From assembly GCF_016026235.1 (NCBI RefSeq), contig NZ_CP065613.1: a DNA stretch of 64,000 bases; one strand, written 5' to 3'. The DNA comes from Escherichia coli (lineage in GTDB: Bacteria > Pseudomonadota > Gammaproteobacteria > Enterobacterales > Enterobacteriaceae). The notes under the pieces were generated by a model. It made no database searches. It saw only the letters and a list, made by a program, of their open reading frames with translations, and was not told where the DNA came from. The translations under genes were made by a program, and so were the position numbers. Positions 1 to 64,000 of this stretch are shown one piece after another (the first letter of the stretch is position 1; each line of letters starts with the position of its first letter).

Positions 1-85
1 GTTGATTCTGGTCGTGGTTCTGGTGGTAGGCGTGCGCTGGTGGCTGAAACGACGCGGGAAGAAAAAGCCGGATAATCAGGCGTAA
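1..85 (+). CDS. yohD: C-terminal fragment of an inner-membrane protein (DedA-family-like); 5' end lies outside the window
   Basis: Frame 2 is open from the window edge to TAA at 83-85 and translates ...LILVVVLVVGVRWWLKRRGKKKPDNQA* (hydrophobic helix then basic tail). Gene name is from recalled synteny upstream of yohF. Confidence 0.5.
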   Translation, partial: LILVVVLVVGVRWWLKRRGKKKPDNQA

Positions 86-92
86 AACCATT

Positions 93-174
93 GCCCTGGA
101 TAAGGCGTTCGCGCCGCATCCGACATCCGGTGCACCATGCCTGATGCGGCGCTTGTGCGTCTTATCATGCCTAC
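93..174. repeat. REP/BIME-type palindromic units between convergent yohD and yohF
   Basis: ggataaggcgttcgcgccgcatcc and gcctgatgcggcgcttgtgcgtcttatcatgcctac match REP consensus shapes (GCCGGATG...CCGGCCTAC / GCCTGATG...CAGGCCTAC). Confidence 0.6.
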
Positions 175-214
175 CAAAATTTTACCCATTGAAATATCCA
201 CACACCTCACTGCG

Positions 215-976
215 CTATTCTGGGTTGAACTGCGGATTCGCCAACATAAAGCCGCCATCCACTATCAACGACTGCCCGGTGGTGTAATTTGCGCCCTCCG
301 AACAAAGCCACGCCACCAGGCTGGCAATCTCATACGTTGCGCCAAAACGCCGCAGAGGAATCGAAGGCTCCGCGTCGGGCTTCACGTCGCTATCATCCAT
401 GCCGTTCATTGGCGTAGCGATCGCCCCAGGTGCGACTGCGTTCACCAAAATCTTATGCCTGACCAACTCCAGCGCCATTGCTTTGGTTAACCCGCCGAGC
501 GCATGTTTAGCGGCTGTGTAGGCGCTGGCATCCGGCAGCGGCGTATGTTCATGTACCGACGTAATGTTGATGATGCGACCACCCTGCCCTTGTTTCACCA
601 TCTGGCGGGCCGCAATTTGTGAGCATAAAAATGCACCATCGACATCAACGGTAAAAATCTTGCGCCACTCATCGAAAGCCATATCAAGAAACGGCGCTTT
701 GGTCATTGCGCCCGCATTATTCACCAGCACATCAATACGCCCCAGCCGTTGAATGAGTTTCTCCAGCGCCTGTGCACCTTCTGGCAGTTTACCGAGATCC
801 AGCTGCACAATCTCCGCACGTACGCCGTGGCTAACTACCTCACGCGCGGTATCTTTTGCCCCTTCTTCATCTGAGTGCCAGGTAATGCCAATATCAAACC
901 CTTGCTGCGCCAGTAATAACGCGCACTCTTTGCCGATCCCCGAATCGGAGGCGGTAATAATCGCAACCTGTGCCAT
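215..976 (-). CDS. yohF: SDR-family oxidoreductase YohF
   Basis: ORF 215..988 (GTG at 988); likely ATG at 976 (MAQVAIITASDSGIGK...) with GGAG 8 nt upstream; glycine-rich Rossmann motif TASDSGIGK. Confidence 0.9.
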   Translation of the reverse strand: MAQVAIITASDSGIGKECALLLAQQGFDIGITWHSDEEGAKDTAREVVSHGVRAEIVQLDLGKLPEGAQALEKLIQRLGRIDVLVNNAGAMTKAPFLDMAFDEWRKIFTVDVDGAFLCSQIAARQMVKQGQGGRIINITSVHEHTPLPDASAYTAAKHALGGLTKAMALELVRHKILVNAVAPGAIATPMNGMDDSDVKPDAEPSIPLRRFGATYEIASLVAWLCSEGANYTTGQSLIVDGGFMLANPQFNPE

Positions 977-1028
977 CGAGTTCTCCACTTAACGCTGAAT
1001 AAACGTTAAGTATAGAAGGCGCATATCA

Positions 1029-2465
1029 TCAGCGTTTGTAACCCCCGCCCAACGCACCAGTGAGTTGAATGGAGGCATCCAGCCACTGCCCTTGCAATAA
1101 CAGGCCATTGGCCCGCTCACGCAGCGCGGGGATTCTGGCTTCGCTGACGCGGGAACCAGCAATGATGCCCGCGTTAAAGCGCGCCTGCGCAAGACCTACC
1201 ACACGCAAGGCATCGCGCTCAATTTGCGCCTGATGCTGGTTTTTCTCCGCAAGTGTCTGAACGTGACTGGCTGCCCGCGCCACGTCATTCACCGCTTCAA
1301 CCACCGCTTTGTTGTAGCTGGCGATAGACAAGTTGCTTTCGGCTTTTGCGATATCAAGATTGGCGTTAAGACGACCACTATCGAAAATGGGTAGCGTCAG
1401 GCCTGCCGTAACGCCCATTTGCTGCGCGGAATGACGGAACAGATCGCTTAAGTGCAACGCATCCTGTTGCAGGAAGGCCATCAGGTTGATGTCAGGATAA
1501 AATGCCGCTTTTGCCGCATCAATGGTGCTTAGCGATGACTCAACGTACCAGTGCGCCGCCTGCAAATCTGCCCGCCGCGCCAGTAAGGAGTACCCCAGTT
1601 CATCAGGAAGCTGGCTTGCCACTTTCGGCAACGCGACCGGTTTAAGCTTCAATGACTTAGTCTGGTGATTTGTGAGTGCATTTAACCGTGCCTCAATAAT
1701 TTTCATTTTCCCCGCGACATCGTTGAGCTGCTGCCGGGTTTTGCTGGCATTAATATCGGTTTCCACACCTTCAACTGAAGAAGTAATCCCGTTCTGATAT
1801 AGCTGGCGATCGGTCGCGATAATGGTGTTCTGCTCTTTTTCGATTTGCTGCAAGACAGTGTTTAACGCCGCCTGGGTTTGCCACTCCCAGTACAGGCGGG
1901 CTACGCTGCCAGCCAGCAATTGGCGGGTTTGCTCGCGTTCCGCCGCCCGTGCTTTAACCGTACCCTGGCGGGCAGTAACCTCCGCCCGATTCTTTCCCCA
2001 GATATCGAGATGCCAGCCCGCCGTTAAGCCAAAAGTACCGTTGGTGTACCACGGACCGGTCGTACCTGCGGCCGGATCGTTCAGAGCAAACGGCCCCATT
2101 AGCCCTTCTGCCGACATTTTTTGCCGCTCCATATCCGCAGAAAAGTCGATCTGCGGACCATCCTGAGTGGCAACTGCCTTCGCCTGGGCTTCAGCTAGCT
2201 GAATGCGCTGTTCAGCCACCTGCATATCCGGTGCGTTCTGTAGTGCATTGTTAATTAATGAAGTGAGTTGATTATCGTGATACTCCAGCCACCATTGGCT
2301 GTCTGGCCAACCATTTTTCAGCGCCGTGGGTAATGCGGTGTCAACTTGTGCAGCGGGCGTTTGCTGGCTTAACGCCTGGCGGGTTTCATGCATAGGCGCA
2401 CACCCGGTCAGCATCAGTAACAGCGGAAAACAGGCGATGGCTGGATAAAAGGAATCACGATTCAT
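1029..2465 (-). CDS. mdtQ: Outer-membrane efflux lipoprotein MdtQ (OMF/TolC-like family), uninterrupted 478-codon frame
   Basis: ORF 1029..2555; conserved start MNRDSFYPAIACFPLLLMLTGCAP (lipobox LTGC) at ATG 2465; full-length OMF-like sequence with no internal stop. Confidence 0.85.
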   Translation of the reverse strand: MNRDSFYPAIACFPLLLMLTGCAPMHETRQALSQQTPAAQVDTALPTALKNGWPDSQWWLEYHDNQLTSLINNALQNAPDMQVAEQRIQLAEAQAKAVATQDGPQIDFSADMERQKMSAEGLMGPFALNDPAAGTTGPWYTNGTFGLTAGWHLDIWGKNRAEVTARQGTVKARAAEREQTRQLLAGSVARLYWEWQTQAALNTVLQQIEKEQNTIIATDRQLYQNGITSSVEGVETDINASKTRQQLNDVAGKMKIIEARLNALTNHQTKSLKLKPVALPKVASQLPDELGYSLLARRADLQAAHWYVESSLSTIDAAKAAFYPDINLMAFLQQDALHLSDLFRHSAQQMGVTAGLTLPIFDSGRLNANLDIAKAESNLSIASYNKAVVEAVNDVARAASHVQTLAEKNQHQAQIERDALRVVGLAQARFNAGIIAGSRVSEARIPALRERANGLLLQGQWLDASIQLTGALGGGYKR

Positions 2466-2688
2466 GGGGGAATAATCAGGTAAGAAAAGGTGCGCGGAGA
2501 TTACCGTGTGTTGCGATATATTTTTTAGTTTCGCGTGGCAATACATCAGTAGCAATAAAACGACATATCCAGAAAAATATACACTAAGTGAATGATATCT
2601 TCCGATTTATCTTAATCGTTTATGGATAACGGCAAAGGGCTTCGTTTTTTCCTATACTTATTCAGCACTCACAAATAAAGGAACGCCA

Positions 2689-2772
2689 ATGAAAATTATA
2701 CTCTGGGCTGTATTGATTATTTTCCTGATTGGGCTACTGGTGGTGACTGGCGTATTTAAGATGATATTTTAA
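2689..2772 (+). CDS. yohP: Small membrane protein YohP (27 aa)
   Basis: ATG 2689 preceded by AGGA; translation MKIILWAVLIIFLIGLLVVTGVFKMIF* is a single TM helix matching the recalled YohP sequence. Below the ORF-track length cutoff. Confidence 0.7.
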   Translation: MKIILWAVLIIFLIGLLVVTGVFKMIF

Positions 2773-2889
2773 AAATCAGATATGACATATAAGTTGTCAG
2801 GTCAGGAACTAGATATTTTGTGTACTTGATTTGCAAACAGCTCCGGTGTTGGTGGCGTCAAAATCGCTGAAGCGTTCCACGAAGGCCGG

Positions 2890-3110
2890 GGCAGCCCACA
2901 TGGATGTGGGCTGAGGGCGCGTCTTACAAGGACGTTTCCTCGCGCCCGACCCGGTAGCCGAAGGGGATAAGCTGAAGGTACCGCGCAGCGGCGATTTTGT
3001 TCGCCAGAGCCCGGGGGTGCAGGGGGAGGAGGCGATTGTCCTCCCCCTGCGCGCTCCTTGCGCCAGTGGCAATATGTGGCTTAGCTCATGAAAGGAGCGC
3101 AACAAGATGA
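2890..3110. other. GC-rich cluster of hairpins/palindromes of unassigned family between yohP and dusC
   Basis: Perfect or near-perfect inverted repeats: gcccacat-gg-atgtgggc (2894-2911); gggcgcg...cgcgccc (2915-2947); cagggggagga-ggcgattg-tcctccccctg (3020-3049); gcgctcctt...aaggagcgc (3051-3110). GC content far above the flanking AT-rich DNA. Confidence 0.4.
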
Positions 3111-3159
3111 TGAAGCTGAATAAGCGATTCATTGTCTCTGATAAACTGCGATTCCACTA

Positions 3160-4110
3160 TTATCGCAGCTTATCGATATCAATTGCCTGAATAGCCCTTG
3201 CAATATCAGGGGAATTATTCAACACCCGAACATGCTGAAATAATTCTGTTGCTTCATCGTATTCTTTACGCAAATAACTCAACCACTGTTTAATCCGCGC
3301 TACGTGATATAACCCGGTATCGCCCTGCTTTTCCAGACGGGTATATTTTTGCAGCAAAGCAACCACCTCCGGCCACGGCATTCGCGGTTCGTTATATTTT
3401 ACTACCCGGCTCAGGTTGGGAATATTGAGCGCCCCGCGACCAATCATCACTGCGTCGCAGCCGCTGATCGCCATGCATTGTTGCGCGCTCTGCCAGTCCC
3501 AGATTTCGCCGTTGGCAATCACCGGAATATTCAGCCGCTGGCGAATCTCGCCAATCGCCTGCCAGTCAATATGCTCCGCGCGGTAACCCTGCTCTTTTGT
3601 CCGTCCATGCACCACCAGCTCCGTAGCACCAGCCTGTTGAACCGCATCGGCGATTTCAAATTTCTTCTCACCGCTGTCCCAGCCCAGACGCACTTTCACG
3701 CTGACGGGCAAATGCGCCGGTACAGCTTCACGCATCGCTTTTGCACCCTGGTAGATGAGTTCAGGATCTTTGAGTAACGTTGCCCCACCACCGCTGCCGT
3801 TGACCGTTTTCGACGGGCAGCCGCAATTGAGATCCACGCCCCAGGAACCTAATTCCACCGCACGGGCGGCGTTCTCTGCCAGCCATTGTGGGAACTGACC
3901 CAACAACTGCACGCGCACCAGCGTACCGGATGGTGTCCGGCTGGCGTTTTGTAGCTCAGGGCAAATGCGATGAAAAACTTTTACCGGCAGCAGTTGATCC
4001 ACCACGCGGACAAACTCGGTGATGCACAGATCGTAGTCGTTAACTTCGGTCAGCAATTCACGCACCAGAGAGTCAAGCACACCCTCCATCGGAGCCAGTA
4101 ACACACGCAT
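3160..4110 (-). CDS. dusC: tRNA-dihydrouridine synthase C
   Basis: ORF 3160..4176; conserved start [13 protein letters not shown] at ATG 4110; Dus-family TIM-barrel sequence. Confidence 0.9.
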
Positions 4111-4312
4111 ATCTTCACCCGCAAAAAAATGAGGCGCCATGTTAGCGCCTATGGTCAACGGATTAAAGGTCTGCAAAGAGGGATTGCTGCAAACTGTAAT
4201 CCCTCTCTATGCTTGATGTATGCCTGAGTTCGTTGCGCATTGCGTAATGCCGGGGAGCGAAAAAATAAGCGCTGATTTCTTAATGTGATCGGTAGCACGT
4301 TTTACGAATTAA

Positions 4313-5439
<1,127 letters not shown>

Positions 5440-5443
5440 AATT

Positions 5444-5459
5444 TGCGATGCGTCGCGCA
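5444..5459. promoter_or_regulatory. Candidate distal CRP site (CRP-2) of the cdd promoter
   Basis: tgcga-tgcgtc-gcgca, a weak match to TGTGA-N6-TCACA, centred 50 bp upstream of the proximal site, consistent with the known tandem-CRP/CytR architecture of cdd. Confidence 0.4.
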
Positions 5460-5493
5460 TTTTTGATGTAAGTTTCACGCGTTGCATAATTAA

Positions 5494-5509
5494 TGAGATT
5501 CAGATCACA
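5494..5509. promoter_or_regulatory. Candidate proximal CRP site (CRP-1) of the cdd promoter
   Basis: tgaga-ttcaga-tcaca; a -10-like TAAACT lies at 5531-5536 and the ATG at 5569; TGCAAC-like CytR motif (gttgca, 5481-5486) lies between the two CRP sites. Confidence 0.55.
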
Positions 5510-5568
5510 TATAAAGCCATAACGGGTTCGTAAACTGTTATCCCATTACATGATTATGAGGCAACGCC

Positions 5569-7564
<1,996 letters not shown>

Positions 7565-7739
7565 TATTTTCTCTTTTCTGTTAATTATTGAGAATAATTA
7601 TTACTTCACTCAATAAGCTGCGGATATAACATTCTGAACCGCAGCTATTTGTGAATCCTTTCACAGTTTAAATTTCCCCACGCGCATAGCCTTAATATCA
7701 GCTCGCAATATTTATACTCTAAATAATTCGAGTTGCAGG

Positions 7740-7853
7740 AAGGCGACAAGTGAGTGAGTCCCCAGGAGCTTACATAAGTAAGTGACTGGGGTGAGCGAAC
7801 GCAGACGCAGCACATGCAACTTGAAGTATGACGAGTATATTAGCGTTCGCCTT
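7740..7853. repeat. ERIC/IRU (enterobacterial repetitive intergenic consensus) element
   Basis: Contains aagtaagtgactggggtgagcg (identical to the ERIC2 primer sequence) and gtgagtccccaggagcttacat (one mismatch to the ERIC1R complement); terminal inverted repeats aaggcga...tcgcctt. Confidence 0.85.
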
Positions 7854-7881
7854 AATTACTCATAGCATTAAGGAAGATCAC

Positions 7882-9120
7882 ATGCCGCAACAAAATTATC
7901 TGGATGAACTCACTCCGGCTTTTACGCCGTTACTGGCGATTAAAGAAGCCTCTCGCTGTTTATTATGTCACGACGCTCCCTGTAGTCAGGCTTGCCCGGC
8001 ACAGACCGATCCGGGGAAATTTATTCGCTCAATCTACTTTCGTAATTTTAAAGGCGCTGCCGAGACAATTCGCAAAAATAATGCCCTCGGTGCCGTTTGT
8101 GCCAGAGTGTGCCCGACGGAGAAATTATGCCAAAGCGGTTGTACCCGTGCCGGTGTTGATGCTCCCATTGATATCGGCCGCTTACAGCGTTTTGTTACTG
8201 ATTTTGAACAACAAACCGGGATGGAAATTTATCAGCCCGGTACTAAAACGCTCGGCAAAGTCGCGATTATTGGCGCAGGTCCTGCCGGATTGCAGGCCAG
8301 TGTGACACTGACAAACCAGGGTTATGACGTCACGATTTATGAGAAAGAAGCGCACCCCGGTGGCTGGTTGCGTAACGGTATTCCGCAATTCCGGTTACCG
8401 CAATCAGTGCTGGATGCAGAGATCGCCCGTATTGAAAAAATGGGCGTGACCATTAAGTGCAACAACGAAGTCGGTAAAACACTCACCCTGGAGCAACTGA
8501 AAGCGGAAAACCGCGCGGTACTGGTCACCGTGGGGTTATCAAGCGGTTCCGGGCTACCGCTGTTTGAGCATAGCGACGTTGAGATTGCCGTCGACTTCCT
8601 GCAACGTGCACGACAGGCGCAAGGCGATATCAGCATTCCACAAAGTGCATTAATTATCGGCGGCGGTGATGTCGCGATGGACGTAGCCAGCACGCTGAAA
8701 GTTCTCGGCTGTCAGGCGGTAACTTGCGTAGCGCGTGAAGAGTTAGATGAGTTTCCGGCAAGCGAAAAAGAGTTTGCCAGCGCCCGGGAGCTGGGCGTTT
8801 CGATCATCGATGGATTCACGCCAGTAGCCGTGGAAGGCAATAAAGTCACGTTTAAGCATGTACGGTTATCGGGCGAACTGACGATGGTGGCAGATAAAAT
8901 TATTCTCGCCGTCGGTCAGCATGCCAGACTGGATGCCTTTGCGGAGTTAGAGCCGCAGCGTAACACCATCAAAACACAAAATTACCAGACCCGCGACCCG
9001 CAAGTCTTTGCTGCTGGCGATATTGTTGAGGGTGACAAAACCGTGGTCTATGCCGTAAAAACCGGGAAAGAAGCCGCCGAGGCGATTCATCACTATTTAG
9101 AGGGAGCTTGCTCATGTTAA
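7882..9120 (+). CDS. preT: NAD-dependent dihydropyrimidine dehydrogenase subunit PreT
   Basis: ORF 7828..9120; conserved start [14 protein letters not shown] at ATG 7882 with AAGGAAG upstream; 4Fe-4S cysteine clusters and GAGPAG FAD/NAD fold. Confidence 0.9.
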
Positions 9121-10349
9121 CGAAAGATCTTTCGATTACTTTTTGCGGCGTGAAGTTTCCCAACCCATTCTGCCTCTCTTCTTCGCCGGTAGGCAACTGC
9201 TATGAGATGTGTGCCAAAGCCTACGACACAGGTTGGGGCGGTGTGGTGTTTAAAACGATCGGCTTTTTTATCGCCAACGAAGTCTCGCCGCGTTTTGATC
9301 ATCTGGTGAAAGAAGATACCGGTTTTATCGGCTTCAAAAATATGGAGCAGATTGCTGAACATCCGTTGGAAGAGAATCTGGCCGCCCTGCGTCGGCTGAA
9401 GGAAGATTACCCGGACAAAGTATTGATCGCTTCGATCATGGGGGAAAATGAGCAGCAATGGGAGGAGCTGGCGCGCCTGGTGCAAGAAGCTGGCGCGGAT
9501 ATGATCGAGTGTAACTTCTCCTGTCCGCAAATGACTTCTCATGCGATGGGTAGCGATGTCGGGCAAAGCCCGGAGCTGGTAGAAAAATATTGTCGGGCAG
9601 TGAAACGGGGTTCCACGCTGCCAATGCTGGCGAAGATGACGCCGAATATCGGTGATATGTGCGAAGTGGCGCTGGCGGCGAAGCGCGGCGGCGCAGATGG
9701 CATTGCGGCGATTAACACCGTTAAATCCATCACCAATATCGATCTTAATCAGAAAATCGGTATGCCGATCGTTAACGGAAAATCGAGTATTTCCGGATAT
9801 TCCGGTAAAGCGGTAAAACCGATCGCCCTGCGCTTCATTCAGCAAATGCGCACCCATCCAGAACTGCGCGATTTCCCAATCAGCGGTATCGGCGGCATTG
9901 AAACCTGGGAGGATGCGGCGGAGTTTTTATTGCTCGGCGCAGCAACGTTACAGGTCACCACCGGCATTATGCAGTACGGCTATCGCATCGTAGAAGATAT
10001 GGCGAGCGGGTTATCGCATTATCTCGCCGATCAGGGATTTGATTCGTTGCAGGAGATGGTAGGTCTGGCGAATAACAATATTGTCCCGGCGGAAGATTTA
10101 GACCGCAGTTATATTGTCTATCCCCGTATCAATCTTGATAAATGTGTTGGCTGTGGACGCTGTTATATTTCCTGTTACGACGGCGGTCACCAGGCGATGG
10201 AATGGAGCGAGAAAACCCGGACACCGCATTGTAATACCGAGAAATGTGTGGGTTGCCTGCTTTGTGGTCACGTCTGCCCGGTGGGTTGTATTGATCTCGG
10301 AGAAGTGAAGTTTAAGAAGGGAGAGAAAGAACACCCGGTAACGTTGTAA
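9114..10349 (+). CDS. preA: NAD-dependent dihydropyrimidine dehydrogenase subunit PreA
   Basis: ORF 9108..10349 (TTG); likely ATG 9114 ([15 protein letters not shown]) with AGGGAG upstream; overlaps the preT stop; C-terminal ferredoxin-like CxxCxxC motifs. Confidence 0.9.
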
Positions 10350-10359
10350 AACCAGAGAC

Positions 10360-10416
10360 GCATCCGGCATTTAGTTCCTGTCGCCGGATGCGGCTTGAAC
10401 GCCTTATCCGGCCTAC
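10360..10416. repeat. REP/BIME element
   Basis: cgcatccggca followed by gccggatgcggcttgaacgccttatccggcctac between convergent preA and mglC. Confidence 0.75.
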
Positions 10417-10475
10417 AAAACCACACAGATCATGATGTTATGTGCGTTTATGACCGAATGCGAACCACAATCACA

Positions 10476-11486
10476 TCACTTCTTACGCGCGTATTTCAGT
10501 GAATCCAGCGCTACGGCGAAGATAATAATCGCCCCTTTGATGATGTACTGCCAGTATGGGTTTACGCCGATGTACGTCAGGCCATAGTTGATGACGGTAA
10601 AAATAATTACCCCGGTCACCACGCCAATCACCGTCCCCACACCGCCGCTGAACGATACGCCGCCTACCACGCACGCCGCGATAGCATCCAGCTCATACAT
10701 AAAGCCGAGGTTGTTGGTGGCAGAGCCGATACGTCCGGCTTCTAACATCCCGCCGAAGGCATAGAACACACCAGACAACGCGTAGATCATCAGCAGGTTC
10801 AGGCCGACATTGACACCAGATACTTTTGCCGCTTCCGGGTTACCGCCAATGGCAAAAATGTTCTTACCGAAGCGGGTTTTGTTCCACAACACCCAGACGA
10901 ACGCCACCGCAATCAACGCGTAGAAGGTGATGTAAGAGAGACGGAAACTCCCCAGCGCGACAAAGCCCTGAGCAAAGGTAGAGAAGCCACTGTCAAAACC
11001 AGAAATTGGCGACGCCCCGACAAAGTCGTAATAGAGCGAGTTGATGCCATAGACGATGATCATCGTGCCGAGCGTGGTAATGAACGGCGTCACGTTGAGA
11101 TAAGCGATAATCAGACCGTTGATCAAACCGATCACCGCACCAATGGCACAGACAATCAGAATAACCAGCGCAATCGGCATCGTCGCCATTTCCGGGAACA
11201 CTTTGTTGGCGTTATCCATGGACTGCAATAACGTCGCCGCTACTACTGCCGCCAGCCCCACCTGGCGACCTGCAGAAAGGTCGGTCCCCTGGGTGACAAT
11301 TAACCCTGCCACGCCGAGCGCGATAATAATACGCACCGATGACTGGGTGAGAATATTACTTAAGTTCAACAGACTTAAAAATGTTGGGTCCTGGAAAATA
11401 ATAATCGCCAGCAAAACTAAAAGAACGACGTAAATACCGCCCTCTTTCAGGTAAGTAAGAAAACTTTTCTTATTTAACGCACTCAT
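10476..11486 (-). CDS. mglC: Galactose/methyl-galactoside ABC transporter permease
   Basis: 336-aa polytopic ORF MSALNKKSFLTYLKEGGIYVV... Confidence 0.95.
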   Translation of the reverse strand: MSALNKKSFLTYLKEGGIYVVLLVLLAIIIFQDPTFLSLLNLSNILTQSSVRIIIALGVAGLIVTQGTDLSAGRQVGLAAVVAATLLQSMDNANKVFPEMATMPIALVILIVCAIGAVIGLINGLIIAYLNVTPFITTLGTMIIVYGINSLYYDFVGASPISGFDSGFSTFAQGFVALGSFRLSYITFYALIAVAFVWVLWNKTRFGKNIFAIGGNPEAAKVSGVNVGLNLLMIYALSGVFYAFGGMLEAGRIGSATNNLGFMYELDAIAACVVGGVSFSGGVGTVIGVVTGVIIFTVINYGLTYIGVNPYWQYIIKGAIIIFAVALDSLKYARKK

Positions 11487-11501
11487 GGGAAGCCCCTAAT
11501 C

Positions 11502-13022
11502 TTAAAGGTGCAAAGACGCAAGACGCAGAATTTCGTTTTGCGTTGTTGTTTTTGTATCGACAATTCCGGAAACGAGACCGTTGCTCATGACCAGAATACG
11601 GTCTGTTATCCCTAACAACTCAGGCATTTCAGAGGAGATAATAATAATCCCTTTGCCTTTCTTCGCCAGTTCGGCAATTAACTGATAGATCTCAAACTTC
11701 GCCCCGACATCAATACCGCGCGTCGGTTCATCGAGCATTAATATTTCCGGTTGCGTTAGTAGCCAGCGACCAATAATCACCTTTTGCTGATTACCACCGG
11801 AGAGCGAACCAATTTGCGTCCGATGACCCGGCGTTTTTACCCGCATCGAATCAATCACCCACTGGGTATCGCTTTTCATCCGCGAGTTATCCAGTAAACC
11901 AACTTTATTTTTGTAGTTGCGAATATTGGAAATTAACGAGTTAAAACCGATATCCAGATAGGCATAAATTCCCGTTGAGCGGCGCTCCTCAGTTACCAGA
12001 GCAAATCCGTGGTTTATGGCTTCATTGGCATTATGGTTATTGATCTTTTTGCCGTGCAACGTAATGGTGCCAGCCGATTTCTCGCGAATACCAAATAACG
12101 TCTCAACAATATCGGTACGTTTCGCCCCCACCAGCCCGGCAATACCGAGGATCTCCCCTTTATGCAGATCAAACGAGACATCACGGATCGACGGCTGGCG
12201 CAGTGACGTCAGGTTACGCACCTCGAGGATGACTTCGCCCGGCTTGTTTTCTTTGTCAGGAAAACGCTGGTTAAGAGAACGCCCAACCATCATGGCGATA
12301 ATCTTGTCCATCGTCAGCCCTGCCAGCGGTTCGGTGGCGATCCACTGACCGTCGCGCAATACGGTAACTTCATCACATAACTGGAAGATTTCTTCCATTT
12401 TATGCGAGATATAAACAATACCGCAGCCGCGCTCTTTTAATTTACGAATAATAGTGAACAGATGATTGACCTCTTTTTCGGTTAACGAAGAAGTCGGTTC
12501 ATCCATAATCACAATTTTCGCGTTATAGGAAAACGCTTTGGCGATTTCGATCATCTGCATTTGCGAAACAGATAATGTGCCGACGCGCGCACGCGGATCG
12601 ATATCAATATCCAGTTCATCAAAAATCGCTTTGGTTTCGCGGTACATTTTGTCCTGATCGACAAACATGCCTTTGGTGGGGTATCGCCCAAGCCACATGT
12701 TGTCCATCACCGAACGTTGTAATACCAGGTTTAACTCCTGGTGTACCATCGAAATACCATTTTCCAGTGCTTCTTTGGCCGAATGGAAATCGATCTCTTT
12801 ACCCTGGAATAAAATGGTGCCGGAGTCTTTTTGATAAATACCAAACAAGCATTTTAATAATGTTGATTTTCCTGCGCCGTTTTCCCCCATTAATGCATGG
12901 ATAGAATGTGGCCGGACTTTTAAATTAACGTTATCAAGTGCCTTAACACCAGGAAAGGACTTGTTGATACCACTCATTTCCAACAAGTATTCCCCGGAGG
13001 ACGGAGTCGTTGAGCTGACCAT
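11502..13022 (-). CDS. mglA: Galactose/methyl-galactoside ABC transporter ATP-binding protein (tandem ABC domains)
   Basis: 506-aa ORF with Walker [10 protein letters not shown] and a second ABC domain. Confidence 0.95.
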
Positions 13023-13051
13023 ATAATTTTACCTTGTTGGTCATACAATAA

Positions 13052-13074
13052 GGGCGCAGTAATAGACTGCGCCC
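13052..13074 (-). other. Intercistronic stem-loop between mglB and mglA
   Basis: gggcgcagt-aatag-actgcgccc, a 9-bp perfect stem in the 60-nt mglB-mglA spacer; a REP-like stabiliser is known at this position. Confidence 0.6.
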
Positions 13075-13082
13075 AATCAGTC

Positions 13083-14081
13083 TTATTTCTTGCTGAATTC
13101 AGCCAGGTTGTCTTTATCTACGCCAACATAAGGTACGCGGACCACTTTGTTGTCGATTTTCCAGTTGGTGCCATCAGCCGCACCTTTACCATCGGCCAGG
13201 TTTTTCGCCAGATCAAAGGTCGCTTTCGCCTGGTTGTTAGCATCGTTCAGTACGGTGCCCGCCAGTGCACCGGATTTCACCAGCGCCAGCGCTTCTGGCA
13301 GCGCATCGACGCCAAACACCGGAATGCTGGACTTGTTGTGTGCTTTCAGCGCTTCAACCGCGCCCATTGCCATCGCATCGTTGTTGGCGATAACCACTTC
13401 GATTTTGTTGGCGTTCGGGCCAGACAGCCAGGCGTCCATCTTATCTTTCGCCTGAGCGGTATCCCACATAGCGGTATCTAACTGTAACTGTTCAGTTTTA
13501 ATGCCTTTGTCGTTCAGCTCTTTAATCACGTAAGTGGTACGTGCTTCTGCATCCGGATGGCCCGGTTCACCTTTCAGCAGTACGAATTGAATCTGACCGT
13601 CTTTATTCAGATCCCAACCCTGATTCGCCGCCCAGTGTTTAGCAATCAAATCGCCTTGAATAATGCCGGACTCTTTGGAGTCAGTGCCAACGTAGTAGGC
13701 TTTGTCGTAGCTATCCAGCGCCTTACGAGACGGTTCTTTGTTAAAGAATACCACCGGCACATTTTGCCCACGCGCTTTCTCAATCACCGTACCCGCAGCT
13801 GCCGGGTCAACCAGGTTGATTGCCAGTGCCTTCACCCCTTTCGCCAGCAATACGTCGATCTGATCGTTCTGCTTGGACTGGTCATTCTGAGAATCATTCA
13901 TCAGCAGCTGAACATCTGGCGCGGCTTTCGCATCTTGCTCAATAGCCTTGCGCACTACAGACATAAAGTTATCGTCGTACTTATAGATTGTTACACCAAT
14001 GCGAGTATCAGCAGCGTGTGCAGCGGCACCGAATAACATGCTGGCCATCACAGCAGACAGGGTTAACACCTTCTTATTCAT
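13083..14081 (-). CDS. mglB: Periplasmic D-galactose/D-glucose-binding protein
   Basis: 332-aa ORF with signal peptide [23 protein letters not shown]. Confidence 0.95.
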
Positions 14082-14332
14082 GGTATCTCCGGTTTTTCTT
14101 ATGCAGGGTAGTGCTTGAGATAAATGCTCGGCGGGGCAGTAGAGTTAATGAAGTGTTACTGAACGCCGAAGCTCACTTTTTAAAATTCGTTCTTCCATGC
14201 CCGGTAACGCTCCAGAAAACGGCTTTAATTGTTGTTATGACGCTATTACCTCGGTGAAAGTGATTATTCACTGTTACATACGGGTTACAACGTTAAAACG
14301 GTGCAATCATAGCTATCACATTGTTAAGATAC

Positions 14333-14348
14333 TGTGAAATCACTCACA
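14333..14348. promoter_or_regulatory. CRP site of the mgl promoter (class II geometry)
   Basis: tgtga-aatcac-tcaca, a perfect CRP half-site pair; on the minus strand a TATGAT -10 lies about 30 nt downstream (plus 14306-14311). Confidence 0.6.
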
Positions 14349-14350
14349 GA

Positions 14351-14366
14351 TTGAAAGCGGTTACAT
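14351..14366. promoter_or_regulatory. GalR/GalS operator-like dyad adjacent to the CRP site
   Basis: Minus strand atgtaaccgctttcaa resembles gal operators (GTGTAAACGATTCCAC / ATGTAACCGCTACCAC); it overlaps the galS stop codon. Confidence 0.4.
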
Positions 14367-15401
14367 CGCCTGATTTGTTGAGTTAGTGATCGCTGCCGCA
14401 TTCTGGCGTGTTGCGACAGAATGGCGACGCACTAACGTCGGCATAAAACAGTGGCTGGCACGAGGATCAATATTGCCTGCTGCCCCCTGCAAGGCCAGTT
14501 CGGTGGCTAATTTCGCCATTGAAGCAATGGGATAACGCACGGTCGTTAATTGCGGGTCGGTGTAACGGGCGATGGGAATATCATCGAAACCGATGATTGA
14601 GAGATGTAACGGAATCGCAATGCCATTATCTTTTAATGCTGTCAGTGCGCCAGCAGCCATATTGTCGTTATAAGCAAATACAGCGGTAAGTTGTAGATTG
14701 CGCCCCAGCAGTTCAACCATCGCCGCCTCACCGCCCGGCATGTCCGGCGTACCAGTGCCAATCCAGCTTTCCGGCGGAATAATATCCTGCTCTTTCAACG
14801 CACTCATCCAGCCTGCTTTACGCATGGCGTCATCTTCAATGCCGTGGCTGGAAGAAAGATAACCAATACGTTGATGACCGTTATTCAGCAACATGCGCGT
14901 CGCCATTCGGGCACCGCTGAGATTATCCAGGCAAACGCAACGATGGGCGTACCCCGGCACAACGCGGTTGATTAACACCATACCGGGAATGTTATCCATA
15001 AATTGCGCCAGTTCATCGTCACTCAATGCTTTTGAGTGAACAATCAACGCATTACAACGCTGGCGAATTAACACCTCAATGGCGTGACGCTCTTTTTCCG
15101 CTTCATGATAGCTATTGCCGATTAGCACGTATTTCTGATGCTGCTGGGCGACCAGATCCACCGCTTTTACCAGCGCGCCGAAAAACGCATCAGAAACGTC
15201 CATCACCACCACGCCAATGGTGTCGCTAACCTGAGTTGCCAGCGCCTGGGCATTGGCGTTTGGCCGATAATCCAGCTCACTCACGGCTTTCATTACTGCT
15301 TCACGCGTGTCGGCACTGACCAGCGTGCTGTTATTGATCACCCGGGAAACCGTTGCCACAGAGACGCCAGCCTGACGCGCTACATCACGAATGGTGATCA
15401 T
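14361..15401 (-). CDS. galS: Galactose isorepressor GalS (LacI/GalR family)
   Basis: ORF 14361..15407; conserved start [21 protein letters not shown] (HTH) at ATG 15401. Confidence 0.95.
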
Positions 15402-15532
15402 ATTCACTACCTGTTAGTAAATGACTGCTTGCTGGCGGCTATTTTGTCAGCACTGAATACAGGACTTCGTGAATCGAGTCACAGCAATGGAAACGGTTAC
15501 AGCCGTTTTGTTAACGAATGTGATCCAGATCG

Positions 15533-16690
15533 TTATCTTGATGTTTTAGATATTGCCGTTCCGGCAGCACGCAAAGTTAACTGACGCCAGAGCCATTCCA
15601 CCGGCCCCTGGCGGAAGTAACGCAGCCAGATAACAGAGAAGAGGATATTCGCCAGCCATACCGGAATAACAAACGCCAGCAGCTCCAGGCGGTCAAAATG
15701 CATAAACAAACCGAGGTGGTAAAAAAGCATGGTACAAATCAGCGTTTGCAATAGATAGTTGGTCAGCGCCATCCGTCCGACGCAGGCGATCGCAAGCACC
15801 AGCTTAAAGCGGCTCAATTGCGGCCAGAAGCCATAAAACAGCGACGCATAGCCAATCGCCTGAAACGGCGCACTCAGTTCCCGCGGCATTTGAAGTAAGA
15901 AGGCACACCAGCGATACGCCCAGTCCAGCTGCCATTGCAGGGCGATGGCAGGAAGGTTAATGGTCACCCCAATCGCCACCAGCACAAAACCAGTACGACG
16001 ATAGTGACGTAAGCTGAACTGCCCTTTCAGCCAGCCGCTGCGCATCAGCGCCGCACCAATGAGCATCATCCCTGCCAGTTGCCAGCCATACTGTGCGCCC
16101 AGTGCCAGTAAACTGTTGCCAACACCATCGGCACGATTACTGATCGCTTCAACGCCGCCGTGAAGCTTCCAGTATTTTTCATACAAAATAGCCGATGCAT
16201 CCGGCGTCCAGGCGCGGCTGGTCTGGCTGTCGGAAATCAGCCCCAATAACAGCAAAACGCCAAGCCCCACCAGATAAAGCATGACGCCTGTATTAAACAG
16301 GCTTTTTACCGATGGCGCATCGCGCACCAGCCGCCAGCAGATTAAGCCCACCAGCCCGTAAGCCAGCAGAATATCGCCGTCCCAGAACAATAAACCGTGA
16401 ATAAAACCCAGCAAGACTAACAGCGTTAACCGCGACTGGATCCAGCGTCTGCCACGGGGCAGCAACATTTGCAGGCCCGCACCAAACAGCAGCGCAAAAA
16501 GCGTGAGGAATTTCACCTGGCCGATGAGATCGAGAAATGCCCAGGTCCATGCATCCTGCGGCGTAATAGCGCCGTACCAGGCGGGATTGAGATAAGCCGC
16601 CTTTGGTAGCCCAAAGGCGCTGATGTTTAATAGCAGGATCCCCAGAATGGCGACGCCGCGAACAAAATCGAGCGTTACGTTGCGCTCCAT
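15533..16690 (-). CDS. yeiB: YeiB, DUF418 inner-membrane protein
   Basis: 385-aa polytopic ORF MERNVTLDFVRGVAILGILLLNI... Confidence 0.9.
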   Translation of the reverse strand: MERNVTLDFVRGVAILGILLLNISAFGLPKAAYLNPAWYGAITPQDAWTWAFLDLIGQVKFLTLFALLFGAGLQMLLPRGRRWIQSRLTLLVLLGFIHGLLFWDGDILLAYGLVGLICWRLVRDAPSVKSLFNTGVMLYLVGLGVLLLLGLISDSQTSRAWTPDASAILYEKYWKLHGGVEAISNRADGVGNSLLALGAQYGWQLAGMMLIGAALMRSGWLKGQFSLRHYRRTGFVLVAIGVTINLPAIALQWQLDWAYRWCAFLLQMPRELSAPFQAIGYASLFYGFWPQLSRFKLVLAIACVGRMALTNYLLQTLICTMLFYHLGLFMHFDRLELLAFVIPVWLANILFSVIWLRYFRQGPVEWLWRQLTLRAAGTAISKTSR

Positions 16691-16706
16691 GGTTCCTGCC
16701 TTTTAA

Positions 16707-17375
16707 TCAGTTGTGATGACGCACAGCGCGCAGAAACTCGTGGCGCGTATTCTGACTGGATTTGAACAATCCACCAAGAGAGGTCGTTGTTGTGGCACTG
16801 GTTGCATCGCGGATGCCACGCGCTTTCACGCAGTAATGCACCGCATCAATGGAGACAGCCACGTTATTGGTGCCCAGCAGCGTTTGTAGCGCAATAAGAA
16901 TTTGCTGCGTCAGACGTTCCTGCACCTGCGGACGCTGGGCAAAGAACTGCACGATACGGTTAATTTTTGACAGACCGATCACCGAATCTTTCGGGATATA
17001 AGCCACCGTCGCTTTGCCATCGATGGTAACAAAATGGTGTTCACAGGTACTGGTCAGAGTGATATCGCGCACGGTGACCATTTCATCGACCTTCATTTTG
17101 TTTTCAATGAGGGTGATTTTCGGGAAGTTGGCGTAATCCAGACCGGAGAAAATTTCATCGACATACATTTTAGCGATGCGATGCGGCGTTTCCATCAAAC
17201 TGTCATCAGCCAGGTCGAGATTCAGCAGCTGCATGATTTCGGTCATATGACCAGCAATAAGGCTTTTGCGCGTTTCGTTATCCATTTCATGCACGGGCGG
17301 GCGCAGCGGTGTTTCCAGTCCTCGCGCAACTAACGCTTCATGAACCAGGGCCGCTTCTTTACTGAGTGATGGCAT
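16707..17375 (-). CDS. folE: GTP cyclohydrolase I
   Basis: 222-aa ORF with the conserved CEHH motif (TSTCEHHFV). Confidence 0.95.
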
Positions 17376-17599
17376 TTATGATTTCTCCTGCAGGTGTGAC
17401 GCCTCCGCCCTGCGTGGGGGCAAAGTTATTAAGCTGATTTACAGCCTGATTATTGTGCGTGAGGCGGCGCACATAATCCAGTATTCACAGCGATAATTAT
17501 TGTAATTGCCGCTGCCTTTCATCAGCAGATGTTAAAACATCGTTATGCAAATACGGAAGTGAAAGTTACTCACAGCACATTGAATAAACGGTATGATGA

Positions 17600-18469
<870 letters not shown>

Positions 18470-18500
18470 AAGTCCGCCCGGTTCGCCGGGCATCTTCTCA

Positions 18501-20480
18501 TCAGAAGCGATAATCCACTGCCATAAAGTAACGACGTCCGTCTTCGTTATAGCTGTAGTCGTCACGACTGAGATCCTTGTTGCCAAGGTTCAGCACGCCT
18601 GCGCGCAGTTTGACGTCTTTAGTCACCTGCCAGGCCGCTCCGGTATTCCAGATGGTATAACCGCCAGGTGTTTTAGCCGTCGCGCTGTCGGCTCGTTTCT
18701 GCCCGGTATAGTGACCAGAAACATAGAATGACCAGTCTTCCAGCGCCAGCGGTTTCCAGTCCAACGTACCGTTAGCGGTATGGAACGGCAGATCAGATAG
18801 CGGTTTATTTTCGCCGTTGCTGACATCACGACCATCGTTGTAGGTGTAGTTGAGTGACAGTTTCCATTCATCGTTGAACGGAATTTTCAGCTCGGTTTCC
18901 ACGCCCTGAATACGTGCTTTGTTAACGTTGTAGTAGCTAAATACCGGCACACCGTTCGCTGTAAAACCAACAAAGTTTTGGTAGCCCGGTGCAGCATTGA
19001 CGTCAGACGTACGGCTGATGCTGATACGATCTTTCACATCGTTACGGAAAACGGTAACGCTGGATTCAACCCCTTCCAGCCAGCCTTCTTCACCCATGTA
19101 GTAAAGCCCCAGCTCCCAACTTTCGCTGGTTTCTGGTTTCAGATCCGGGCTACCCACAATCTTACATGCGCCACGGCAGGAATTGCTCGTCCAGTCAGGG
19201 CTAAGTTGCAACAGAGAAGGTGCTTTAAATGCCGTCGCCCAGCCCCCTTTCACCGTTACGGTGTCGGTGGCGTTATAAACCAGGTAAGCACGCGGACTCC
19301 AGTGTTCACCGTAGGTTTCATGATCGTCCATACGTACGCCGGTCGTCAGCGCCAGCGGCTCGAAGATCCGCCATTCATCTTCCACAAACAGCGCGTACTG
19401 GCTGGCAGACGTTTTGGAGCTGGTTCCCCCGGTCAGGTTCACCGCATCGCTAAGTTTGTCGTGACGCCATTCACCGCCAACCGTGAGAAACTGATTAATC
19501 GCCGTCAGCGGCAACGTGTATTTGCCGTCGACCGTATTGCTTTCGGAAGTTATCGGGCTGCTGTTGCCAGGGTTTTTGTTCTCGACTTTCTCACCGTAGT
19601 ATTTCAGTTCGCTGGTGCCGTAATCCCAACGCCCATTATGGCTGACGGAGTAGTTCTGGCGTTCCAGGCGGTTTTTGTCCAGCGAGTCGGAATCACGATC
19701 CTGACGGTCGAAACCGTATCCGGCAGTAAAATCGTGATTTTGATTCGGTGTCCAGGCAAATTCGACATTGCCGTCGCGGCTGGAGAATCCTTCAATACGC
19801 GGCGTATCTCCGGTATCGGTGGTCGTTGAGTTTTGCGGGTCATCCTTTTCACGTTTTGCCAGGCTGCCGTAAGCTTTCATTCCCAGCACACCATCAATTA
19901 ATGGTCCACTGGTAAAGAACTGACCGTTATAGGTATCACCGCGATCGCGATGTTCCTGAATGGTGGTATCGACGGTAACGGTACCCGACCATTTCTGACC
20001 GATTTTTTTGGTGATGATATTCACTACACCGCCGAGCGCATCGGAACCGTACAGCGACGACATCGGGCCACGGACCACTTCAATACGTTCGATGGAATCG
20101 ACCGGGATCCAGTTCAGATCGAAATCATTGTGGCGGAAGACGGCATTGCGGGAGTTAACGCGTTTACCGTCGACAAGAATCAGGGTGTAGCTGCTGTCCA
20201 GACCACGAATACTAACGCCCTTACGGTTATCCCCTTCGTTCGTCAGTTGTACGCCAGGCACTTCTTTGAGGACATCCTTCAGATTCTGTACCGGTTTTCG
20301 CTGCAGGTCTTCCTGGGTAATGACGCTGATACTGGCGGGTGCATCTTTAAGGTTTTGTTCAACGGAAGATGCAGTGACAACCATCGTTTCGCCATCATCA
20401 TCGACCGCTAACACAGGCCATGCACAAGAAATAGCGGACAAACACAGCCCGACCCGTACGAAAGGGTTCAACCTAAACAT
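18501..20480 (-). CDS. cirA: TonB-dependent catecholate siderophore / colicin I receptor
   Basis: 659-aa ORF with signal peptide, TonB box ETMVVTA, plug and barrel, C-terminal ...AVDYRF. Confidence 0.95.
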
Positions 20481-20649
20481 TCCATATCTCCATGAGGTAA
20501 CTACGAAAATAAAATGGGTTATCGCTCACATCTTCTTCACGTCCCCTTGCGTACGGCAGCATCGCGGTGGACTTATTTGTATGCAGGTGATCATCCCAGA
20601 AAGCCGGACCAGCCTCTGATTTGTCAGCCTTTTTTGATTGCGGCGTAAC

Positions 20650-20674
20650 GATAATGCAAACGATAACAATTATC
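20650..20674. promoter_or_regulatory. Fur box-like sequence upstream of cirA
   Basis: gataatgcaaacgataacaattatc resembles the Fur consensus GATAATGATAATCATTATC; cirA is iron/Fur regulated. Confidence 0.5.
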
Positions 20675-20725
20675 AATCCAAATGTTAAATTTTATATCCG
20701 CATGATTTGTCAGGGAAATGGAATT

Positions 20726-20751
20726 GAAAAAGCCCTCTCGGTTGAGAGGGC
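20726..20751 (-). terminator. Rho-independent terminator downstream of lysP
   Basis: Minus strand GCCCTCTC-aacc-GAGAGGGC followed by TTTTTC, 20 nt after the lysP stop. Confidence 0.7.
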
Positions 20752-20771
20752 TTAGCAAGGAAGGGAGAAAC

Positions 20772-22241
20772 TTATTTCTTATCGTTCTGCGGGAACTTCA
20801 TTTCGCTGTAGCGTACGAAGTGGGTTCCTTTAATCAGCTTGTAGCCGAACCAAATAATCAGGAACAGCGGGATACCAATATACGTTGCCGCTACGCCGCC
20901 CCAGTCAATGGTATCTTTAAGGAACGCTTCGTAGTTCTGGCCCAAAGTGATAATCAGACACAGAATGAATGCGAAGATCGGCCCCAATGGGAAGAAACCT
21001 GAACGGTACGGCAGATCGTTAATGTCGTGTCCCTGCAATACGTAACCGCGACGGAAGCGATAGTGGCTAATGGCAATCCCCAGCCAGGCGATAAAACCGG
21101 TCATCCCGGAGGTATTCAGCAGCCACAGGTATACCGTCTGGTTGCCAAACATGGAGGTCAGGAAGCACAGACCGGCAATCACCGTCGTCGCATACAGCGC
21201 ATTACGCGGCACGCCACCACGCGACAGTTTAGCGAAAATGCGCGGCGCTTTACCGTCACACGCCAGGGTGTACAGCATACGAGTAGACGCATACATACCG
21301 GAGTTACCCGCTGACAGCACCGCCGTCAGAATAACTGCGTTCATCACCGCCGCCGCAGAGAGCAGACCCGCGTGCTGGAACACCAGGGTGAACGGACTAA
21401 CGCTGATGTCTTTAACATCGTTACGCAGCAGGCTCGGATCGGTGTACGGAATAATCAGGCTGATAATCAGGATCGCGAACACATAGAACAACAGGATTCG
21501 CCAGAACACCTGACGTACCGCGCGTGGAATGTTTTTCGCCGGATCTTCGGACTCGCCTGCAGCAATACCGATCAGCTCGGTTCCCTGGAAAGAGAAGCCG
21601 ACAATCATAGCTACGCCGATCATCGCCGCAAAACCACCAGCAAACGGCGCTTCGCCGATTGTCCAGTTGCTCCAGCCCGCAGGCTGCGCGCCTTTGAAGA
21701 TACCGATAATCATCAGCACGCCAACGATGATAAAGACAATAACTGTCGTGACTTTGATCAGTGAGAACCAGTATTCCGCTTCACCAAAGCCGCGAACAGA
21801 GATGTAGTTCAGCAGGAAGATAACGCCGAGGAACAACGCACTCCAGATCCAGCCCGGTGTATCCGGGAACCACCAGCTCATGACCAGCTGAGCTGCAACC
21901 AGGTCAACGGCAATAGTCACCGCCCAGTTGTACCAGTAGTTCCAGCCCAGCGCGAAGCCAAAGCCCTCTTCAACATAGTTCTGACCGTAAGTGGCAAACG
22001 AACCGGAAACCGGCATATATGCAGCCAGTTCACCGAGACTGGTCATCAGGAAGTAAACCATCAGGCCAATCAACATATACGAGAGCAATGCCCCGCCCGG
22101 ACCTGCCTGAGAAATCGTTGCGCCAGAGGCAACAAAAAGACCTGTACCGATGGAACCGCCAATGGCAATCATCGTCAGGTGACGCGCCTTTAATTCACGG
22201 CGTAAGCCCGGCGCTTCTGTGGTTTTAGTTTCGGAAACCAT
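20772..22241 (-). CDS. lysP: Lysine-specific permease (APC family)
   Basis: 489-aa ORF MVSETKTTEAPGLRRELKARHLTMIAIGG... Confidence 0.95.
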   Translation of the reverse strand: MVSETKTTEAPGLRRELKARHLTMIAIGGSIGTGLFVASGATISQAGPGGALLSYMLIGLMVYFLMTSLGELAAYMPVSGSFATYGQNYVEEGFGFALGWNYWYNWAVTIAVDLVAAQLVMSWWFPDTPGWIWSALFLGVIFLLNYISVRGFGEAEYWFSLIKVTTVIVFIIVGVLMIIGIFKGAQPAGWSNWTIGEAPFAGGFAAMIGVAMIVGFSFQGTELIGIAAGESEDPAKNIPRAVRQVFWRILLFYVFAILIISLIIPYTDPSLLRNDVKDISVSPFTLVFQHAGLLSAAAVMNAVILTAVLSAGNSGMYASTRMLYTLACDGKAPRIFAKLSRGGVPRNALYATTVIAGLCFLTSMFGNQTVYLWLLNTSGMTGFIAWLGIAISHYRFRRGYVLQGHDINDLPYRSGFFPLGPIFAFILCLIITLGQNYEAFLKDTIDWGGVAATYIGIPLFLIIWFGYKLIKGTHFVRYSEMKFPQNDKK

Positions 22242-22445
22242 ACAAAAATGCTATCCATCTAAAAAATGAGGCGCGATTGTAGCAGACGATTGGCAATTCT
22301 TCCGGCAGAAATACACGGTTATAAGACACCTTCATGATCGCCCAGGGATTATAAGTAAAGCAGCCAATCTCTTTTCTGGCGAATGCATGCTGAAGGCGCT
22401 GCGTCACGAAATCGACACAGCACCAGCATGTTCTTGTACAGCAAC

Positions 22446-23327
22446 TTAACGCGGCACATTTGCGGGATCGCAATAGTCCAGAAAGCGCCGTAGCGCGTTG
22501 GAAAGGTGTTTTTGCCGATGATGTATACGCCACAACGTACGCATCAGGCGCGGCAGAGGGACCGCAACTTCACTTAATGTGCCTGCCTGCAATTGATCTT
22601 CAATCACCCGTCGCGACAGGCAACTAATTCCCAACCCATGACGCACCGCATGTTTGATTGCCTCGGAGTTACCTAATTCCATCGCCATCTCAAACTTCGG
22701 TAAATGTGACAGCAACAGATAATCGACAATCTCCCGCGTGCCGGAGCCGCGTTCACGCAGGATCCACGGCGCAGCGGCCAGCTGTTCTAAGGTGACCGGA
22801 CCACGGGCAAACGGCGAAGTCGGCGCGGCGAAAACCACCAGCTCGTCTTCCAGCCACGGTTCAGAAATGATTTCAGTGCTGTGGCACGGTCCTTCAATAA
22901 AGCCAATATCAACGCGGAAATCCAGCACCGCTTGCATCACGTCCTGGCTGTTCCCAACGCTAAGTTCAATCGGCAACTGCGGATAATCATGGCGATAACG
23001 GGCGATAACTGCAGACAGAATGTAGTTACCGATGGTACTACTGGCATAGATACGAATCGCGCCGTTGTCTTCGCGAAACAGTTGTTCGATTTCAACCGCC
23101 TGTTCAAGCAATGCCAACGCACGCGGATAGAGCAGCCGCCCGTGTTCATTAACAACCAGTCTTTTCCCCACGCGATCAAACAGTTGCACGCCAAGCTGCC
23201 CTTCCAGGTCGGTCAAGGCTGCGCTCACTGCTGATTGCGACAACGCCAGCATCACCGACGCCTGGGTGGTTGATCCACTTTTCAATACTTCTGCAAAAAC
23301 TTCCAACTGCCGGAGGGTGATGTGCAT
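22446..23327 (-). CDS. yeiE: LysR-family transcriptional regulator YeiE
   Basis: 293-aa ORF with N-terminal HTH, divergent from yeiH. Confidence 0.9.
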
Positions 23328-23425
23328 AGTCGCTTACCACTTATAAAGATTAATTATAAATATATAATCAATTTTATTTTTAAACCAGTTAGTCGTAACC
23401 TTATGCCCGGTTAAAGGAGAGGGTT

Positions 23426-24475
23426 ATGACGAATATCACCTTACAGAAACAACATCGTACACTGTGGCATTTTATTCTGGGGTTAGCCCTGAGTGCAGTT
23501 ATCACCGGGGTCGCCCTGTGGGGTGGTTCCATTCCCGCGGTTGCGGGTGCCGGGTTTAGTGCCCTCACCCTCGCAATCTTGTTGGGGATGGTTTTAGGCA
23601 ACACCATCTATCCGCACATCTGGAAAAGCTGTGACGGTGGTGTGCTGTTTGCCAAGCAATATTTATTACGTCTGGGTATCATTCTTTATGGCTTCCGTCT
23701 GACGTTCTCGCAAATTGCCGATGTCGGTATCAGTGGGATCATCATTGACGTGTTGACGCTGTCCAGTACCTTCCTGCTGGCTTGCTTCCTGGGGCAGAAA
23801 GTGTTTGGTCTGGATAAGCACACCAGCTGGTTGATCGGTGCCGGTAGCAGTATCTGTGGTGCTGCCGCGGTACTGGCGACTGAGCCGGTAGTGAAAGCGG
23901 AAGCCAGTAAAGTAACCGTGGCTGTTGCAACCGTTGTTATCTTCGGGACCGTCGCGATTTTCCTCTACCCGGCGATATATCCGCTGATGTCTCAATGGGT
24001 TAGTCCGGAAACTTTCGGTATCTACATTGGTTCTACTGTGCACGAAGTGGCGCAGGTGGTGGCGGCAGGTCATGCCATCAGCCCGGATGCAGAAAACGCA
24101 GCAGTTATTTCCAAAATGCTGCGCGTGATGATGCTGGCTCCGTTCCTCATCCTGCTGGCGGCGCGTGTTAAACAGCTGTCTGGGGCGAACAGCGGCGAGA
24201 AAAGCAAAATCACTATTCCGTGGTTTGCCATCTTGTTCATCGTAGTTGCCATCTTTAACTCGTTCCACCTGTTACCGCAGAGCGTGGTGAACATGCTGGT
24301 AACGCTGGATACCTTCCTGCTGGCAATGGCGATGGCGGCGCTGGGTCTGACCACTCACGTCAGCGCGCTGAAAAAAGCCGGGGCGAAACCTCTGCTGATG
24401 GCACTGGTACTGTTTGCCTGGCTGATTGTTGGTGGTGGTGCGATTAACTATGTGATTCAAAGCGTCATCGCATAA
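23426..24475 (+). CDS. yeiH: YeiH, UPF0324 inner-membrane protein
   Basis: 349-aa polytopic ORF; AAGGAGAGGG RBS upstream. Confidence 0.9.
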
Positions 24476-24489
24476 ACCACTACATCTTG

Positions 24490-24541
24490 CTCCTGTTAAC
24501 CCGCTATCATTACCGTTTTCCTCCAGCGGGTTTAACAGGAG
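24490..24541 (+). promoter_or_regulatory. Imperfect 15-bp inverted repeat whose 3' arm contains the nfo Shine-Dalgarno
   Basis: ctcctgttaacccgc (24490-24504) pairs with gcgggtttaacaggag (24526-24541) with one bulge; the SD aggag (24537-24541) is in the stem; nfo ATG at 24549. Confidence 0.45.
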
Positions 24542-24548
24542 TCCTCGC

Positions 24549-25406
24549 ATGAAATACATTGGAGCGCACGTTAGTGCTGCTGGCGGTCTGGCAAATGCCG
24601 CAATTCGCGCCGCCGAAATCGACGCAACCGCGTTTGCCTTGTTCACCAAAAACCAACGTCAGTGGCGTGCCGCACCGCTCACGACGCAAACCATCGATGA
24701 ATTCAAAGCCGCCTGTGAAAAATATCACTACACATCGGCGCAAATTCTTCCCCACGACAGTTATCTGATTAACCTCGGACATCCGGTCACTGAAGCTCTG
24801 GAAAAATCGCGCGATGCCTTTATAGATGAAATGCAGCGTTGCGAACAGCTGGGGCTTTCTTTGCTCAACTTCCACCCTGGCAGCCATCTGATGCAGATTT
24901 CAGAAGAGGATTGCCTTGCGCGTATTGCCGAATCCATCAACATTGCGCTGGATAAAACTCAAGGTGTGACTGCGGTGATTGAAAACACCGCCGGTCAGGG
25001 CAGTAACTTAGGGTTTAAATTCGAACATCTCGCGGCGATTATCGACGGCGTGGAAGATAAATCCCGTGTCGGCGTCTGCATTGATACCTGCCATGCTTTC
25101 GCTGCCGGGTATGATTTGCGTACTCCAGCCGAATGCGAGAAAACGTTCGCTGATTTTGCCCGTATTGTCGGCTTTAAGTATCTGCGCGGGATGCACCTTA
25201 ACGATGCGAAAAGCACCTTTGGCAGCCGCGTTGACCGCCATCATAGCCTCGGTGCAGGCAATATCGGTCATGATGCGTTCCGCTGGATCATGCAGGACGA
25301 CCGTTTCGACGGCATTCCGCTGATCCTTGAAACCATCAACCCGGATATCTGGGCAGAAGAGATCGCCTGGCTGAAAGCGCAACAAACTGAAAAAGCGGTA
25401 GCCTGA
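24549..25406 (+). CDS. nfo: Endonuclease IV (AP endonuclease)
   Basis: 285-aa [26 protein letters not shown]..., TIM-barrel AP endonuclease. Confidence 0.95.
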
Positions 25407-25408
25407 AG

Positions 25409-26497
25409 ATGAATAACCGGGAAAAGGAGATCCTTGCAATTTTACGGCGTAACCCGCTGATTCAGCAGAACGAAATTGCGGACATGCTGCAAATCAGTCG
25501 TTCGCGCGTTGCGGCGCATATTATGGATTTAATGCGCAAAGGCCGGATTAAAGGCAAAGGTTACATTCTCACCGAGCAGGAATACTGCGTAGTGGTGGGG
25601 ACAATCAATATGGATATTCGCGGGATGGCGGATATCCATTACCCACAAGCGGCTTCTCATCCCGGTACAATTCATTGCTCGGCGGGCGGCGTGGGTCGCA
25701 ACATCGCCCACAATCTGGCGCTGTTAGGCCGTGACGTCCATTTGCTTTCAGTGATTGGCGATGACTTTTATGGCGAAATGCTCCTGGAAGAAACGCGCCG
25801 TGCCGGCGTGAATGTCTCCGGCTGCGTTCGTTTGCATGGTCAAAGCACATCGACGTATCTGGCAATTGCCAATCGAGACGATCAAACCGTGCTGGCGATT
25901 AACGATACCCATCTGCTGGAACAGTTGACACCGCAACTACTGAACGGGTCGCGCGATTTACTTCGTCATGCGGGCGTGGTACTGGCTGATTGCAACCTGA
26001 CAGCCGAGGCGCTGGAATGGGTCTTTACCCTCGCTGATGAAATCCCGGTGTTTGTCGATACCGTTTCAGAATTCAAAGCGGGCAAAATCAAACACTGGCT
26101 GGCGCATATTCACACCCTGAAACCCACTTTACCGGAGCTGGAAATTTTATGGGGACAGGCGATCACCAGCGATGCTGACCGTAATGCCGCAGTGAATGCA
26201 TTGCATCAGCAAGGTGTTCAGCAACTGTTTGTTTATTTGCCCGATGAGTCAGTTTATTGCAGCGAAAAGGATGGAGAACAATTTTTGCTGACCGCGCCAG
26301 CGCATACGACAGTAGACAGTTTTGGTGCTGACGATGGTTTTATGGCGGGCCTGGTATATAGCTTTCTTGAAGGATACAGTTTCCGCGACAGCGCCCGTTT
26401 TGCGGTAGCCTGCGCGGCAATTTCGCGCGCCAGCGGCAGCTTAAACAACCCTACCCTGTCTGCCGATAACGCGCTTTCATTAGTGCCAATGGTGTAA
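25409..26497 (+). CDS. yeiI: Uncharacterised HTH-fused PfkB-family carbohydrate/nucleoside kinase YeiI
   Basis: 362-aa ORF with N-terminal winged-HTH-like segment (EILAILRRNPLIQQNEIADMLQISRSRVAAHI) followed by a PfkB ribokinase-like domain (GGVGRNIA); ATG is 2 nt after the nfo stop. Confidence 0.85.
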   Translation: MNNREKEILAILRRNPLIQQNEIADMLQISRSRVAAHIMDLMRKGRIKGKGYILTEQEYCVVVGTINMDIRGMADIHYPQAASHPGTIHCSAGGVGRNIAHNLALLGRDVHLLSVIGDDFYGEMLLEETRRAGVNVSGCVRLHGQSTSTYLAIANRDDQTVLAINDTHLLEQLTPQLLNGSRDLLRHAGVVLADCNLTAEALEWVFTLADEIPVFVDTVSEFKAGKIKHWLAHIHTLKPTLPELEILWGQAITSDADRNAAVNALHQQGVQQLFVYLPDESVYCSEKDGEQFLLTAPAHTTVDSFGADDGFMAGLVYSFLEGYSFRDSARFAVACAAISRASGSLNNPTLSADNALSLVPMV

Positions 26498-26504
26498 CAA
26501 TGTT

Positions 26505-26538
26505 GCCGGATTCGACGCTTGACCGCATCTTATCCGGC
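26505..26538. repeat. REP-like palindrome downstream of nupX
   Basis: gccggattcgacgcttgaccgcatcttatccggc; closely resembles the unit after psuT (29696-29732). Confidence 0.55.
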
Positions 26539-26552
26539 TCATAAATTGCGCA

Positions 26553-27803
26553 CTACGCTAAACCAATAAAGAATCCTGCAATAGTAGCACTCATCAGGTT
26601 AGAAAGTGTCGCCGCCGCCAGCGCGCGTAAACCAAGTTGGGCGATTTCCGGCGCACGGTGTGGCGCAACCGCAGAAAACGCCCCCACCACCACCCCGATA
26701 GAACCAAAGTTAGCGAAACCGCACAACGCGAAAGAAATAATCGCCACGGTTTTAGCATCCAGAGTGCCACCCGTTTGCAGATATGGCGAGAAATTGAGAT
26801 AAGCGATAAATTCATTGATCGCCAGCTTCTGCCCAATCAAACTCTCGGCAAGATTTGCATCACTCCAGTCAACCCCCATCACCCACGCCAATGGGGCCAA
26901 CAGGTAACCTAAAATGGACTCCAGCGAGGCATGTGCAAAACCAAACCAGCCGCCAACGCCGCCGATAATACCATTAATTAACGCAATGATGGCGACAAAT
27001 GCCATAACAACTGTCGCTACACCGGCGGCGATTTTCAGCCCGGTCATTGCCCCTGTCGCAGCGGCTTCAATAATGCTTTTTGGCGGTGTTTCGGTGAAAG
27101 AGAGGTTATTAAAGGAAACCTGCGAAGATTCCGTAGCCGGGCTTAACAGGCGGGCAAACAAGATCCCGCCTGGGATCGCCATTAACGATGCCGCCAGCAA
27201 ATATTCCACAGGTACGCCCAGGGCGGCGTAACCAATCATTGTCGAACCAGCAATCGAGGCCATGCCACTACAAATCGCTGTAAATAATTCATTGCGATTC
27301 AGACGATCGATAAAGGGTTTGACGATCGCCGGAATTTCGTTTTGCCCGAGGAAAATGGTGGTGACCGCGACGAATGACTCAATCTTGCTGATATTTAATG
27401 CTTTCTGGAATATACCGCCGAGAATGCGAATTAAAATCCCCATCACACCGATGTAGTAGAGAATACTCACCAGTGCAGTGACGAAGATAATTACCGGTAA
27501 TACCCTGAAACCAAAGATAAATCCTGCGCCATCAAACAGCGTGTCCATTTTCGGCCCGACCAGCGAACCGAAGATAAATGCGCTACCCGCGTCGCTGTAC
27601 GCCATCACTTTATGCACGCCAAAAGCGACTTTTTCAGCGACCCAACACCCTGGCGGTAACCAAAGCATAATCCCGCCAATCACGACCTGTAACACTAACG
27701 CCGCGCCAACGGTACGCAGGCTGATCTTCTTCTTGTTTACTGACAGTAAAAACGCAATCGTCAGCAATACCACCATTCCCAGAACACTTCTCATGACATC
27801 CAT
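26553..27803 (-). CDS. nupX: Concentrative nucleoside transporter (CNT family) NupX
   Basis: 416-aa ORF; paralog of psuT in this window (most residues identical by eye). Confidence 0.9.
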   Translation of the reverse strand: MDVMRSVLGMVVLLTIAFLLSVNKKKISLRTVGAALVLQVVIGGIMLWLPPGCWVAEKVAFGVHKVMAYSDAGSAFIFGSLVGPKMDTLFDGAGFIFGFRVLPVIIFVTALVSILYYIGVMGILIRILGGIFQKALNISKIESFVAVTTIFLGQNEIPAIVKPFIDRLNRNELFTAICSGMASIAGSTMIGYAALGVPVEYLLAASLMAIPGGILFARLLSPATESSQVSFNNLSFTETPPKSIIEAAATGAMTGLKIAAGVATVVMAFVAIIALINGIIGGVGGWFGFAHASLESILGYLLAPLAWVMGVDWSDANLAESLIGQKLAINEFIAYLNFSPYLQTGGTLDAKTVAIISFALCGFANFGSIGVVVGAFSAVAPHRAPEIAQLGLRALAAATLSNLMSATIAGFFIGLA

Positions 27804-27902
27804 AGTTATTATCTCTTCATGTCATATTGGGCGACGGCTTTCTGCCCCTCAGAAATAGCCGGGCCTGCATCTTGCGATACTGACCCGGCTTGTTATCAAC
27901 AC

Positions 27903-28844
27903 TTAATGGGTTTTGATGTAGCCGCGCACGCACTCTTCGACTAAGCCCCAGAACCAGTCGGTATCAATAGTGATGCCGACTTTGGTATTAGCGGGCTTGC
28001 CAAGAACGCCCAGCTCGTCGCAGACGGTACGCCCATAGCAAGGGCCACTGTTGACGTCCACTTCGACGTACATCTCCTGGGTTTTAATGCCATCAGGGTT
28101 AATCAGATAACCGATGCAGGTGGCGTCGTGCACCGGGCCGCCAGCCAGGCCGTAGTTTTCGAACTGGGTTTTGAGAGTGAAGTTCATGATGTCGCTGAAC
28201 AGCTCTCCGGCAGGGCCGCCTGCCCTTTCCATTCGTGCAATCACGTCCGGGGTGCAAACGGTCTGGTTGGTAAGATCGAGGCCCATCATCACTAATGGAA
28301 CGCCAGAAGTGAACACCACGCGTGCGGCTTCCGGGTCAGCAAAGATGTTGAACTCGGCAGATGGCGTGAAGTTGCCTGTACCGTAAGCGCCGCCCATTAG
28401 CACAATTTCACGAATTTTAGGCAGGATCGCGGGTTGCATACGCATTGCCACCGCGATATTTGAAAGCGGACCAACCGGCACCAGAGTGATATCGCCATCG
28501 CTTGCCATCAGGGTATCAATGATGTATTTCACCGCGTGGGTACTTTCTGCCTGGCGGGTCAGCGGCTCGAATACCGGGCCATCCAGTCCGGTTTCACCGT
28601 GAATATTATCGGCAACGATTTGTTGACGCATAATGGGTTGCGGCATCCCCGCATAAACCGGAACATTAATCTCCAGTTTCTGGCAAACATTCAGGCCATT
28701 AATTAATGTTTTATCAAGCGTCTGATTACCCGCTACAATAGTGATGCCTAATAAATCTATTGCCGGATGTTTCGCTGCCATCATCATTGCAATAGCATCA
28801 TCATGACCCGGATCACAATCCAGAATAATTTTTCTCTTTTCCAT
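27903..28844 (-). CDS. rihB: Pyrimidine-specific ribonucleoside hydrolase
   Basis: 313-aa ORF with the nucleoside hydrolase N-terminal aspartate motif DCDPGHDDA. Confidence 0.9.
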
Positions 28845-29012
28845 TGTTTATTTCCTCTGTTTCCAGTTGCGTTATTTTTTCTACAGCAAAGAAAATTCGA
28901 CCGGGCCGATGATTGAATCTTAACAACAGCGTACGTATGCTAAATATGAGAAATCTCACAGCGGATAAACATCGTGAAAGAAATCCACAATAATGATCTT
29001 AAGCTGCAATTG

Positions 29013-29672
29013 ATGAGTGAATCCGCGTTTAAGGATTGCTTTTTAACGGATGTTTCAGCCGATACGCGGCTGTTTCATTTTTTAGCGCGTGACTACATTG
29101 TGCAGGAAGGGCAACAGCCGTCCTGGCTGTTTTACCTGACGCGAGGCCGCGCCAGGCTTTACGCCACGCTAGCTAATGGTCGCGTGTCGCTGATCGATTT
29201 CTTTGCCGCCCCCTGTTTTATTGGTGAGATTGAGTTAATCGATAAAGACCATGAACCGCGTGCGGTACAGGCTATTGAAGAGTGTTGGTGCCTTGCGCTC
29301 CCTATGAAACATTACCGTCCGCTGTTATTAAACGACACCCTATTTTTACGAAAACTTTGCGTCACCTTAAGTCATAAAAATTATCGTAATATTGTTTCTT
29401 TAACTCAGAATCAATCATTTCCGTTAGTGAATCGCCTGGCAGCATTTATATTACTCTCACAAGAAGGTGATCTTTATCACGAAAAGCATACGCAAGCGGC
29501 AGAGTATTTAGGCGTTTCTTATCGACATCTTTTATATGTTCTCGCGCAATTCATTCACGACGGTTTATTAATTAAAAGCAAGAAAGGATATCTAATTAAA
29601 AACAGAAAGCAGTTGTCAGGGCTGGCGCTGGAGATGGACCCGGAGAATAAATTCTCCGGGATGATGCAGTAA
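29013..29672 (+). CDS. yeiL: CRP/FNR-family transcriptional regulator YeiL
   Basis: ORF 28974..29672 (GTG); conserved start [11 protein letters not shown] at ATG 29013; cNMP-binding-like domain plus C-terminal HTH. Confidence 0.85.
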
Positions 29673-29695
29673 AAATTATTTGCAATAGCGCGATT

Positions 29696-29732
29696 GCCGG
29701 ATACAACGCTTGATGCGTTTTATCCGGTCTAC
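29696..29732. repeat. REP-like palindrome downstream of psuT
   Basis: gccggatacaacgcttgatgcgttttatccggtctac between convergent yeiL and psuT. Confidence 0.55.
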
Positions 29733-29742
29733 AAATTGAGCA

Positions 29743-30993
29743 TTACGCCAGACCAATAAAGAACCCGGCAATGGTCGCGCTCATCAGGTTGGAAAGCGTT
29801 GCTGCTGCCAGCGCCCGTAAACCAAGCTGAGCGATTTCCGGTGCACGTTTTGGCGAAATAGCCGAAAATGCGCCAACGACAACACCGATAGAACCAAAGT
29901 TAGCAAAACCACAAAGCGCAAAGGAGATAATCGCAATGGTTTTCACTTCCAGCGTGCCGCCCGTTTGCAGGTATGGGGAGAAACTCAGGTAAGCGACGAA
30001 TTCGTTAATCGCCAGTTTCTGCCCAATCAGGCTACCCGCAAGGTTGGCATCACTCCAGTCCACACCCATGATCCACGCCAGCGGTGCCAGCACATAGCCA
30101 AAAATACTTTCCAGAGAAGCATTGGTAAAACCAAACCAACCGCCAATTCCGCCGATAATGCCATTAATCAGCGCAATAATTGCGACAAACGCCATTACCA
30201 CCGTCGCCACACCGGCGGCGATTTTCAACCCGGTCATCGCACCGCTCGCCGCCGCTTCGATAAAGCTTTTTGGCGGCGTTTCACTGAACGACAGATTTTC
30301 AAATGTGACCTGCGAAGGCTCGGTTGCCGGACTAAGAATACGTGCAAACAAAATACCGCCGGGGATCGCCATCAGCGATGCCGCCAACAGGTAGTCAATT
30401 GGTACGCCCATTCCGGCATAACCAATCATCATCGAACCCGCAATGGACGCCATCCCGCTACAAATTGCGGTAAACAACTCGTTGCGATTCATGCGATCGA
30501 TAAACGGTTTAACGATCGCCGGGATCTCATTTTGCCCGAGGAAAATAGTAGTAACCGCAACAAAAGATTCGATTTTGCTGATGTTGAGGGCTTTCTGGAA
30601 AATGCTGCCAAGGATGCGAATCAGCAGCCCCATCACGCCAATGTAGTACAGCAGACTGATGAGCGCAGTGACGAAGATAATCGCCGGGAGTACGCGAAAG
30701 GCGAAGATAAAGCCTGCGCCATCAAACAGGACATCCATTTTCGGCCCAACCAGCGAACCAAAAATGAAGGCGCTACCGGCATCACTGTAAGACATCACTT
30801 TATGAACACCTAATGCCGCCTGTTCTACTGCCCATTTTCCCGGCGGAAAATAGAGCATGATGCCACCAATAGCGATTTGCAGCAGCAGTGCGGCTCCAAC
30901 CGTGCGCAAACTGATGCTCTTTTTATTTACCGACAACAGAAATGCTATTGCCAGTAACACCACCATCCCCACAACACTTCTCATTATATCCAT
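29743..30993 (-). CDS. psuT: Putative pseudouridine transporter (CNT family)
   Basis: 416-aa ORF; paralog of nupX. Confidence 0.9.
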   Translation of the reverse strand: MDIMRSVVGMVVLLAIAFLLSVNKKSISLRTVGAALLLQIAIGGIMLYFPPGKWAVEQAALGVHKVMSYSDAGSAFIFGSLVGPKMDVLFDGAGFIFAFRVLPAIIFVTALISLLYYIGVMGLLIRILGSIFQKALNISKIESFVAVTTIFLGQNEIPAIVKPFIDRMNRNELFTAICSGMASIAGSMMIGYAGMGVPIDYLLAASLMAIPGGILFARILSPATEPSQVTFENLSFSETPPKSFIEAAASGAMTGLKIAAGVATVVMAFVAIIALINGIIGGIGGWFGFTNASLESIFGYVLAPLAWIMGVDWSDANLAGSLIGQKLAINEFVAYLSFSPYLQTGGTLEVKTIAIISFALCGFANFGSIGVVVGAFSAISPKRAPEIAQLGLRALAAATLSNLMSATIAGFFIGLA

Positions 30994-31086
30994 AATGATT
31001 TTCCCTTCATGCCAGTAAACCCGGCGTCAGCGCCAGGTTTCGGTATGTATGATCAGTACGGGCGACGGCTTTCTGCCCGTCAGAAA

Positions 31087-32021
31087 TTAACCCGCGAGAC
31101 GCTGATATTCTTTGGCAATTTCGCTCGCCAGAATGGCGTTGTTGAACACCAGCTGGATGTTGGATTTCAGGCTGTCACCGCCGGTCAGCTCAGCAACGCG
31201 CGCCAGCAGGAATGGCGTACTTTCTTTACCAATAACACCCTGCGCTTCAGCTTCAGCTACCGCCTGATCGCCGCATTGATAGTGTGTTCCGGCATAGCAA
31301 ACTGTTCCGGGATCGGGTTCGCTACCACGAGGCCACCGTTCAGCCCGCTTTGCCATTTCACCGCCATTGCACGGGCAATTTCGCTGGCGCTGTCGAGACG
31401 AATGCTGACGTCAAACGGGCTGGTACGGCAGAAAAACGCAGGCAGCGCTTTAGTCTGATAGCCAATTAACGGCACACCGAAGGTTTCTAAATACTCAGTG
31501 GTTAATCCTAAATCGAGAATAGATTTCGCCCCGGCACAAACAACGGTGACATTAGTATTTGCCAGTTCTTGCAAATCGGCAGAAATATCGAAGGTATGTT
31601 CCGCCCCGCGATGAACACCACCAATTCCCCCGGTGGCAAATACTTTAATTCCGGCAAGCGCCGCAATAATCATCGTTGAAGCCACAGTGGTTGCGCCATT
31701 TTTTCCGGCGGCAACAACAAAAGGTAAATCGCGACGACTAACTTTGGTCACGTTATGCCCTTCACGACCCAGTAATTCAATTTCTTCTTTGCTTAAACCC
31801 ACTTTCATCACGCCACCAATAATGGCGATAGTGGCAGGTACTGCGCCCTGTTTACGAATAGTTTCTTCAACTTCAATTGCGGTCTGGGCATTTTGTGGGA
31901 ACGGCATCCCGTGAGAAATAATGGTCGATTCCAGCGCCACAACCGGTTTTTTGTTTTTTAAAGCGTCCTGCACTTCCGGGGAAATTTGTAATAATTCAGG
32001 GGAAATTTTTAATTCAGACAT
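31087..32021 (-). pseudogene. psuG: Pseudouridine-5'-phosphate glycosidase with a disrupted reading frame
   Basis: N-terminal 252 residues in ORF 31257..32021 (ends ...PEHTINAAIRR*); conserved C-terminal 60 residues DQAVAEAEAQG...EYQRLAG are in another frame (ORF 31087..31356). Frames meet at plus 31261-31274 cgcctgatcgccgc. Confidence 0.75.
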
Positions 32022-32950
32022 TCTGCGTTCTCCACTAACGATATAACGTTGGCAATCGATAAATCGGGGTTATTGGTGTATTCACAGGAGAGCGCCATTG
32101 ACGAACATCCCTGTGCGAAACGAACAGATTCGGCAAACGGCATTCCGTCTACCCAACACGAAGCAAGTCCCGCCATCATGGCATCGCCCGCTCCGGTAAC
32201 ATTAATAACATTGGTTTTGATCGAGGCAGACCAGCCACTTTCACCGCTGATTTCACTGTAATAAACGCCATCGCCGCCCATGCTCAATACCAATCGGTTC
32301 AGGCCATGTTGATGGAACCAGGCAGCAACTTTTGCCACATCTTCACGCCCTGACAGCGCAATCCCACTCAGTGTTTCCGCTTCAAGGCGGTTTGGCTTGA
32401 GAGTATGGATTTGACTTAATCGCTCGCGTACTTTGACGCATTTCCACGCGGAAACCGGATCGACAAATACGGGTACGTTGGCAGCATTATCCAGAATCCA
32501 TGCCAGTGCCTCTTCACTGATATTACAGTCCGCGACAATGACCTTTGCCCTCTGAATAAATTCACGGTGCTGTGCGAGATATTCAGCTGTAATAGCGTTG
32601 CTAATATTCATGTCATTTATAGCAACCAGCATTTCACCAGTATTATCGAGTAATGATAAATAGCTCGACGTATTTTCTCCCGGCACAATCAGGCATTTAT
32701 CGACATAAACGCCAGATTGATTGGTTTGCGTTAGCAGCGATTGGCCATAAAAATCACTGCCTACGGCGCTCAGTAGCCAGGCTTTATTACCCAGCAACGC
32801 CAGGTTTTGTGCAATATTGCGCCCTACCCCACCAGGCGTAAATTTTATTTTACCTGGATTTGAATCCGCATAATTTAATGATTCATGTGAATATCCGGCG
32901 ACATCAATATTCGCCGAGCCTATAATTACGACATAATCCTTTTCGCGCAT
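32009..32950 (-). CDS. psuK: Pseudouridine kinase (PfkB family)
   Basis: 313-aa ORF MREKDYVVIIGSANIDVAGY... with GGVGRNIA motif; overlaps the psuG start by 13 nt. Confidence 0.9.
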   Translation of the reverse strand: MREKDYVVIIGSANIDVAGYSHESLNYADSNPGKIKFTPGGVGRNIAQNLALLGNKAWLLSAVGSDFYGQSLLTQTNQSGVYVDKCLIVPGENTSSYLSLLDNTGEMLVAINDMNISNAITAEYLAQHREFIQRAKVIVADCNISEEALAWILDNAANVPVFVDPVSAWKCVKVRERLSQIHTLKPNRLEAETLSGIALSGREDVAKVAAWFHQHGLNRLVLSMGGDGVYYSEISGESGWSASIKTNVINVTGAGDAMMAGLASCWVDGMPFAESVRFAQGCSSMALSCEYTNNPDLSIANVISLVENAECLN

Positions 32951-33017
32951 AGCACGTCCTCTGGTAAAAAATTACCAACCCTGTCAATCCACAAGAATAT
33001 AGATACTGCAAAGACGG

Positions 33018-33053
33018 TTTAAACATGTGTTCATATTTAAACATGTGCTCATA
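33018..33053. repeat. Tandem 18-bp direct repeat upstream of psuK
   Basis: tttaaacatgtgttcata (33018-33035) immediately repeated as tttaaacatgtgctcata (33036-33053), 17/18 identical; a third gcatgt follows at 33058-33063. Confidence 0.6.
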
Positions 33054-33190
33054 GTATGCATGTTTTACGTAAAGTAAATTGCCGCCAGAGAGGCAAAGCG
33101 GGCAGATTTGAGCAGGCTCACAAAATGCGATTAAATGCCAGAATTACAAAAGCGAGGAATTTGTGACGGGATGCACAGAACATGAACACT

Positions 33191-33216
33191 AAAAAAGGGC
33201 AGAAAAGAATCTGCCC
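33191..33216 (-). terminator. Rho-independent terminator, probably ending the fruBKA transcript
   Basis: Minus strand GGGCAGA-ttcttt-TCTGCCC followed by TTTTTT (plus-strand A tract 33191-33196), about 160 nt past the fruA stop. Confidence 0.55.
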
Positions 33217-33373
33217 TTGAGGAAATAACCTTAGTGTTTGATGAACGTTTCAGGTTTCTACTGAAAGATAAAACCATTTAAATTCATAAAATTACATTCA
33301 CAAACCGGTCATTCTCTTTGCGCTCATCCAATGATACAGGGCAGTAAATTTCTGCCCTGTAACACACCTTTTA

Positions 33374-35065
33374 TTACGCGGCTTTCGCTACTGCGTCCAC
33401 TTCCGGACGTTTCAGGAAGGCATAGGCCAAACCCGCCACCAGCGTACCGGCAATAATTGCTACCAGGTAACCCAGTACCGGCGTAATAGCGCCAGGGATC
33501 AGCAGAACAAACAGACCACCGTGCGGTGCCATCAGTTTCGCACCAATCGCCATTGAGATTGCGCCAGTCAGCGCCCCACCAACGATACAACACGGCAGCA
33601 CACGCATCGGATCACGAGCAGCAAACGGAATTGCACCTTCCGAAATAAAGCACAGACCAAGAACCAGAGCGGCTTTGCCACCTTCCTGCTGCGCTTTGTC
33701 AAATTTGCGACGCGCCACCATTGTTGCCAGACCCATTGCCAGCGGTGGCACCATACCTGCTGCCATAATCGCCGCCATCGGGCCATAGGTTTGAGTACTC
33801 AGCAGACCCACACCGAATGCGTACGCTGCTTTATTTACCGGACCGCCCATGTCAGTACACATCATGCCACCGAGGATCGCCCCCAGCAGAACCGCATTCG
33901 CAGTCCCCATGGTCTGCAGCCAGTGAGTCAACCCTTCGAGAATGCCAGCAACCGGTTTACCGATCAGGTAGATCATCGCCAGACCGACCACCAGACTGGA
34001 AATTAGCGGAATGATCAGGATCGGTTTCAGCGCCTCCATACTCTGTGGCAGTTTCAGTTGCGTACTGATTAACTTCGCAATGTAACCAGCCAGGAAGCCC
34101 GCAATAATACCGCCAATGAAGCCAGAACCGGTGCTGACCGCCAGCATACCGCCAATCAGACCCGGCGTGAGACCCGGACGATCGGCAATGGAGAAGGCAA
34201 TGTAACCTGCCAGTACCGGCACCATCAGCGCAAAGGCTGAACCACCACCAATCTGCATCAGCGCCGCTGCCAACGTACCCGGCTCTTTAAACGCTTCGAT
34301 ACCAAAAGCAAAAGAAAGCGCGATACACAGACCACCTGCAACGACCATCGGCAGCATGTAAGAGACGCCCGTCAGCAAGTGACGGTATGCGCCTGCACTC
34401 TCTTTCTTACCTTCAGAGGTCGCCGTTTGAGCTTTGCCCACCGGTTCATACGGCGTTGCTTCAGCAACCGCTTTATCCAGTTCCTGCGCGGTTTTCTTCA
34501 GCGCCAGACCGGTAGAGGTACGATACATCGGTTTACCAGCAAATTTTGCCAGATCCACTTCGATATCTGCCGCCACAATCACCAGATCCGCTGCGACTAC
34601 TTCTTCGGGAGTGATTGCATTACCCGCGCCAACAGAACCACGGGTTTCAACTTTCACCCACCAGCCACGTTTTTTCGCTTCGGTTTCAATGGCTTCAGCC
34701 GCCATAAAGGTGTGTGCTACGCCAGTCGGGCAAGCAGTCACCGCAACTACGCGTTTCGGACCGCTGGCGGCAACCGGTGCTGTCGCAGCGACCGGCGCAG
34801 TGTAAGGTTTCGCATGGCCTTTGGCTTCACTCAGGAACAGCTCAGGGTGCGCAACTGCCCGGGAAATATCGCCCAGCCAGACATTTTTACCGTTCAGCGC
34901 GCTGTCATTCGGGATGGAATCACCGAGAACAATCGCCATTTCTGCGTCGTTCGGATTGTCGATGATTTCCAGTTTTGCTTTTCGCGCCGCCGCGCCCAGC
35001 AGGGTCTTCGCCATATAGGCGCGTGCCTGACCGAGATTAGCGTCAATAATCAGCAGCGTTTTCAT
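33374..35065 (-). CDS. fruA: PTS fructose-specific EIIB'BC component
   Basis: 563-aa ORF MKTLLIIDANLGQARAYMAKTLL... with EIIB cysteine (VTACPTGVAHT) and a polytopic EIIC domain. Confidence 0.95.
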   Translation of the reverse strand: MKTLLIIDANLGQARAYMAKTLLGAAARKAKLEIIDNPNDAEMAIVLGDSIPNDSALNGKNVWLGDISRAVAHPELFLSEAKGHAKPYTAPVAATAPVAASGPKRVVAVTACPTGVAHTFMAAEAIETEAKKRGWWVKVETRGSVGAGNAITPEEVVAADLVIVAADIEVDLAKFAGKPMYRTSTGLALKKTAQELDKAVAEATPYEPVGKAQTATSEGKKESAGAYRHLLTGVSYMLPMVVAGGLCIALSFAFGIEAFKEPGTLAAALMQIGGGSAFALMVPVLAGYIAFSIADRPGLTPGLIGGMLAVSTGSGFIGGIIAGFLAGYIAKLISTQLKLPQSMEALKPILIIPLISSLVVGLAMIYLIGKPVAGILEGLTHWLQTMGTANAVLLGAILGGMMCTDMGGPVNKAAYAFGVGLLSTQTYGPMAAIMAAGMVPPLAMGLATMVARRKFDKAQQEGGKAALVLGLCFISEGAIPFAARDPMRVLPCCIVGGALTGAISMAIGAKLMAPHGGLFVLLIPGAITPVLGYLVAIIAGTLVAGLAYAFLKRPEVDAVAKAA

Positions 35066-35081
35066 TATGCCTCTCCTGCTG

Positions 35082-36020
35082 TCAGTTAAAAGGTTGTAAG
35101 TCGACGCGCGCCATCATTGCGGCCAACTGCGGACGATCGGTAATACCCACATTGCTTTGACTTACCGCCAGGGCTGCAACAGCAGTCGCCAGACGCAGTG
35201 TGTGTTCACTGGATTCACGCATTAGCAAGCCATAAATCAGGCCACCAACCATAGAATCCCCTGCGCCAACGGTGCTTACGACATCGACTGACGGTGGTTT
35301 GGCGATCCATTCGCCGGAGGCATTAACCCAAAGCGCGCCTTCGGCACCCAGTGAAATAACGACATGCGCAATACCTTGTTCACGCAGCGCATGCGCAGCT
35401 TCAATCACATCTTTCATTTCAGGCAGTTTACGGCCTGCCCAGATTTCCAGCTCGCGGCGGTTAGGTTTCACCAGCCACGGTGCCGCTTTCAAACCTGCTA
35501 CTAACGCTTCACGACTACTATCAAAGATAATGCAAGGACACTGACTACGCAGGCGAGTCATCCAGTCGGTGAACGCTTCCGGGCTGACGCCTGACGGTAA
35601 GCTTCCGCTGACACAGACCATATCGAACTGACCGAGCCAGCTCAGAGAATCAGTCACAAAGCGTTCCCAGTCGGCGGGAGTGACTTCAAAACCCGAGAAG
35701 TTGAAGTCGGTCACTTCGCCGTCTTTTTCCGTCAGCTTAACGTTAATTCGGGTGCGCCCCTGTACAACCTGGAAACGGTTGGCAATGCCCAGCTCGCTGA
35801 ACAGTTGCTGAAAACCATCCTGATTGTCTTTACCCAGGAAGCCGCCAACGGTGACATCAATTCCCAGGTCTTTTAATACTTTGGCCACGTTGATGCCTTT
35901 ACCCGCCGCATGCAGACCGGTGGTTTTCACCAGGTTCACTTCGCCGCGTTCAATTTCCGGGCAGAAACCAACAAGGTCATAAGCCGGATTAAGGGTGATA
36001 GTAGCAACACGTCTGCTCAT
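35082..36020 (-). CDS. fruK: 1-phosphofructokinase
   Basis: 312-aa PfkB-family [22 protein letters not shown]... Confidence 0.95.
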   Translation of the reverse strand: MSRRVATITLNPAYDLVGFCPEIERGEVNLVKTTGLHAAGKGINVAKVLKDLGIDVTVGGFLGKDNQDGFQQLFSELGIANRFQVVQGRTRINVKLTEKDGEVTDFNFSGFEVTPADWERFVTDSLSWLGQFDMVCVSGSLPSGVSPEAFTDWMTRLRSQCPCIIFDSSREALVAGLKAAPWLVKPNRRELEIWAGRKLPEMKDVIEAAHALREQGIAHVVISLGAEGALWVNASGEWIAKPPSVDVVSTVGAGDSMVGGLIYGLLMRESSEHTLRLATAVAALAVSQSNVGITDRPQLAAMMARVDLQPFN

Positions 36021-37150
36021 TATGCGCCCTCCCCAAGACCAGCAGCGATAGCGTCGCCGATTGCTTTCAGCGCCTGTTCAGCATCTGCACCCTGGGCGGT
36101 AAAGCGTAGGCGATGACCCTTCTTAACGCCAAGTGCCACAACTTTCATCAGACTACGTCCGTTTGCCGGTTTGCCGGTGCCATCAAGGTTTGTCACGGTA
36201 ATATCACTGTTAAATTGTTTAATGGTGTTGACCAGCATGGTACCTGGACGAGCATGCAGGCCGTGTTCATTGCGCACCACAAACTCCGCGCTTAACACGT
36301 CGTCGGTCGGCGCATCATCGCTGGTCAGCAGCGCCAGCAACGTTGCCGCATCCGCTTTCAGCAAGCGGTCAGCTTTATTGTCGAGCAACAAATCAGCGAG
36401 ACGCTTAAGAACCGCAATGGGCTGATCGTCATTCATCGCCACACTCACCAGCATGGCTGCCGTTTCGCCGTCCATATCAAAAGCATTTGCCGCACGGCTT
36501 ACAGCAATCGCGCTACGCAAATTGCCTTCGGCGCTATCGCTCAGCCAGATGCCCTGTCCGAGGTTCAGCGGTTGTTCATTGATGGCTTTGGTGACGAAAG
36601 TGGCGTCAACTGCCCCCGCTTCTTTCAGACGCGCAGCGTTCAGCGCCTGAAGAGTCAGCAGATCGCTGGCGACGATATCCAGCGTCAGCATTTCGTTGTC
36701 GAGCTTCAACTGCTCACTCTGCTTTTCGCCCATCAGCAATGCGCGAAGTTCTTCTGCTGTTGTTGCTGACTTCAGTTGTTCAGCAACGGAATCATCGCTC
36801 AGTACGTGGGTCAGCTGGCGTAGCAGGCCCAGATGCTCATCCGAGCTGGCAGCAATACCGATCGCTACGTACGCTACCTGACCGTCACCCCAAGTGACGC
36901 CTTCCGGGAACTGAAATACCTGAACGCCGGTTTTCAGCACCTGATCGCGGGTGTCGGTAGTGCCGTGTGGAATAGCAATACCATTGCCGAGGAACGTTGA
37001 GGTTTGCTGTTCGCGCGCCAGCATGCCATTGACGTAGCCTTCTGCTACATTACCGGCCTGCACCAGCGCCGCAGCGACCTGGCGAATCGCCTCTTCTTTG
37101 TCTCCGGCCTTTTCGCCCGGATGGATGTCCTGTACGGATAACTGGAACAT
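36020..37150 (-). CDS. fruB: PTS fructose-specific EIIA-M-FPr fusion (diphosphoryl transfer protein)
   Basis: 376-aa ORF with N-terminal EIIA and C-terminal HPr-like domain ([12 protein letters not shown]); stop overlaps the fruK start. Confidence 0.95.
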
Positions 37151-37164
37151 AGTTCTCCTCTCTT

Positions 37165-37185
37165 GCTGAATTGAAACGATTCAGC
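37165..37185. promoter_or_regulatory. Cra (FruR)-like operator dyad close to the fruB start
   Basis: gctgaattgaaacgattcagc, a palindrome containing TGAAACGATTCAGC (Cra consensus GCTGAAtCGaTTCAGC-like). Confidence 0.45.
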
Positions 37186-37236
37186 TTCTATGAGAAAAAA
37201 AGCGCCAACCTGGCTTAGGGTTAAAGACAAGATCGC

Positions 37237-37252
37237 GCTGAAACGTTTCAAG
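37237..37252. promoter_or_regulatory. Cra (FruR)-like operator in the fruB promoter region
   Basis: gctgaaacgtttcaag, a near-perfect TGAAAC/GTTTCA dyad. Confidence 0.5.
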
Positions 37253-37517
37253 AAAGCATAATACTTCTGTTTCAGCACGCAAGGAAAGCCGTAAAGTTAT
37301 GAGCAAAAGTTTGATGTGCTGCACAATTTTTTGTCATTTTTCCGAATTGCTGATGGGAAAATCCGTTATCAGCAATTTCATTTCAGCAGCGTCAGCAGCC
37401 AATCAGCAACAGTGAAATAGCATTTTGATTATTCGTGGCGCTTTTGATTTCGCTGTCTGTTTATTTTCTGACAAGCAGCGTAAACTCCGCGTCTTCCTCT
37501 TCCAGTGATCGACCAGC

Positions 37518-38699
37518 ATGCATAACTCCCCCGCAGTCTCCAGCGCGAAATCGTTTGACCTGACCTCGACGGCGTTTTTAATCGTTGCCTTTCTCACCGG
37601 TATTGCGGGCGCTCTGCAAACCCCGACACTCAGTATTTTTCTTACCGATGAAGTACATGCCCGTCCGGCGATGGTGGGATTCTTCTTTACCGGCAGCGCT
37701 GTCATTGGGATTCTGGTGAGTCAGTTTCTCGCCGGGCGCTCTGATAAGCGCGGCGATCGCAAATCGCTGATTGTCTTTTGCTGCCTGTTAGGCGTGCTGG
37801 CCTGCACCCTTTTTGCCTGGAATCGCAACTACTTTGTTTTGCTATTCGTTGGCGTCTTTCTTAGCAGCTTTGGCTCGACCGCTAACCCGCAAATGTTTGC
37901 CCTTGCCCGTGAACATGCCGACAAAACCGGACGTGAGGCGGTGATGTTCAGCTCTTTTTTACGCGCTCAGGTTTCACTGGCATGGGTCATTGGCCCACCG
38001 CTGGCTTATGCCTTAGCGATGGGTTTCAGCTTTACGGTAATGTATCTGAGCGCAGCGGTAGCATTTATTGTTTGCGGCGTGATGGTGTGGCTGTTTTTAC
38101 CGTCGATGCAAAAAGAGCTTCCGCTGGCGACCGGCACGGTTGAAGCGCCGCGCCGTAACCGTCGCGATACGCTGCTGCTGTTTGTCATTTGTACATTGAT
38201 GTGGGGCTCGAACAGCCTGTACATCATCAACATGCCGCTATTTATTATCAACGAACTGCATCTTCCCGAGAAACTGGCCGGTGTGATGATGGGGACCGCC
38301 GCCGGGCTGGAAATCCCGACCATGTTGATTGCCGGATATTTTGCCAAACGTCTGGGTAAGCGTTTCTTAATGCGCGTTGCTGCCGTGGGTGGCGTCTGTT
38401 TTTACGCAGGAATGCTGATGGCGCATTCACCTGCCATTCTGTTGGGCTTGCAGCTGCTAAATGCTATTTTTATTGGCATTCTGGGCGGTATCGGGATGCT
38501 CTATTTTCAGGATCTGATGCCCGGTCAGGCAGGTTCAGCCACCACGCTCTATACCAACACGTCGCGCGTGGGCTGGATCATCGCAGGATCAGTGGCGGGC
38601 ATCGTCGCCGAGATCTGGAATTATCACGCTGTGTTCTGGTTTGCGATGGTGATGATTATCGCCACTCTGTTTTGCTTACTGCGGATTAAAGATGTTTAA
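37518..38699 (+). CDS. setB: Sugar efflux transporter B (MFS)
   Basis: 393-aa 12-[30 protein letters not shown]... Confidence 0.9.
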
Positions 38700-38950
38700 G
38701 GCGCGGTCAGCATTTCCAGATCGATAAGCCAGGTCATTGCCTGCTGACGCGAGTTACCGCACATTTCAGCGCTGGCTTGTAAGCCTGCACAGACTTTCGG
38801 CCGCAGTGGCGAGGTGAAAATTTTACAGCGTTGCTGTTCATCAAGCTGAATGCAGGGCGTATTGGCGGGCTTGCCATCTGGCATACCGGGAATAGGGCTG
38901 GAAATTGAAGGGGCAGTGCAACACGCCCCGCAACCCGGACGGCATTCCAT
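38696..38950 (-). CDS. yeiW: YeiW, small cysteine-rich protein (UPF0153)
   Basis: ORF 38696..39082; conserved start [18 protein letters not shown] at ATG 38950; 84 aa; stop overlaps the setB stop. Confidence 0.8.
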
Positions 38951-39104
38951 ACGTTGTTCTCTTAAGGTTAACCACCGGATTGATGAGCGCGCACAGTACC
39001 ACCTTTTTTGCACCAGCAAAAGTGCGAATACCACTTGCCCGAAAGGCCCGTCGCGAGTACTTTGTCGCGATATTTTTGACATTTTCGACTACAGGAATTT
39101 TTCG

Positions 39105-39677
39105 ATGCCAAGAGCGAACGAAATTAAAAAAGGTATGGTACTGAATTACAACGGCAAACTGCTGCTGGTTAAGGACATTGATATTCAGTCGCCCACTGCC
39201 CGCGGTGCCGCTACGCTGTACAAAATGCGTTTTTCTGATGTCCGTACCGGGCTGAAAGTAGAAGAGCGTTTCAAAGGAGATGATATCGTTGACACCGTGA
39301 CGCTGACCCGCCGTTACGTTGACTTCTCCTATGTCGATGGCAACGAATATGTCTTTATGGATAAAGAAGACTATACCCCGTATACCTTCACCAAAGATCA
39401 GATTGAAGAAGAGTTGCTGTTTATGCCAGAGGGCGGCATGCCGGACATGCAGGTGCTGACCTGGGACGGTCAACTGCTGGCGCTTGAGCTGCCGCAGACC
39501 GTTGATCTGGAAATCGTTGAAACCGCACCAGGCATCAAAGGGGCATCTGCCAGCGCCCGTAACAAACCGGCGACATTGAGCACTGGTCTGGTGATTCAGG
39601 TACCAGAATACTTAAGCCCGGGCGAAAAAATTCGTATCCATATCGAAGAACGCCGTTATATGGGGCGTGCTGACTAA
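39105..39677 (+). CDS. yeiP: Elongation factor P-like protein
   Basis: ORF 38850..39677; conserved start [22 protein letters not shown] at ATG 39105; EF-P fold paralog (190 aa). Confidence 0.9.
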
Positions 39678-39696
39678 CTTCAGCCGCATGCAGAGA

Positions 39697-39723
39697 AGGG
39701 ATAGCTCAGGCTGTCCCTTTTTT
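39697..39723 (+). terminator. Rho-independent terminator of yeiP
   Basis: agggatagc-tcag-gctgtccct followed by a T6 run. Confidence 0.7.
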
Positions 39724-39899
39724 AATTTATTATACCAATCTTCTATTTTGCGCTTCCTGAACACCTTACGCCCGCAATATTCACTCGTTGATTGATCGCC
39801 CTCACACTTCATCGCATTAACAATCCAGACCAATTTCAATTGCTGTCATATAACTTTACACTGTCATTGTTAATTAATCGTTACTAAGACGTGACTCCT

Positions 39900-41366
39900 A
39901 TGAATACAATCGCCTCCGTTACGCTCCCGCATCATGTACACGCTCCACGCTACGATCGCCAGCAGTTGCAATCACGTATCGTTCATTTTGGCTTTGGAGC
40001 CTTTCACCGCGCACATCAGGCGTTACTGACCGATCGTGTGCTGAATGCCCAGGGCGGCGACTGGGGGATCTGTGAAATCAGCTTGTTCAGCGGTGATCAA
40101 CTGATGAGCCAGCTCCGCGCACAGAACCATTTATATACCGTGCTGGAGAAAGGGGCGGACGGCAATCAGGCGATAATTGTCGGTGCCGTTCACGAATGCC
40201 TGAATGCAAAACTGGATTCCTTAGCGGCAATTATTGAGAAATTTTGCGAGCCACAGGTGGCAATTGTTTCCCTGACGATTACCGAAAAAGGCTATTGTAT
40301 TGACCCGGCCACCGGTGCACTCGACACCAGCAATCCGCGGATTATTCACGATCTACAAACCCCTGAAGAACCTCACTCCGCACCGGGTATTCTAGTCGAA
40401 GCACTGAAACGCCGCCGTGAGCGCGGCCTTACACCGTTTACCGTGCTCTCCTGCAACAATATTCCCGACAATGGCCATGTGGTGAAAAACGCGGTGCTGG
40501 GAATGGCAGAAAAACGTTCGCCAGAACTCGCCGGGTGGATAAAAGAACACGTCAGTTTTCCGGGAACCATGGTCGACCGCATTGTTCCGGCTGCAACAGA
40601 CGAATCACTGGCAGAAATCAGCCAGCATCTGGGGGTAAATGATCCCTGCGCGATTAGCTGCGAACCGTTTATCCAGTGGGTGGTGGAAGATAACTTCGTC
40701 GCTGGGCGTCCTGCCTGGGAAGTCGCAGGTGTACAAATGGTAAATGATGTCCTGCCATGGGAAGAGATGAAACTGCGTATGCTTAATGGCAGCCACTCTT
40801 TTCTCGCTTATCTGGGTTACCTCTCAGGATTCGCCCATATCAGTGATTGCATGCAGGATCGCGCATTTCGCCATGCCGCCAGAACATTAATGCTGGATGA
40901 GCAAGCGCCGACACTGCGGATTAAAGATGTCGATTTAACACAATATGCGGATAAGTTAATTGCACGTTTTGCTAATCCGGCGCTGAAACATAAGACCTGG
41001 CAAATCGCGATGGATGGCAGCCAGAAATTACCGCAACGCATGCTGGCAGGTATTCGCATACATCTGGGGCGCGAAACGGACTGGTCGTTGCTGGCATTAG
41101 GCGTTGCAGGCTGGATGCGTTACGTCAGCGGCGTTGATGATGCCGGAAATGCCATTGATGTTCGCGATCCGCTTAGCGATAAAATTCGCGATCTTGTTGC
41201 GGGCAGCAGCAGTGAGCAACGCGTCACCGCCCTGCTTTCCCTGCGTGAAGTTTTCGGTGATGATCTGCCAGATAACCCGCATTTTGTGCAGGCCATCGAA
41301 CAAGCCTGGCAACAAATCGCACAATTCGGCGCGCATCAGGCGCTATTAAACACCCTCAAAATTTAA
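39900..41366 (+). CDS. yeiQ: Putative mannitol-dehydrogenase-family NAD-dependent oxidoreductase YeiQ
   Basis: ORF 39891..41366 (GTG); likely ATG 39900 (MNTIASVTLPHH); Rossmann motif HFGFGAFHRAH. Confidence 0.9.
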   Translation: MNTIASVTLPHHVHAPRYDRQQLQSRIVHFGFGAFHRAHQALLTDRVLNAQGGDWGICEISLFSGDQLMSQLRAQNHLYTVLEKGADGNQAIIVGAVHECLNAKLDSLAAIIEKFCEPQVAIVSLTITEKGYCIDPATGALDTSNPRIIHDLQTPEEPHSAPGILVEALKRRRERGLTPFTVLSCNNIPDNGHVVKNAVLGMAEKRSPELAGWIKEHVSFPGTMVDRIVPAATDESLAEISQHLGVNDPCAISCEPFIQWVVEDNFVAGRPAWEVAGVQMVNDVLPWEEMKLRMLNGSHSFLAYLGYLSGFAHISDCMQDRAFRHAARTLMLDEQAPTLRIKDVDLTQYADKLIARFANPALKHKTWQIAMDGSQKLPQRMLAGIRIHLGRETDWSLLALGVAGWMRYVSGVDDAGNAIDVRDPLSDKIRDLVAGSSSEQRVTALLSLREVFGDDLPDNPHFVQAIEQAWQQIAQFGAHQALLNTLKI

Positions 41367-41383
41367 CGATTTCTGCGGTTAAA

Positions 41384-41420
41384 GCGGATGAAGCTCGCCT
41401 TCGTCCGCTCTCCCCTTCTC
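41384..41420 (+). terminator. Possible terminator after yeiQ
   Basis: gcggatgaag-ctcgc-cttcgtccgc (10-bp stem with one G-U) followed by T-rich tctccccttctcttttctg. Confidence 0.4.
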
Positions 41421-41483
41421 TTTTCTGCCGTTTTTAGCCAGGATTAACGCTCAGTTAACTTACCAGAGTATTGCGGAGCCGTT

Positions 41484-42470
41484 GTGACCAGGACCAACCT
41501 CATCACCGGTTTTCTCGGCAGCGGGAAAACTACGTCGATTCTTCATCTGTTAGCCCATAAAGATCCCAACGAAAAATGGGCGGTACTGGTTAATGAATTT
41601 GGGGAAGTCGGAATTGATGGTGCTTTGCTCGCCGATAGCGGCGCATTGCTGAAAGAGATCCCCTGCGGCTGCATGTGCTGCGTTAATGGTTTACCCATGC
41701 AGGTAGGGTTGAATACCTTACTGCGTCAGGGAAAACCAGACCGCTTGTTGATAGAGCCGACCGGGCTGGGCCATCCGAAACAGATCCTCGATCTCTTAAC
41801 CGCACCAGTCTATGAACCGTGGATAGATCTACGCGCCACGTTGTGCATTCTCGATCCACGCCTGCTGCTGGACGAAAAAAGCGCCAGCAATGAAAACTTC
41901 CGTGACCAGCTGGCTGCCGCAGACATCATTGTCGCCAATAAATCCGACCGTGCGACACCTGAAAGCGAGCAAGCGCTACAGCGCTGGTGGCAGCAAAATG
42001 GTGGCGATCGGCAATTAATTCACAGTGAGCATGGGAAAGTTGACGGTCATCTTCTGGATTTGCCGCGTCGCAATTTAGCCGAGTTGCCCGCCAGCGCCGC
42101 GCATTCTCATCAGCATGTCGTGAAAAAAGGGTTAGCAGCATTAAGCCTGCCAGAGCATCAACGCTGGCGTCGCAGTCTGAACAGTGGACAAGGACATCAG
42201 GCCTGCGGCTGGATATTCGACGCTGATACGGTATTCGACACCATTGGCATTCTGGAATGGGCGCGACTTGCACCGGTGGAACGCGTCAAAGGCGTGCTGC
42301 GTATTCCCGAAGGGCTGGTGCGAATCAACCGTCAGGGCGATGACCTGCACATTGAAACGCAAAACGTTGCGCCACCAGACAGCCGTATTGAGCTGATTTC
42401 CAGCAGCGAAGCTGACTGGAATGCCTTGCAGAGCGCGCTGTTGAAGCTTCGTTTAGCGACTACCGCGTAA
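41484..42470 (+). CDS. yeiR: COG0523-family zinc-associated GTPase YeiR
   Basis: 328-aa ORF, GTG start with GGAG upstream; P-loop GFLGSGKTT and CxCC metal motif (GCMCCV). Confidence 0.9.
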   Translation: MTRTNLITGFLGSGKTTSILHLLAHKDPNEKWAVLVNEFGEVGIDGALLADSGALLKEIPCGCMCCVNGLPMQVGLNTLLRQGKPDRLLIEPTGLGHPKQILDLLTAPVYEPWIDLRATLCILDPRLLLDEKSASNENFRDQLAAADIIVANKSDRATPESEQALQRWWQQNGGDRQLIHSEHGKVDGHLLDLPRRNLAELPASAAHSHQHVVKKGLAALSLPEHQRWRRSLNSGQGHQACGWIFDADTVFDTIGILEWARLAPVERVKGVLRIPEGLVRINRQGDDLHIETQNVAPPDSRIELISSSEADWNALQSALLKLRLATTA

Positions 42471-42508
42471 GGTTGCCTGCGATTTTCAGTAAGATAATTA
42501 GAGAAAAT

Positions 42509-43222
42509 ATGATTAAAAATTTGCCGCAAATAGTGTTGTTGAATATTGTTGGCCTCGCGCTGTTTCTTTCCTGGTATATTCCCGTTAATCATGGATTCTG
42601 GTTGCCGATTGATGCGGATATTTTTTATTTCTTTAATCAGAAACTGGTCGAAAGTAAGGCCTTTTTGTGGCTGGTTGCATTGACCAACAATCGCGCTTTC
42701 GACGGTTGTTCTCTGCTGGCGATGGGAATGTTGATGCTGAGTTTCTGGCTAAAAGAAAACGCCCATGGCAGACGACGTATCGTGATTATTGGTCTGGTCA
42801 TGCTATTAACTGCAGTGGTATTAAACCAGCTGGGTCAGGCATTAATTCCTGTAAAACGGGCCAGCCCAACATTGACTTTTACCGATATTAACCGCGTCAG
42901 CGAACTGCTCTCTGTCCCCACGAAAGATGCCTCACGAGATAGCTTTCCCGGCGATCACGGCATGATGCTGCTTATTTTTTCGGCATTCATGTGGCGTTAT
43001 TTCGGCAAAGTTGCAGGTCTTATCGCCCTTATTATTTTTGTGGTTTTTGCGTTTCCCAGAGTAATGATTGGCGCACACTGGTTTACTGACATCATTGTCG
43101 GTTCGATGACCGTGATATTGATCGGTTTGCCCTGGGTGTTGCTGACGCCATTAAGTGATCGATTAATCACCTTTTTTGACAAATCACTACCGGGAAAAAA
43201 CAAACATTTCCAAAACAAATAA
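42509..43222 (+). CDS. lpxT: Lipid A 1-diphosphate synthase / undecaprenyl-pyrophosphate phosphotransferase (PAP2 family)
   Basis: ORF 42473..43222; conserved start MIKNLPQIVLLNIVGLALF at ATG 42509; PAP2 motifs (PGDHG, ...HWFTD). Confidence 0.9.
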   Translation: MIKNLPQIVLLNIVGLALFLSWYIPVNHGFWLPIDADIFYFFNQKLVESKAFLWLVALTNNRAFDGCSLLAMGMLMLSFWLKENAHGRRRIVIIGLVMLLTAVVLNQLGQALIPVKRASPTLTFTDINRVSELLSVPTKDASRDSFPGDHGMMLLIFSAFMWRYFGKVAGLIALIIFVVFAFPRVMIGAHWFTDIIVGSMTVILIGLPWVLLTPLSDRLITFFDKSLPGKNKHFQNK

Positions 43223-43633
43223 CTCACAGTAATTAACATCATCAGGTTTATTTTTATAGTGAGGATAATCCTGATGATGCGCACCGTGCTTTCATCCATC
43301 GAAAGCAAAAATCATTCTCTACGTAAATGAATGGATTGCATGCGTTTCACTCAATCGTACTTTAATTGACCAATCCCGCTTATTAACTTTCTGTATCACT
43401 TTTTCTTATAAAAAATCATGTAAAACCGCTCGCCAAGACCGCACCAATCGGGTAATCTCGAACTCGTTTTGCCTCGGCGGTAGATTATCCTCACAGCATA
43501 TAATTTTGTGCGTTAGTCCACAGATTTGGCCTTAAGGAATTGTTTCAACATGCCCAGGTAATTAGTCTCGTGTCGCTTGGCATTTTTTTATAACGATATT
43601 TGTCGTTAAGGACTTCAAGGGAAAACAAACAAC

Positions 43634-44200
43634 ATGGTCAAATCTCAACCGATTTTGAGATATATCTTGCGCGGGATCCCCGCGATTGCAGTAGCGGTTC
43701 TGCTTTCTGCATGTAGTGCAAATAACACCGCAAAGAATATGCATCCTGAGACACGTGCAGTGGGTAGTGAAACATCATCACTGCAAGCTTCTCAGGATGA
43801 ATTTGAAAACCTGGTTCGTAATGTCGACGTAAAATCGCGAATTATGGATCAGTATGCTGACTGGAAAGGCGTACGTTATCGTCTGGGCGGCAGCACTAAA
43901 AAAGGTATCGATTGTTCTGGTTTCGTACAGCGTACATTCCGTGAGCAATTTGGCTTAGAACTTCCGCGTTCGACTTACGAACAGCAGGAAATGGGTAAAT
44001 CTGTTTCTCGCAGTAATTTGCGTACGGGTGATTTAGTTCTGTTCCGTGCCGGTTCAACGGGACGCCATGTCGGTATTTATATCGGCAACAATCAGTTTGT
44101 CCATGCTTCCACCAGCAGTGGTGTTATTATTTCCAGCATGAATGAACCGTACTGGAAGAAGCGTTACAACGAAGCACGCCGGGTTCTCAGCCGCAGCTAA
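43634..44200 (+). CDS. mepS: Peptidoglycan DD-endopeptidase / LD-carboxypeptidase MepS (NlpC/P60 lipoprotein)
   Basis: 188-aa ORF with lipobox LLSACS and NlpC/P60 catalytic region (DCSGFV...H). Confidence 0.95.
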
Positions 44201-44247
44201 TAAACCGTTTGGATGCAATCCCTTGGCTATCCTGACGAGTTAACTGA

Positions 44248-44277
44248 AAGCACTGCTTAGGCAGTGCTTTTTTGTTT
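44248..44277 (+). terminator. Rho-independent terminator of mepS
   Basis: aagcactgc-ttag-gcagtgctt followed by tttttgtttt. Confidence 0.8.
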
Positions 44278-44380
44278 TCATTCATCAGAGAAAATGATGT
44301 TTCCGCGTCTTGATCCAGGCTATAGTCCGGTCATTGTTATCTTTTAAATGTTGTCGTAATTTCAGGAAATTAACGGAATC

Positions 44381-45937
44381 ATGTTCATACGCGCTCCCAA
44401 TTCTGGACGTAAGCTCCTGCTTACCTGCATTGTTGCAGGCGTGATGATTGCGATACTGGTGAGCTGCCTTCAGTTTTTGGTGGCCTGGCATAAGCACGAA
44501 GTCAAATACGACACACTGATTACCGACGTACAAAAGTATCTCGATACCTATTTTGCCGACCTGAAATCCACTACTGACCGGCTCCAGCCGCTGACCTTAG
44601 ATACCTGCCAGCAGGCTAACCCCGAACTGACCGCCCGCGCGGCGTTTAGCATGAATGTCCGTACGTTTGTGCTGGTGAAAGATAAAAAAACATTCTGTTC
44701 ATCTGCGACCGGTGAGATGGACATTCCACTCAATGAATTGATTCCTGCGCTCGACATTAATAAAAACGTCGATATGGCGATCTTACCCGGCACGCCGATG
44801 GTGCCGAACAAACCCGCAATCGTCATCTGGTATCGCAACCCTTTGCTGAAAAATAGCGGCGTCTTTGCCGCTCTGAATCTCAACCTGACGCCTTCTCTCT
44901 TTTATAGTTCAAGGCAGGAAGATTACGATGGCGTCGCCCTCATTATTGGTAATACTGCGCTATCTACCTTTTCTTCACGTTTGATGAACGTTAATGAATT
45001 AACCGACATGCCAGTCCGTGAAACTAAAATTGCGGGCATTCCTCTGACCGTTCGGCTTTATGCAGATGACTGGACATGGAACGATGTGTGGTACGCATTT
45101 TTACTGGGCGGCATGAGTGGAACTGTCGTTGGCCTGCTCTGCTATTACCTGATGAGCGTACGTATGCGCCCCGGCAGAGAAATCATGACCGCCATCAAGC
45201 GCGAACAATTTTACGTGGCGTATCAACCGGTGGTGGATACACAAGCTTTGCGAGTAACGGGCCTGGAAGTACTGCTACGCTGGCGGCATCCTGTCGCGGG
45301 AGAAATTCCCCCGGATGCCTTCATTAACTTTGCCGAATCGCAAAAGATGATTGTGCCGCTGACTCAGCACCTGTTTGAGTTAATTGCCCGCGATGCCGCA
45401 GAATTAGAAAAAGTGCTGCCGGTAGGCGTCAAATTTGGCATTAACATTGCGCCGGACCATCTGCACAGCGAAAGCTTTAAAGCAGATATCCAGAAACTGC
45501 TCACTTCCCTACCCGCACACCATTTCCAGATTGTGCTGGAAATTACCGAGCGCGATATGCTGAAAGAGCAAGAAGCCACACAACTCTTCGCCTGGCTGCA
45601 CTCGGTCGGCGTAGAAATTGCTATTGATGACTTCGGCACCGGGCACAGCGCGCTTATCTATCTTGAGCGTTTTACGCTCGATTATCTGAAAATTGACCGT
45701 GGATTTATCAACGCCATCGGTACGGAAACGATCACTTCACCCGTACTTGACGCGGTGCTGACGCTGGCGAAACGCCTCAATATGCTGACGGTTGCTGAAG
45801 GGGTCGAAACGCCGGAACAGGCGCGATGGCTAAGCGAACGCGGCGTTAATTTCATGCAAGGCTACTGGATTAGTCGCCCGTTACCGCTGGACGATTTTGT
45901 CCGCTGGCTGAAGAAACCGTATACGCCGCAGTGGTAA
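44381..45937 (+). CDS. pdeN: c-di-GMP phosphodiesterase with periplasmic CSS-motif domain and EAL domain
   Basis: 518-aa ORF with N-terminal TM, CSS-like cysteines and EAL-domain motifs (EVLLRW, DDFGTG). Confidence 0.9.
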   Translation: MFIRAPNSGRKLLLTCIVAGVMIAILVSCLQFLVAWHKHEVKYDTLITDVQKYLDTYFADLKSTTDRLQPLTLDTCQQANPELTARAAFSMNVRTFVLVKDKKTFCSSATGEMDIPLNELIPALDINKNVDMAILPGTPMVPNKPAIVIWYRNPLLKNSGVFAALNLNLTPSLFYSSRQEDYDGVALIIGNTALSTFSSRLMNVNELTDMPVRETKIAGIPLTVRLYADDWTWNDVWYAFLLGGMSGTVVGLLCYYLMSVRMRPGREIMTAIKREQFYVAYQPVVDTQALRVTGLEVLLRWRHPVAGEIPPDAFINFAESQKMIVPLTQHLFELIARDAAELEKVLPVGVKFGINIAPDHLHSESFKADIQKLLTSLPAHHFQIVLEITERDMLKEQEATQLFAWLHSVGVEIAIDDFGTGHSALIYLERFTLDYLKIDRGFINAIGTETITSPVLDAVLTLAKRLNMLTVAEGVETPEQARWLSERGVNFMQGYWISRPLPLDDFVRWLKKPYTPQW

Positions 45938-46018
45938 GGTGTGCTTACGTCCCTTATTATTCATAGTGAAAGCATGCCGGATTGCGGCTAATGATGAGTA
46001 AAAGGAAATCCGTTGCAG

Positions 46019-47833
46019 ATGATTGTGCGCATACTGCTGCTGTTTATCGCTCTGTTCACCTTTGGTGCGCAGGCGCAGGCTATCAAGGAAAGCTATGCCT
46101 TTGCCGTGCTGGGCGAACCCCGGTACGCGTTTAATTTCAACCATTTTGATTATGTGAACCCCGCCGCGCCAAAAGGTGGGCAGATAACGTTGTCAGCCCT
46201 CGGCACCTTCGATAATTTCAACCGCTATGCACGGCGCGGCAACCCGGGCGCACGCACCGAGCAGTTGTACGACACGCTATTTACGACTTCCGATGACGAA
46301 CCAGGCAGTTATTACCCGCTGATTGCTGAAAGCGCACGCTATGCTGACGATTATTCCTGGGTGGAGGTCGCTATTAATCCGCGCGCCCGTTTTCATGATG
46401 GTTCGCCCATTACTGCCCGCGATGTAGAGTTTACTTTTCAAAAATTTATGACCGAAGGCGTGCCGCAATTTCGTCTGGTCTACAAAGGCACCACCGTCAA
46501 AGCCATTGCGCCGTTAACCGTGCGCATTGAGTTAGCTAAACCCGGCAAAGAAGATATGTTGAGTCTGTTTTCGCTGCCGGTATTTCCAGAAAAGTACTGG
46601 AAGGATCACAAACTTAGCGATCCGCTCGCCACGCCTCCGCTTGCTAGTGGTCCGTACCGAATTACGTCCTGGAAAATGGGGCAAAATATTGTCTATTCCC
46701 GCGTGAAAGATTACTGGGCAGCAAACTTACCGGTAAACCGTGGACGCTGGAATTTCGACACCATTCGCTACGATTATTACCTCGATGATAATGTCGCCTT
46801 TGAAGCGTTTAAAGCAGGTGCTTTTGATTTGCGTATGGAAAACGACGCTAAAAACTGGGCCACGCGTTATACCGGTAAAAATTTCGATAAAAAATACATC
46901 ATCAAAGATGAGCAAAAGAACGAATCAGCCCAGGATACGCGCTGGCTGGCGTTTAATATCCAACGTCCGGTATTCAGCGATCGCCGGGTCCGGGAAGCAA
47001 TCACCCTCGCCTTTGACTTTGAATGGATGAACAAGGCGTTGTTTTACAATGCCTGGAGTCGCACGAACAGTTATTTTCAGAATACCGAATACGCGGCCAG
47101 AAATTACCCCGACGCCGCGGAGCTGGTGCTTCTGGCACCAATGAAAAAAGATCTACCGTCAGAAGTCTTCACACAAATCTACCAGCCGCCGGTATCTAAA
47201 GGCGATGGCTACGATCGTGACAACCTGTTAAAAGCCGACAAACTTCTCAACGAAGCGGGCTGGGTGCTGAAGGGTCAGCAACGCGTTAATGCCACAACGG
47301 GTCAGCCACTCAGCTTTGAATTATTGCTTCCCGCAAGCAGCAATAGTCAGTGGGTATTGCCGTTCCAGCACAGCCTGCAACGGCTGGGTATCAACATGGA
47401 CATTCGCAAGGTGGATAACTCGCAAATCACCAACCGCATGCGCAGTCGCGACTATGACATGATGCCGCGCCTATGGCGGGCGATGCCGTGGCCCAGTTCC
47501 GATTTACAGATTTCCTGGTCATCGGAATATATCAATTCTACTTATAATGCCCCCGGCGTGCAAAGCCCGGTTATCGACTCGCTGATCAACCAAATTATTG
47601 CCGCGCAGGGAAATAAAGAAAAATTACTGCCGTTAGGGCGAGCACTGGATCGCGTATTAACGTGGAATTATTACATGCTGCCAATGTGGTACATGGCGGA
47701 AGACCGTCTCGCCTGGTGGGATAAATTCTCCCAACCCGCTGTGCGCCCTGTTTACAGTCTGGGTATCGATACCTGGTGGTATGATGTTAATAAAGCGGCC
47801 AAACTGCCGTCAGCCAGACAACAGGGAGAGTAG
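46019..47833 (+). CDS. yejA: Peptide/microcin C ABC transporter periplasmic substrate-binding protein
   Basis: ORF 46013..47833 (TTG); likely ATG 46019 ([21 protein letters not shown] signal peptide); family-5 SBP. Confidence 0.9.
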
Positions 47834-48928
47834 ATGGGCGCTTATCTGATTCGCCGTCTGTTGCTGGTGATCCCAACGTTATGGGCGATTATCACTATCA
47901 ACTTTTTCATCGTGCAAATTGCGCCTGGCGGTCCGGTCGACCAGGCCATCGCCGCCATTGAGTTTGGTAATGCCGGAGTATTACCCGGCGCAGGCGGTGA
48001 AGGCGTTCGCGCCAGCCATGCGCAAACGGGCGTCGGTAATATCAGCGACAGTAATTACCGTGGCGGACGCGGATTAGATCCAGAAGTGATCGCCGAGATC
48101 ACTCATCGCTACGGTTTCGATAAGCCGATCCACGAACGTTACTTCAAAATGCTCTGGGACTACATCCGCTTTGATTTTGGCGATAGCCTGTTTCGCAGCG
48201 CCTCGGTGCTGACGCTGATTAAAGACAGTCTGCCGGTTTCCATCACCCTCGGATTGTGGAGCACGCTGATTATCTATCTGGTGTCGATTCCGTTAGGCAT
48301 TCGCAAAGCTGTTTATAATGGGAGCCGCTTTGACGTCTGGAGTAGCGCATTTATCATCATCGGCTACGCCATTCCGGCCTTTTTGTTTGCCATCCTGCTG
48401 ATTGTCTTCTTCGCAGGCGGCAGCTATTTCGACCTGTTCCCTCTACGCGGCCTGGTTTCCGCTAACTTTGATTCGCTGCCGTGGTATCAGAAAATCACCG
48501 ATTATCTGTGGCATATCACGCTGCCGGTGCTGGCGACGGTGATTGGTGGCTTTGCGGCGCTGACTATGCTGACAAAAAACTCATTCCTTGATGAAGTGCG
48601 CAAGCAATACGTGGTGACCGCGCGTGCGAAAGGGGTAAGTGAAAAAAATATTCTCTGGAAACATGTGTTCCGCAACGCCATGCTGCTGGTGATTGCCGGT
48701 TTTCCGGCGACGTTTATCAGCATGTTTTTTACCGGCTCGCTGCTGATTGAGGTGATGTTTTCACTCAATGGTCTTGGCTTACTGGGCTACGAAGCGACCG
48801 TCTCGCGCGATTATCCTGTAATGTTTGGTACCTTGTATATTTTCACCCTGATTGGCCTGCTGCTGAATATTGTCAGTGATATCAGCTATACGCTGGTCGA
48901 TCCGCGTATAGATTTTGAGGGACGTTAA
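47834..48928 (+). CDS. yejB: Peptide ABC transporter permease
   Basis: 364-aa polytopic ORF immediately after yejA. Confidence 0.9.
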
Positions 48929-49953
48929 TGTCGCGACTCAGCCCCGTCAATCAGGCCCGTTGGGCGCGTTTTCGCCATAACCGTCGCGGCTACTGGTCGT
49001 TATGGATTTTCCTCGTTTTGTTTGGTTTGAGTTTGTGTTCTGAACTTATCGCTAACGATAAACCGTTGCTGGTGCGTTATGACGGCAGTTGGTATTTCCC
49101 GTTGTTGAAAAACTACAGCGAAAGCGATTTTGGCGGCCCGCTGGCAAGTCAGGCTGATTATCAGGACCCGTGGCTGAAACAACGGCTGGAAAATAATGGC
49201 TGGGTACTGTGGGCACCGATTCGCTTTGGTGCTACCAGTATCAAATTTGCTACCGATAAGCCCTTCCCTTCTCCCCCCTCCCGGCAAAACTGGCTGGGAA
49301 CGGATGCCAACGGCGGCGATGTGCTGGCACGTATTCTCTATGGCACGCGGATCTCGGTTCTGTTTGGCCTGATGCTGACTCTCTGTTCCAGCGTGATGGG
49401 CGTGCTGGCGGGGGCGCTACAAGGCTATTACGGCGGTAAGGTCGATCTCTGGGGGCAGCGCTTTATTGAAGTATGGTCGGGGATGCCGACGCTGTTTTTG
49501 ATTATTTTACTTTCCAGCGTCGTACAGCCTAACTTCTGGTGGCTGCTGGCAATTACTGTCTTGTTTGGCTGGATGAGTCTGGTCGGCGTGGTGCGGGCGG
49601 AGTTTTTACGTACCCGTAATTTCGACTACATTCGTGCGGCGCAGGCGCTTGGCGTCAGCGATCGCAGTATCATCCTGCGTCATATGTTGCCTAATGCCAT
49701 GGTCGCGACCCTCACCTTTTTACCGTTTATTTTATGTAGTTCGATCACCACCCTGACCTCACTCGATTTCCTCGGCTTCGGTCTGCCGCTCGGTTCACCG
49801 TCACTCGGTGAACTGCTGTTACAAGGGAAAAATAACCTTCAGGCTCCGTGGCTTGGGATCACCGCCTTCTTGTCGGTGGCGATATTATTGTCTTTGCTGA
49901 TCTTTATTGGTGAAGCCGTCCGCGACGCATTTGATCCTAATAAGGCGGTGTAG
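48928..49953 (+). CDS. yejE: Peptide ABC transporter permease
   Basis: 341-aa polytopic ORF overlapping the yejB stop by 1 nt. Confidence 0.9.
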   Translation: MSRLSPVNQARWARFRHNRRGYWSLWIFLVLFGLSLCSELIANDKPLLVRYDGSWYFPLLKNYSESDFGGPLASQADYQDPWLKQRLENNGWVLWAPIRFGATSIKFATDKPFPSPPSRQNWLGTDANGGDVLARILYGTRISVLFGLMLTLCSSVMGVLAGALQGYYGGKVDLWGQRFIEVWSGMPTLFLIILLSSVVQPNFWWLLAITVLFGWMSLVGVVRAEFLRTRNFDYIRAAQALGVSDRSIILRHMLPNAMVATLTFLPFILCSSITTLTSLDFLGFGLPLGSPSLGELLLQGKNNLQAPWLGITAFLSVAILLSLLIFIGEAVRDAFDPNKAV

Positions 49954-49954
49954 C

Positions 49955-51544
49955 ATGACGCAAACTCTGTTAGCGATTGAAGATTTGTCGGTGGGTTTTC
50001 GCCATCAGCAAACCGTACGTACAGTAGTCAATGATGTTTCACTACAGATTGAGGCTGGCGAAACGCTGGCGCTGGTGGGTGAGTCAGGTTCAGGCAAAAG
50101 CGTTACCGCGCTGTCAATTTTACGCCTGCTCCCTTCCCCGCCGGTTGAATATCTCTCCGGCGATATTCGTTTTCATGGCGAATCGCTGCTTCATGCCAGC
50201 GACCAAACGTTGCGCGGTGTACGCGGTAATAAGATCGCCATGATTTTTCAAGAGCCGATGGTGTCGTTAAATCCATTGCATACCCTGGAAAAACAGCTTT
50301 ATGAAGTGCTTTCACTCCACCGCGGGATGCGTCGGGAAGCGGCTCGTGGCGAAATTCTTAACTGCCTTGATCGCGTTGGTATCCGCCAGGCGGCAAAACG
50401 GCTGACAGATTATCCGCATCAGCTCTCCGGCGGCGAACGCCAGCGGGTGATGATTGCGATGGCGCTGTTAACGCGACCGGAATTATTAATTGCCGATGAA
50501 CCGACCACCGCACTGGACGTCTCTGTCCAGGCGCAGATTTTACAGCTGTTGCGCGAACTGCAAGGCGAGTTGAATATGGGCATGCTGTTTATTACTCATA
50601 ACCTCAGCATTGTCAGAAAACTGGCCCACCGCGTGGCGGTAATGCAAAACGGTCGCTGTGTCGAGCAAAATTACGCCGCTACGCTATTTGCCTCACCCAC
50701 TCATCCTTACACACAAAAGCTACTCAACAGTGAACCGTCAGGCGATCCAGTGCCGTTGCCAGAACCTGCCTCAACGTTGCTGGATGTTGAACAGCTTCAG
50801 GTTGCCTTCCCCATTCGCAAAGGGATTTTGAAGCGCATTGTGGATCATAATGTGGTGGTGAAAAACATCAGTTTTACGCTACGAGCGGGTGAAACACTGG
50901 GTTTAGTGGGCGAGTCCGGTTCCGGGAAAAGCACGACGGGACTGGCGCTGCTGCGACTGATTAATTCTCAGGGCAGCATCATCTTTGACGGTCAGCCACT
51001 GCAAAATTTAAATCGCCGCCAGCTGTTACCTATTCGTCATCGCATTCAGGTGGTATTTCAGGATCCAAACTCCTCGCTCAACCCACGACTCAACGTTTTG
51101 CAGATTATTGAGGAAGGCTTACGGGTTCACCAGCCGACGCTTTCTGCCACACAACGCGAACAACAAGTGATAGCCGTGATGCATGAAGTGGGATTAGATC
51201 CTGAAACACGCCACCGTTATCCGGCGGAGTTCTCTGGTGGTCAGCGACAACGTATTGCGATTGCCAGGGCATTAATTCTTAAGCCCTCGCTGATCATACT
51301 TGATGAACCGACATCATCACTCGACAAAACGGTACAGGCGCAAATATTGACGCTATTGAAATCATTGCAACAAAAGCATCAACTGGCCTATTTGTTTATC
51401 AGCCATGATTTGCACGTTGTCCGCGCGTTATGTCATCAGGTTATCGTACTGCGACAAGGGGAAGTAGTGGAACAAGGACCGTGCGCGCGCGTGTTTGCCA
51501 CACCGCAGCAGGAGTATACGCGTCAGCTACTGGCGTTGAGCTGA
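49955..51544 (+). CDS. yejF: Peptide ABC transporter ATP-binding protein (two ABC domains)
   Basis: ORF 49907..51544; conserved start MTQTLLAIEDLSVGF at ATG 49955; two Walker A motifs GESGSGKS. Confidence 0.9.
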   Translation: MTQTLLAIEDLSVGFRHQQTVRTVVNDVSLQIEAGETLALVGESGSGKSVTALSILRLLPSPPVEYLSGDIRFHGESLLHASDQTLRGVRGNKIAMIFQEPMVSLNPLHTLEKQLYEVLSLHRGMRREAARGEILNCLDRVGIRQAAKRLTDYPHQLSGGERQRVMIAMALLTRPELLIADEPTTALDVSVQAQILQLLRELQGELNMGMLFITHNLSIVRKLAHRVAVMQNGRCVEQNYAATLFASPTHPYTQKLLNSEPSGDPVPLPEPASTLLDVEQLQVAFPIRKGILKRIVDHNVVVKNISFTLRAGETLGLVGESGSGKSTTGLALLRLINSQGSIIFDGQPLQNLNRRQLLPIRHRIQVVFQDPNSSLNPRLNVLQIIEEGLRVHQPTLSATQREQQVIAVMHEVGLDPETRHRYPAEFSGGQRQRIAIARALILKPSLIILDEPTSSLDKTVQAQILTLLKSLQQKHQLAYLFISHDLHVVRALCHQVIVLRQGEVVEQGPCARVFATPQQEYTRQLLALS

Positions 51545-51547
51545 CGC

Positions 51548-51892
51548 TTAAAAAGGATTGTAGTTTGAAAAGGGTTCGGCAATTGCCACACCAAAATTTT
51601 TCAATCGGCATGTTGCAGCAAACTCGTCCTGGCGATTTACAAACAGGCACGGCTCACCTTCACACTCCAGCACCGAACATGGAACTTCGATGTCGCTTAA
51701 CGCCTGGCTTAGTTTATACATCACCGACCATGCATTATCACCATCCGGGCTAAGCAATTTAAGCGCCACCAGGCTGTTGTCACCGCACGGTCCATTTTGC
51801 GGAATCGGTTCAACCTTCGAACCTGCGAAACCAGCAGACCAGCGATAGTTCTGCGGCAGTCGATGGACGATTGAGAGTTGTAATGAAGTCAC
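51548..51892 (-). CDS. yejG: YejG, uncharacterised 114-aa protein
   Basis: [21 protein letters not shown]... (GTG start); convergent with yejF, stops 3 nt apart. Confidence 0.85.
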
Positions 51893-52190
51893 TTATTTTC
51901 CCCGGAAGCACATTCACCTCACAATTTGTTTACATCAATTTTAACACATCATCAACAATCCGTCTTTATACAGATCGTAAAGATTGATGCCTCGCCTGCG
52001 TGGCCTCTATGGCTCTGATTTAAGTAATATCTGCGGGCGTGGTCACGTTTGCGGGGCTATATGTACCCGTTTCTGCGATCTAACTCAACCTTTTTAACTA
52101 CAATGATGTGACTTTTTACATAAATTGATTTTACATAAAATAAACATATATCGGGGGAATGATAGATTTGTGGTTGACATGCATCAACAA

Positions 52191-52210
52191 AGGAAGCCTT
52201 TTAGCTTCCT
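52191..52210 (-). terminator. Possible terminator hairpin after bcr
   Basis: aggaagc-ctttta-gcttcct; on the minus strand followed by a weak UUGUUG tract 15 nt past the bcr stop. Confidence 0.4.
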
Positions 52211-52224
52211 CGTTGTGCAATAGA

Positions 52225-53415
52225 TCACCGTTTTTTCGGCCGACTGGCGTACAGACAGAAGAGAATGGAGCTGGTTGCGCAGAATGCAATTGACCAAATC
52301 ATCGGCCATGCAGAGTTAAAGGTCGCAAGAGAAAGCAATGCGCCAACAATTGCCCCTATGCCAAAACGGAAGGTTCCTGCCAGCGAAGATGCCGTTCCCG
52401 CCATATGGGGAAACTCATCAAGAATGACCGCCATCGCATTGGATGACACCATCGACACGCAGTCCACAAACGGCGCAACGCCAACCACCAGCGACCAGAA
52501 TCCCAGCCCCAGCAGCGCACTGATGACCATCCACGCTGCCATAATAAATTGTATCCACAACCCCGAGCGGAACATATTTAACGCGCCAATACGGCGGACG
52601 AAGCGGCTATTAAAGATGGTCATCACGAACAGGAAAACAATGTTTAGTGCAAAGTAATAACCAAAGTTTTCCGGCGCGACGTGGTTAATTTCAATGTAGA
52701 CAAACGGTCCGGCGCTTAAGAACGAGAACATCCCGGCAAAGCTGAAACCACTGGCCAGCATATAACTCAGGACACGCTTATGACGGAACAGCGCCGCAAA
52801 GTTACCAATAGTGGTACGAATGTGAAAAGGCTGGCGACGCTCCGGTGGTAAGGTTTCTTTGATCAGAAAGAAGATCATTGCCGAAGCCAGAATCGCCGCC
52901 ACGGCGAGGATCCAGAAGATGTAATGCCAGCTCAGCCACACCAGCACCCAGCCGCCAACTATCGGTGCCATCAGCGGTGCAATGGTTGTCACCAGCATGA
53001 CAAACGACATCATCCGCGAGAACTCTTCTTTAGGGTAGATATCACGCATCAAAGCGTTGATAACCACGCTGGCCGCAGCCGCCGCCAGCCCGTGGAAGAA
53101 ACGCATCACAATCAGCTGATCGATGGTTTGTGCCAACGCACACGCCACCGCGGCGGCGGCAAACACCAGCGTACCGCCAAGAACCACCGGCTTACGCCCG
53201 AAGCTGTCTGCCATCGGCCCGTAGATTAACTGCCCCAACGCAAAGCCCAGAATATAAGTACTGAGGGTCATCTGCGTACTGCCCGCCGGTACGCCAAACT
53301 GCGCTGAAATTACCGGTAGCGCGGGCAGATACATATCAATCGACAGCGGCATCAACATGGCCAGCAGGCCAAGGATAAAAACAATAGCAAACGACGAATG
53401 CTGTCGGGTGGTCAC
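52225..53415 (-). CDS. bcr: Bicyclomycin/multidrug efflux MFS transporter
   Basis: 396-aa 12-[28 protein letters not shown]... (GTG start). Confidence 0.9.
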
Positions 53416-53442
53416 AACGGGCTCCTGAAAGTCATTGAAAAG

Positions 53443-54138
53443 TTAGACGACGCTGGCAATTTCTTCTTCAGTTAACGGACGATATTCACTGGGGGCTAAA
53501 TCAGCATCCAGCGTAATGCCGCCAATACGTTCACGATGCAGCTCAACCACATGGTTACCCACGGCGGCGAACATGCGTTTCACCTGATGATAACGCCCTT
53601 CGCTGATGGTCAGACGAACCTGCGTTGGGGTAATCACTTCCAGCACCGCCGGCTTAGTGAGATCTTTTTCGTTATGCAGCTGCACGCCTTTAGCAAATTG
53701 CTCTGCCGTATCGTCAGCTACGGGTGATTCCAGCGTCACCAGATAAGTCTTCTCGCAATGATGGCGCGGAGAAGTAACGCGGTGTGACCACTGACCATCA
53801 TCTGTCATTAGTACCAGACCGGTGGTATCGATATCCAGCCGCCCTGCGGCGTGCAGTTTCCACGCCACTGGTTCATCTAGAAAATAGAGCACCGTTGGGT
53901 GATCAGGGTCGTCCGTGGAGCAAACATAGCCCTGAGGCTTATTGAGCATGAAGTAACGTGGACCGTGTTGCTGCGCCAGCGGGTTGCCATCGTAAGCGAC
54001 ATCATGTTCAGGAAGCAGTTTGAACGCTGCATTACGGACGATTTCGCCATCGACGGTGACACGATTGCCGCGGATTTCACGCCCGGCAATAGCACGGCTA
54101 ACGCCGAGTTGCTGTGCGATAAATTTATCAAGTCGCAT
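53443..54138 (-). CDS. rsuA: 16S rRNA pseudouridine(516) synthase
   Basis: 231-aa ORF with S4 domain ([15 protein letters not shown]) and RsuA catalytic motif ([10 protein letters not shown]). Confidence 0.95.
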
Positions 54139-54286
54139 GTGTGTGATTTTGCCTGTAAAAACGGAGGTCGGGCATTGACCCGAAAATCTGAACTGTTGTC
54201 TGCCCAGTATAGCGGTCTAATAACTTCCCTCAAGGGAAAAAGAACCGTGGCATACTATTAGCAGAATAATCTACCTACGCGAGACC

Positions 54287-56047
54287 ATGATTTTTACACT
54301 CCGCCCATATCAGCAAGAAGCCGTGGATGCCACGCTCAACCATTTTCGTCGTCATAAAACCCCTGCCGTTATCGTGCTGCCCACCGGTGCAGGTAAAAGC
54401 CTGGTGATAGCGGAACTTGCGCGGCTGGCTCGTGGTCGCGTGCTGGTGCTGGCACACGTTAAAGAACTGGTGGCGCAAAACCATGCAAAGTATCAGGCGC
54501 TGGGGCTGGAAGCCGATATTTTTGCCGCCGGGCTAAAGCGCAAAGAGAGCCACGGTAAAGTGGTATTTGGCAGCGTGCAGTCGGTCGCCCGTAATCTTGA
54601 TGCCTTTCAGGGTGAATTTTCGCTGTTGATTGTCGATGAATGTCACCGTATTGGTGACGATGAAGAGAGCCAGTATCAGCAAATCCTCACTCACCTGACA
54701 AAAGTGAATCCCCACTTACGCCTGCTGGGGCTGACTGCCACGCCTTTTCGACTGGGCAAAGGCTGGATCTACCAGTTCCATTATCACGGCATGGTACGCG
54801 GCGATGAGAAAGCCCTTTTCCGTGACTGCATTTATGAACTGCCGCTGCGTTATATGATTAAACACAGCTATCTGACGCCGCCAGAACGACTGGATATGCC
54901 AGTAGTGCAATACGATTTCAGCCGCTTGCAGGCACAGAGTAATGGGCTGTTCAGCGAAGCCGATCTCAACCGCGAGCTAAAAAAACAACAACGTATTACC
55001 CCGCACATCATCAGCCAGATTATGGAGTTTGCTGCAACGCGCAAAGGGGTGATGATTTTCGCCGCCACCGTTGAACACGCAAAAGAGATTGTGGGATTAC
55101 TACCCGCCGAAGATGCTGCACTGATTACTGGCGACACCCCCGGCGCTGAGCGCGATGTGTTAATTGAAGATTTTAAAGCCCAGCGTTTTCGCTATCTGGT
55201 CAACGTCGCGGTACTGACCACCGGATTTGACGCCCCGCACGTCGATCTTATCGCCATTCTGCGCCCTACCGAATCAGTGAGTCTTTACCAACAAATTGTC
55301 GGGCGCGGTCTGCGTCTCGCTCCGGGCAAGACTGATTGTTTAATTCTTGATTATGCGGGTAATCCTCACGATCTCTACGCGCCGGAAGTTGGTACACCGA
55401 AAGGCAAAAGTGACAACGTTCCGGTACAGGTTTTCTGCCCTGCCTGCGGTTTTGCCAACACCTTTTGGGGGAAAACGACCGCCGACGGGACATTGATTGA
55501 ACACTTTGGTCGCCGCTGTCAGGGATGGTTTGAAGATGACGACGGTCATCGCGAACAGTGTGACTTCCGTTTCCGTTTTAAAAATTGCCCGCAATGTAAC
55601 GCAGAAAATGATATTGCCGCTCGCCGCTGCCGCGAATGTGACACGGTACTGGTTGATCCGGATGATATGTTAAAAGCGGCGCTACGACTGAAAGATGCGC
55701 TGGTATTACGCTGTAGCGGCATGTCTTTGCAGCATGGGCACGACGAGAAAGGCGAATGGTTGAAAATCACCTATTACGATGAAGACGGCGCGGATGTGAG
55801 TGAGCGTTTCCGTCTGCAAACGCCCGCCCAGCGTACCGCCTTCGAGCAGCTTTTTATCCGCCCGCATACGCGCACACCGGGCATCCCTCTGCGCTGGATC
55901 ACCGCCGCCGATATCCTCGCCCAGCAAGCCTTATTGCGACACCCGGATTTTGTCGTTGCCCGCATGAAAGGTCAGTACTGGCAAGTGCGTGAAAAAGTGT
56001 TCGATTACGAAGGTCGTTTTCGTCGGGCGCACGAATTACGCGGTTAA
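54287..56047 (+). CDS. radD: Superfamily-2 ATP-dependent DNA helicase-like repair protein
   Basis: 586-aa ORF with Walker [13 protein letters not shown] box, and C-terminal zinc-finger-like CxxC pairs. Confidence 0.9.
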
Positions 56048-56059
56048 TGGTAGTTTTGA

Positions 56060-56456
<397 letters not shown>

Positions 56457-56472
56457 TTGCTGAATAAGTTGT

Positions 56473-56500
56473 AAAAAACCCCGCTCCGGCGGGGTTTTTT
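56473..56500. terminator. Bidirectional Rho-independent terminator between rplY and yejK
   Basis: aaaaaa-ccccgc-tccg-gcgggg-tttttt; the A and T tracts on either side allow function on both strands. Confidence 0.8.
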
Positions 56501-56545
56501 GTATCTGCAGATTATGCCTGATTACGGTATTGCTATTTTTTGCAG

Positions 56546-56575
56546 GCCAGATAAGGCGTTCACGCCGCATCTGGC
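56546..56575. repeat. REP-like palindrome
   Basis: gccagataaggcgttcacgccgcatctggc, a REP variant (GCCAGAT/ATCTGGC arms). Confidence 0.6.
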
Positions 56576-56594
56576 ATTCAGAACACAAAACCGA

Positions 56595-57602
56595 TTAATT
56601 GCCGCCAGACGTCCGGCGCTGCAATTGGTCGCGCAAATTCGGCGGCGTGCCTTTAATGGTCAAGGTATCGGTTGCTGGATCCCAGAAGATGCGTTCACCT
56701 AACAGCATCGCATCAAAGTTAATAGTCAAGCCACCGCCGCTACCGGCAAACTTCGTCAACTGACGCAGTGTGCTACGGTCTGCCGGGAAGCTCTCTTCCA
56801 GTTCGTAGCCTTTTTCAGCCGCAAACTCCGTGAAGCTCACTTCGCTTACGCCTGCCAGCTCTTTCGACAGCGATTCCAGTTCAATCTCTTCGCCTGCCTG
56901 CAGCTGCTCATTACAGTAGCTATAAACCTGCTGGCGCACGTTCTGTCGCTCTGCTTTATCCAGTTGTGCTTCGGCAGTGAAATCATCAACCGCTTGCAAC
57001 AGCCCACGGTTTTGCGCTTTCGCGTTTAACCCTTCGCTGGCCCCGAGGAAATCCATAAAGAAATCCGCCACTTTGCGCCCTACTCGCCCTTTCAGGAAAG
57101 TGAGATAGCGGGTCGACTCTGGATTGGTTTCCCATTCGGTTAAATCGATACGCGCAACAATATCCGCATGATTGATATCAAGATAATGGGTTGGGTTGAT
57201 GTCGAGATTTTCGTTAACGCGCATACTGCTCAGGTTGCTCAGGACTGCCACCAGCAGATACTCCACCGCCAGATAACGGTAGTGGCAAAACAGCACGAAT
57301 CCACCGTCAGCAAAAGGATATTTCGCTAATTCGTCACGCAGGCGACCGGTTGCCGCGCGGCTAAATGCCAGAAAGTCCTCTTCGCCCTGACGCTGTAAGC
57401 GCAGCGTCTGCGCCAGTTCACTCTCTTCGCTAAACAAGCCGTAAGCTTTATTTTTGGCGCTATAGACCCGATGCAGTTCTGCCACCATCTCAACGACGGT
57501 TTCTGTCGGTTCCAGCAATGAATCGCGCAACACCAGCTCAAGGTTCTGCTCATCACGCTTGATAAGCTGGTGCAGAGCAATCTGGTTGATATCCAGACTC
57601 AT
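56595..57602 (-). CDS. yejK: Nucleoid-associated protein YejK (NdpA)
   Basis: 335-aa [33 protein letters not shown]... Confidence 0.9.
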
Positions 57603-57783
57603 GATAAACTCTCCTTTAAGACCGGGCGGTATTCAACCACCGCCGGTTAAGCGACGCAATAAAAGATGGCGGTCATTTTACAGAAGGCAGCGTAACGAGA
57701 ATGATTTAACGCATAAAAAAGCAGAAAAAAAACCGTTGCTACGGTAATATGTTGCCCTTTCATCAACTAACTGATTTCGATTT

Positions 57784-58011
57784 ATGCCACAAATTTCCCG
57801 CTACAGTGATGAACAGGTTGAACAATTGCTCGCAGAGCTGCTCAACGTACTGGAAAAACATAAGGCTCCGACCGACCTTTCCCTGATGGTGTTAGGCAAC
57901 ATGGTCACTAACCTTATCAACACCAGCATTGCCCCGGCCCAACGCCAGGCAATTGCCAACTCTTTTGCCCGCGCCTTACAGTCCTCTATCAACGAAGACA
58001 AAGCGCACTAA
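57784..58011 (+). CDS. yejL: YejL, UPF0352 small protein
   Basis: 75-aa [44 protein letters not shown]... Confidence 0.9.
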
Positions 58012-58030
58012 GGGAAACAGATAACAGGTT

Positions 58031-59791
58031 ATGGTAACTCATCGTCAGCGCTACCGTGAAAAAGTCTCCCAAATGGTCAGTTGGGGGCACTGGTTTGCAC
58101 TGTTCAATATTCTGCTTTCGCTCGTCATTGGCAGCCGTTACCTGTTTATCGCCGACTGGCCGACCACGCTTGCTGGTCGCATTTATTCCTACGTAAGCAT
58201 TATCGGCCATTTCAGCTTCCTGGTGTTCGCCACCTATTTGCTGATCCTCTTCCCGCTGACCTTTATCGTCGGCTCCCAGAGGCTGATGAGGTTTTTGTCC
58301 GTCATTCTGGCAACGGCGGGAATGACGCTATTACTGATCGATAGCGAAGTCTTTACTCGTTTCCATCTCCATCTTAATCCCATCGTCTGGCAACTGGTTA
58401 TCAACCCAGACGAAAATGAGATGGCGCGCGACTGGCAGCTGATGTTCATCAGCGTGCCGGTTATTTTATTGCTTGAACTGGTGTTTGCGACGTGGAGCTG
58501 GCAAAAGCTGCGCAGCCTGACGCGTCGTCGACGCTTCGCGCGCCCGCTGGCCGCATTCTTATTTATCGCCTTTATCGCCTCGCATGTGGTGTATATCTGG
58601 GCCGATGCCAACTTCTATCGCCCGATCACCATGCAGCGCGCTAACCTGCCGCTTTCGTACCCGATGACGGCGCGACGTTTTCTTGAGAAGCATGGCCTGC
58701 TTGATGCGCAGGAATATCAACGCCGTCTTATTGAGCAAGGTAATCCAGACGCCGTTTCCGTTCAGTATCCGTTAAGCGAACTGCGCTATCGCGATATGGG
58801 CACTGGGCAGAATGTGCTGTTGATTACTGTCGATGGCCTGAACTACTCACGCTTCGAGAAGCAGATGCCTGCGCTGGCAGGTTTTGCTGAGCAAAATATT
58901 TCGTTCACGCGCCATATGAGCTCCGGCAACACTACAGACAACGGCATCTTTGGCCTGTTCTATGGCATCTCGCCGAGCTATATGGACGGCATTCTGTCGA
59001 CCCGTACGCCTGCGGCATTAATTACTGCGCTTAATCAGCAAGGCTATCAGCTGGGGTTATTCTCATCAGATGGCTTTACCAGCCCGCTGTATCGCCAGGC
59101 ATTGTTGTCAGATTTCTCGATGCCGAGCGTACGCACCCAATCCGACGAGCAGACCGCCACGCAGTGGATCAACTGGCTGGGACGCTACGCACAAGAAGAT
59201 AACCGCTGGTTCTCGTGGGTTTCTTTCAATGGTACTAACATTGACGACAGCAATCAGCAGGCATTTGCGCGGAAATATAGCCGGGCGGCAGGCAATGTCG
59301 ATGACCAGATCTACCGCGTGCTCAATGCACTGCGTGATTCTGGCAAACTGGACAATACGGTGGTGATTATCACTGCCGGTCGGGGTATTCCACTGAGCGA
59401 AGAGGAAGAAACCTTTGACTGGTCCCACGGTCATCTGCAGGTGCCATTAGTGATTCACTGGCCAGGCACGCCGGCGCAGCGTATTAATGCTCTGACTGAT
59501 CATACCGATCTGATGACGACGCTGATGCAACGCCTGCTACATGTCAGCACACCTGCCAGCGAATATTCGCAAGGTCAGGATTTGTTCAACCCTCAACGCC
59601 GTCATTACTGGGTTACCGCAGCGGATAACGATACGCTGGCAATTACCACCCCGAAAAAGACGCTGGTGCTGAACAATAACGGTAAATACCGCACTTACAA
59701 CTTACGTGGTGAAAGAGTGAAAGATGAAAAACCACAGTTAAGTTTGTTATTGCAAGTACTGACAGATGAGAAGCGTTTTATCGCTAACTGA
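58031..59791 (+). CDS. yejM: Inner-membrane LPS/cardiolipin homeostasis protein YejM (PbgA/LapC), sulfatase-like periplasmic domain
   Basis: 586-aa ORF with five N-terminal TM helices and an alkaline-phosphatase-superfamily domain. Confidence 0.9.
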   Translation: MVTHRQRYREKVSQMVSWGHWFALFNILLSLVIGSRYLFIADWPTTLAGRIYSYVSIIGHFSFLVFATYLLILFPLTFIVGSQRLMRFLSVILATAGMTLLLIDSEVFTRFHLHLNPIVWQLVINPDENEMARDWQLMFISVPVILLLELVFATWSWQKLRSLTRRRRFARPLAAFLFIAFIASHVVYIWADANFYRPITMQRANLPLSYPMTARRFLEKHGLLDAQEYQRRLIEQGNPDAVSVQYPLSELRYRDMGTGQNVLLITVDGLNYSRFEKQMPALAGFAEQNISFTRHMSSGNTTDNGIFGLFYGISPSYMDGILSTRTPAALITALNQQGYQLGLFSSDGFTSPLYRQALLSDFSMPSVRTQSDEQTATQWINWLGRYAQEDNRWFSWVSFNGTNIDDSNQQAFARKYSRAAGNVDDQIYRVLNALRDSGKLDNTVVIITAGRGIPLSEEEETFDWSHGHLQVPLVIHWPGTPAQRINALTDHTDLMTTLMQRLLHVSTPASEYSQGQDLFNPQRRHYWVTAADNDTLAITTPKKTLVLNNNGKYRTYNLRGERVKDEKPQLSLLLQVLTDEKRFIAN

Positions 59792-59812
59792 TTAATTATA
59801 AATCAGTTAGCG
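59782..59812 (+). other. Perfect 12-bp stem-loop spanning the yejM stop codon
   Basis: cgctaactgatt-aattata-aatcagttagcg; the TGA stop (59789-59791) lies in the 5' arm; no U tract follows. Confidence 0.5.
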
Positions 59813-59865
59813 AAATATCTTACTTGCAATCGGTGTGGAAAACGGTAGTATTAGCAGCCACGAGT

Positions 59866-59942
59866 CGGCACGTAGCGCAGCCTGGTAGCGCACCGTCATG
59901 GGGTGTCGGGGGTCGGAGGTTCAAATCCTCTCGTGCCGACCA
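59866..59942 (+). tRNA. proL: tRNA-Pro (anticodon GGG)
   Basis: 77-nt CGGCACGTAGCGCAGCCTGGTAGCGCACCGTCATGGGGTGTCGGGGGTCGGAGGTTCAAATCCTCTCGTGCCGACCA with cloverleaf-compatible stems, GGG anticodon and encoded CCA end. Confidence 0.9.
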
Positions 59943-59955
59943 AAAATCCCAAAAA

Positions 59956-59981
59956 AACCAACCGTAAAGGTTGGTTTTTTT
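59956..59981 (+). terminator. Rho-independent terminator of proL
   Basis: aaccaacc-gtaaa-ggttggtt followed by a T7 run. Confidence 0.8.
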
Positions 59982-60042
59982 ATATCTGCATTTAATTCGA
60001 TAAACAGACCGCGACACATCACGGCCTGTTTATTGTCTGTTA

Positions 60043-62634
60043 TCAGAACGTCCAGACCACACCCGCCTGGGTATTCCACGGCGATTCTACCCCTGCGCCA
60101 TTGCCATAGCTGACTGACAAATGACCGCTTAACGTCGGGGTAAACGATGACCTTATCCCAGCCTGATAAACGCCACTGGTTCCAGCCACATCATTATTAA
60201 ATTTGCCATCGTCATTAACTTTCACCTGGTTAGAATCGGCGTATTCCTGACGTACGGCGGCTTTCAGCCAGGGTTCCAGCGTCGTACCGTTTTGCAGGTC
60301 CATGTGATAGCTTACCGCCGTTCCCGCTTCAGCGCGTAATATCCGGGTATTTCCCACATCCGCGCGCATGCCGTTTGATAACGTGTAGTCCTGACCATCT
60401 GTGGTAAAGCCGGTAAAGGCCAGATAGGGTCTAACACTCCACAATCCGTCAACCCAACGGAACCCGCTCTCAACATGAGCACCCGCGCCGTTACTATTGT
60501 AATCGCCAAACGCTGTTGCCCCATTACTCATCTTGCCATGGATGGTGTTGGCAAAACGGTCAACTTTCACCACCCCATCAACATAGGCACCGTTCTGATG
60601 CTCCCAACCGGCATAAGCCCCCAGGGTATAGCTATCGACATTGCCTTTGCCGCCGCGATCAAAACCAATATCAGAATGAGAGTAACCAAAGAACAAGCCG
60701 CGAATTGTGCTGCTTTCTTCACGGGAGAAACGGCTATCGATACCGAGCGTCAGGCCCGTCAATGTTTGCTCAAAACCAGCTCCCGCATCAGTGGTCACGT
60801 TGTTGCGGGTGTTAATTGCCGAACTCCACATCGCCGTATCGTAACTAACGCCTTTTACGCTACCAAGACGCTCACGCACGGTGTCCAGTTCTGCATCAAA
60901 TACCAGCGGTTGTGCTGCCGCCATATTTAGCACATCAGTGGTTGAAGGGGTAATTTGCGCGCGATTCTCTGCCAGACTCCAGCTATGATTGCCATTATCC
61001 AGCAAGGTATATTCATACGTACCGATATCAACAACGCCTCCGGCATTGCCCAACGTAAATGCAGCATCACCGCCGCCCGTTGTTACCAGTGTAAGGCTAT
61101 CTCCTGCTGCCGGGCTGGCACCGGTGTCCGTCACGAATATTTTGAAATCACCTGTTGCCTGGCCAGTGACGTTAAGCTGATCGCTCTGATGATTGGCCAT
61201 ATCGGTACGCATATAAAAATTGCCGTTTCCCGACAGGGTATTGGTGGTCAACGTTATGAAATTTTCCGCACTTGCCGTCACTGATGAACGAGTCACTGGC
61301 TCAGCCATCATAATCACATTTGCGCCAGACATCGCAAGGTTGGCTAAGTTGAGGAGGGTGTTTTGGTTCGTCGTAGTGATATTGGCAATGATGGTCCATG
61401 CGCTATTTTCGAGCGAAACATCCGCTTTGCTGGTATCCACGGCACCATGCGTTCTAAAAGAAGCGCCCTCAGAAACCACGACCTTACCCACCAACATAGC
61501 GGGTGCATAATTTATTTGCGGCTTCATGACCTCAAGAATGCCATCATTCCCTCTGACTGAAACGTTAACCATTGTGCCAGCCCAGACGTTAGCGCGGCCA
61601 TTGTTGATAACCATATTTTCAGAGATGGCTTTAGAGGAATACGTTATACTTCCATTCTGATCTGATCGACCGAGATCATATACCGCATTTGCCTGCACTC
61701 TCGTACCAGTATCCTTTCCCAGCGATTGCATAGTGGCATGCTCATCAAGGATAGTGTCAATGGCCTGCGTGTCCTCCATAACAATGAGCCCGGAACCATC
61801 ATCCAGTTCATAATTTTTTGACACACCATCTTTTATACTAAATTGGCCTTTACTGTTTGTACCACTCACTTCCAGCGCATTCGTTGAGACAATTAATTTT
61901 CCGCCTGCTTTTTTATCAACGCCAGTTGCAGTCCCGCCATCCATAACCTCCAGTAAGCCGCCACTATCTACAGTAGTATTATAAGCGAAGTCATTTTCTT
62001 CAACTCGCAAACTTCCGCCGTTTTCCAACAGCATATTGTTAGCAATACCATTCTTGATTTCGAACTGACCGAGACGGTTTGTTCCGAATACCTCCATGAC
62101 CCGCGTGCTTGCTTTAATAGCACCGCCTGCTTTCTGATCTACCGCAATCGCTAATCCCCCCTCTTTAACCTCCAGTAATCCTCCCTTTTCGATAGCGGCA
62201 AGGACGGTAATCCCATCTTTTTCAACGATTAAGCGCCCGCCTTTAATCGTGGGATCATTCGCTGCGCCATAAACCTGTAGCACACCATTATTGAGGGTAG
62301 TCTGGTTTGCCGCGCCACCCATTTGAACAATTTGATAACCATCATTTAATACGGAGTATTCTGCGGTGCCATTCATTTCAATGTACTGATACCCGCCGTT
62401 AATTTCAGTATTACTACTTATACCAAATTCTTTAATATGCTGTTCTCCGCCAGGATTGATTTTCGTATTATTGGCGGTCCCATAAACCAGCTGGATATCT
62501 TTTTCCAGGACAACACCATCAACTGTCTCACCATACTCAACTGTTGATGCCAATGCTATGGGTGAATATAACGCTGTAGCCACCAGAACAGATATTGCGG
62601 AACGACAAAGAGAAACAGAACCAGATTGATGCAT
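60043..62634 (-). CDS. yejO: Type Va autotransporter (adhesin-like) YejO, uninterrupted
   Basis: 863-aa ORF with signal peptide MHQSGSVSLCRSAISVLVATALYSPIALA, repetitive Gly/Asn/Thr-rich passenger and C-terminal beta-barrel ending ...QAGVVWTF. Confidence 0.85.
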   Translation of the reverse strand: MHQSGSVSLCRSAISVLVATALYSPIALASTVEYGETVDGVVLEKDIQLVYGTANNTKINPGGEQHIKEFGISSNTEINGGYQYIEMNGTAEYSVLNDGYQIVQMGGAANQTTLNNGVLQVYGAANDPTIKGGRLIVEKDGITVLAAIEKGGLLEVKEGGLAIAVDQKAGGAIKASTRVMEVFGTNRLGQFEIKNGIANNMLLENGGSLRVEENDFAYNTTVDSGGLLEVMDGGTATGVDKKAGGKLIVSTNALEVSGTNSKGQFSIKDGVSKNYELDDGSGLIVMEDTQAIDTILDEHATMQSLGKDTGTRVQANAVYDLGRSDQNGSITYSSKAISENMVINNGRANVWAGTMVNVSVRGNDGILEVMKPQINYAPAMLVGKVVVSEGASFRTHGAVDTSKADVSLENSAWTIIANITTTNQNTLLNLANLAMSGANVIMMAEPVTRSSVTASAENFITLTTNTLSGNGNFYMRTDMANHQSDQLNVTGQATGDFKIFVTDTGASPAAGDSLTLVTTGGGDAAFTLGNAGGVVDIGTYEYTLLDNGNHSWSLAENRAQITPSTTDVLNMAAAQPLVFDAELDTVRERLGSVKGVSYDTAMWSSAINTRNNVTTDAGAGFEQTLTGLTLGIDSRFSREESSTIRGLFFGYSHSDIGFDRGGKGNVDSYTLGAYAGWEHQNGAYVDGVVKVDRFANTIHGKMSNGATAFGDYNSNGAGAHVESGFRWVDGLWSVRPYLAFTGFTTDGQDYTLSNGMRADVGNTRILRAEAGTAVSYHMDLQNGTTLEPWLKAAVRQEYADSNQVKVNDDGKFNNDVAGTSGVYQAGIRSSFTPTLSGHLSVSYGNGAGVESPWNTQAGVVWTF

Positions 62635-62953
62635 TGAGCTTTCATCCTATGAAATTAATTGCTGTTAAAAGCATTGGGTACGGAAAATACCCATAGCTCC
62701 ATACCCGGAGTCAGTTTTTAAAAACTGTTTAAAGAAATGCACAAGTATTGTGATTGATTTTTTAGTTGTTTTTCTTGATGAGAAGCTGATGCAAAATTCC
62801 GTCTTTATAATGAAAATGATGCCAAAGCGAACGACAAGGTTGTAGTTTTCACTACATGTCCATACATAAAATGGGGTAACATTCACGCGCCTGGTAGCGA
62901 TACCAACGCTACGCTCAAACATAATGATTCTAATAAAACCTCAGGAGACTACT

Positions 62954-63601
62954 ATGCCTGAAGCAACGCCTTTTCAGGTGATGATTGTGGATGATCATCC
63001 ACTTATGCGACGCGGTGTTCGTCAGTTACTGGAGCTTGATCCTGGCTTTGAAGTGGTCGCCGAAGCGGGCGACGGCGCGAGTGCTATCGATCTGGCGAAT
63101 AGACTGGATATCGACGTGATCTTGCTGGATCTCAATATGAAAGGTATGAGTGGCCTGGATACCCTCAATGCCTTGCGCAGGGATGGCGTTACCGCGCAAA
63201 TTATTATCCTGACCGTATCAGATGCCTCCAGCGATGTCTTTGCGCTGATAGACGCAGGCGCAGACGGTTATCTGTTGAAAGACAGCGACCCGGAAGTGTT
63301 GCTGGAAGCGATTCGTGCCGGAGCGAAAGGCAGCAAAGTCTTTAGCGAACGCGTCAATCAGTACTTACATGAACGTGAAATGTTTGGCGCGGAAGAAGAT
63401 CCCTTCAGCGTGCTGACGGAGCGCGAGCTGGATGTTCTGCACGAGCTGGCACAGGGGCTGTCAAATAAACAGATTGCCTCGGTGTTGAATATTTCCGAGC
63501 AGACAGTAAAAGTACATATTCGCAATCTGCTGCGTAAACTCAATGTCCGCTCACGCGTGGCAGCCACCATTCTATTCCTGCAACAACGCGGGGCACAATA
63601 A
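62954..63601 (+). CDS. narP: Nitrate/nitrite response regulator NarP (NarL/FixJ family)
   Basis: ORF 62924..63601; conserved start MPEATPFQVMIVDDHPLMRRG at ATG 62954 with AGGAG upstream; receiver domain plus LuxR-type HTH. Confidence 0.95.
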   Translation: MPEATPFQVMIVDDHPLMRRGVRQLLELDPGFEVVAEAGDGASAIDLANRLDIDVILLDLNMKGMSGLDTLNALRRDGVTAQIIILTVSDASSDVFALIDAGADGYLLKDSDPEVLLEAIRAGAKGSKVFSERVNQYLHEREMFGAEEDPFSVLTERELDVLHELAQGLSNKQIASVLNISEQTVKVHIRNLLRKLNVRSRVAATILFLQQRGAQ

Positions 63602-63654
63602 AAATAGCCCGATGGATTTATCATCGGGCTGAGATTTATGACAAACGCAAAACT

Positions 63655-63751
63655 GCCTGATGCGCTACGCTTATCAGGCCTACGCGGATCGATCAATTTA
63701 TTGAATTCACACGATTGTGTAGGCCGGATAAGGCGTTCACGCCGCATCCGG
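63655..63751. repeat. BIME: two REP units in opposite orientation
   Basis: gcctgatgcgctacgcttatcaggcctac (63655-63683) and gtaggccggataaggcgttcacgccgcatccggc (63719-63751), between narP and the ccmH 3' end. Confidence 0.7.
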
Positions 63752-63811
63752 CATAAAATAAGCGCACTTTGTCATCAGTCTGGCCTGATGGAATCACCAT
63801 CGGGCCACTTT

Positions 63812-64000
63812 TTATTTACTCTCCTGCGGCGACAAATGTTGCATCGCCTGCGCGATACTACGTTCAATCACCGCACGGCGAGTATCGTTGGCAGGTAAGA
63901 GTTTCAACATCATCTCCCACGCGGCAACGGCTTCGCCAAATCGCTGCTGCTCAAAGGCATTAAACGCATACATGCTTAACACACGGATATTGCTGTGGTC
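63812..64000 (-). CDS. ccmH: C-terminal fragment of cytochrome c maturation protein CcmH (TPR-containing C-terminus); 5' end outside window
   Basis: Minus-strand frame ends ...IAQAMQHLSPQESK* with stop at 63812-63814 and is open to the window edge. Name is from the recalled C-terminal sequence and synteny after narP. Confidence 0.65.
   Translation of the reverse strand, partial: DHSNIRVLSMYAFNAFEQQRFGEAVAAWEMMLKLLPANDTRRAVIERSIAQAMQHLSPQESK

Follow-up and report, generated by a model that had tools for sequence, protein, structure and literature searches.

The spacer between bcr and yejG in Escherichia coli: an intrinsic terminator and a probable dual sigma-70 promoter control region

In the E. 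coli chromosome, the genes bcr and yejG are separated by a 332-bp spacer (positions 51893-52224 of the window, i.e. the whole 64,000-nucleotide stretch of DNA that was analysed), and the question this locus raises is what such a long, AT-rich interval does. A preliminary description had placed it between the yejG start and the bcr 3' end, a delimitation that proved exact, and had portrayed it as AT-rich DNA with phased A/T tracts, no open reading frame (ORF) over 60 aa and no annotated function, which could hold a nucleoid-protein-bound promoter or a small RNA. The flanking genes are arranged as follows, with yejABEF beyond them on one side and rsuA and radD on the other:

51892..51548, minus strand: yejG, with a GTG start at 51892
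3' end at 52225, stop codon 52227..52225, minus strand: bcr

The A+T content of the spacer is 61.1%, compared to 49.4% for the whole window, which places it in the 98th percentile among 332-bp windows, and its largest ORFs span only 30-52 aa, with none of 60 aa or more; on both counts the initial portrayal was correct. The two strings it had quoted were located at 51939-51960 and 52114-52151. Phasing was confirmed for two A5 tracts (52091-95 and 52113-17), which are 22 bp apart within a 22-bp imperfect direct repeat, but not for the remaining tracts, spaced by 16 and 8 bp. The absence of annotated function holds for the genome annotation, as RefSeq carries no feature in the spacer of either MG1655 or strain RM8385, but not for the literature. 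To bring published data into one frame, window positions were taken as NC_000913.3 coordinates minus 2,226,345, or U00096.2 coordinates minus 2,224,367, and this frame was verified with the MG1655 annotation and the yejG coordinates printed in a transcription start site (TSS-seq) table. The spacer differs from that of MG1655 at a single base (51918) and was found in 5425 of 5426 complete E. coli genomes, i.e. it belongs to the core genome.

The evidence assembled here indicates that the spacer is most probably a composite region, consisting of the bcr terminator followed by a dual sigma-70 promoter control region of yejG. The comparative part of this evidence comes from 80 YejG-encoding loci, one genome per species, from which 77 spacers were aligned. 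In almost all 80 loci bcr lies directly upstream of yejG, the spacer usually measuring 310-345 bp, and the conservation profile across the 77 aligned spacers is sharply partitioned.

At the bcr end of the spacer, the following element was identified:

52185..52215, minus strand: bcr intrinsic terminator, a hairpin and U run kept in relatives

Its core stem, AGGAAGC / GCTTCCT (52210..52191), is extended by CAAC/GUUG and followed by the tail UUUGUUGAU, and folding gave the hairpin a free energy of -16.4 kcal/mol. A hairpin and U run directly after bcr was present in 59 of 59 distinct orthologous sequences, with stems as different as GGAAGC, GGGAGC, GGGGGC, AGGCCC, GGGGC and GAGCGC. Since the stems differ while the hairpin is always kept, the pairing is maintained by compensatory changes, which marks the element as an intrinsic terminator. 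A simple terminator scan did not flag this element, and the supplementary text of a 3'-end mapping paper holds no yejG entry. Transcription of bcr would accordingly stop at a structurally conserved intrinsic terminator; as the E. coli U-tail is no more than moderate, a fraction of transcripts may extend into yejG. In Salmonella enterica subsp. diarizonae and arizonae, an additional 45-60 bp segment between the bcr stop codon and the terminator, containing a long inverted repeat (GTGTCCCTCAA...TTGAGGGAC), lengthens the spacer to 378-394 bp.

At the opposite end, transcription of yejG has been mapped experimentally. Chung et al. (2013) resolved two sigma-70 ChIP-seq events upstream of the gene, at window positions 51921 and 52065, and found corresponding starts by primer extension (PMC3798280); their primers map to 51863-83 and 52004-24, the latter (52004-52024) being yejGP2. 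One of the two promoters was detected again by TSS-seq (PMC3415461), and the promoter proposed in the preliminary description thus has published support. That description had also held that a lack of regulator occupancy would speak against its reading, which is contradicted by the published sigma-70, Fis and CRP data. The proximal promoter, P1, comprises:

51938..51946, minus strand: P1 extended -10 element TGtTAAAAT, recognised from the sequence, with no good -35
51931..51932, minus strand: P1 start site, by primer extension and TSS-seq
51893..51930, minus strand: yejG 5' UTR from P1, a 40-nt leader

Primer extension placed the start at 2,276,299, corresponding to window 51932 (PMC3798280), and TSS-seq at 2,276,298 (51931, 38 reads), with a second 5' end at 2,276,287 (51920, 58 reads) (PMC3415461). 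The extended -10 element precedes the starts at 51932 and 51931 by 6-7 nt and is kept as TGTTAATAT or TGTTAAAAT across genera. The P1 region and 5' UTR are about 73% conserved overall, with CTTCCGGGGAAAA in the 5' UTR reaching at least 80-90%, and a conserved Shine-Dalgarno sequence (GGGGA, 51903..51899) is found 6 nt ahead of the GTG start codon. In close relatives, a small hairpin unsupported by covariation was predicted just 5' of the Shine-Dalgarno sequence. P1 is an extended -10 promoter producing the 40-nt leader.

The one base that distinguishes this spacer from that of K-12 falls in the same 5' UTR, where G replaces A at 51918 (GAAGTG to GAGGTG). Shortly downstream of it, at 51913, an ATG that is not conserved begins an ORF of 6 codons that runs up to the yejG GTG; this upstream ORF was rejected as a candidate element, being found in E. 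coli only. The gene itself is of unknown function (Pfam YejG family). It converges with yejF, the stop codons of the two genes (ending at 51548 and 51544, respectively) being 3 nt apart, which leaves no room for separate terminators, so that the 3' ends must overlap. A paper on the 'excludon' reportedly mentions yejG.

The distal promoter, P2, lies 120 bp upstream of P1 and forms part of the most conserved portion of the spacer:

52057..52146, minus strand: conserved 90-bp block (P2 core and upstream region), from the alignment of relatives
52088..52083, minus strand: P2 -35 hexamer TTGAGT
52080..52077, within the 17-bp P2 -35/-10 spacer: Dam GATC site
52065..52057, minus strand: P2 -10 element TACATA(TAG), TACATATAG
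52052, minus strand: P2 start site, by primer extension, 2,276,419 in U00096.2 (PMC3798280)
A5 at 52095..52091, minus strand: TGTAGTT and A5 tract, UP-like, abutting the P2 -35 in the position of a proximal UP subsite

The arrangement TTGAGT-17-TACATA is found 8 nt ahead of the start at 52052, and the sigma-70 event for P2 was predicted by dPeak at 2,276,432, i.e. window 52065 (PMC3798280). The 5' end of P2 is absent from the TSS-seq data of Kim et al. (2012; PMC3415461), and Shimada et al. reported a weak RpoH holoenzyme SELEX peak at window 52085 (intensity 3.1, cut-off 3.0). The hexamers match the consensus at only 4/6 and 3/6 positions, under the threshold of our consensus promoter scan, which called neither P1 nor P2. 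They are nevertheless invariant in relatives, Serratia and Erwinia included (-10 TAAATATAA). The Dam GATC site between them is likewise kept in nearly all species.

Across 76 other Enterobacteriaceae species, the 90-bp block showed 91% mean identity to E. coli, whereas the yejG coding sequence showed 78%, and 56% at third codon positions. When 3.9 kb of DNA (radD, rsuA, bcr, yejG and the end of yejF) were aligned for 25 diverse genera, it ranked as the best-conserved 90-bp window, at 0.896 compared to 0.56-0.63 for the divergent promoter spacer of rsuA and radD. It is single-copy in the 5425 E. coli genomes, with one place per genome and no second copy elsewhere in E. coli. The most distal module of the block is TGTTTATTTTATGTAAAAT, and its variable positions are grouped in two short spacers with no three-base period.

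Upstream of the P2 core, at a position of interest for regulation, the block contains:

52122..52107, minus strand: CRP-like site TATGT-AAAAAG-TCACA, centred at -62.5 from the P2 start, 8/10

A class I CRP site has the consensus TGTGA-N6-TCACA and is centred near -61.5. In nearly all of 78 spacers the CRP-like 16-mer keeps the same 49-bp distance to the -10 anchor; 8/10 is the typical score, and nine species reach 9/10 with TGTGT-AAAAAG-TCACA. In E. coli the left half is poor (TATGT), and the N6 spacer equals the half-sites in conservation, a pattern that CRP alone does not explain. Among the CRP targets newly listed by Shimada et al. from SELEX is yejG, at a resolution too coarse to place CRP on the -62.5 site; it is through this site that we infer CRP to act. 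P2 would then be the regulated promoter of the pair, its core and some 90 bp upstream almost invariant across Enterobacteriaceae, with an A-tract UP-like element at the -35 and the CRP-like site at -62.5 in a class I activator position, and with A-tracts and Fis possibly helping to recruit RNA polymerase. Transcripts from P2 would carry a leader of approximately 160 nt whose sequence is not conserved.

Sites for other regulators were sought in the spacer by eye against consensus sequences, and none was established: a TyrR box lacks the invariant C, the core of an IHF site is unconserved, the 15-bp repeat period does not suit CpxR or OmpR, matches to the direct repeats of PhoP and ArcA were only partial, and PurR gave only a half-site (52053..52045) in the unconserved leader. 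A scan for Fis-like G-N13-C motifs returned one poor match. Within the yejG coding sequence, a predicted GalR site, GCGGAATCGGTTCAAC, was noted at 51799-51814 (+), a LacI-family-type operator whose sequence we take to resemble a Cra box. An intragenic Cra site in yejG has been reported in a Cra ChIP-exo study.

Expression of yejG responds to oxygen. Myers et al. (2013) recorded a sigma-70 peak at window 51986 with a value of 1461.69 under aerobic and 56.14 under anaerobic conditions, a 26-fold difference, along with a 4.0-fold change in yejG expression between the two conditions (PMC3688515). The latter was read as higher expression in air because the same sheet, named 'Anaero_over_Aero', gives acnB and lpdA values over 1 and the nap genes values under 1. 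In the literature, yejG has in addition been singled out as exclusively acid-induced. The anaerobic shut-off may operate through distal modules, bound by ArcA or another factor, rather than through FNR. The distal module TGTTTA-TTTTA-TGTAAA (52146-52130) presumably resembles an ArcA direct repeat with 11-bp spacing. Binding of ArcA there would suit an anaerobic shut-off that does not depend on fnr.

The role of FNR has to be considered since the region between the block and the terminator contains the following:

52174..52187, no strand: FNR-type palindrome TTGATgcatGTCAA, 9/10 to TTGAT-N4-ATCAA by pattern search
52147..52173, minus strand: spacer of variable sequence and constant length (27-28 bp, 50% mean identity) between the FNR-type box and the conserved block
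52159..52187, minus strand: putative promoter P3, TTGATG-17-TATCAT, consensus hexamers only

The last of these has been assigned before, as Shimada et al. attributed a RpoD holoenzyme SELEX peak in the spacer to the hexamers TTGATG-17-TATCAT. In our consensus promoter scan, which returned three sites compared to 1.9 expected, P3 was the single intergenic match on the minus strand. P3 is probably not a real promoter: its -35 is the left half-site of the FNR-type box, its -10 is poorly conserved, and neither start-site study (primer extension or TSS-seq) reported a 5' end there. The 9-mer CATCAACAA (TTGTTGATG on the minus strand) was observed twice in the spacer, at 51950-51958 upstream of the P1 -10 and at 52182-52190 at the FNR-type box. 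The copy near P1 reads TTGTCAATG in other genera, and the repeat is therefore probably coincidental.

The strongest alternative to our reading is that the TTGAT-N4-ATCAA box is a working operator for FNR, or for another protein of the CRP/FNR family, which silences yejG without oxygen, the absence of a ChIP signal being due to the growth condition or to masking by Fis. We regard this as unlikely. The same site was predicted by Myers et al. (2013) as TTGACATGCATCAA at exactly 52174-52187 with a PatSer score of 14.14 (PMC3688515). Its conservation is considerable: a match of at least 9/10 was found in 64 of 78 orthologous spacers, E. coli among them at 9/10, and the box is perfect in 40 of the 78. 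The distance to the P2 module is fixed: of the 71 spacers in which the box scores at least 8/10, 65 have its centre 115-116 bp away from the P2 -10 anchor, and the box lies 66-67 bp upstream of the CRP-like site; in the single species with a variant distance (105 bp) the interval is shorter by one helical turn, so that helical phase is kept. The 26-fold lower sigma-70 occupancy without oxygen would also fit such an operator, and the authors of the FNR study list the site among good motifs lying under nucleoid-protein signal, since it overlaps Fis ChIP-seq enrichment (PMC3688515, including Table S6). Against this stand the lack of any FNR ChIP-seq peak at the site in anaerobic glucose minimal medium and the absence of yejG from the tables of genes that differ between the wild type and the fnr mutant (PMC3688515). 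The conservation of the left half of the box is moreover partly due to the terminator U-tail, which it overlaps, and several lineages have lost the box while keeping the 90-bp block. Finally, the centre of the box (52180.5) lies at -128.5 from the P2 start and -248.5 from that of P1, rather than at an activating or repressing position (about -41.5, -61.5 or overlapping the promoter), and no conserved -10 was found in the alignment at class II distance from it. To our knowledge, -128.5 fits no FNR activation or repression geometry, and we know of no factor that acts from there.

A possible, though rather improbable, extension of these observations is that the near-invariant 90-bp block acts jointly with the TTGAT-N4-ATCAA box, which is phase-locked to it, as an operator of deep conservation, bound by at least one regulator that has so far not been linked to yejG. 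Such a regulator could respond to oxygen or acid, for instance, or could belong to the CRP/FNR family without being FNR itself. If true, this would explain why an FNR-consensus site with no ChIP signal in K-12 has been kept perfect, and at a fixed distance, across genera.

The small-RNA half of the preliminary description has a counterpart in the literature. Raghavan et al. (2011) reportedly found 'yejG-bcr' as a new sRNA by RNA-seq, it was seen again on tiling arrays, and Bilusic et al. (2014) describe an Hfq-enriched interval over 'yejG-bcr', which they call '5' UTR-yejG'. These reports would be accounted for by a free-standing, Hfq-dependent, trans-acting sRNA that starts at P2, ends before yejG and has its own targets, and P2, a strong conserved promoter, could drive such an RNA. 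The portion of the spacer in question is:

51967..52051, minus strand: P2 leader, 37% mean identity, variable length

A search of 51000-53000 against Rfam, with E-values up to 10, returned only chance matches to eukaryotic lncRNA, snoRNA and CRISPR-repeat models, far below the gathering scores. The terminator scan found no terminator-like site between 52052 and yejG, and the predicted fold of the leader was no more stable than that of shuffled sequences (z = -0.44, and -0.40 for a hypothetical longer leader), and it showed no stable hairpin with a trailing U run at the 3' end. When 76 leaders were folded as an alignment, no consensus structure emerged, and for 16 close relatives this yielded small hairpins only, without covariation. 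The low conservation and variable length (the leader is even partly deleted in some Enterobacter), together with the lack of a shared structure, also imply that there is no conserved seed. Given that no Rfam match, terminator, fold above shuffles or consensus structure was found, the reported sRNA and Hfq signal is probably the yejG leader made from P2, or a decay fragment of that leader, in line with the 5' UTR label given by the Hfq study itself; RefSeq carries no such RNA either. A separate conserved sRNA gene is in our judgement improbable, and of the small-RNA proposal what stands is the published RNA rather than an independent gene.

A motif, (A/G)TGTAAGCGTTTTCTT, that is semi-conserved among Enterobacter, Klebsiella, Kosakonia and Leclercia was observed in their leaders, aligned near 51990-51975 (e.g. 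in loci L072, L074, L043 and L052). It presumably resembles an operator of the PurR or LacI family; the purF operator reads ACGCAAACGTTTTCTT. The motif is absent in E. coli, which has the PurR-like half-site CGCAAACGT at 52053..52045.

A further alternative is that the spacer is mainly AT-rich, curved DNA coated by H-NS or Fis, serving a silencing or structural role rather than as a specific promoter module. The A+T content, the two in-phase A5 tracts and the Fis ChIP-seq enrichment over the distal spacer (PMC3688515, Table S6) point in this direction, and to that extent the nucleoid-protein element of the initial proposal was upheld for Fis. It was not for H-NS, which is unflagged at the spacer both in the RpoD SELEX table and in Table S6 of the FNR study, yet flagged in neighbouring rows. 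Sigma-70 occupancy in air is high, the DNA belongs to the core genome (5425 of 5426 genomes) and was not acquired, and binding driven by composition would not need base-by-base conservation over 90 bp. We consider this reading very unlikely.

That the block instead encodes a small protein, from a 17-codon ORF (MFILCKINLCKKSHHCS, ATG at 52147, minus strand), can be dismissed almost entirely: the frame is open in E. coli, and most species begin it with ATG or TTG, but it has no Shine-Dalgarno sequence, is interrupted by a stop at codon 9 in Kosakonia and by a 1-nt deletion in Pseudescherichia vulneris, and lies upstream of the mapped P2 start with no known transcript over it. The variation is clustered in blocks rather than at third positions and the ORF is broken in other genera, which shows that the block acts as DNA and not as coding sequence.

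The preferred reading, a bcr terminator joined to a dual sigma-70 promoter control region of yejG, makes the spacer a real but ordinary one, most of which is already documented experimentally though missing from the genome annotation. Two findings are new, namely how unusually deeply the module upstream of P2 is conserved, and the conservation, at a fixed distance, of an FNR-consensus box that shows no FNR ChIP-seq peak in E. coli K-12; they are a modest addition rather than a new kind of element. In practical terms the gain is small and consists in gathering scattered data into one coordinate frame. Nevertheless, yejG, a gene reported to be off without oxygen and specifically induced by acid, bears the most conserved 90 bp of its neighbourhood beside a conserved FNR-consensus site; finding the proteins that bind the block could give a first handle on YejG function, and the box may offer a clean case for studying why good FNR motifs stay empty in vivo.

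Compared with known systems, the box resembles the FNR operators of class I and class II promoters in its motif (9/10 in E. coli and 10/10 in most other genera) and its fixed position, but differs from them in having neither FNR occupancy in ChIP-seq nor fnr-dependent expression, and in lying at -128.5. The yejG leader shares with Hfq-binding 5' UTR and leader RNAs its length, its origin at an upstream promoter, its report as an RNA-seq sRNA and its Hfq enrichment, while no attenuator or terminator, conserved sequence or structure, or known target was found in it, unlike in those RNAs. The bcr terminator has the GC-rich hairpin, the U run after the stop codon and the compensatory stem substitutions of Rho-independent terminators in enterobacterial spacers, whereas in E. 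coli its U-tract is broken up (UUUGUUGAU) and at the same time forms the left half of the FNR-type palindrome. The control region as a whole is reminiscent of class I CRP tandem promoters, of the lac P1 type or of the acs P2 type with distal sites and Fis: two sigma-70-bound starts are separated by 120 bp, TGTGx-N6-TCACA has its centre approximately 62 bp ahead of the distal start, an A-tract adjoins the -35, a Fis signal is found upstream, and CRP binds the region in vitro. It departs from these promoters in its weak CRP half-site in E. coli and in an N6 conserved like the arms, and as invariance extends to another 30 bp upstream and to the entire -35/-10 spacer, additional contacts along the P2 module are implied.

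Follow-up and report, generated by a model that had tools for sequence, protein, structure and literature searches.

A palindrome over the yejM stop codon as a probable upstream protein-binding element, and candidate Fis site, of the proL promoter in Enterobacterales

Overview

The palindrome that covers the end of the yejM gene in Escherichia coli is probably, by a modest degree of confidence, a dyad-symmetric upstream element of the proL promoter, bound by a protein and overlapping the last part of yejM, and a site for Fis is its most likely candidate identity. The position of the dyad is fixed relative to the -35 hexamer of proL, its conserved footprint extends over both arms and the centre, and its invariant bases are the determinants of Fis binding. 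An ordinary activator site of the Fis type appears most likely, rather than a special RNA device. According to the proposed mechanism, a Fis dimer would bind and bend the dyad DNA in fast-growing cells, and this binding would stimulate proL transcription in the manner of rrnB P1, tyrT, and leuV. In Enterobacteriaceae, where the symmetry extends over 11-13 bp, a yejLM transcript that reaches the dyad could also fold into a stem-loop without a U tract (-18 kcal/mol), which might, in a subordinate role at the 3' end of the yejLM mRNA, act as a barrier.

Locus and structure of the palindrome

The window (the whole 64-kb stretch of E. coli DNA that was analysed) contains at 59782-59812 the palindrome cgctaactgatt-aattata-aatcagttagcg. 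A sequence-only reading of this DNA had described a perfect 12-bp palindrome with the yejM TGA inside it, and the sequence is indeed as described; pairing reaches one further pair (T59781:A59813), which gives a perfect 13-bp stem with a 7-nt loop and T59797 as the centre of symmetry. In MG1655 (U00096.3) the palindrome corresponds to 2286126-2286158, centred on 2286142. The distance to the tRNA-Pro gene, previously put at 55 bp, was close to the 53 nt measured from the right arm to the tRNA. The last yejM codons, ATC GCT AAC TGA, form the left arm, and because the spacer between yejM and proL is only 74 nt long, the site overlaps the last three codons of yejM together with its stop codon. The features of the junction are collected in Table 1.

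Table 1. Features of the yejM-proL junction, in positions of the window
Feature	Position	Strand	Remarks
yejM (pbgA/lapC) CDS	58031..59791	+	586 aa; protein 100% identical to E. coli YejM
Perfect palindrome	59781..59813		arms 59781-59793 and 59801-59813 (13 bp each), A/T centre 59794-59800 (7 bp)
yejM stop codon TGA	59789..59791	+	in the left arm; its G is core position -7
17-bp core T-G-ATTAATTATAAAT-C-A	59789..59805		candidate Fis dimer site
Non-conserved spacer, dyad to -35	59814..59823		about 0-0.4 bit per position, 84 loci
proL -35 hexamer TTGCAA	59824..59829	+	27 bp from dyad centre (26 bp in most genera); conserved block
proL -10 hexamer TAGTAT	59846..59851	+	conserved as TAnnAT; 16-bp spacer to -35
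proL transcription start sites	59859..59860	+	primer extension (PMC5291269), carried over to window coordinates
proL, tRNA-Pro(GGG)	59866..59942	+	ARAGORN
proL intrinsic terminator	59951..59981		13-bp stem between A7 and T7; faces convergent yejO

As RNA, the palindrome segment folds at -18.1 kcal/mol (z = -5.65, none of 200 shuffles being as good), and as DNA at -13.1 kcal/mol (z = -7.5); the stem still forms when a context of 166 nt is folded. Two perfect stems of at least 13 bp were seen in the window versus 0.01 expected from first-order Markov simulations, the second being the terminator of proL, and the window holds no further perfect stem of at least 10 bp, terminator-like stems aside.

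A stable hairpin with a stop codon inside it might be read as the intrinsic terminator of yejLM, or as a recoding or termination-coupled signal that acts on the UGA, and either role appears scarcely credible here. The stem is A/U-rich (5 of 13 pairs are G:C), its 3' flank, AAATATCTTACTT (also given as AAAUAUCUUACUU), contains no U tract and is unconserved, being C-rich in other genera, and a terminator scan found no site at the palindrome. The sequence-only reading had already called an intrinsic terminator unlikely, and the genuine terminator of the locus is the one that follows proL. As for recoding, the yejM stop is TGA, TAA, or TAG among relatives and shifts by 4 to 24 nt relative to the core, the frame of any read-through product is broken by a 4-nt indel, and the loop shows no SECIS-like features. 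Coupling of the structure to translation termination, another earlier suggestion, is unsupported because the stop codon lies inside the core, 4 nt before it, or 19-24 nt before it, depending on the lineage.

Several other identities were considered and rejected. No known RNA family fits, as a search with the Rfam covariance models yielded only an overlapping mir-983 match of 22.6 bits against a gathering score of 100, which is meaningless. A REP/BIME repeat was dismissed since there is one locus per genome and no dispersed family. A divergent minus-strand promoter could be composed of the loop, which there reads TATAAT, and the self-complementary TTGCAA, but its spacer would be 23 bp. Finally, pairing between the right arm and the yejL 5' leader, which are complementary over 11 nt in Escherichia, is not conserved elsewhere.

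Conservation of the dyad in E. coli and other Enterobacterales

Of 5426 complete E. coli genomes, 5425 match the region 59650-59990 of the window at 97-100% identity, and the matching genomes are annotated there with the 3' end of yejM followed by a tRNA-Pro. The palindrome is present in the same number of these genomes (5425/5426) as a single copy, the two places reported per genome by BLAST being the two strands of one locus. A 43-mer around it occurs as two E. coli haplotypes that differ only at 59812, where exact matches carry G in 2684 genomes and A in 2693, so that the 12th pair is C:G or C.A at about 50:50; the remainder of the 43-mer is invariant in about 99% of the genomes.

For a broader comparison, a YejM search of species-representative genomes provided 80 Enterobacteriaceae loci, and proL begins about 75 nt past yejM wherever the tRNA start could be located (the tRNA pattern was unmatched in 3 loci). 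Ten more distant junctions were added, from Sodalis, Biostraticola, Acerihabitans, Serratia (three), Chania, Gibbsiella, and Yersinia (two), and the final set comprised 84 non-redundant yejM-proL junctions of Enterobacterales anchored on the centre of symmetry. YejM homologues at 41-43% identity had no tRNA downstream. The dyad is conserved in other enterobacteria; a lack of conservation in relatives was among the grounds for refutation named in the sequence-only reading.

Two arrangements were found. In form A (Escherichia, Citrobacter, Salmonella, Enterobacter, Lelliottia, and Leclercia) the TGA lies inside the core, and in form B (Klebsiella, Raoultella, Kosakonia, Kluyvera, and others, as well as the Sodalis/Serratia outgroups) the stop codon is 4 nt further from it. 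The distance from the dyad centre to the first T of the -35 hexamer is 25 bp in 17 loci, 26 bp in 59, and 27 bp in 8 (n=84), whereas the separation of the centre from the yejM stop codon is 8 nt in 39 loci, 12 in 40, 11 in one, 13 in two, and 27 and 32 in one each. Since the former distance is nearly fixed and the latter varies, the dyad is positioned by the proL promoter and not by the end of yejM.

Over the 84 loci, a block of high information content spans about -13 to +14 relative to the centre; the values drop to about zero between +15 and +24 and recover at the -35 hexamer. The central "loop" positions -3, -2, -1, 0, and +2 carry 1.2-1.9 bits, and the most invariant positions are T-8, G-7, T-5, T-4, T+2, A+5, C+7, A+8, and T+10. 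The combination T, G, C, A at -8, -7, +7, and +8 occurs in 79 of 84 loci; G at -7 together with C at +7 was found in 83 of 84, T-8 is shared by 83 and A+8 by 81 of the 84, and at least 12 of the 13 positions between the core G and C are A/T in 72/84. In the Enterobacter clade, T is replaced by C at +6, a non-critical position for Fis. The Yersinia junctions are particularly informative: in Y. enterocolitica and Y. nurmii the hairpin potential is gone and the stop codon is 19-24 nt away, and the cores (cGGTTAAAAAAACAGCa and tGATTAATTATTAAGCg, respectively) are kept, with a spacing to the -35 hexamer of exactly 26 bp. The Y. nurmii junction has, in non-coding sequence, CTAACTGATTAATTAT, which repeats the E. 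coli left arm and centre without a change.

The extended symmetry could in principle be functionless, if template switching in a quasi-palindrome copied the coding-constrained left arm onto a free right flank beside a short functional core, which we judge to be improbable. E. coli is known to undergo quasi-palindrome correction as a mutational process, the conserved C-terminus of YejM (..RFIAN*) fixes the left arm, and the right arm tracks the left one through both the 4-nt indel and the synonymous ATC/ATT changes. In addition, no selection is visible at the end of the stem because the pair at +-15 is C:G or C.A in about equal proportions in E. coli. However, the conservation of +10, +12, and +13 at 82-99% across family-level divergence, next to random sequence from +15 to +24, would hardly arise without selection, and the lack of other perfect stems of at least 10 bp in the window, terminator-like ones aside, also speaks against a purely mutational origin.

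Fis determinants and the proL promoter

Fis sites have been reported to contain a 15-bp A/T-rich core with G at -7 and C at +7, T/A being favoured at +-8 and G at -8 being harmful, with backbone contacts to about +-13 (PMC4784862, PMC9104697, PMC3064808). In addition, about 80% of the half-sites of well-characterised Fis sites contain a Y-R step at +-(3-4) (PMC4784862). In the yejM-proL dyad, G59790 and C59804 occupy -7 and +7, all 13 positions between them are A/T, and T59789 and A59805 lie at -8 and +8, so no G is found directly 5' of the core. One half-site has the Y-R step T-4/A-3; the other reads A+3/A+4, with the nearest TA step at +2/+3. The G-W13-C motif occurs only 4 times in the 64-kb window. 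The proL locus is unmentioned in the Salmonella Fis ChIP tables.

On the promoter side, proL has been reported to be monocistronic, northern blots and more than 350 cDNA clones having revealed no longer precursors, and the -35 and -10 hexamers are consistent with the mapped start sites (Mohanty et al., PMC5291269). These starts lie 7 and 6 nt before the mature 5' end of the tRNA, and relative to them the dyad is centred at -62/-63 in E. coli and at about -61.5 in most genera. The start is 8-9 nt past the -10 hexamer, and such an interval together with a 16-bp spacer is characteristic of promoters for rRNA and tRNA. The classical Fis site I is centred at -71; the dyad centre is roughly one helical turn nearer, but 1-2 bp off this register in E. 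coli. A network derived from RegulonDB assigned proK and proL, among other tRNA operons, to a module described by its authors as linked by the global regulator fis (2004, PMC544888), although proK has no comparable dyad at the equivalent place. Overall, the earlier proposal that the dyad binds a protein in the region of the proL promoter is the one best supported, by the anchoring to the -35 hexamer, the Fis motif, and the persistence of the core in Yersinia without the hairpin.

Fis does not account for everything. It leaves unexplained the base-specific conservation at +-10, +-12, and +-13 and the concerted changes of the arms at +-6, +-9, +-11, and +-15, and the symmetry over 11-13 bp, beyond the 17-bp core, is not explained by Fis alone. 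One could suppose that the dyad is instead the operator of another regulator that binds as a dimer, covers about 27 bp, has a half-site of about CTRAYTGATT, and serves proL or the end of yejLM; this seems unlikely. The conservation at +-10, +-12, and +-13, which exceeds what a Fis site would impose, and the sharp edges of the conserved block near -13 and +14 agree with this idea, as does an exact copy of the half-site, CTAACTGATT, in the Escherichia yejL leader. However, that copy is not conserved outside Escherichia, and the dyad is unique in the genome. Moreover, a fixed protein specificity is disfavoured because the outer arms differ between lineages, being GCTAAC/GTTAGC in form A, ACTGATTGATT/AATCAATCAGT in Klebsiella, and AATTAACTGCTT/AAGCAGTCAATT in Sodalis. 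To our knowledge, no E. coli regulator motif fits, those of FNR, CRP, Cra, DeoR, ArgR, Fur, LexA, IHF, and Lrp appearing wrong in spacing or orientation.

Pairing potential in the yejLM transcript

There is a minor but real possibility that the dyad acts mainly as RNA, the yejLM mRNA then carrying at its 3' end a U-less stem-loop that would stop 3'-5' exonucleases or contribute to ending transcription ahead of the proL promoter; the dyad would in this case resemble the protective stem-loops that end Rho-dependent transcripts. U-less stem-loops of this kind are a described class, known from the ends of many mRNAs in E. coli (Dar and Sorek 2018, PMC6061677). Because proL is monocistronic and has no longer precursors (PMC5291269), transcription of yejLM must stop ahead of proL or seldom reach that far. 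Over 76 Enterobacteriaceae junctions the stem has a median of -13.8 kcal/mol, 58 of them being at or below -10 kcal/mol, and the share of stem cells able to pair is 92% for form A and 79% for form B together with the outgroups, as compared with 12-44% when the partners are slid. Changes on both sides of a pair were also observed, from A:T to C:G at +-6 (Sodalis/Serratia) and between C:G and T:A at +-9, A:T and G:C at +-11, and C:G and T:A at +-15, and G.U pairs occur as well.

On the other hand, several observations argue against RNA as the main function. In the portion of the Term-seq tables of Adams et al. 2021 covered here (PMC7815308), no + strand 3' end is listed at about 2286158, the base of the stem; the nearest + strand ends in that portion are 2284559, inside yejM and with a low score, and 2286287, the 3' end of proL, with none between them (PMC7815308). 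The option of an mRNA 3'-end stabiliser, raised in the sequence-only reading, has therefore found no support in the Term-seq entries covered. In the Sodalis/Serratia group the hairpin reaches only a weak -3.5 to -13.6 kcal/mol, and in Yersinia it is lost, although the core and its spacing to the -35 hexamer are kept. Even the loop sequence is conserved, and a sequence serving purely as a loop would not be expected to show such conservation. There is also no strand asymmetry, since A.C mismatches are as common as G.U, and terminating ribosomes would unfold the stem because its left arm is translated. Finally, two-sided change is limited to just 1 of 13 pairs in form A and 4 of 13 in form B, so that the pairing signal is mostly plain sequence conservation, and the true covariation is modest.

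A more speculative combination, which we hold to be very improbable, is that the dyad has a dual use as a DNA/RNA switch, in which the duplex held by Fis alternates with a cruciform or melted state and a stem-loop over the yejM stop codon acts in the mRNA. Under negative supercoiling, the A/T-centred palindrome could melt or form a cruciform, and the Fis-held duplex would, by analogy, pass superhelical stress on to the -10 region of proL. Structural transmission of this kind has been reported for leuV. On the RNA side, the stem-loop would link how much of a minor tRNA-Pro is made with the end of an essential gene of LPS homeostasis, and the concerted arm changes that Fis cannot explain would be the trace of a pairing requirement.

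Significance

Upstream sites of the Fis type at tRNA promoters are textbook material, and the only unusual points of the present case are the overlap with the stop codon of an essential gene and the long symmetry. If the Fis assignment is true, it places a probable site for a promoter whose link to Fis is already contained in the RegulonDB-derived network, and in this respect adds little. It would also provide a clean example of a promoter-upstream element that lies over the last codons and the stop codon of an essential gene, in which case the C-terminus of YejM (..IAN*) and the regulatory site constrain each other because the element overlaps the end of yejM. For genome scans, the case suggests some caution, as a perfect hairpin over a stop codon can signal a symmetric DNA-binding site and not an RNA device.

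Comparison with known systems

Among known hairpins at gene ends, intrinsic terminators share the position of the yejM-end palindrome, which differs from them in its A/U-rich stem without a U tract. REP/BIME elements are likewise palindromes by a stop codon that could protect mRNA, whereas the yejM-end palindrome is single-copy, is not GC-rich, and overlaps the coding sequence. The resemblance to the U-less protective 3' stem-loops (Dar and Sorek 2018) is closer, given that the yejM-end stem-loop is stable, has no U tract, and lies in the energy range of terminators. It differs from them in that no steady-state 3' end is mapped at the base of its stem in the Term-seq entries covered, half of its stem is translated, its loop and promoter spacing are conserved, and it is lost in Yersinia.

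The closest likeness is to the Fis upstream activating sites of rrnB P1 (site I), tyrT, leuV, and thrU-tufB. As in these systems, the proL dyad is located just upstream of a tRNA promoter of rRNA-like architecture, contains a G/C-bounded 15-bp A/T-rich core with T/A at +-8, and occupies a fixed position from the -35 hexamer, and proL itself belongs to a fis-linked network module. The candidate site at proL differs in being centred near -62 and not -71, in being single and not part of an array, and in overlapping the coding end of the upstream gene inside an unusually long perfect palindrome.

Repeats around the yejM-proL hairpin

Around the perfect hairpin across the yejM stop codon lies another inverted repeat (TTGCAAGTA / TACTTGCAA), which encloses it; the -35 hexamer of proL (the tRNA-Pro(GGG) gene) falls within this outer repeat. 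Structure prediction indicated that the arms of this repeat would pair in read-through RNA. The outer repeat is 8 bp long in K-12, and junction comparison showed the spacer that forms it to be Escherichia-specific. An exact copy of the left arm of the hairpin (CTAACTGATTT) was also observed in the yejL 5' leader, giving an 11-nt complementarity to 59800-59810. Across the genera compared, the full 10-mer of this copy occurs in Escherichia only; just ACTGATT or ACAGATT is retained before the yejL start codon in the others.

Strings of the Fis-core-like type carried by the hairpin core (G, 13 A/T and C; G-W13-C) were found at only three other places in the whole 64-kb window. At the imperfect repeat near yejO (ATAAACAGACCGCGA / TCACGGCCTGTTTAT), no T run was present.

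Features of the window and of the proK comparison locus
Feature	Position	Remarks
Left-arm copy CTAACTGATTT	57767-57777	yejL 5' leader, 7 nt upstream of yejL ATG at 57784
Outer inverted repeat TTGCAAGTA / TACTTGCAA	59750-59758 and 59821-59829	encloses hairpin
proL terminator	59951-59981	13-bp perfect stem, A7 and T7 at its flanks
Imperfect 15-nt inverted repeat ATAAACAGACCGCGA / TCACGGCCTGTTTAT	60000-60033	just 3' of minus-strand yejO stop codon
G-W13-C string	2763-2777	
G-W13-C string	20684-20698	
G-W13-C string	42617-42631	
eptB-proK junction	L098 (E. coli SK1144) 100-330	

Transcript ends and the proL 3' side

In the published Term-seq tables (Adams et al. 2021, PMC7815308), an RNA 3' end of low level is recorded within yejM, 183 nt into the gene, at U00096.3 2284559 (approximately window 58214); this end is scored there as not Rho-dependent.

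The proL terminator faces the convergent yejO gene and has a bidirectional appearance owing to its A and T flanks; its loop and stem vary among E. coli strains. In E. coli FDAARGOS_943 (L005, about 595-895), similarity to the window stops at the proL 3' end, and a phage-type integrase pseudogene follows. On this sequence comparison, proL is evidently used as a genomic-island integration site in some strains.

Comparison with the eptB-proK locus

proK lies directly 3' of eptB, which encodes a sulfatase-fold LPS enzyme, as proL does of yejM. A dyad at the position equivalent to that of proL is absent from the eptB-proK junction, where only an A/T-rich, UP-like stretch is found. The eptB reading frame ends in GCT AAC TAA (..A N *), similar to the GCT AAC TGA of yejM, and the likeness of the two loci may stem from an ancient duplication in which a sulfatase-family gene and a tRNA-Pro gene were copied together as one segment.

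Follow-up and report, generated by a model that had tools for sequence, protein, structure and literature searches.

The window analysed here, a 64-kb stretch of Escherichia coli DNA (64,000 nucleotides), carries yejO in the slot between narP and proL/yejM, where the same neighbours are found in K-12, O157:H7, B, LF82 and draft assemblies (Table 1). This conserved position, together with full-length high identity, places the gene in the YejO orthologue group (b2190). Since yejO lies on the minus strand and proL on the plus strand, the two genes converge across a spacer of 100 bp, and the hairpin in this spacer is likely to be a bidirectional intrinsic terminator shared by both. The earlier note had described yejO as sitting directly downstream of proL, which holds for its position, but the two genes are convergent, with a probable shared terminator, and are not co-transcribed. 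Over the whole window Rfam models identified the tRNA of proL and the leader of rplY and nothing else, and no structured RNA or leader was detected near yejO.

Table 1. Features of the yejO locus in the window (positions are those of the 64,000-nt stretch).
Feature	Position	Strand	Evidence
proL, tRNA-Pro(GGG)	59866..59942	+	ARAGORN, Rfam
Hairpin A7-CCAACC-GTAAA-GGTTGG-T7 between proL and yejO	59950..59982		terminator scan (minus strand), sequence
yejO CDS, intact	60043..62634	-	ORF list; translation identical to public autotransporter YejO CAD7363902.1
Autotransporter beta-barrel translocator domain, aa 602-863, ends WTF	60046..60831	-	PF03797, TIGR01414, 3QQ2
Pertactin-type C-terminal passenger region, aa 431-555, autochaperone-type end of beta-helix	60970..61344	-	PF03212
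Empty IS2 target site, GCTGG on gene strand, codon 352	61577..61581		comparison with FDAARGOS_943
Three successive ~74-aa AIDA-type passenger repeat units	61690..62355	-	Pfam PF16168, TIGR04415
Predicted Sec signal peptide, aa 1-29	62548..62634	-	inspection and hydropathy profile
Empty IS5 target site, ATAA (TTAT on gene strand), CDS nt 64-67	62568..62571		blastn breakpoint, junction sequences
yejO-narP divergent intergenic region, 319 bp, with putative yejO promoter	62635..62953		sequence composition

In the ORF list yejO is a single open reading frame of 863 codons plus stop, with an ATG start and no internal stop, and an AGGA motif is present 10 nt upstream of the ATG. The protein begins MHQSGSVSLCRSAISVLVATALYSPIALA/STVEY, its first residues being rendered also as MHQSGSVSLCRSAISVLVATALYSPIALASTVEY, and ends GVVWTF. 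The translation is residue-for-residue identical to a public 863-aa protein, 'autotransporter YejO [Escherichia coli]' (CAD7363902.1 and others in NCBI and UniRef), and a hidden frameshift is therefore rejected. An N-terminal Sec signal peptide, as expected of type Va autotransporters, is predicted by inspection only, with Arg11, a hydrophobic core at aa 12-22 (mean Kyte-Doolittle up to 2.15) and an ALA/S cleavage motif at aa 27-30. The Pfam AIDA model PF16168 matches two stretches of the passenger with 171 bits, like the other two Pfam models far above its gathering score, and the repeat model TIGR04415 scores 62.5 bits against a cut-off of 30. The repeat units correspond to aa 94-167, 168-241 and 242-315, with unit-to-unit alignment z-scores of 10 and 21, and in a natural YejO variant of 789 aa precisely the second of these units (aa 168-241, nt 61912-62133) is missing, leaving a 74-aa gap. 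The pertactin model PF03212 follows with 155 bits (E=1.1e-45), and the barrel is recognised both by PF03797 (aa 602-841, 157.7 bits against a cut-off of 26) and by TIGR01414 (371.7 bits against a cut-off of 16). It terminates in the aromatic residue that forms the beta-signal for BAM. Sequence matches to solved structures divide along the protein: aa 48-295 match Ag43 (7KOH, E=8e-37; 4KH3), an AidA-I family adhesin (7KO9) and TibA (4Q1Q), and aa 459-863 match Vag8 (7AKV, E=7e-36), pertactin (1DAB) and the BrkA barrel (3QQ2, aligned over aa 582-863). The passenger is thus predicted to be beta-helical with a pertactin-type C-terminal region, and by its predicted domain set YejO is a chromosomal classical (type Va) autotransporter of E. 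coli.

The affinities of the passenger can be narrowed further. YejO has in common with Ag43, AIDA-I and TibA the type Va architecture, AIDA-type passenger repeats and the matches to 7KOH, 4KH3 and 4Q1Q, but its passenger is much shorter. The AIDA-type strand-loop-strand repeats that are a trait of self-associating autotransporters are present in the passenger, as recognised by TIGR04415 and PF16168 and by the ~74-aa units. Orthology with the Ag43/Cah family (NF033177) was rejected at 132 bits against a cut-off of 1200, and orthology with AIDA-I (NF033176) at 69.6 bits against the same cut-off. A cognate heptosyltransferase gene, a trait of the AIDA-I/TibA subgroup, was not found beside yejO in 59000-64000, where its neighbours are narP and proL. 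Pertactin, BrkA and Vag8 of Bordetella are homologous to YejO in the C-terminal pertactin region and the 12-stranded barrel (1DAB, 3QQ2, 7AKV) and differ in the N-terminal passenger, which in YejO is of the AIDA/Ag43 type.

The MG1655 record in RefSeq shows yejO (b2190) as a two-fragment pseudogene split by IS5K (2288919..2290113), which carries insH8. The element is 1,195 bp long and is inserted at nt 64-67 of the coding sequence, inside the signal peptide. Inactivation of K-12 yejO by IS5K has been described (PMC11005336), and the gene is among the 11 IS5 loci of BW25113 (PMC11677980). When the yejO region of the window was aligned with that of K-12 by blastn, two colinear blocks of 98.4-98.5% identity were obtained, with a 4-base overlap at the empty IS5 site of Table 1. 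In K-12 ATAA stands on both sides of IS5K as a 4-bp duplication, whereas the window has a single copy without any remnant of a duplication; the site in the window is unscarred and was never occupied. The K-12 gene is accordingly an orthologue in the same narP-yejO-proL-yejM slot that differs in having IS5K after nt 67, the one large difference within the gene, and the interrupted allele with IS5 and duplicated ATAA is not the one in the window. Removal of IS5K and one ATAA from K-12 yejO yields an 863-codon open frame with 97.1% amino acid identity to the window (838/863), and 23 of the 25 differences are located in the passenger (aa 72-444). Between this IS5-removed allele and the intact one of E. 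coli B there are just two nucleotide changes, both synonymous, and because the two are protein-identical the IS5 insertion in K-12 is recent.

The comparison extends to the whole window, which is colinear with K-12 2226295-2291546 at 98.2-98.7% identity over 64 kb; the exceptions are IS5K and a repeat copy of ~270 bp whose orientation is opposite to that in K-12. Up to the IS5 site the two sequences differ in length by no more than about 50 bp, and no extra segment longer than ~150 bp relative to K-12 was found across the 64-kb window, so that no insertion sequence of any family is present in it. A blastn search with IS5K against the whole window returned chance matches of 12-18 nt only, and a fuzzy search allowing up to 3 mismatches found no IS5 terminal repeats there. 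The earlier note had placed an IS5 insertion in K-12 yejO, and the MG1655 record, the blastn breakpoint and the literature (PMC11005336) show this to be correct. Its statement that no such insertion is present in yejO or elsewhere in the window is borne out by the colinearity and the IS5 search, and its proposal of a non-K-12 or pre-insertion lineage by the level of identity, the single ATAA and the existence of the near-identical strain FDAARGOS_943. These data support the conclusion that the window represents a non-K-12 lineage and that IS5K is a lineage-specific event of K-12, absent from the history of this strain.

The nearest relatives are informative about both yejO and its surroundings. 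Over 35000-59800 the window agrees with E. coli FDAARGOS_943 (NZ_CP065615.1), its nearest complete genome, at 100.0% identity (rounded), followed by O157:H7, O55:H7 and O145 strains at 99.3%, and it is 99.9-100% identical to FDAARGOS_943 and several draft assemblies. Three mobile elements in FDAARGOS_943 are absent from the window, namely an IS2, a P4-like element and an IS5-family element, and apart from the inserted elements the yejO-narP part is base-for-base identical in the two. The 1,331-bp IS2 breaks FDAARGOS_943 yejO at codon 352 with a 5-bp duplication, GCTGG, and the IS5-family element lies in psuG, at window ~31553. Three assemblies match the window at 100% identity across 57043-64000 or across the part of it that they cover; otherwise the exact window allele occurs in draft assemblies and, interrupted by IS2, in FDAARGOS_943. 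Public databases contain the identical 863-aa protein on at least 24 contigs, in the same gene neighbourhood (indexed in 39 collection blocks, with 24/24 contigs read positive), and the 90% cluster to which it belongs has 16,859 members.

The 13.4-kb P4-like element of FDAARGOS_943, itself hit by IS21, sits at window 59940-59944, the 3′ end of proL, and junction analysis shows this integration site to be unoccupied in the window. In GCA_901482675.2, phage capsid and protease genes are found in the expected place of yejM and are another occupant of the proL integration site, and in Shigella flexneri 1c a prophage remnant with gtrIC lies between tRNA-Pro and yejO (PMC4924310). The 3′ end of proL is a polymorphic integration site, empty in the window and, in relatives nearly identical to it, filled by a P4-like element or by phage genes.

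The frequency of intact and disrupted yejO was surveyed in 5,426 complete E. coli genomes. The K-12 yejO/IS5 junction, searched with a 140-nt probe and counted at 80% coverage or more, was present in 356 of these, and those named among the matches listed, ER1709, HB101 and a clone from an evolution experiment, are strains of the laboratory. The empty IS5 site was covered by a 141-nt probe in 5,018/5,426 genomes. At least 80% of the coding sequence was covered in 4,281 genomes, and the remainder, about 21%, keep 36% or less. Integrity was assessed in a sample of 60 evenly spaced rows of the CDS-coverage listing, among which about 34 had an uninterrupted gene of the exact length of 2,592 nt, 3 had the intact 789-aa variant and 6 differed by 1-2 nt in length; a further 3 were K-12 with IS5, 1 had IS2 and 13 were remnants. 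An apparently intact yejO is thus present in roughly one-half to two-thirds of complete genomes, a figure that hidden nonsense codons would lower somewhat. Intact annotated copies include those of O157:H7, E. coli B ATCC 11303 and ECKH-257, and the length of 863 aa is kept in distant lineages. YejO of O157:H7 (WP_000554210.1) has 863 aa in the same context, with 98.8% nucleotide identity to the window and 7 non-synonymous differences, and the protein of E. coli B ATCC 11303 (WP_000554226.1) is likewise full-length at 863 aa in the same context and shows allelic differences only. Alignment to K-12 and these references leaves the window, O157:H7 and B intact and K-12 split by IS5K, and the uninterrupted gene in the window is the usual, already catalogued wild-type state, which is known and not unusual.

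Disrupted copies are varied. In O104:H4 C227-11 yejO has a nonsense mutation with a stop at codon 789, in LF82, a B2 strain, a ~900-bp frameshifted remnant without the C-terminus is left, and other E. coli copies contain IS1A or IS1203 insertions. The gene is reported to be missing from ST131 (PMC5654935). As a repertoire of inactivation six kinds of event can be named: IS5 in K-12, IS2 in FDAARGOS_943, IS1A, IS1203, the O104:H4 nonsense mutation and LF82-type large deletions. Since yejO was lost many times in other lineages it is dispensable, and its recurrent loss and the variable occupancy of the proL site are in line with the known plasticity of the E. coli autotransporter repertoire and with tRNA-linked islands.

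Selection on the gene was estimated from pairwise Nei-Gojobori dN/dS between full-length alleles. Overall values were 0.09-0.39, or 0.09-0.31 when alleles with an internal stop are set aside; the barrel gave 0.06-0.18 and the passenger reached 0.58, and differences between alleles were mostly synonymous. Intact alleles are by these values under purifying selection, a pattern consistent with a gene in use. The 863-codon frame that the earlier note had described as continuous from signal peptide to barrel (WTF) is confirmed by the ORF list, Pfam and TIGR01414, and with respect to its suggestion of a potentially functional surface adhesin, a potentially functional autotransporter is plausible given that all domains are intact and that dN/dS is low.

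The most plausible reading of these observations, to which we assign a probability of about 0.9, is that yejO in the window is an ordinary, uninterrupted wild-type allele of a type Va autotransporter gene in its conserved narP-proL slot, and that IS5K was never acquired. By analogy with the type Va pathway, the 29-residue signal peptide would direct Sec export, after which BAM would insert the C-terminal ~260 residues as a 12-stranded barrel in the outer membrane. The linker and the pertactin-type region would then thread through the barrel and nucleate folding of the beta-helix, with the passenger translocated from the C- to the N-terminus, and the ~74-aa AIDA/Ag43-type units would be displayed on the cell surface. 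There, the most probable role of the passenger would be adhesion or the aggregation of cells with one another. The gene is probably expressed weakly or conditionally, an AT-rich promoter region (37% G+C) being typical of silenced cryptic E. coli adhesin genes.

It is an evenly balanced question whether the intact gene is in fact cryptic, that is, transcriptionally silent under most conditions, e.g. by H-NS, and encoding an adhesin on paper only unless a signal or a regulator mutation intervenes. The G+C content suggests silence, being 36.7% in the yejO-narP region and 37-43% at the 5′ end of yejO against 50.6% for the window, and a simple search of the gene strand upstream of yejO for consensus sigma-70 promoters gave none, which should be taken as uninformative and not as a negative result. 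In an RNA-seq compendium K-12 yejO belongs to the genes detected least (106 against ~3,250 for top-ranked genes, as tabulated), but these data are confounded by IS5 polarity. Among other autotransporter adhesins of K-12, yfaL, ypjA and ycgV are silent under laboratory conditions. On the other hand, the purifying selection seen among intact alleles implies that YejO is expressed and useful somewhere. A cryptic gene is compatible with an ordinary wild-type allele and does not exclude it. Phase switching of the agn43 kind operates by a Dam/OxyR-type mechanism, and for yejO such a switch was rejected since no GATC site occurs in the 319-bp upstream region.

More tentatively, one may speculate that yejO is a hotspot of repeated independent inactivation with purifying selection on the survivors, indicating niche-dependent antagonistic selection on a surface adhesin. 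If this were true, YejO would benefit the cell in some hosts and be a burden under pressure from the immune system, phages or laboratory culture, and the strain of the window would offer a clean, mobile-element-free, ancestor-like background for testing.

It is improbable that yejO is functionally decaying behind an open frame, as a pseudogene in waiting and a neutral leftover in a locus that is being lost. The independent disruptions by IS5, IS2, IS1A, IS1203 and the O104:H4 nonsense codon point in this direction, as do the LF82 remnant, the remnants of 36% coverage or less in about 21% of complete genomes and the reported absence from ST131 (PMC5654935). Against it stand the dN/dS values among intact alleles and in the barrel, the end-to-end match to all domain models and the maintenance of the 863-aa length in distant lineages. 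Least probable of all is that the passenger serves, in place of adhesion, in serum resistance or complement evasion as do BrkA and Vag8. In favour of this, Vag8 is the second-best solved-structure match and the barrel matches BrkA, but these matches cover only the generic pertactin region and barrel (aa 459-863), whereas the passenger at aa 48-295 matches Ag43, the AidA-I family adhesin and TibA and has AIDA-type repeats.

For the biology of E. coli the ordinary wild-type reading means that the window is not derived from K-12 and that its strain retains a full-length, uncharacterised autotransporter, with little import beyond housekeeping. Intactness is common among E. coli and so says little beyond the strain not being a K-12 derivative, and the repeated losses of yejO reveal no new principle. 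In the literature we found no experimental work on YejO function, only uses as a neutral locus, IS5 studies, gene-presence tables and proteomic lists, and this is because the model strain carries yejO as a pseudogene. An intact yejO in an IS-free context is the right template for characterising YejO, which gives the present allele a modest practical value.

In FDAARGOS_943, the complete genome nearest to the window, yejO is interrupted at codon 352 by a 1,331-bp IS2 flanked by a 5-bp duplication, GCTGG, and apart from this insertion the allele is 100% identical to the intact gene of the window, where the target site is empty. K-12 MG1655 yejO is interrupted by another element, the IS5 copy IS5K, whose duplication reads ATAA (TTAT in the direction of the gene) and whose site corresponds to window 62568-62571. 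This duplication differs from CTAA/CTAG, which have been named as the typical IS5 targets (PMC11677980).

The 3′ end of proL, the tRNA-Pro(GGG) gene convergent with yejO, is likewise occupied in FDAARGOS_943, in which a 13.4-kb P4-like element (25592-39016 of locus L003) sits exactly at this point; the same site is unoccupied in the window. Primase, capsid and Icd-like genes accompany its IS21-split integrase fragments, and the direct repeat that the element has (CTCTCGTGCC...) is imperfect. Phage capsid and protease genes are found at the same proL 3′-end point in the near-identical assembly GCA_901482675.2. In FDAARGOS_943, psuG is split by a frameshifted IS5-family element of about 0.9 kb, and psuK contains an internal stop. 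Since the alignment of the window runs straight through the site of the IS5-family insertion, its psuG is uninterrupted.

Features located in the window and the comparisons by which they were defined
Feature	Window position	Location	Comparison
GC-rich element, ~272 bp	2849-3120	between yohP and dusC	K-12 MG1655
IS5-family element site	~31553-31555	psuG	alignment with FDAARGOS_943
P4-like element insertion point	59940-59944	3′ end of proL	FDAARGOS_943 junctions
Empty IS2 target site	61577-61581	yejO codon 352	FDAARGOS_943
74-aa passenger repeat unit	61912-62133	YejO aa 168-241	789-aa variant

The GC-rich element is reversed in orientation in its K-12 MG1655 counterpart (2229106-2229376), and is 88% identical between the two genomes as against ~98% for the flanks. 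It is a dispersed repeat without annotation, present at a median of 3 and a maximum of 8 places per E. coli genome, and matched no family in an Rfam search of the window.

In three sampled genomes (H130, H134 and H136) the megablast match to the yejO coding sequence begins at query base 4, which suggests a putative difference inside the start codon (window 62632-62634). An intact 789-aa YejO variant (e.g. WP_000554212.1 of E. coli EC21Z-083), encountered in 3 of 60 evenly spaced rows of the genome sample, precisely lacks the 74-aa unit and looks like a case of varying repeat number in the passenger.
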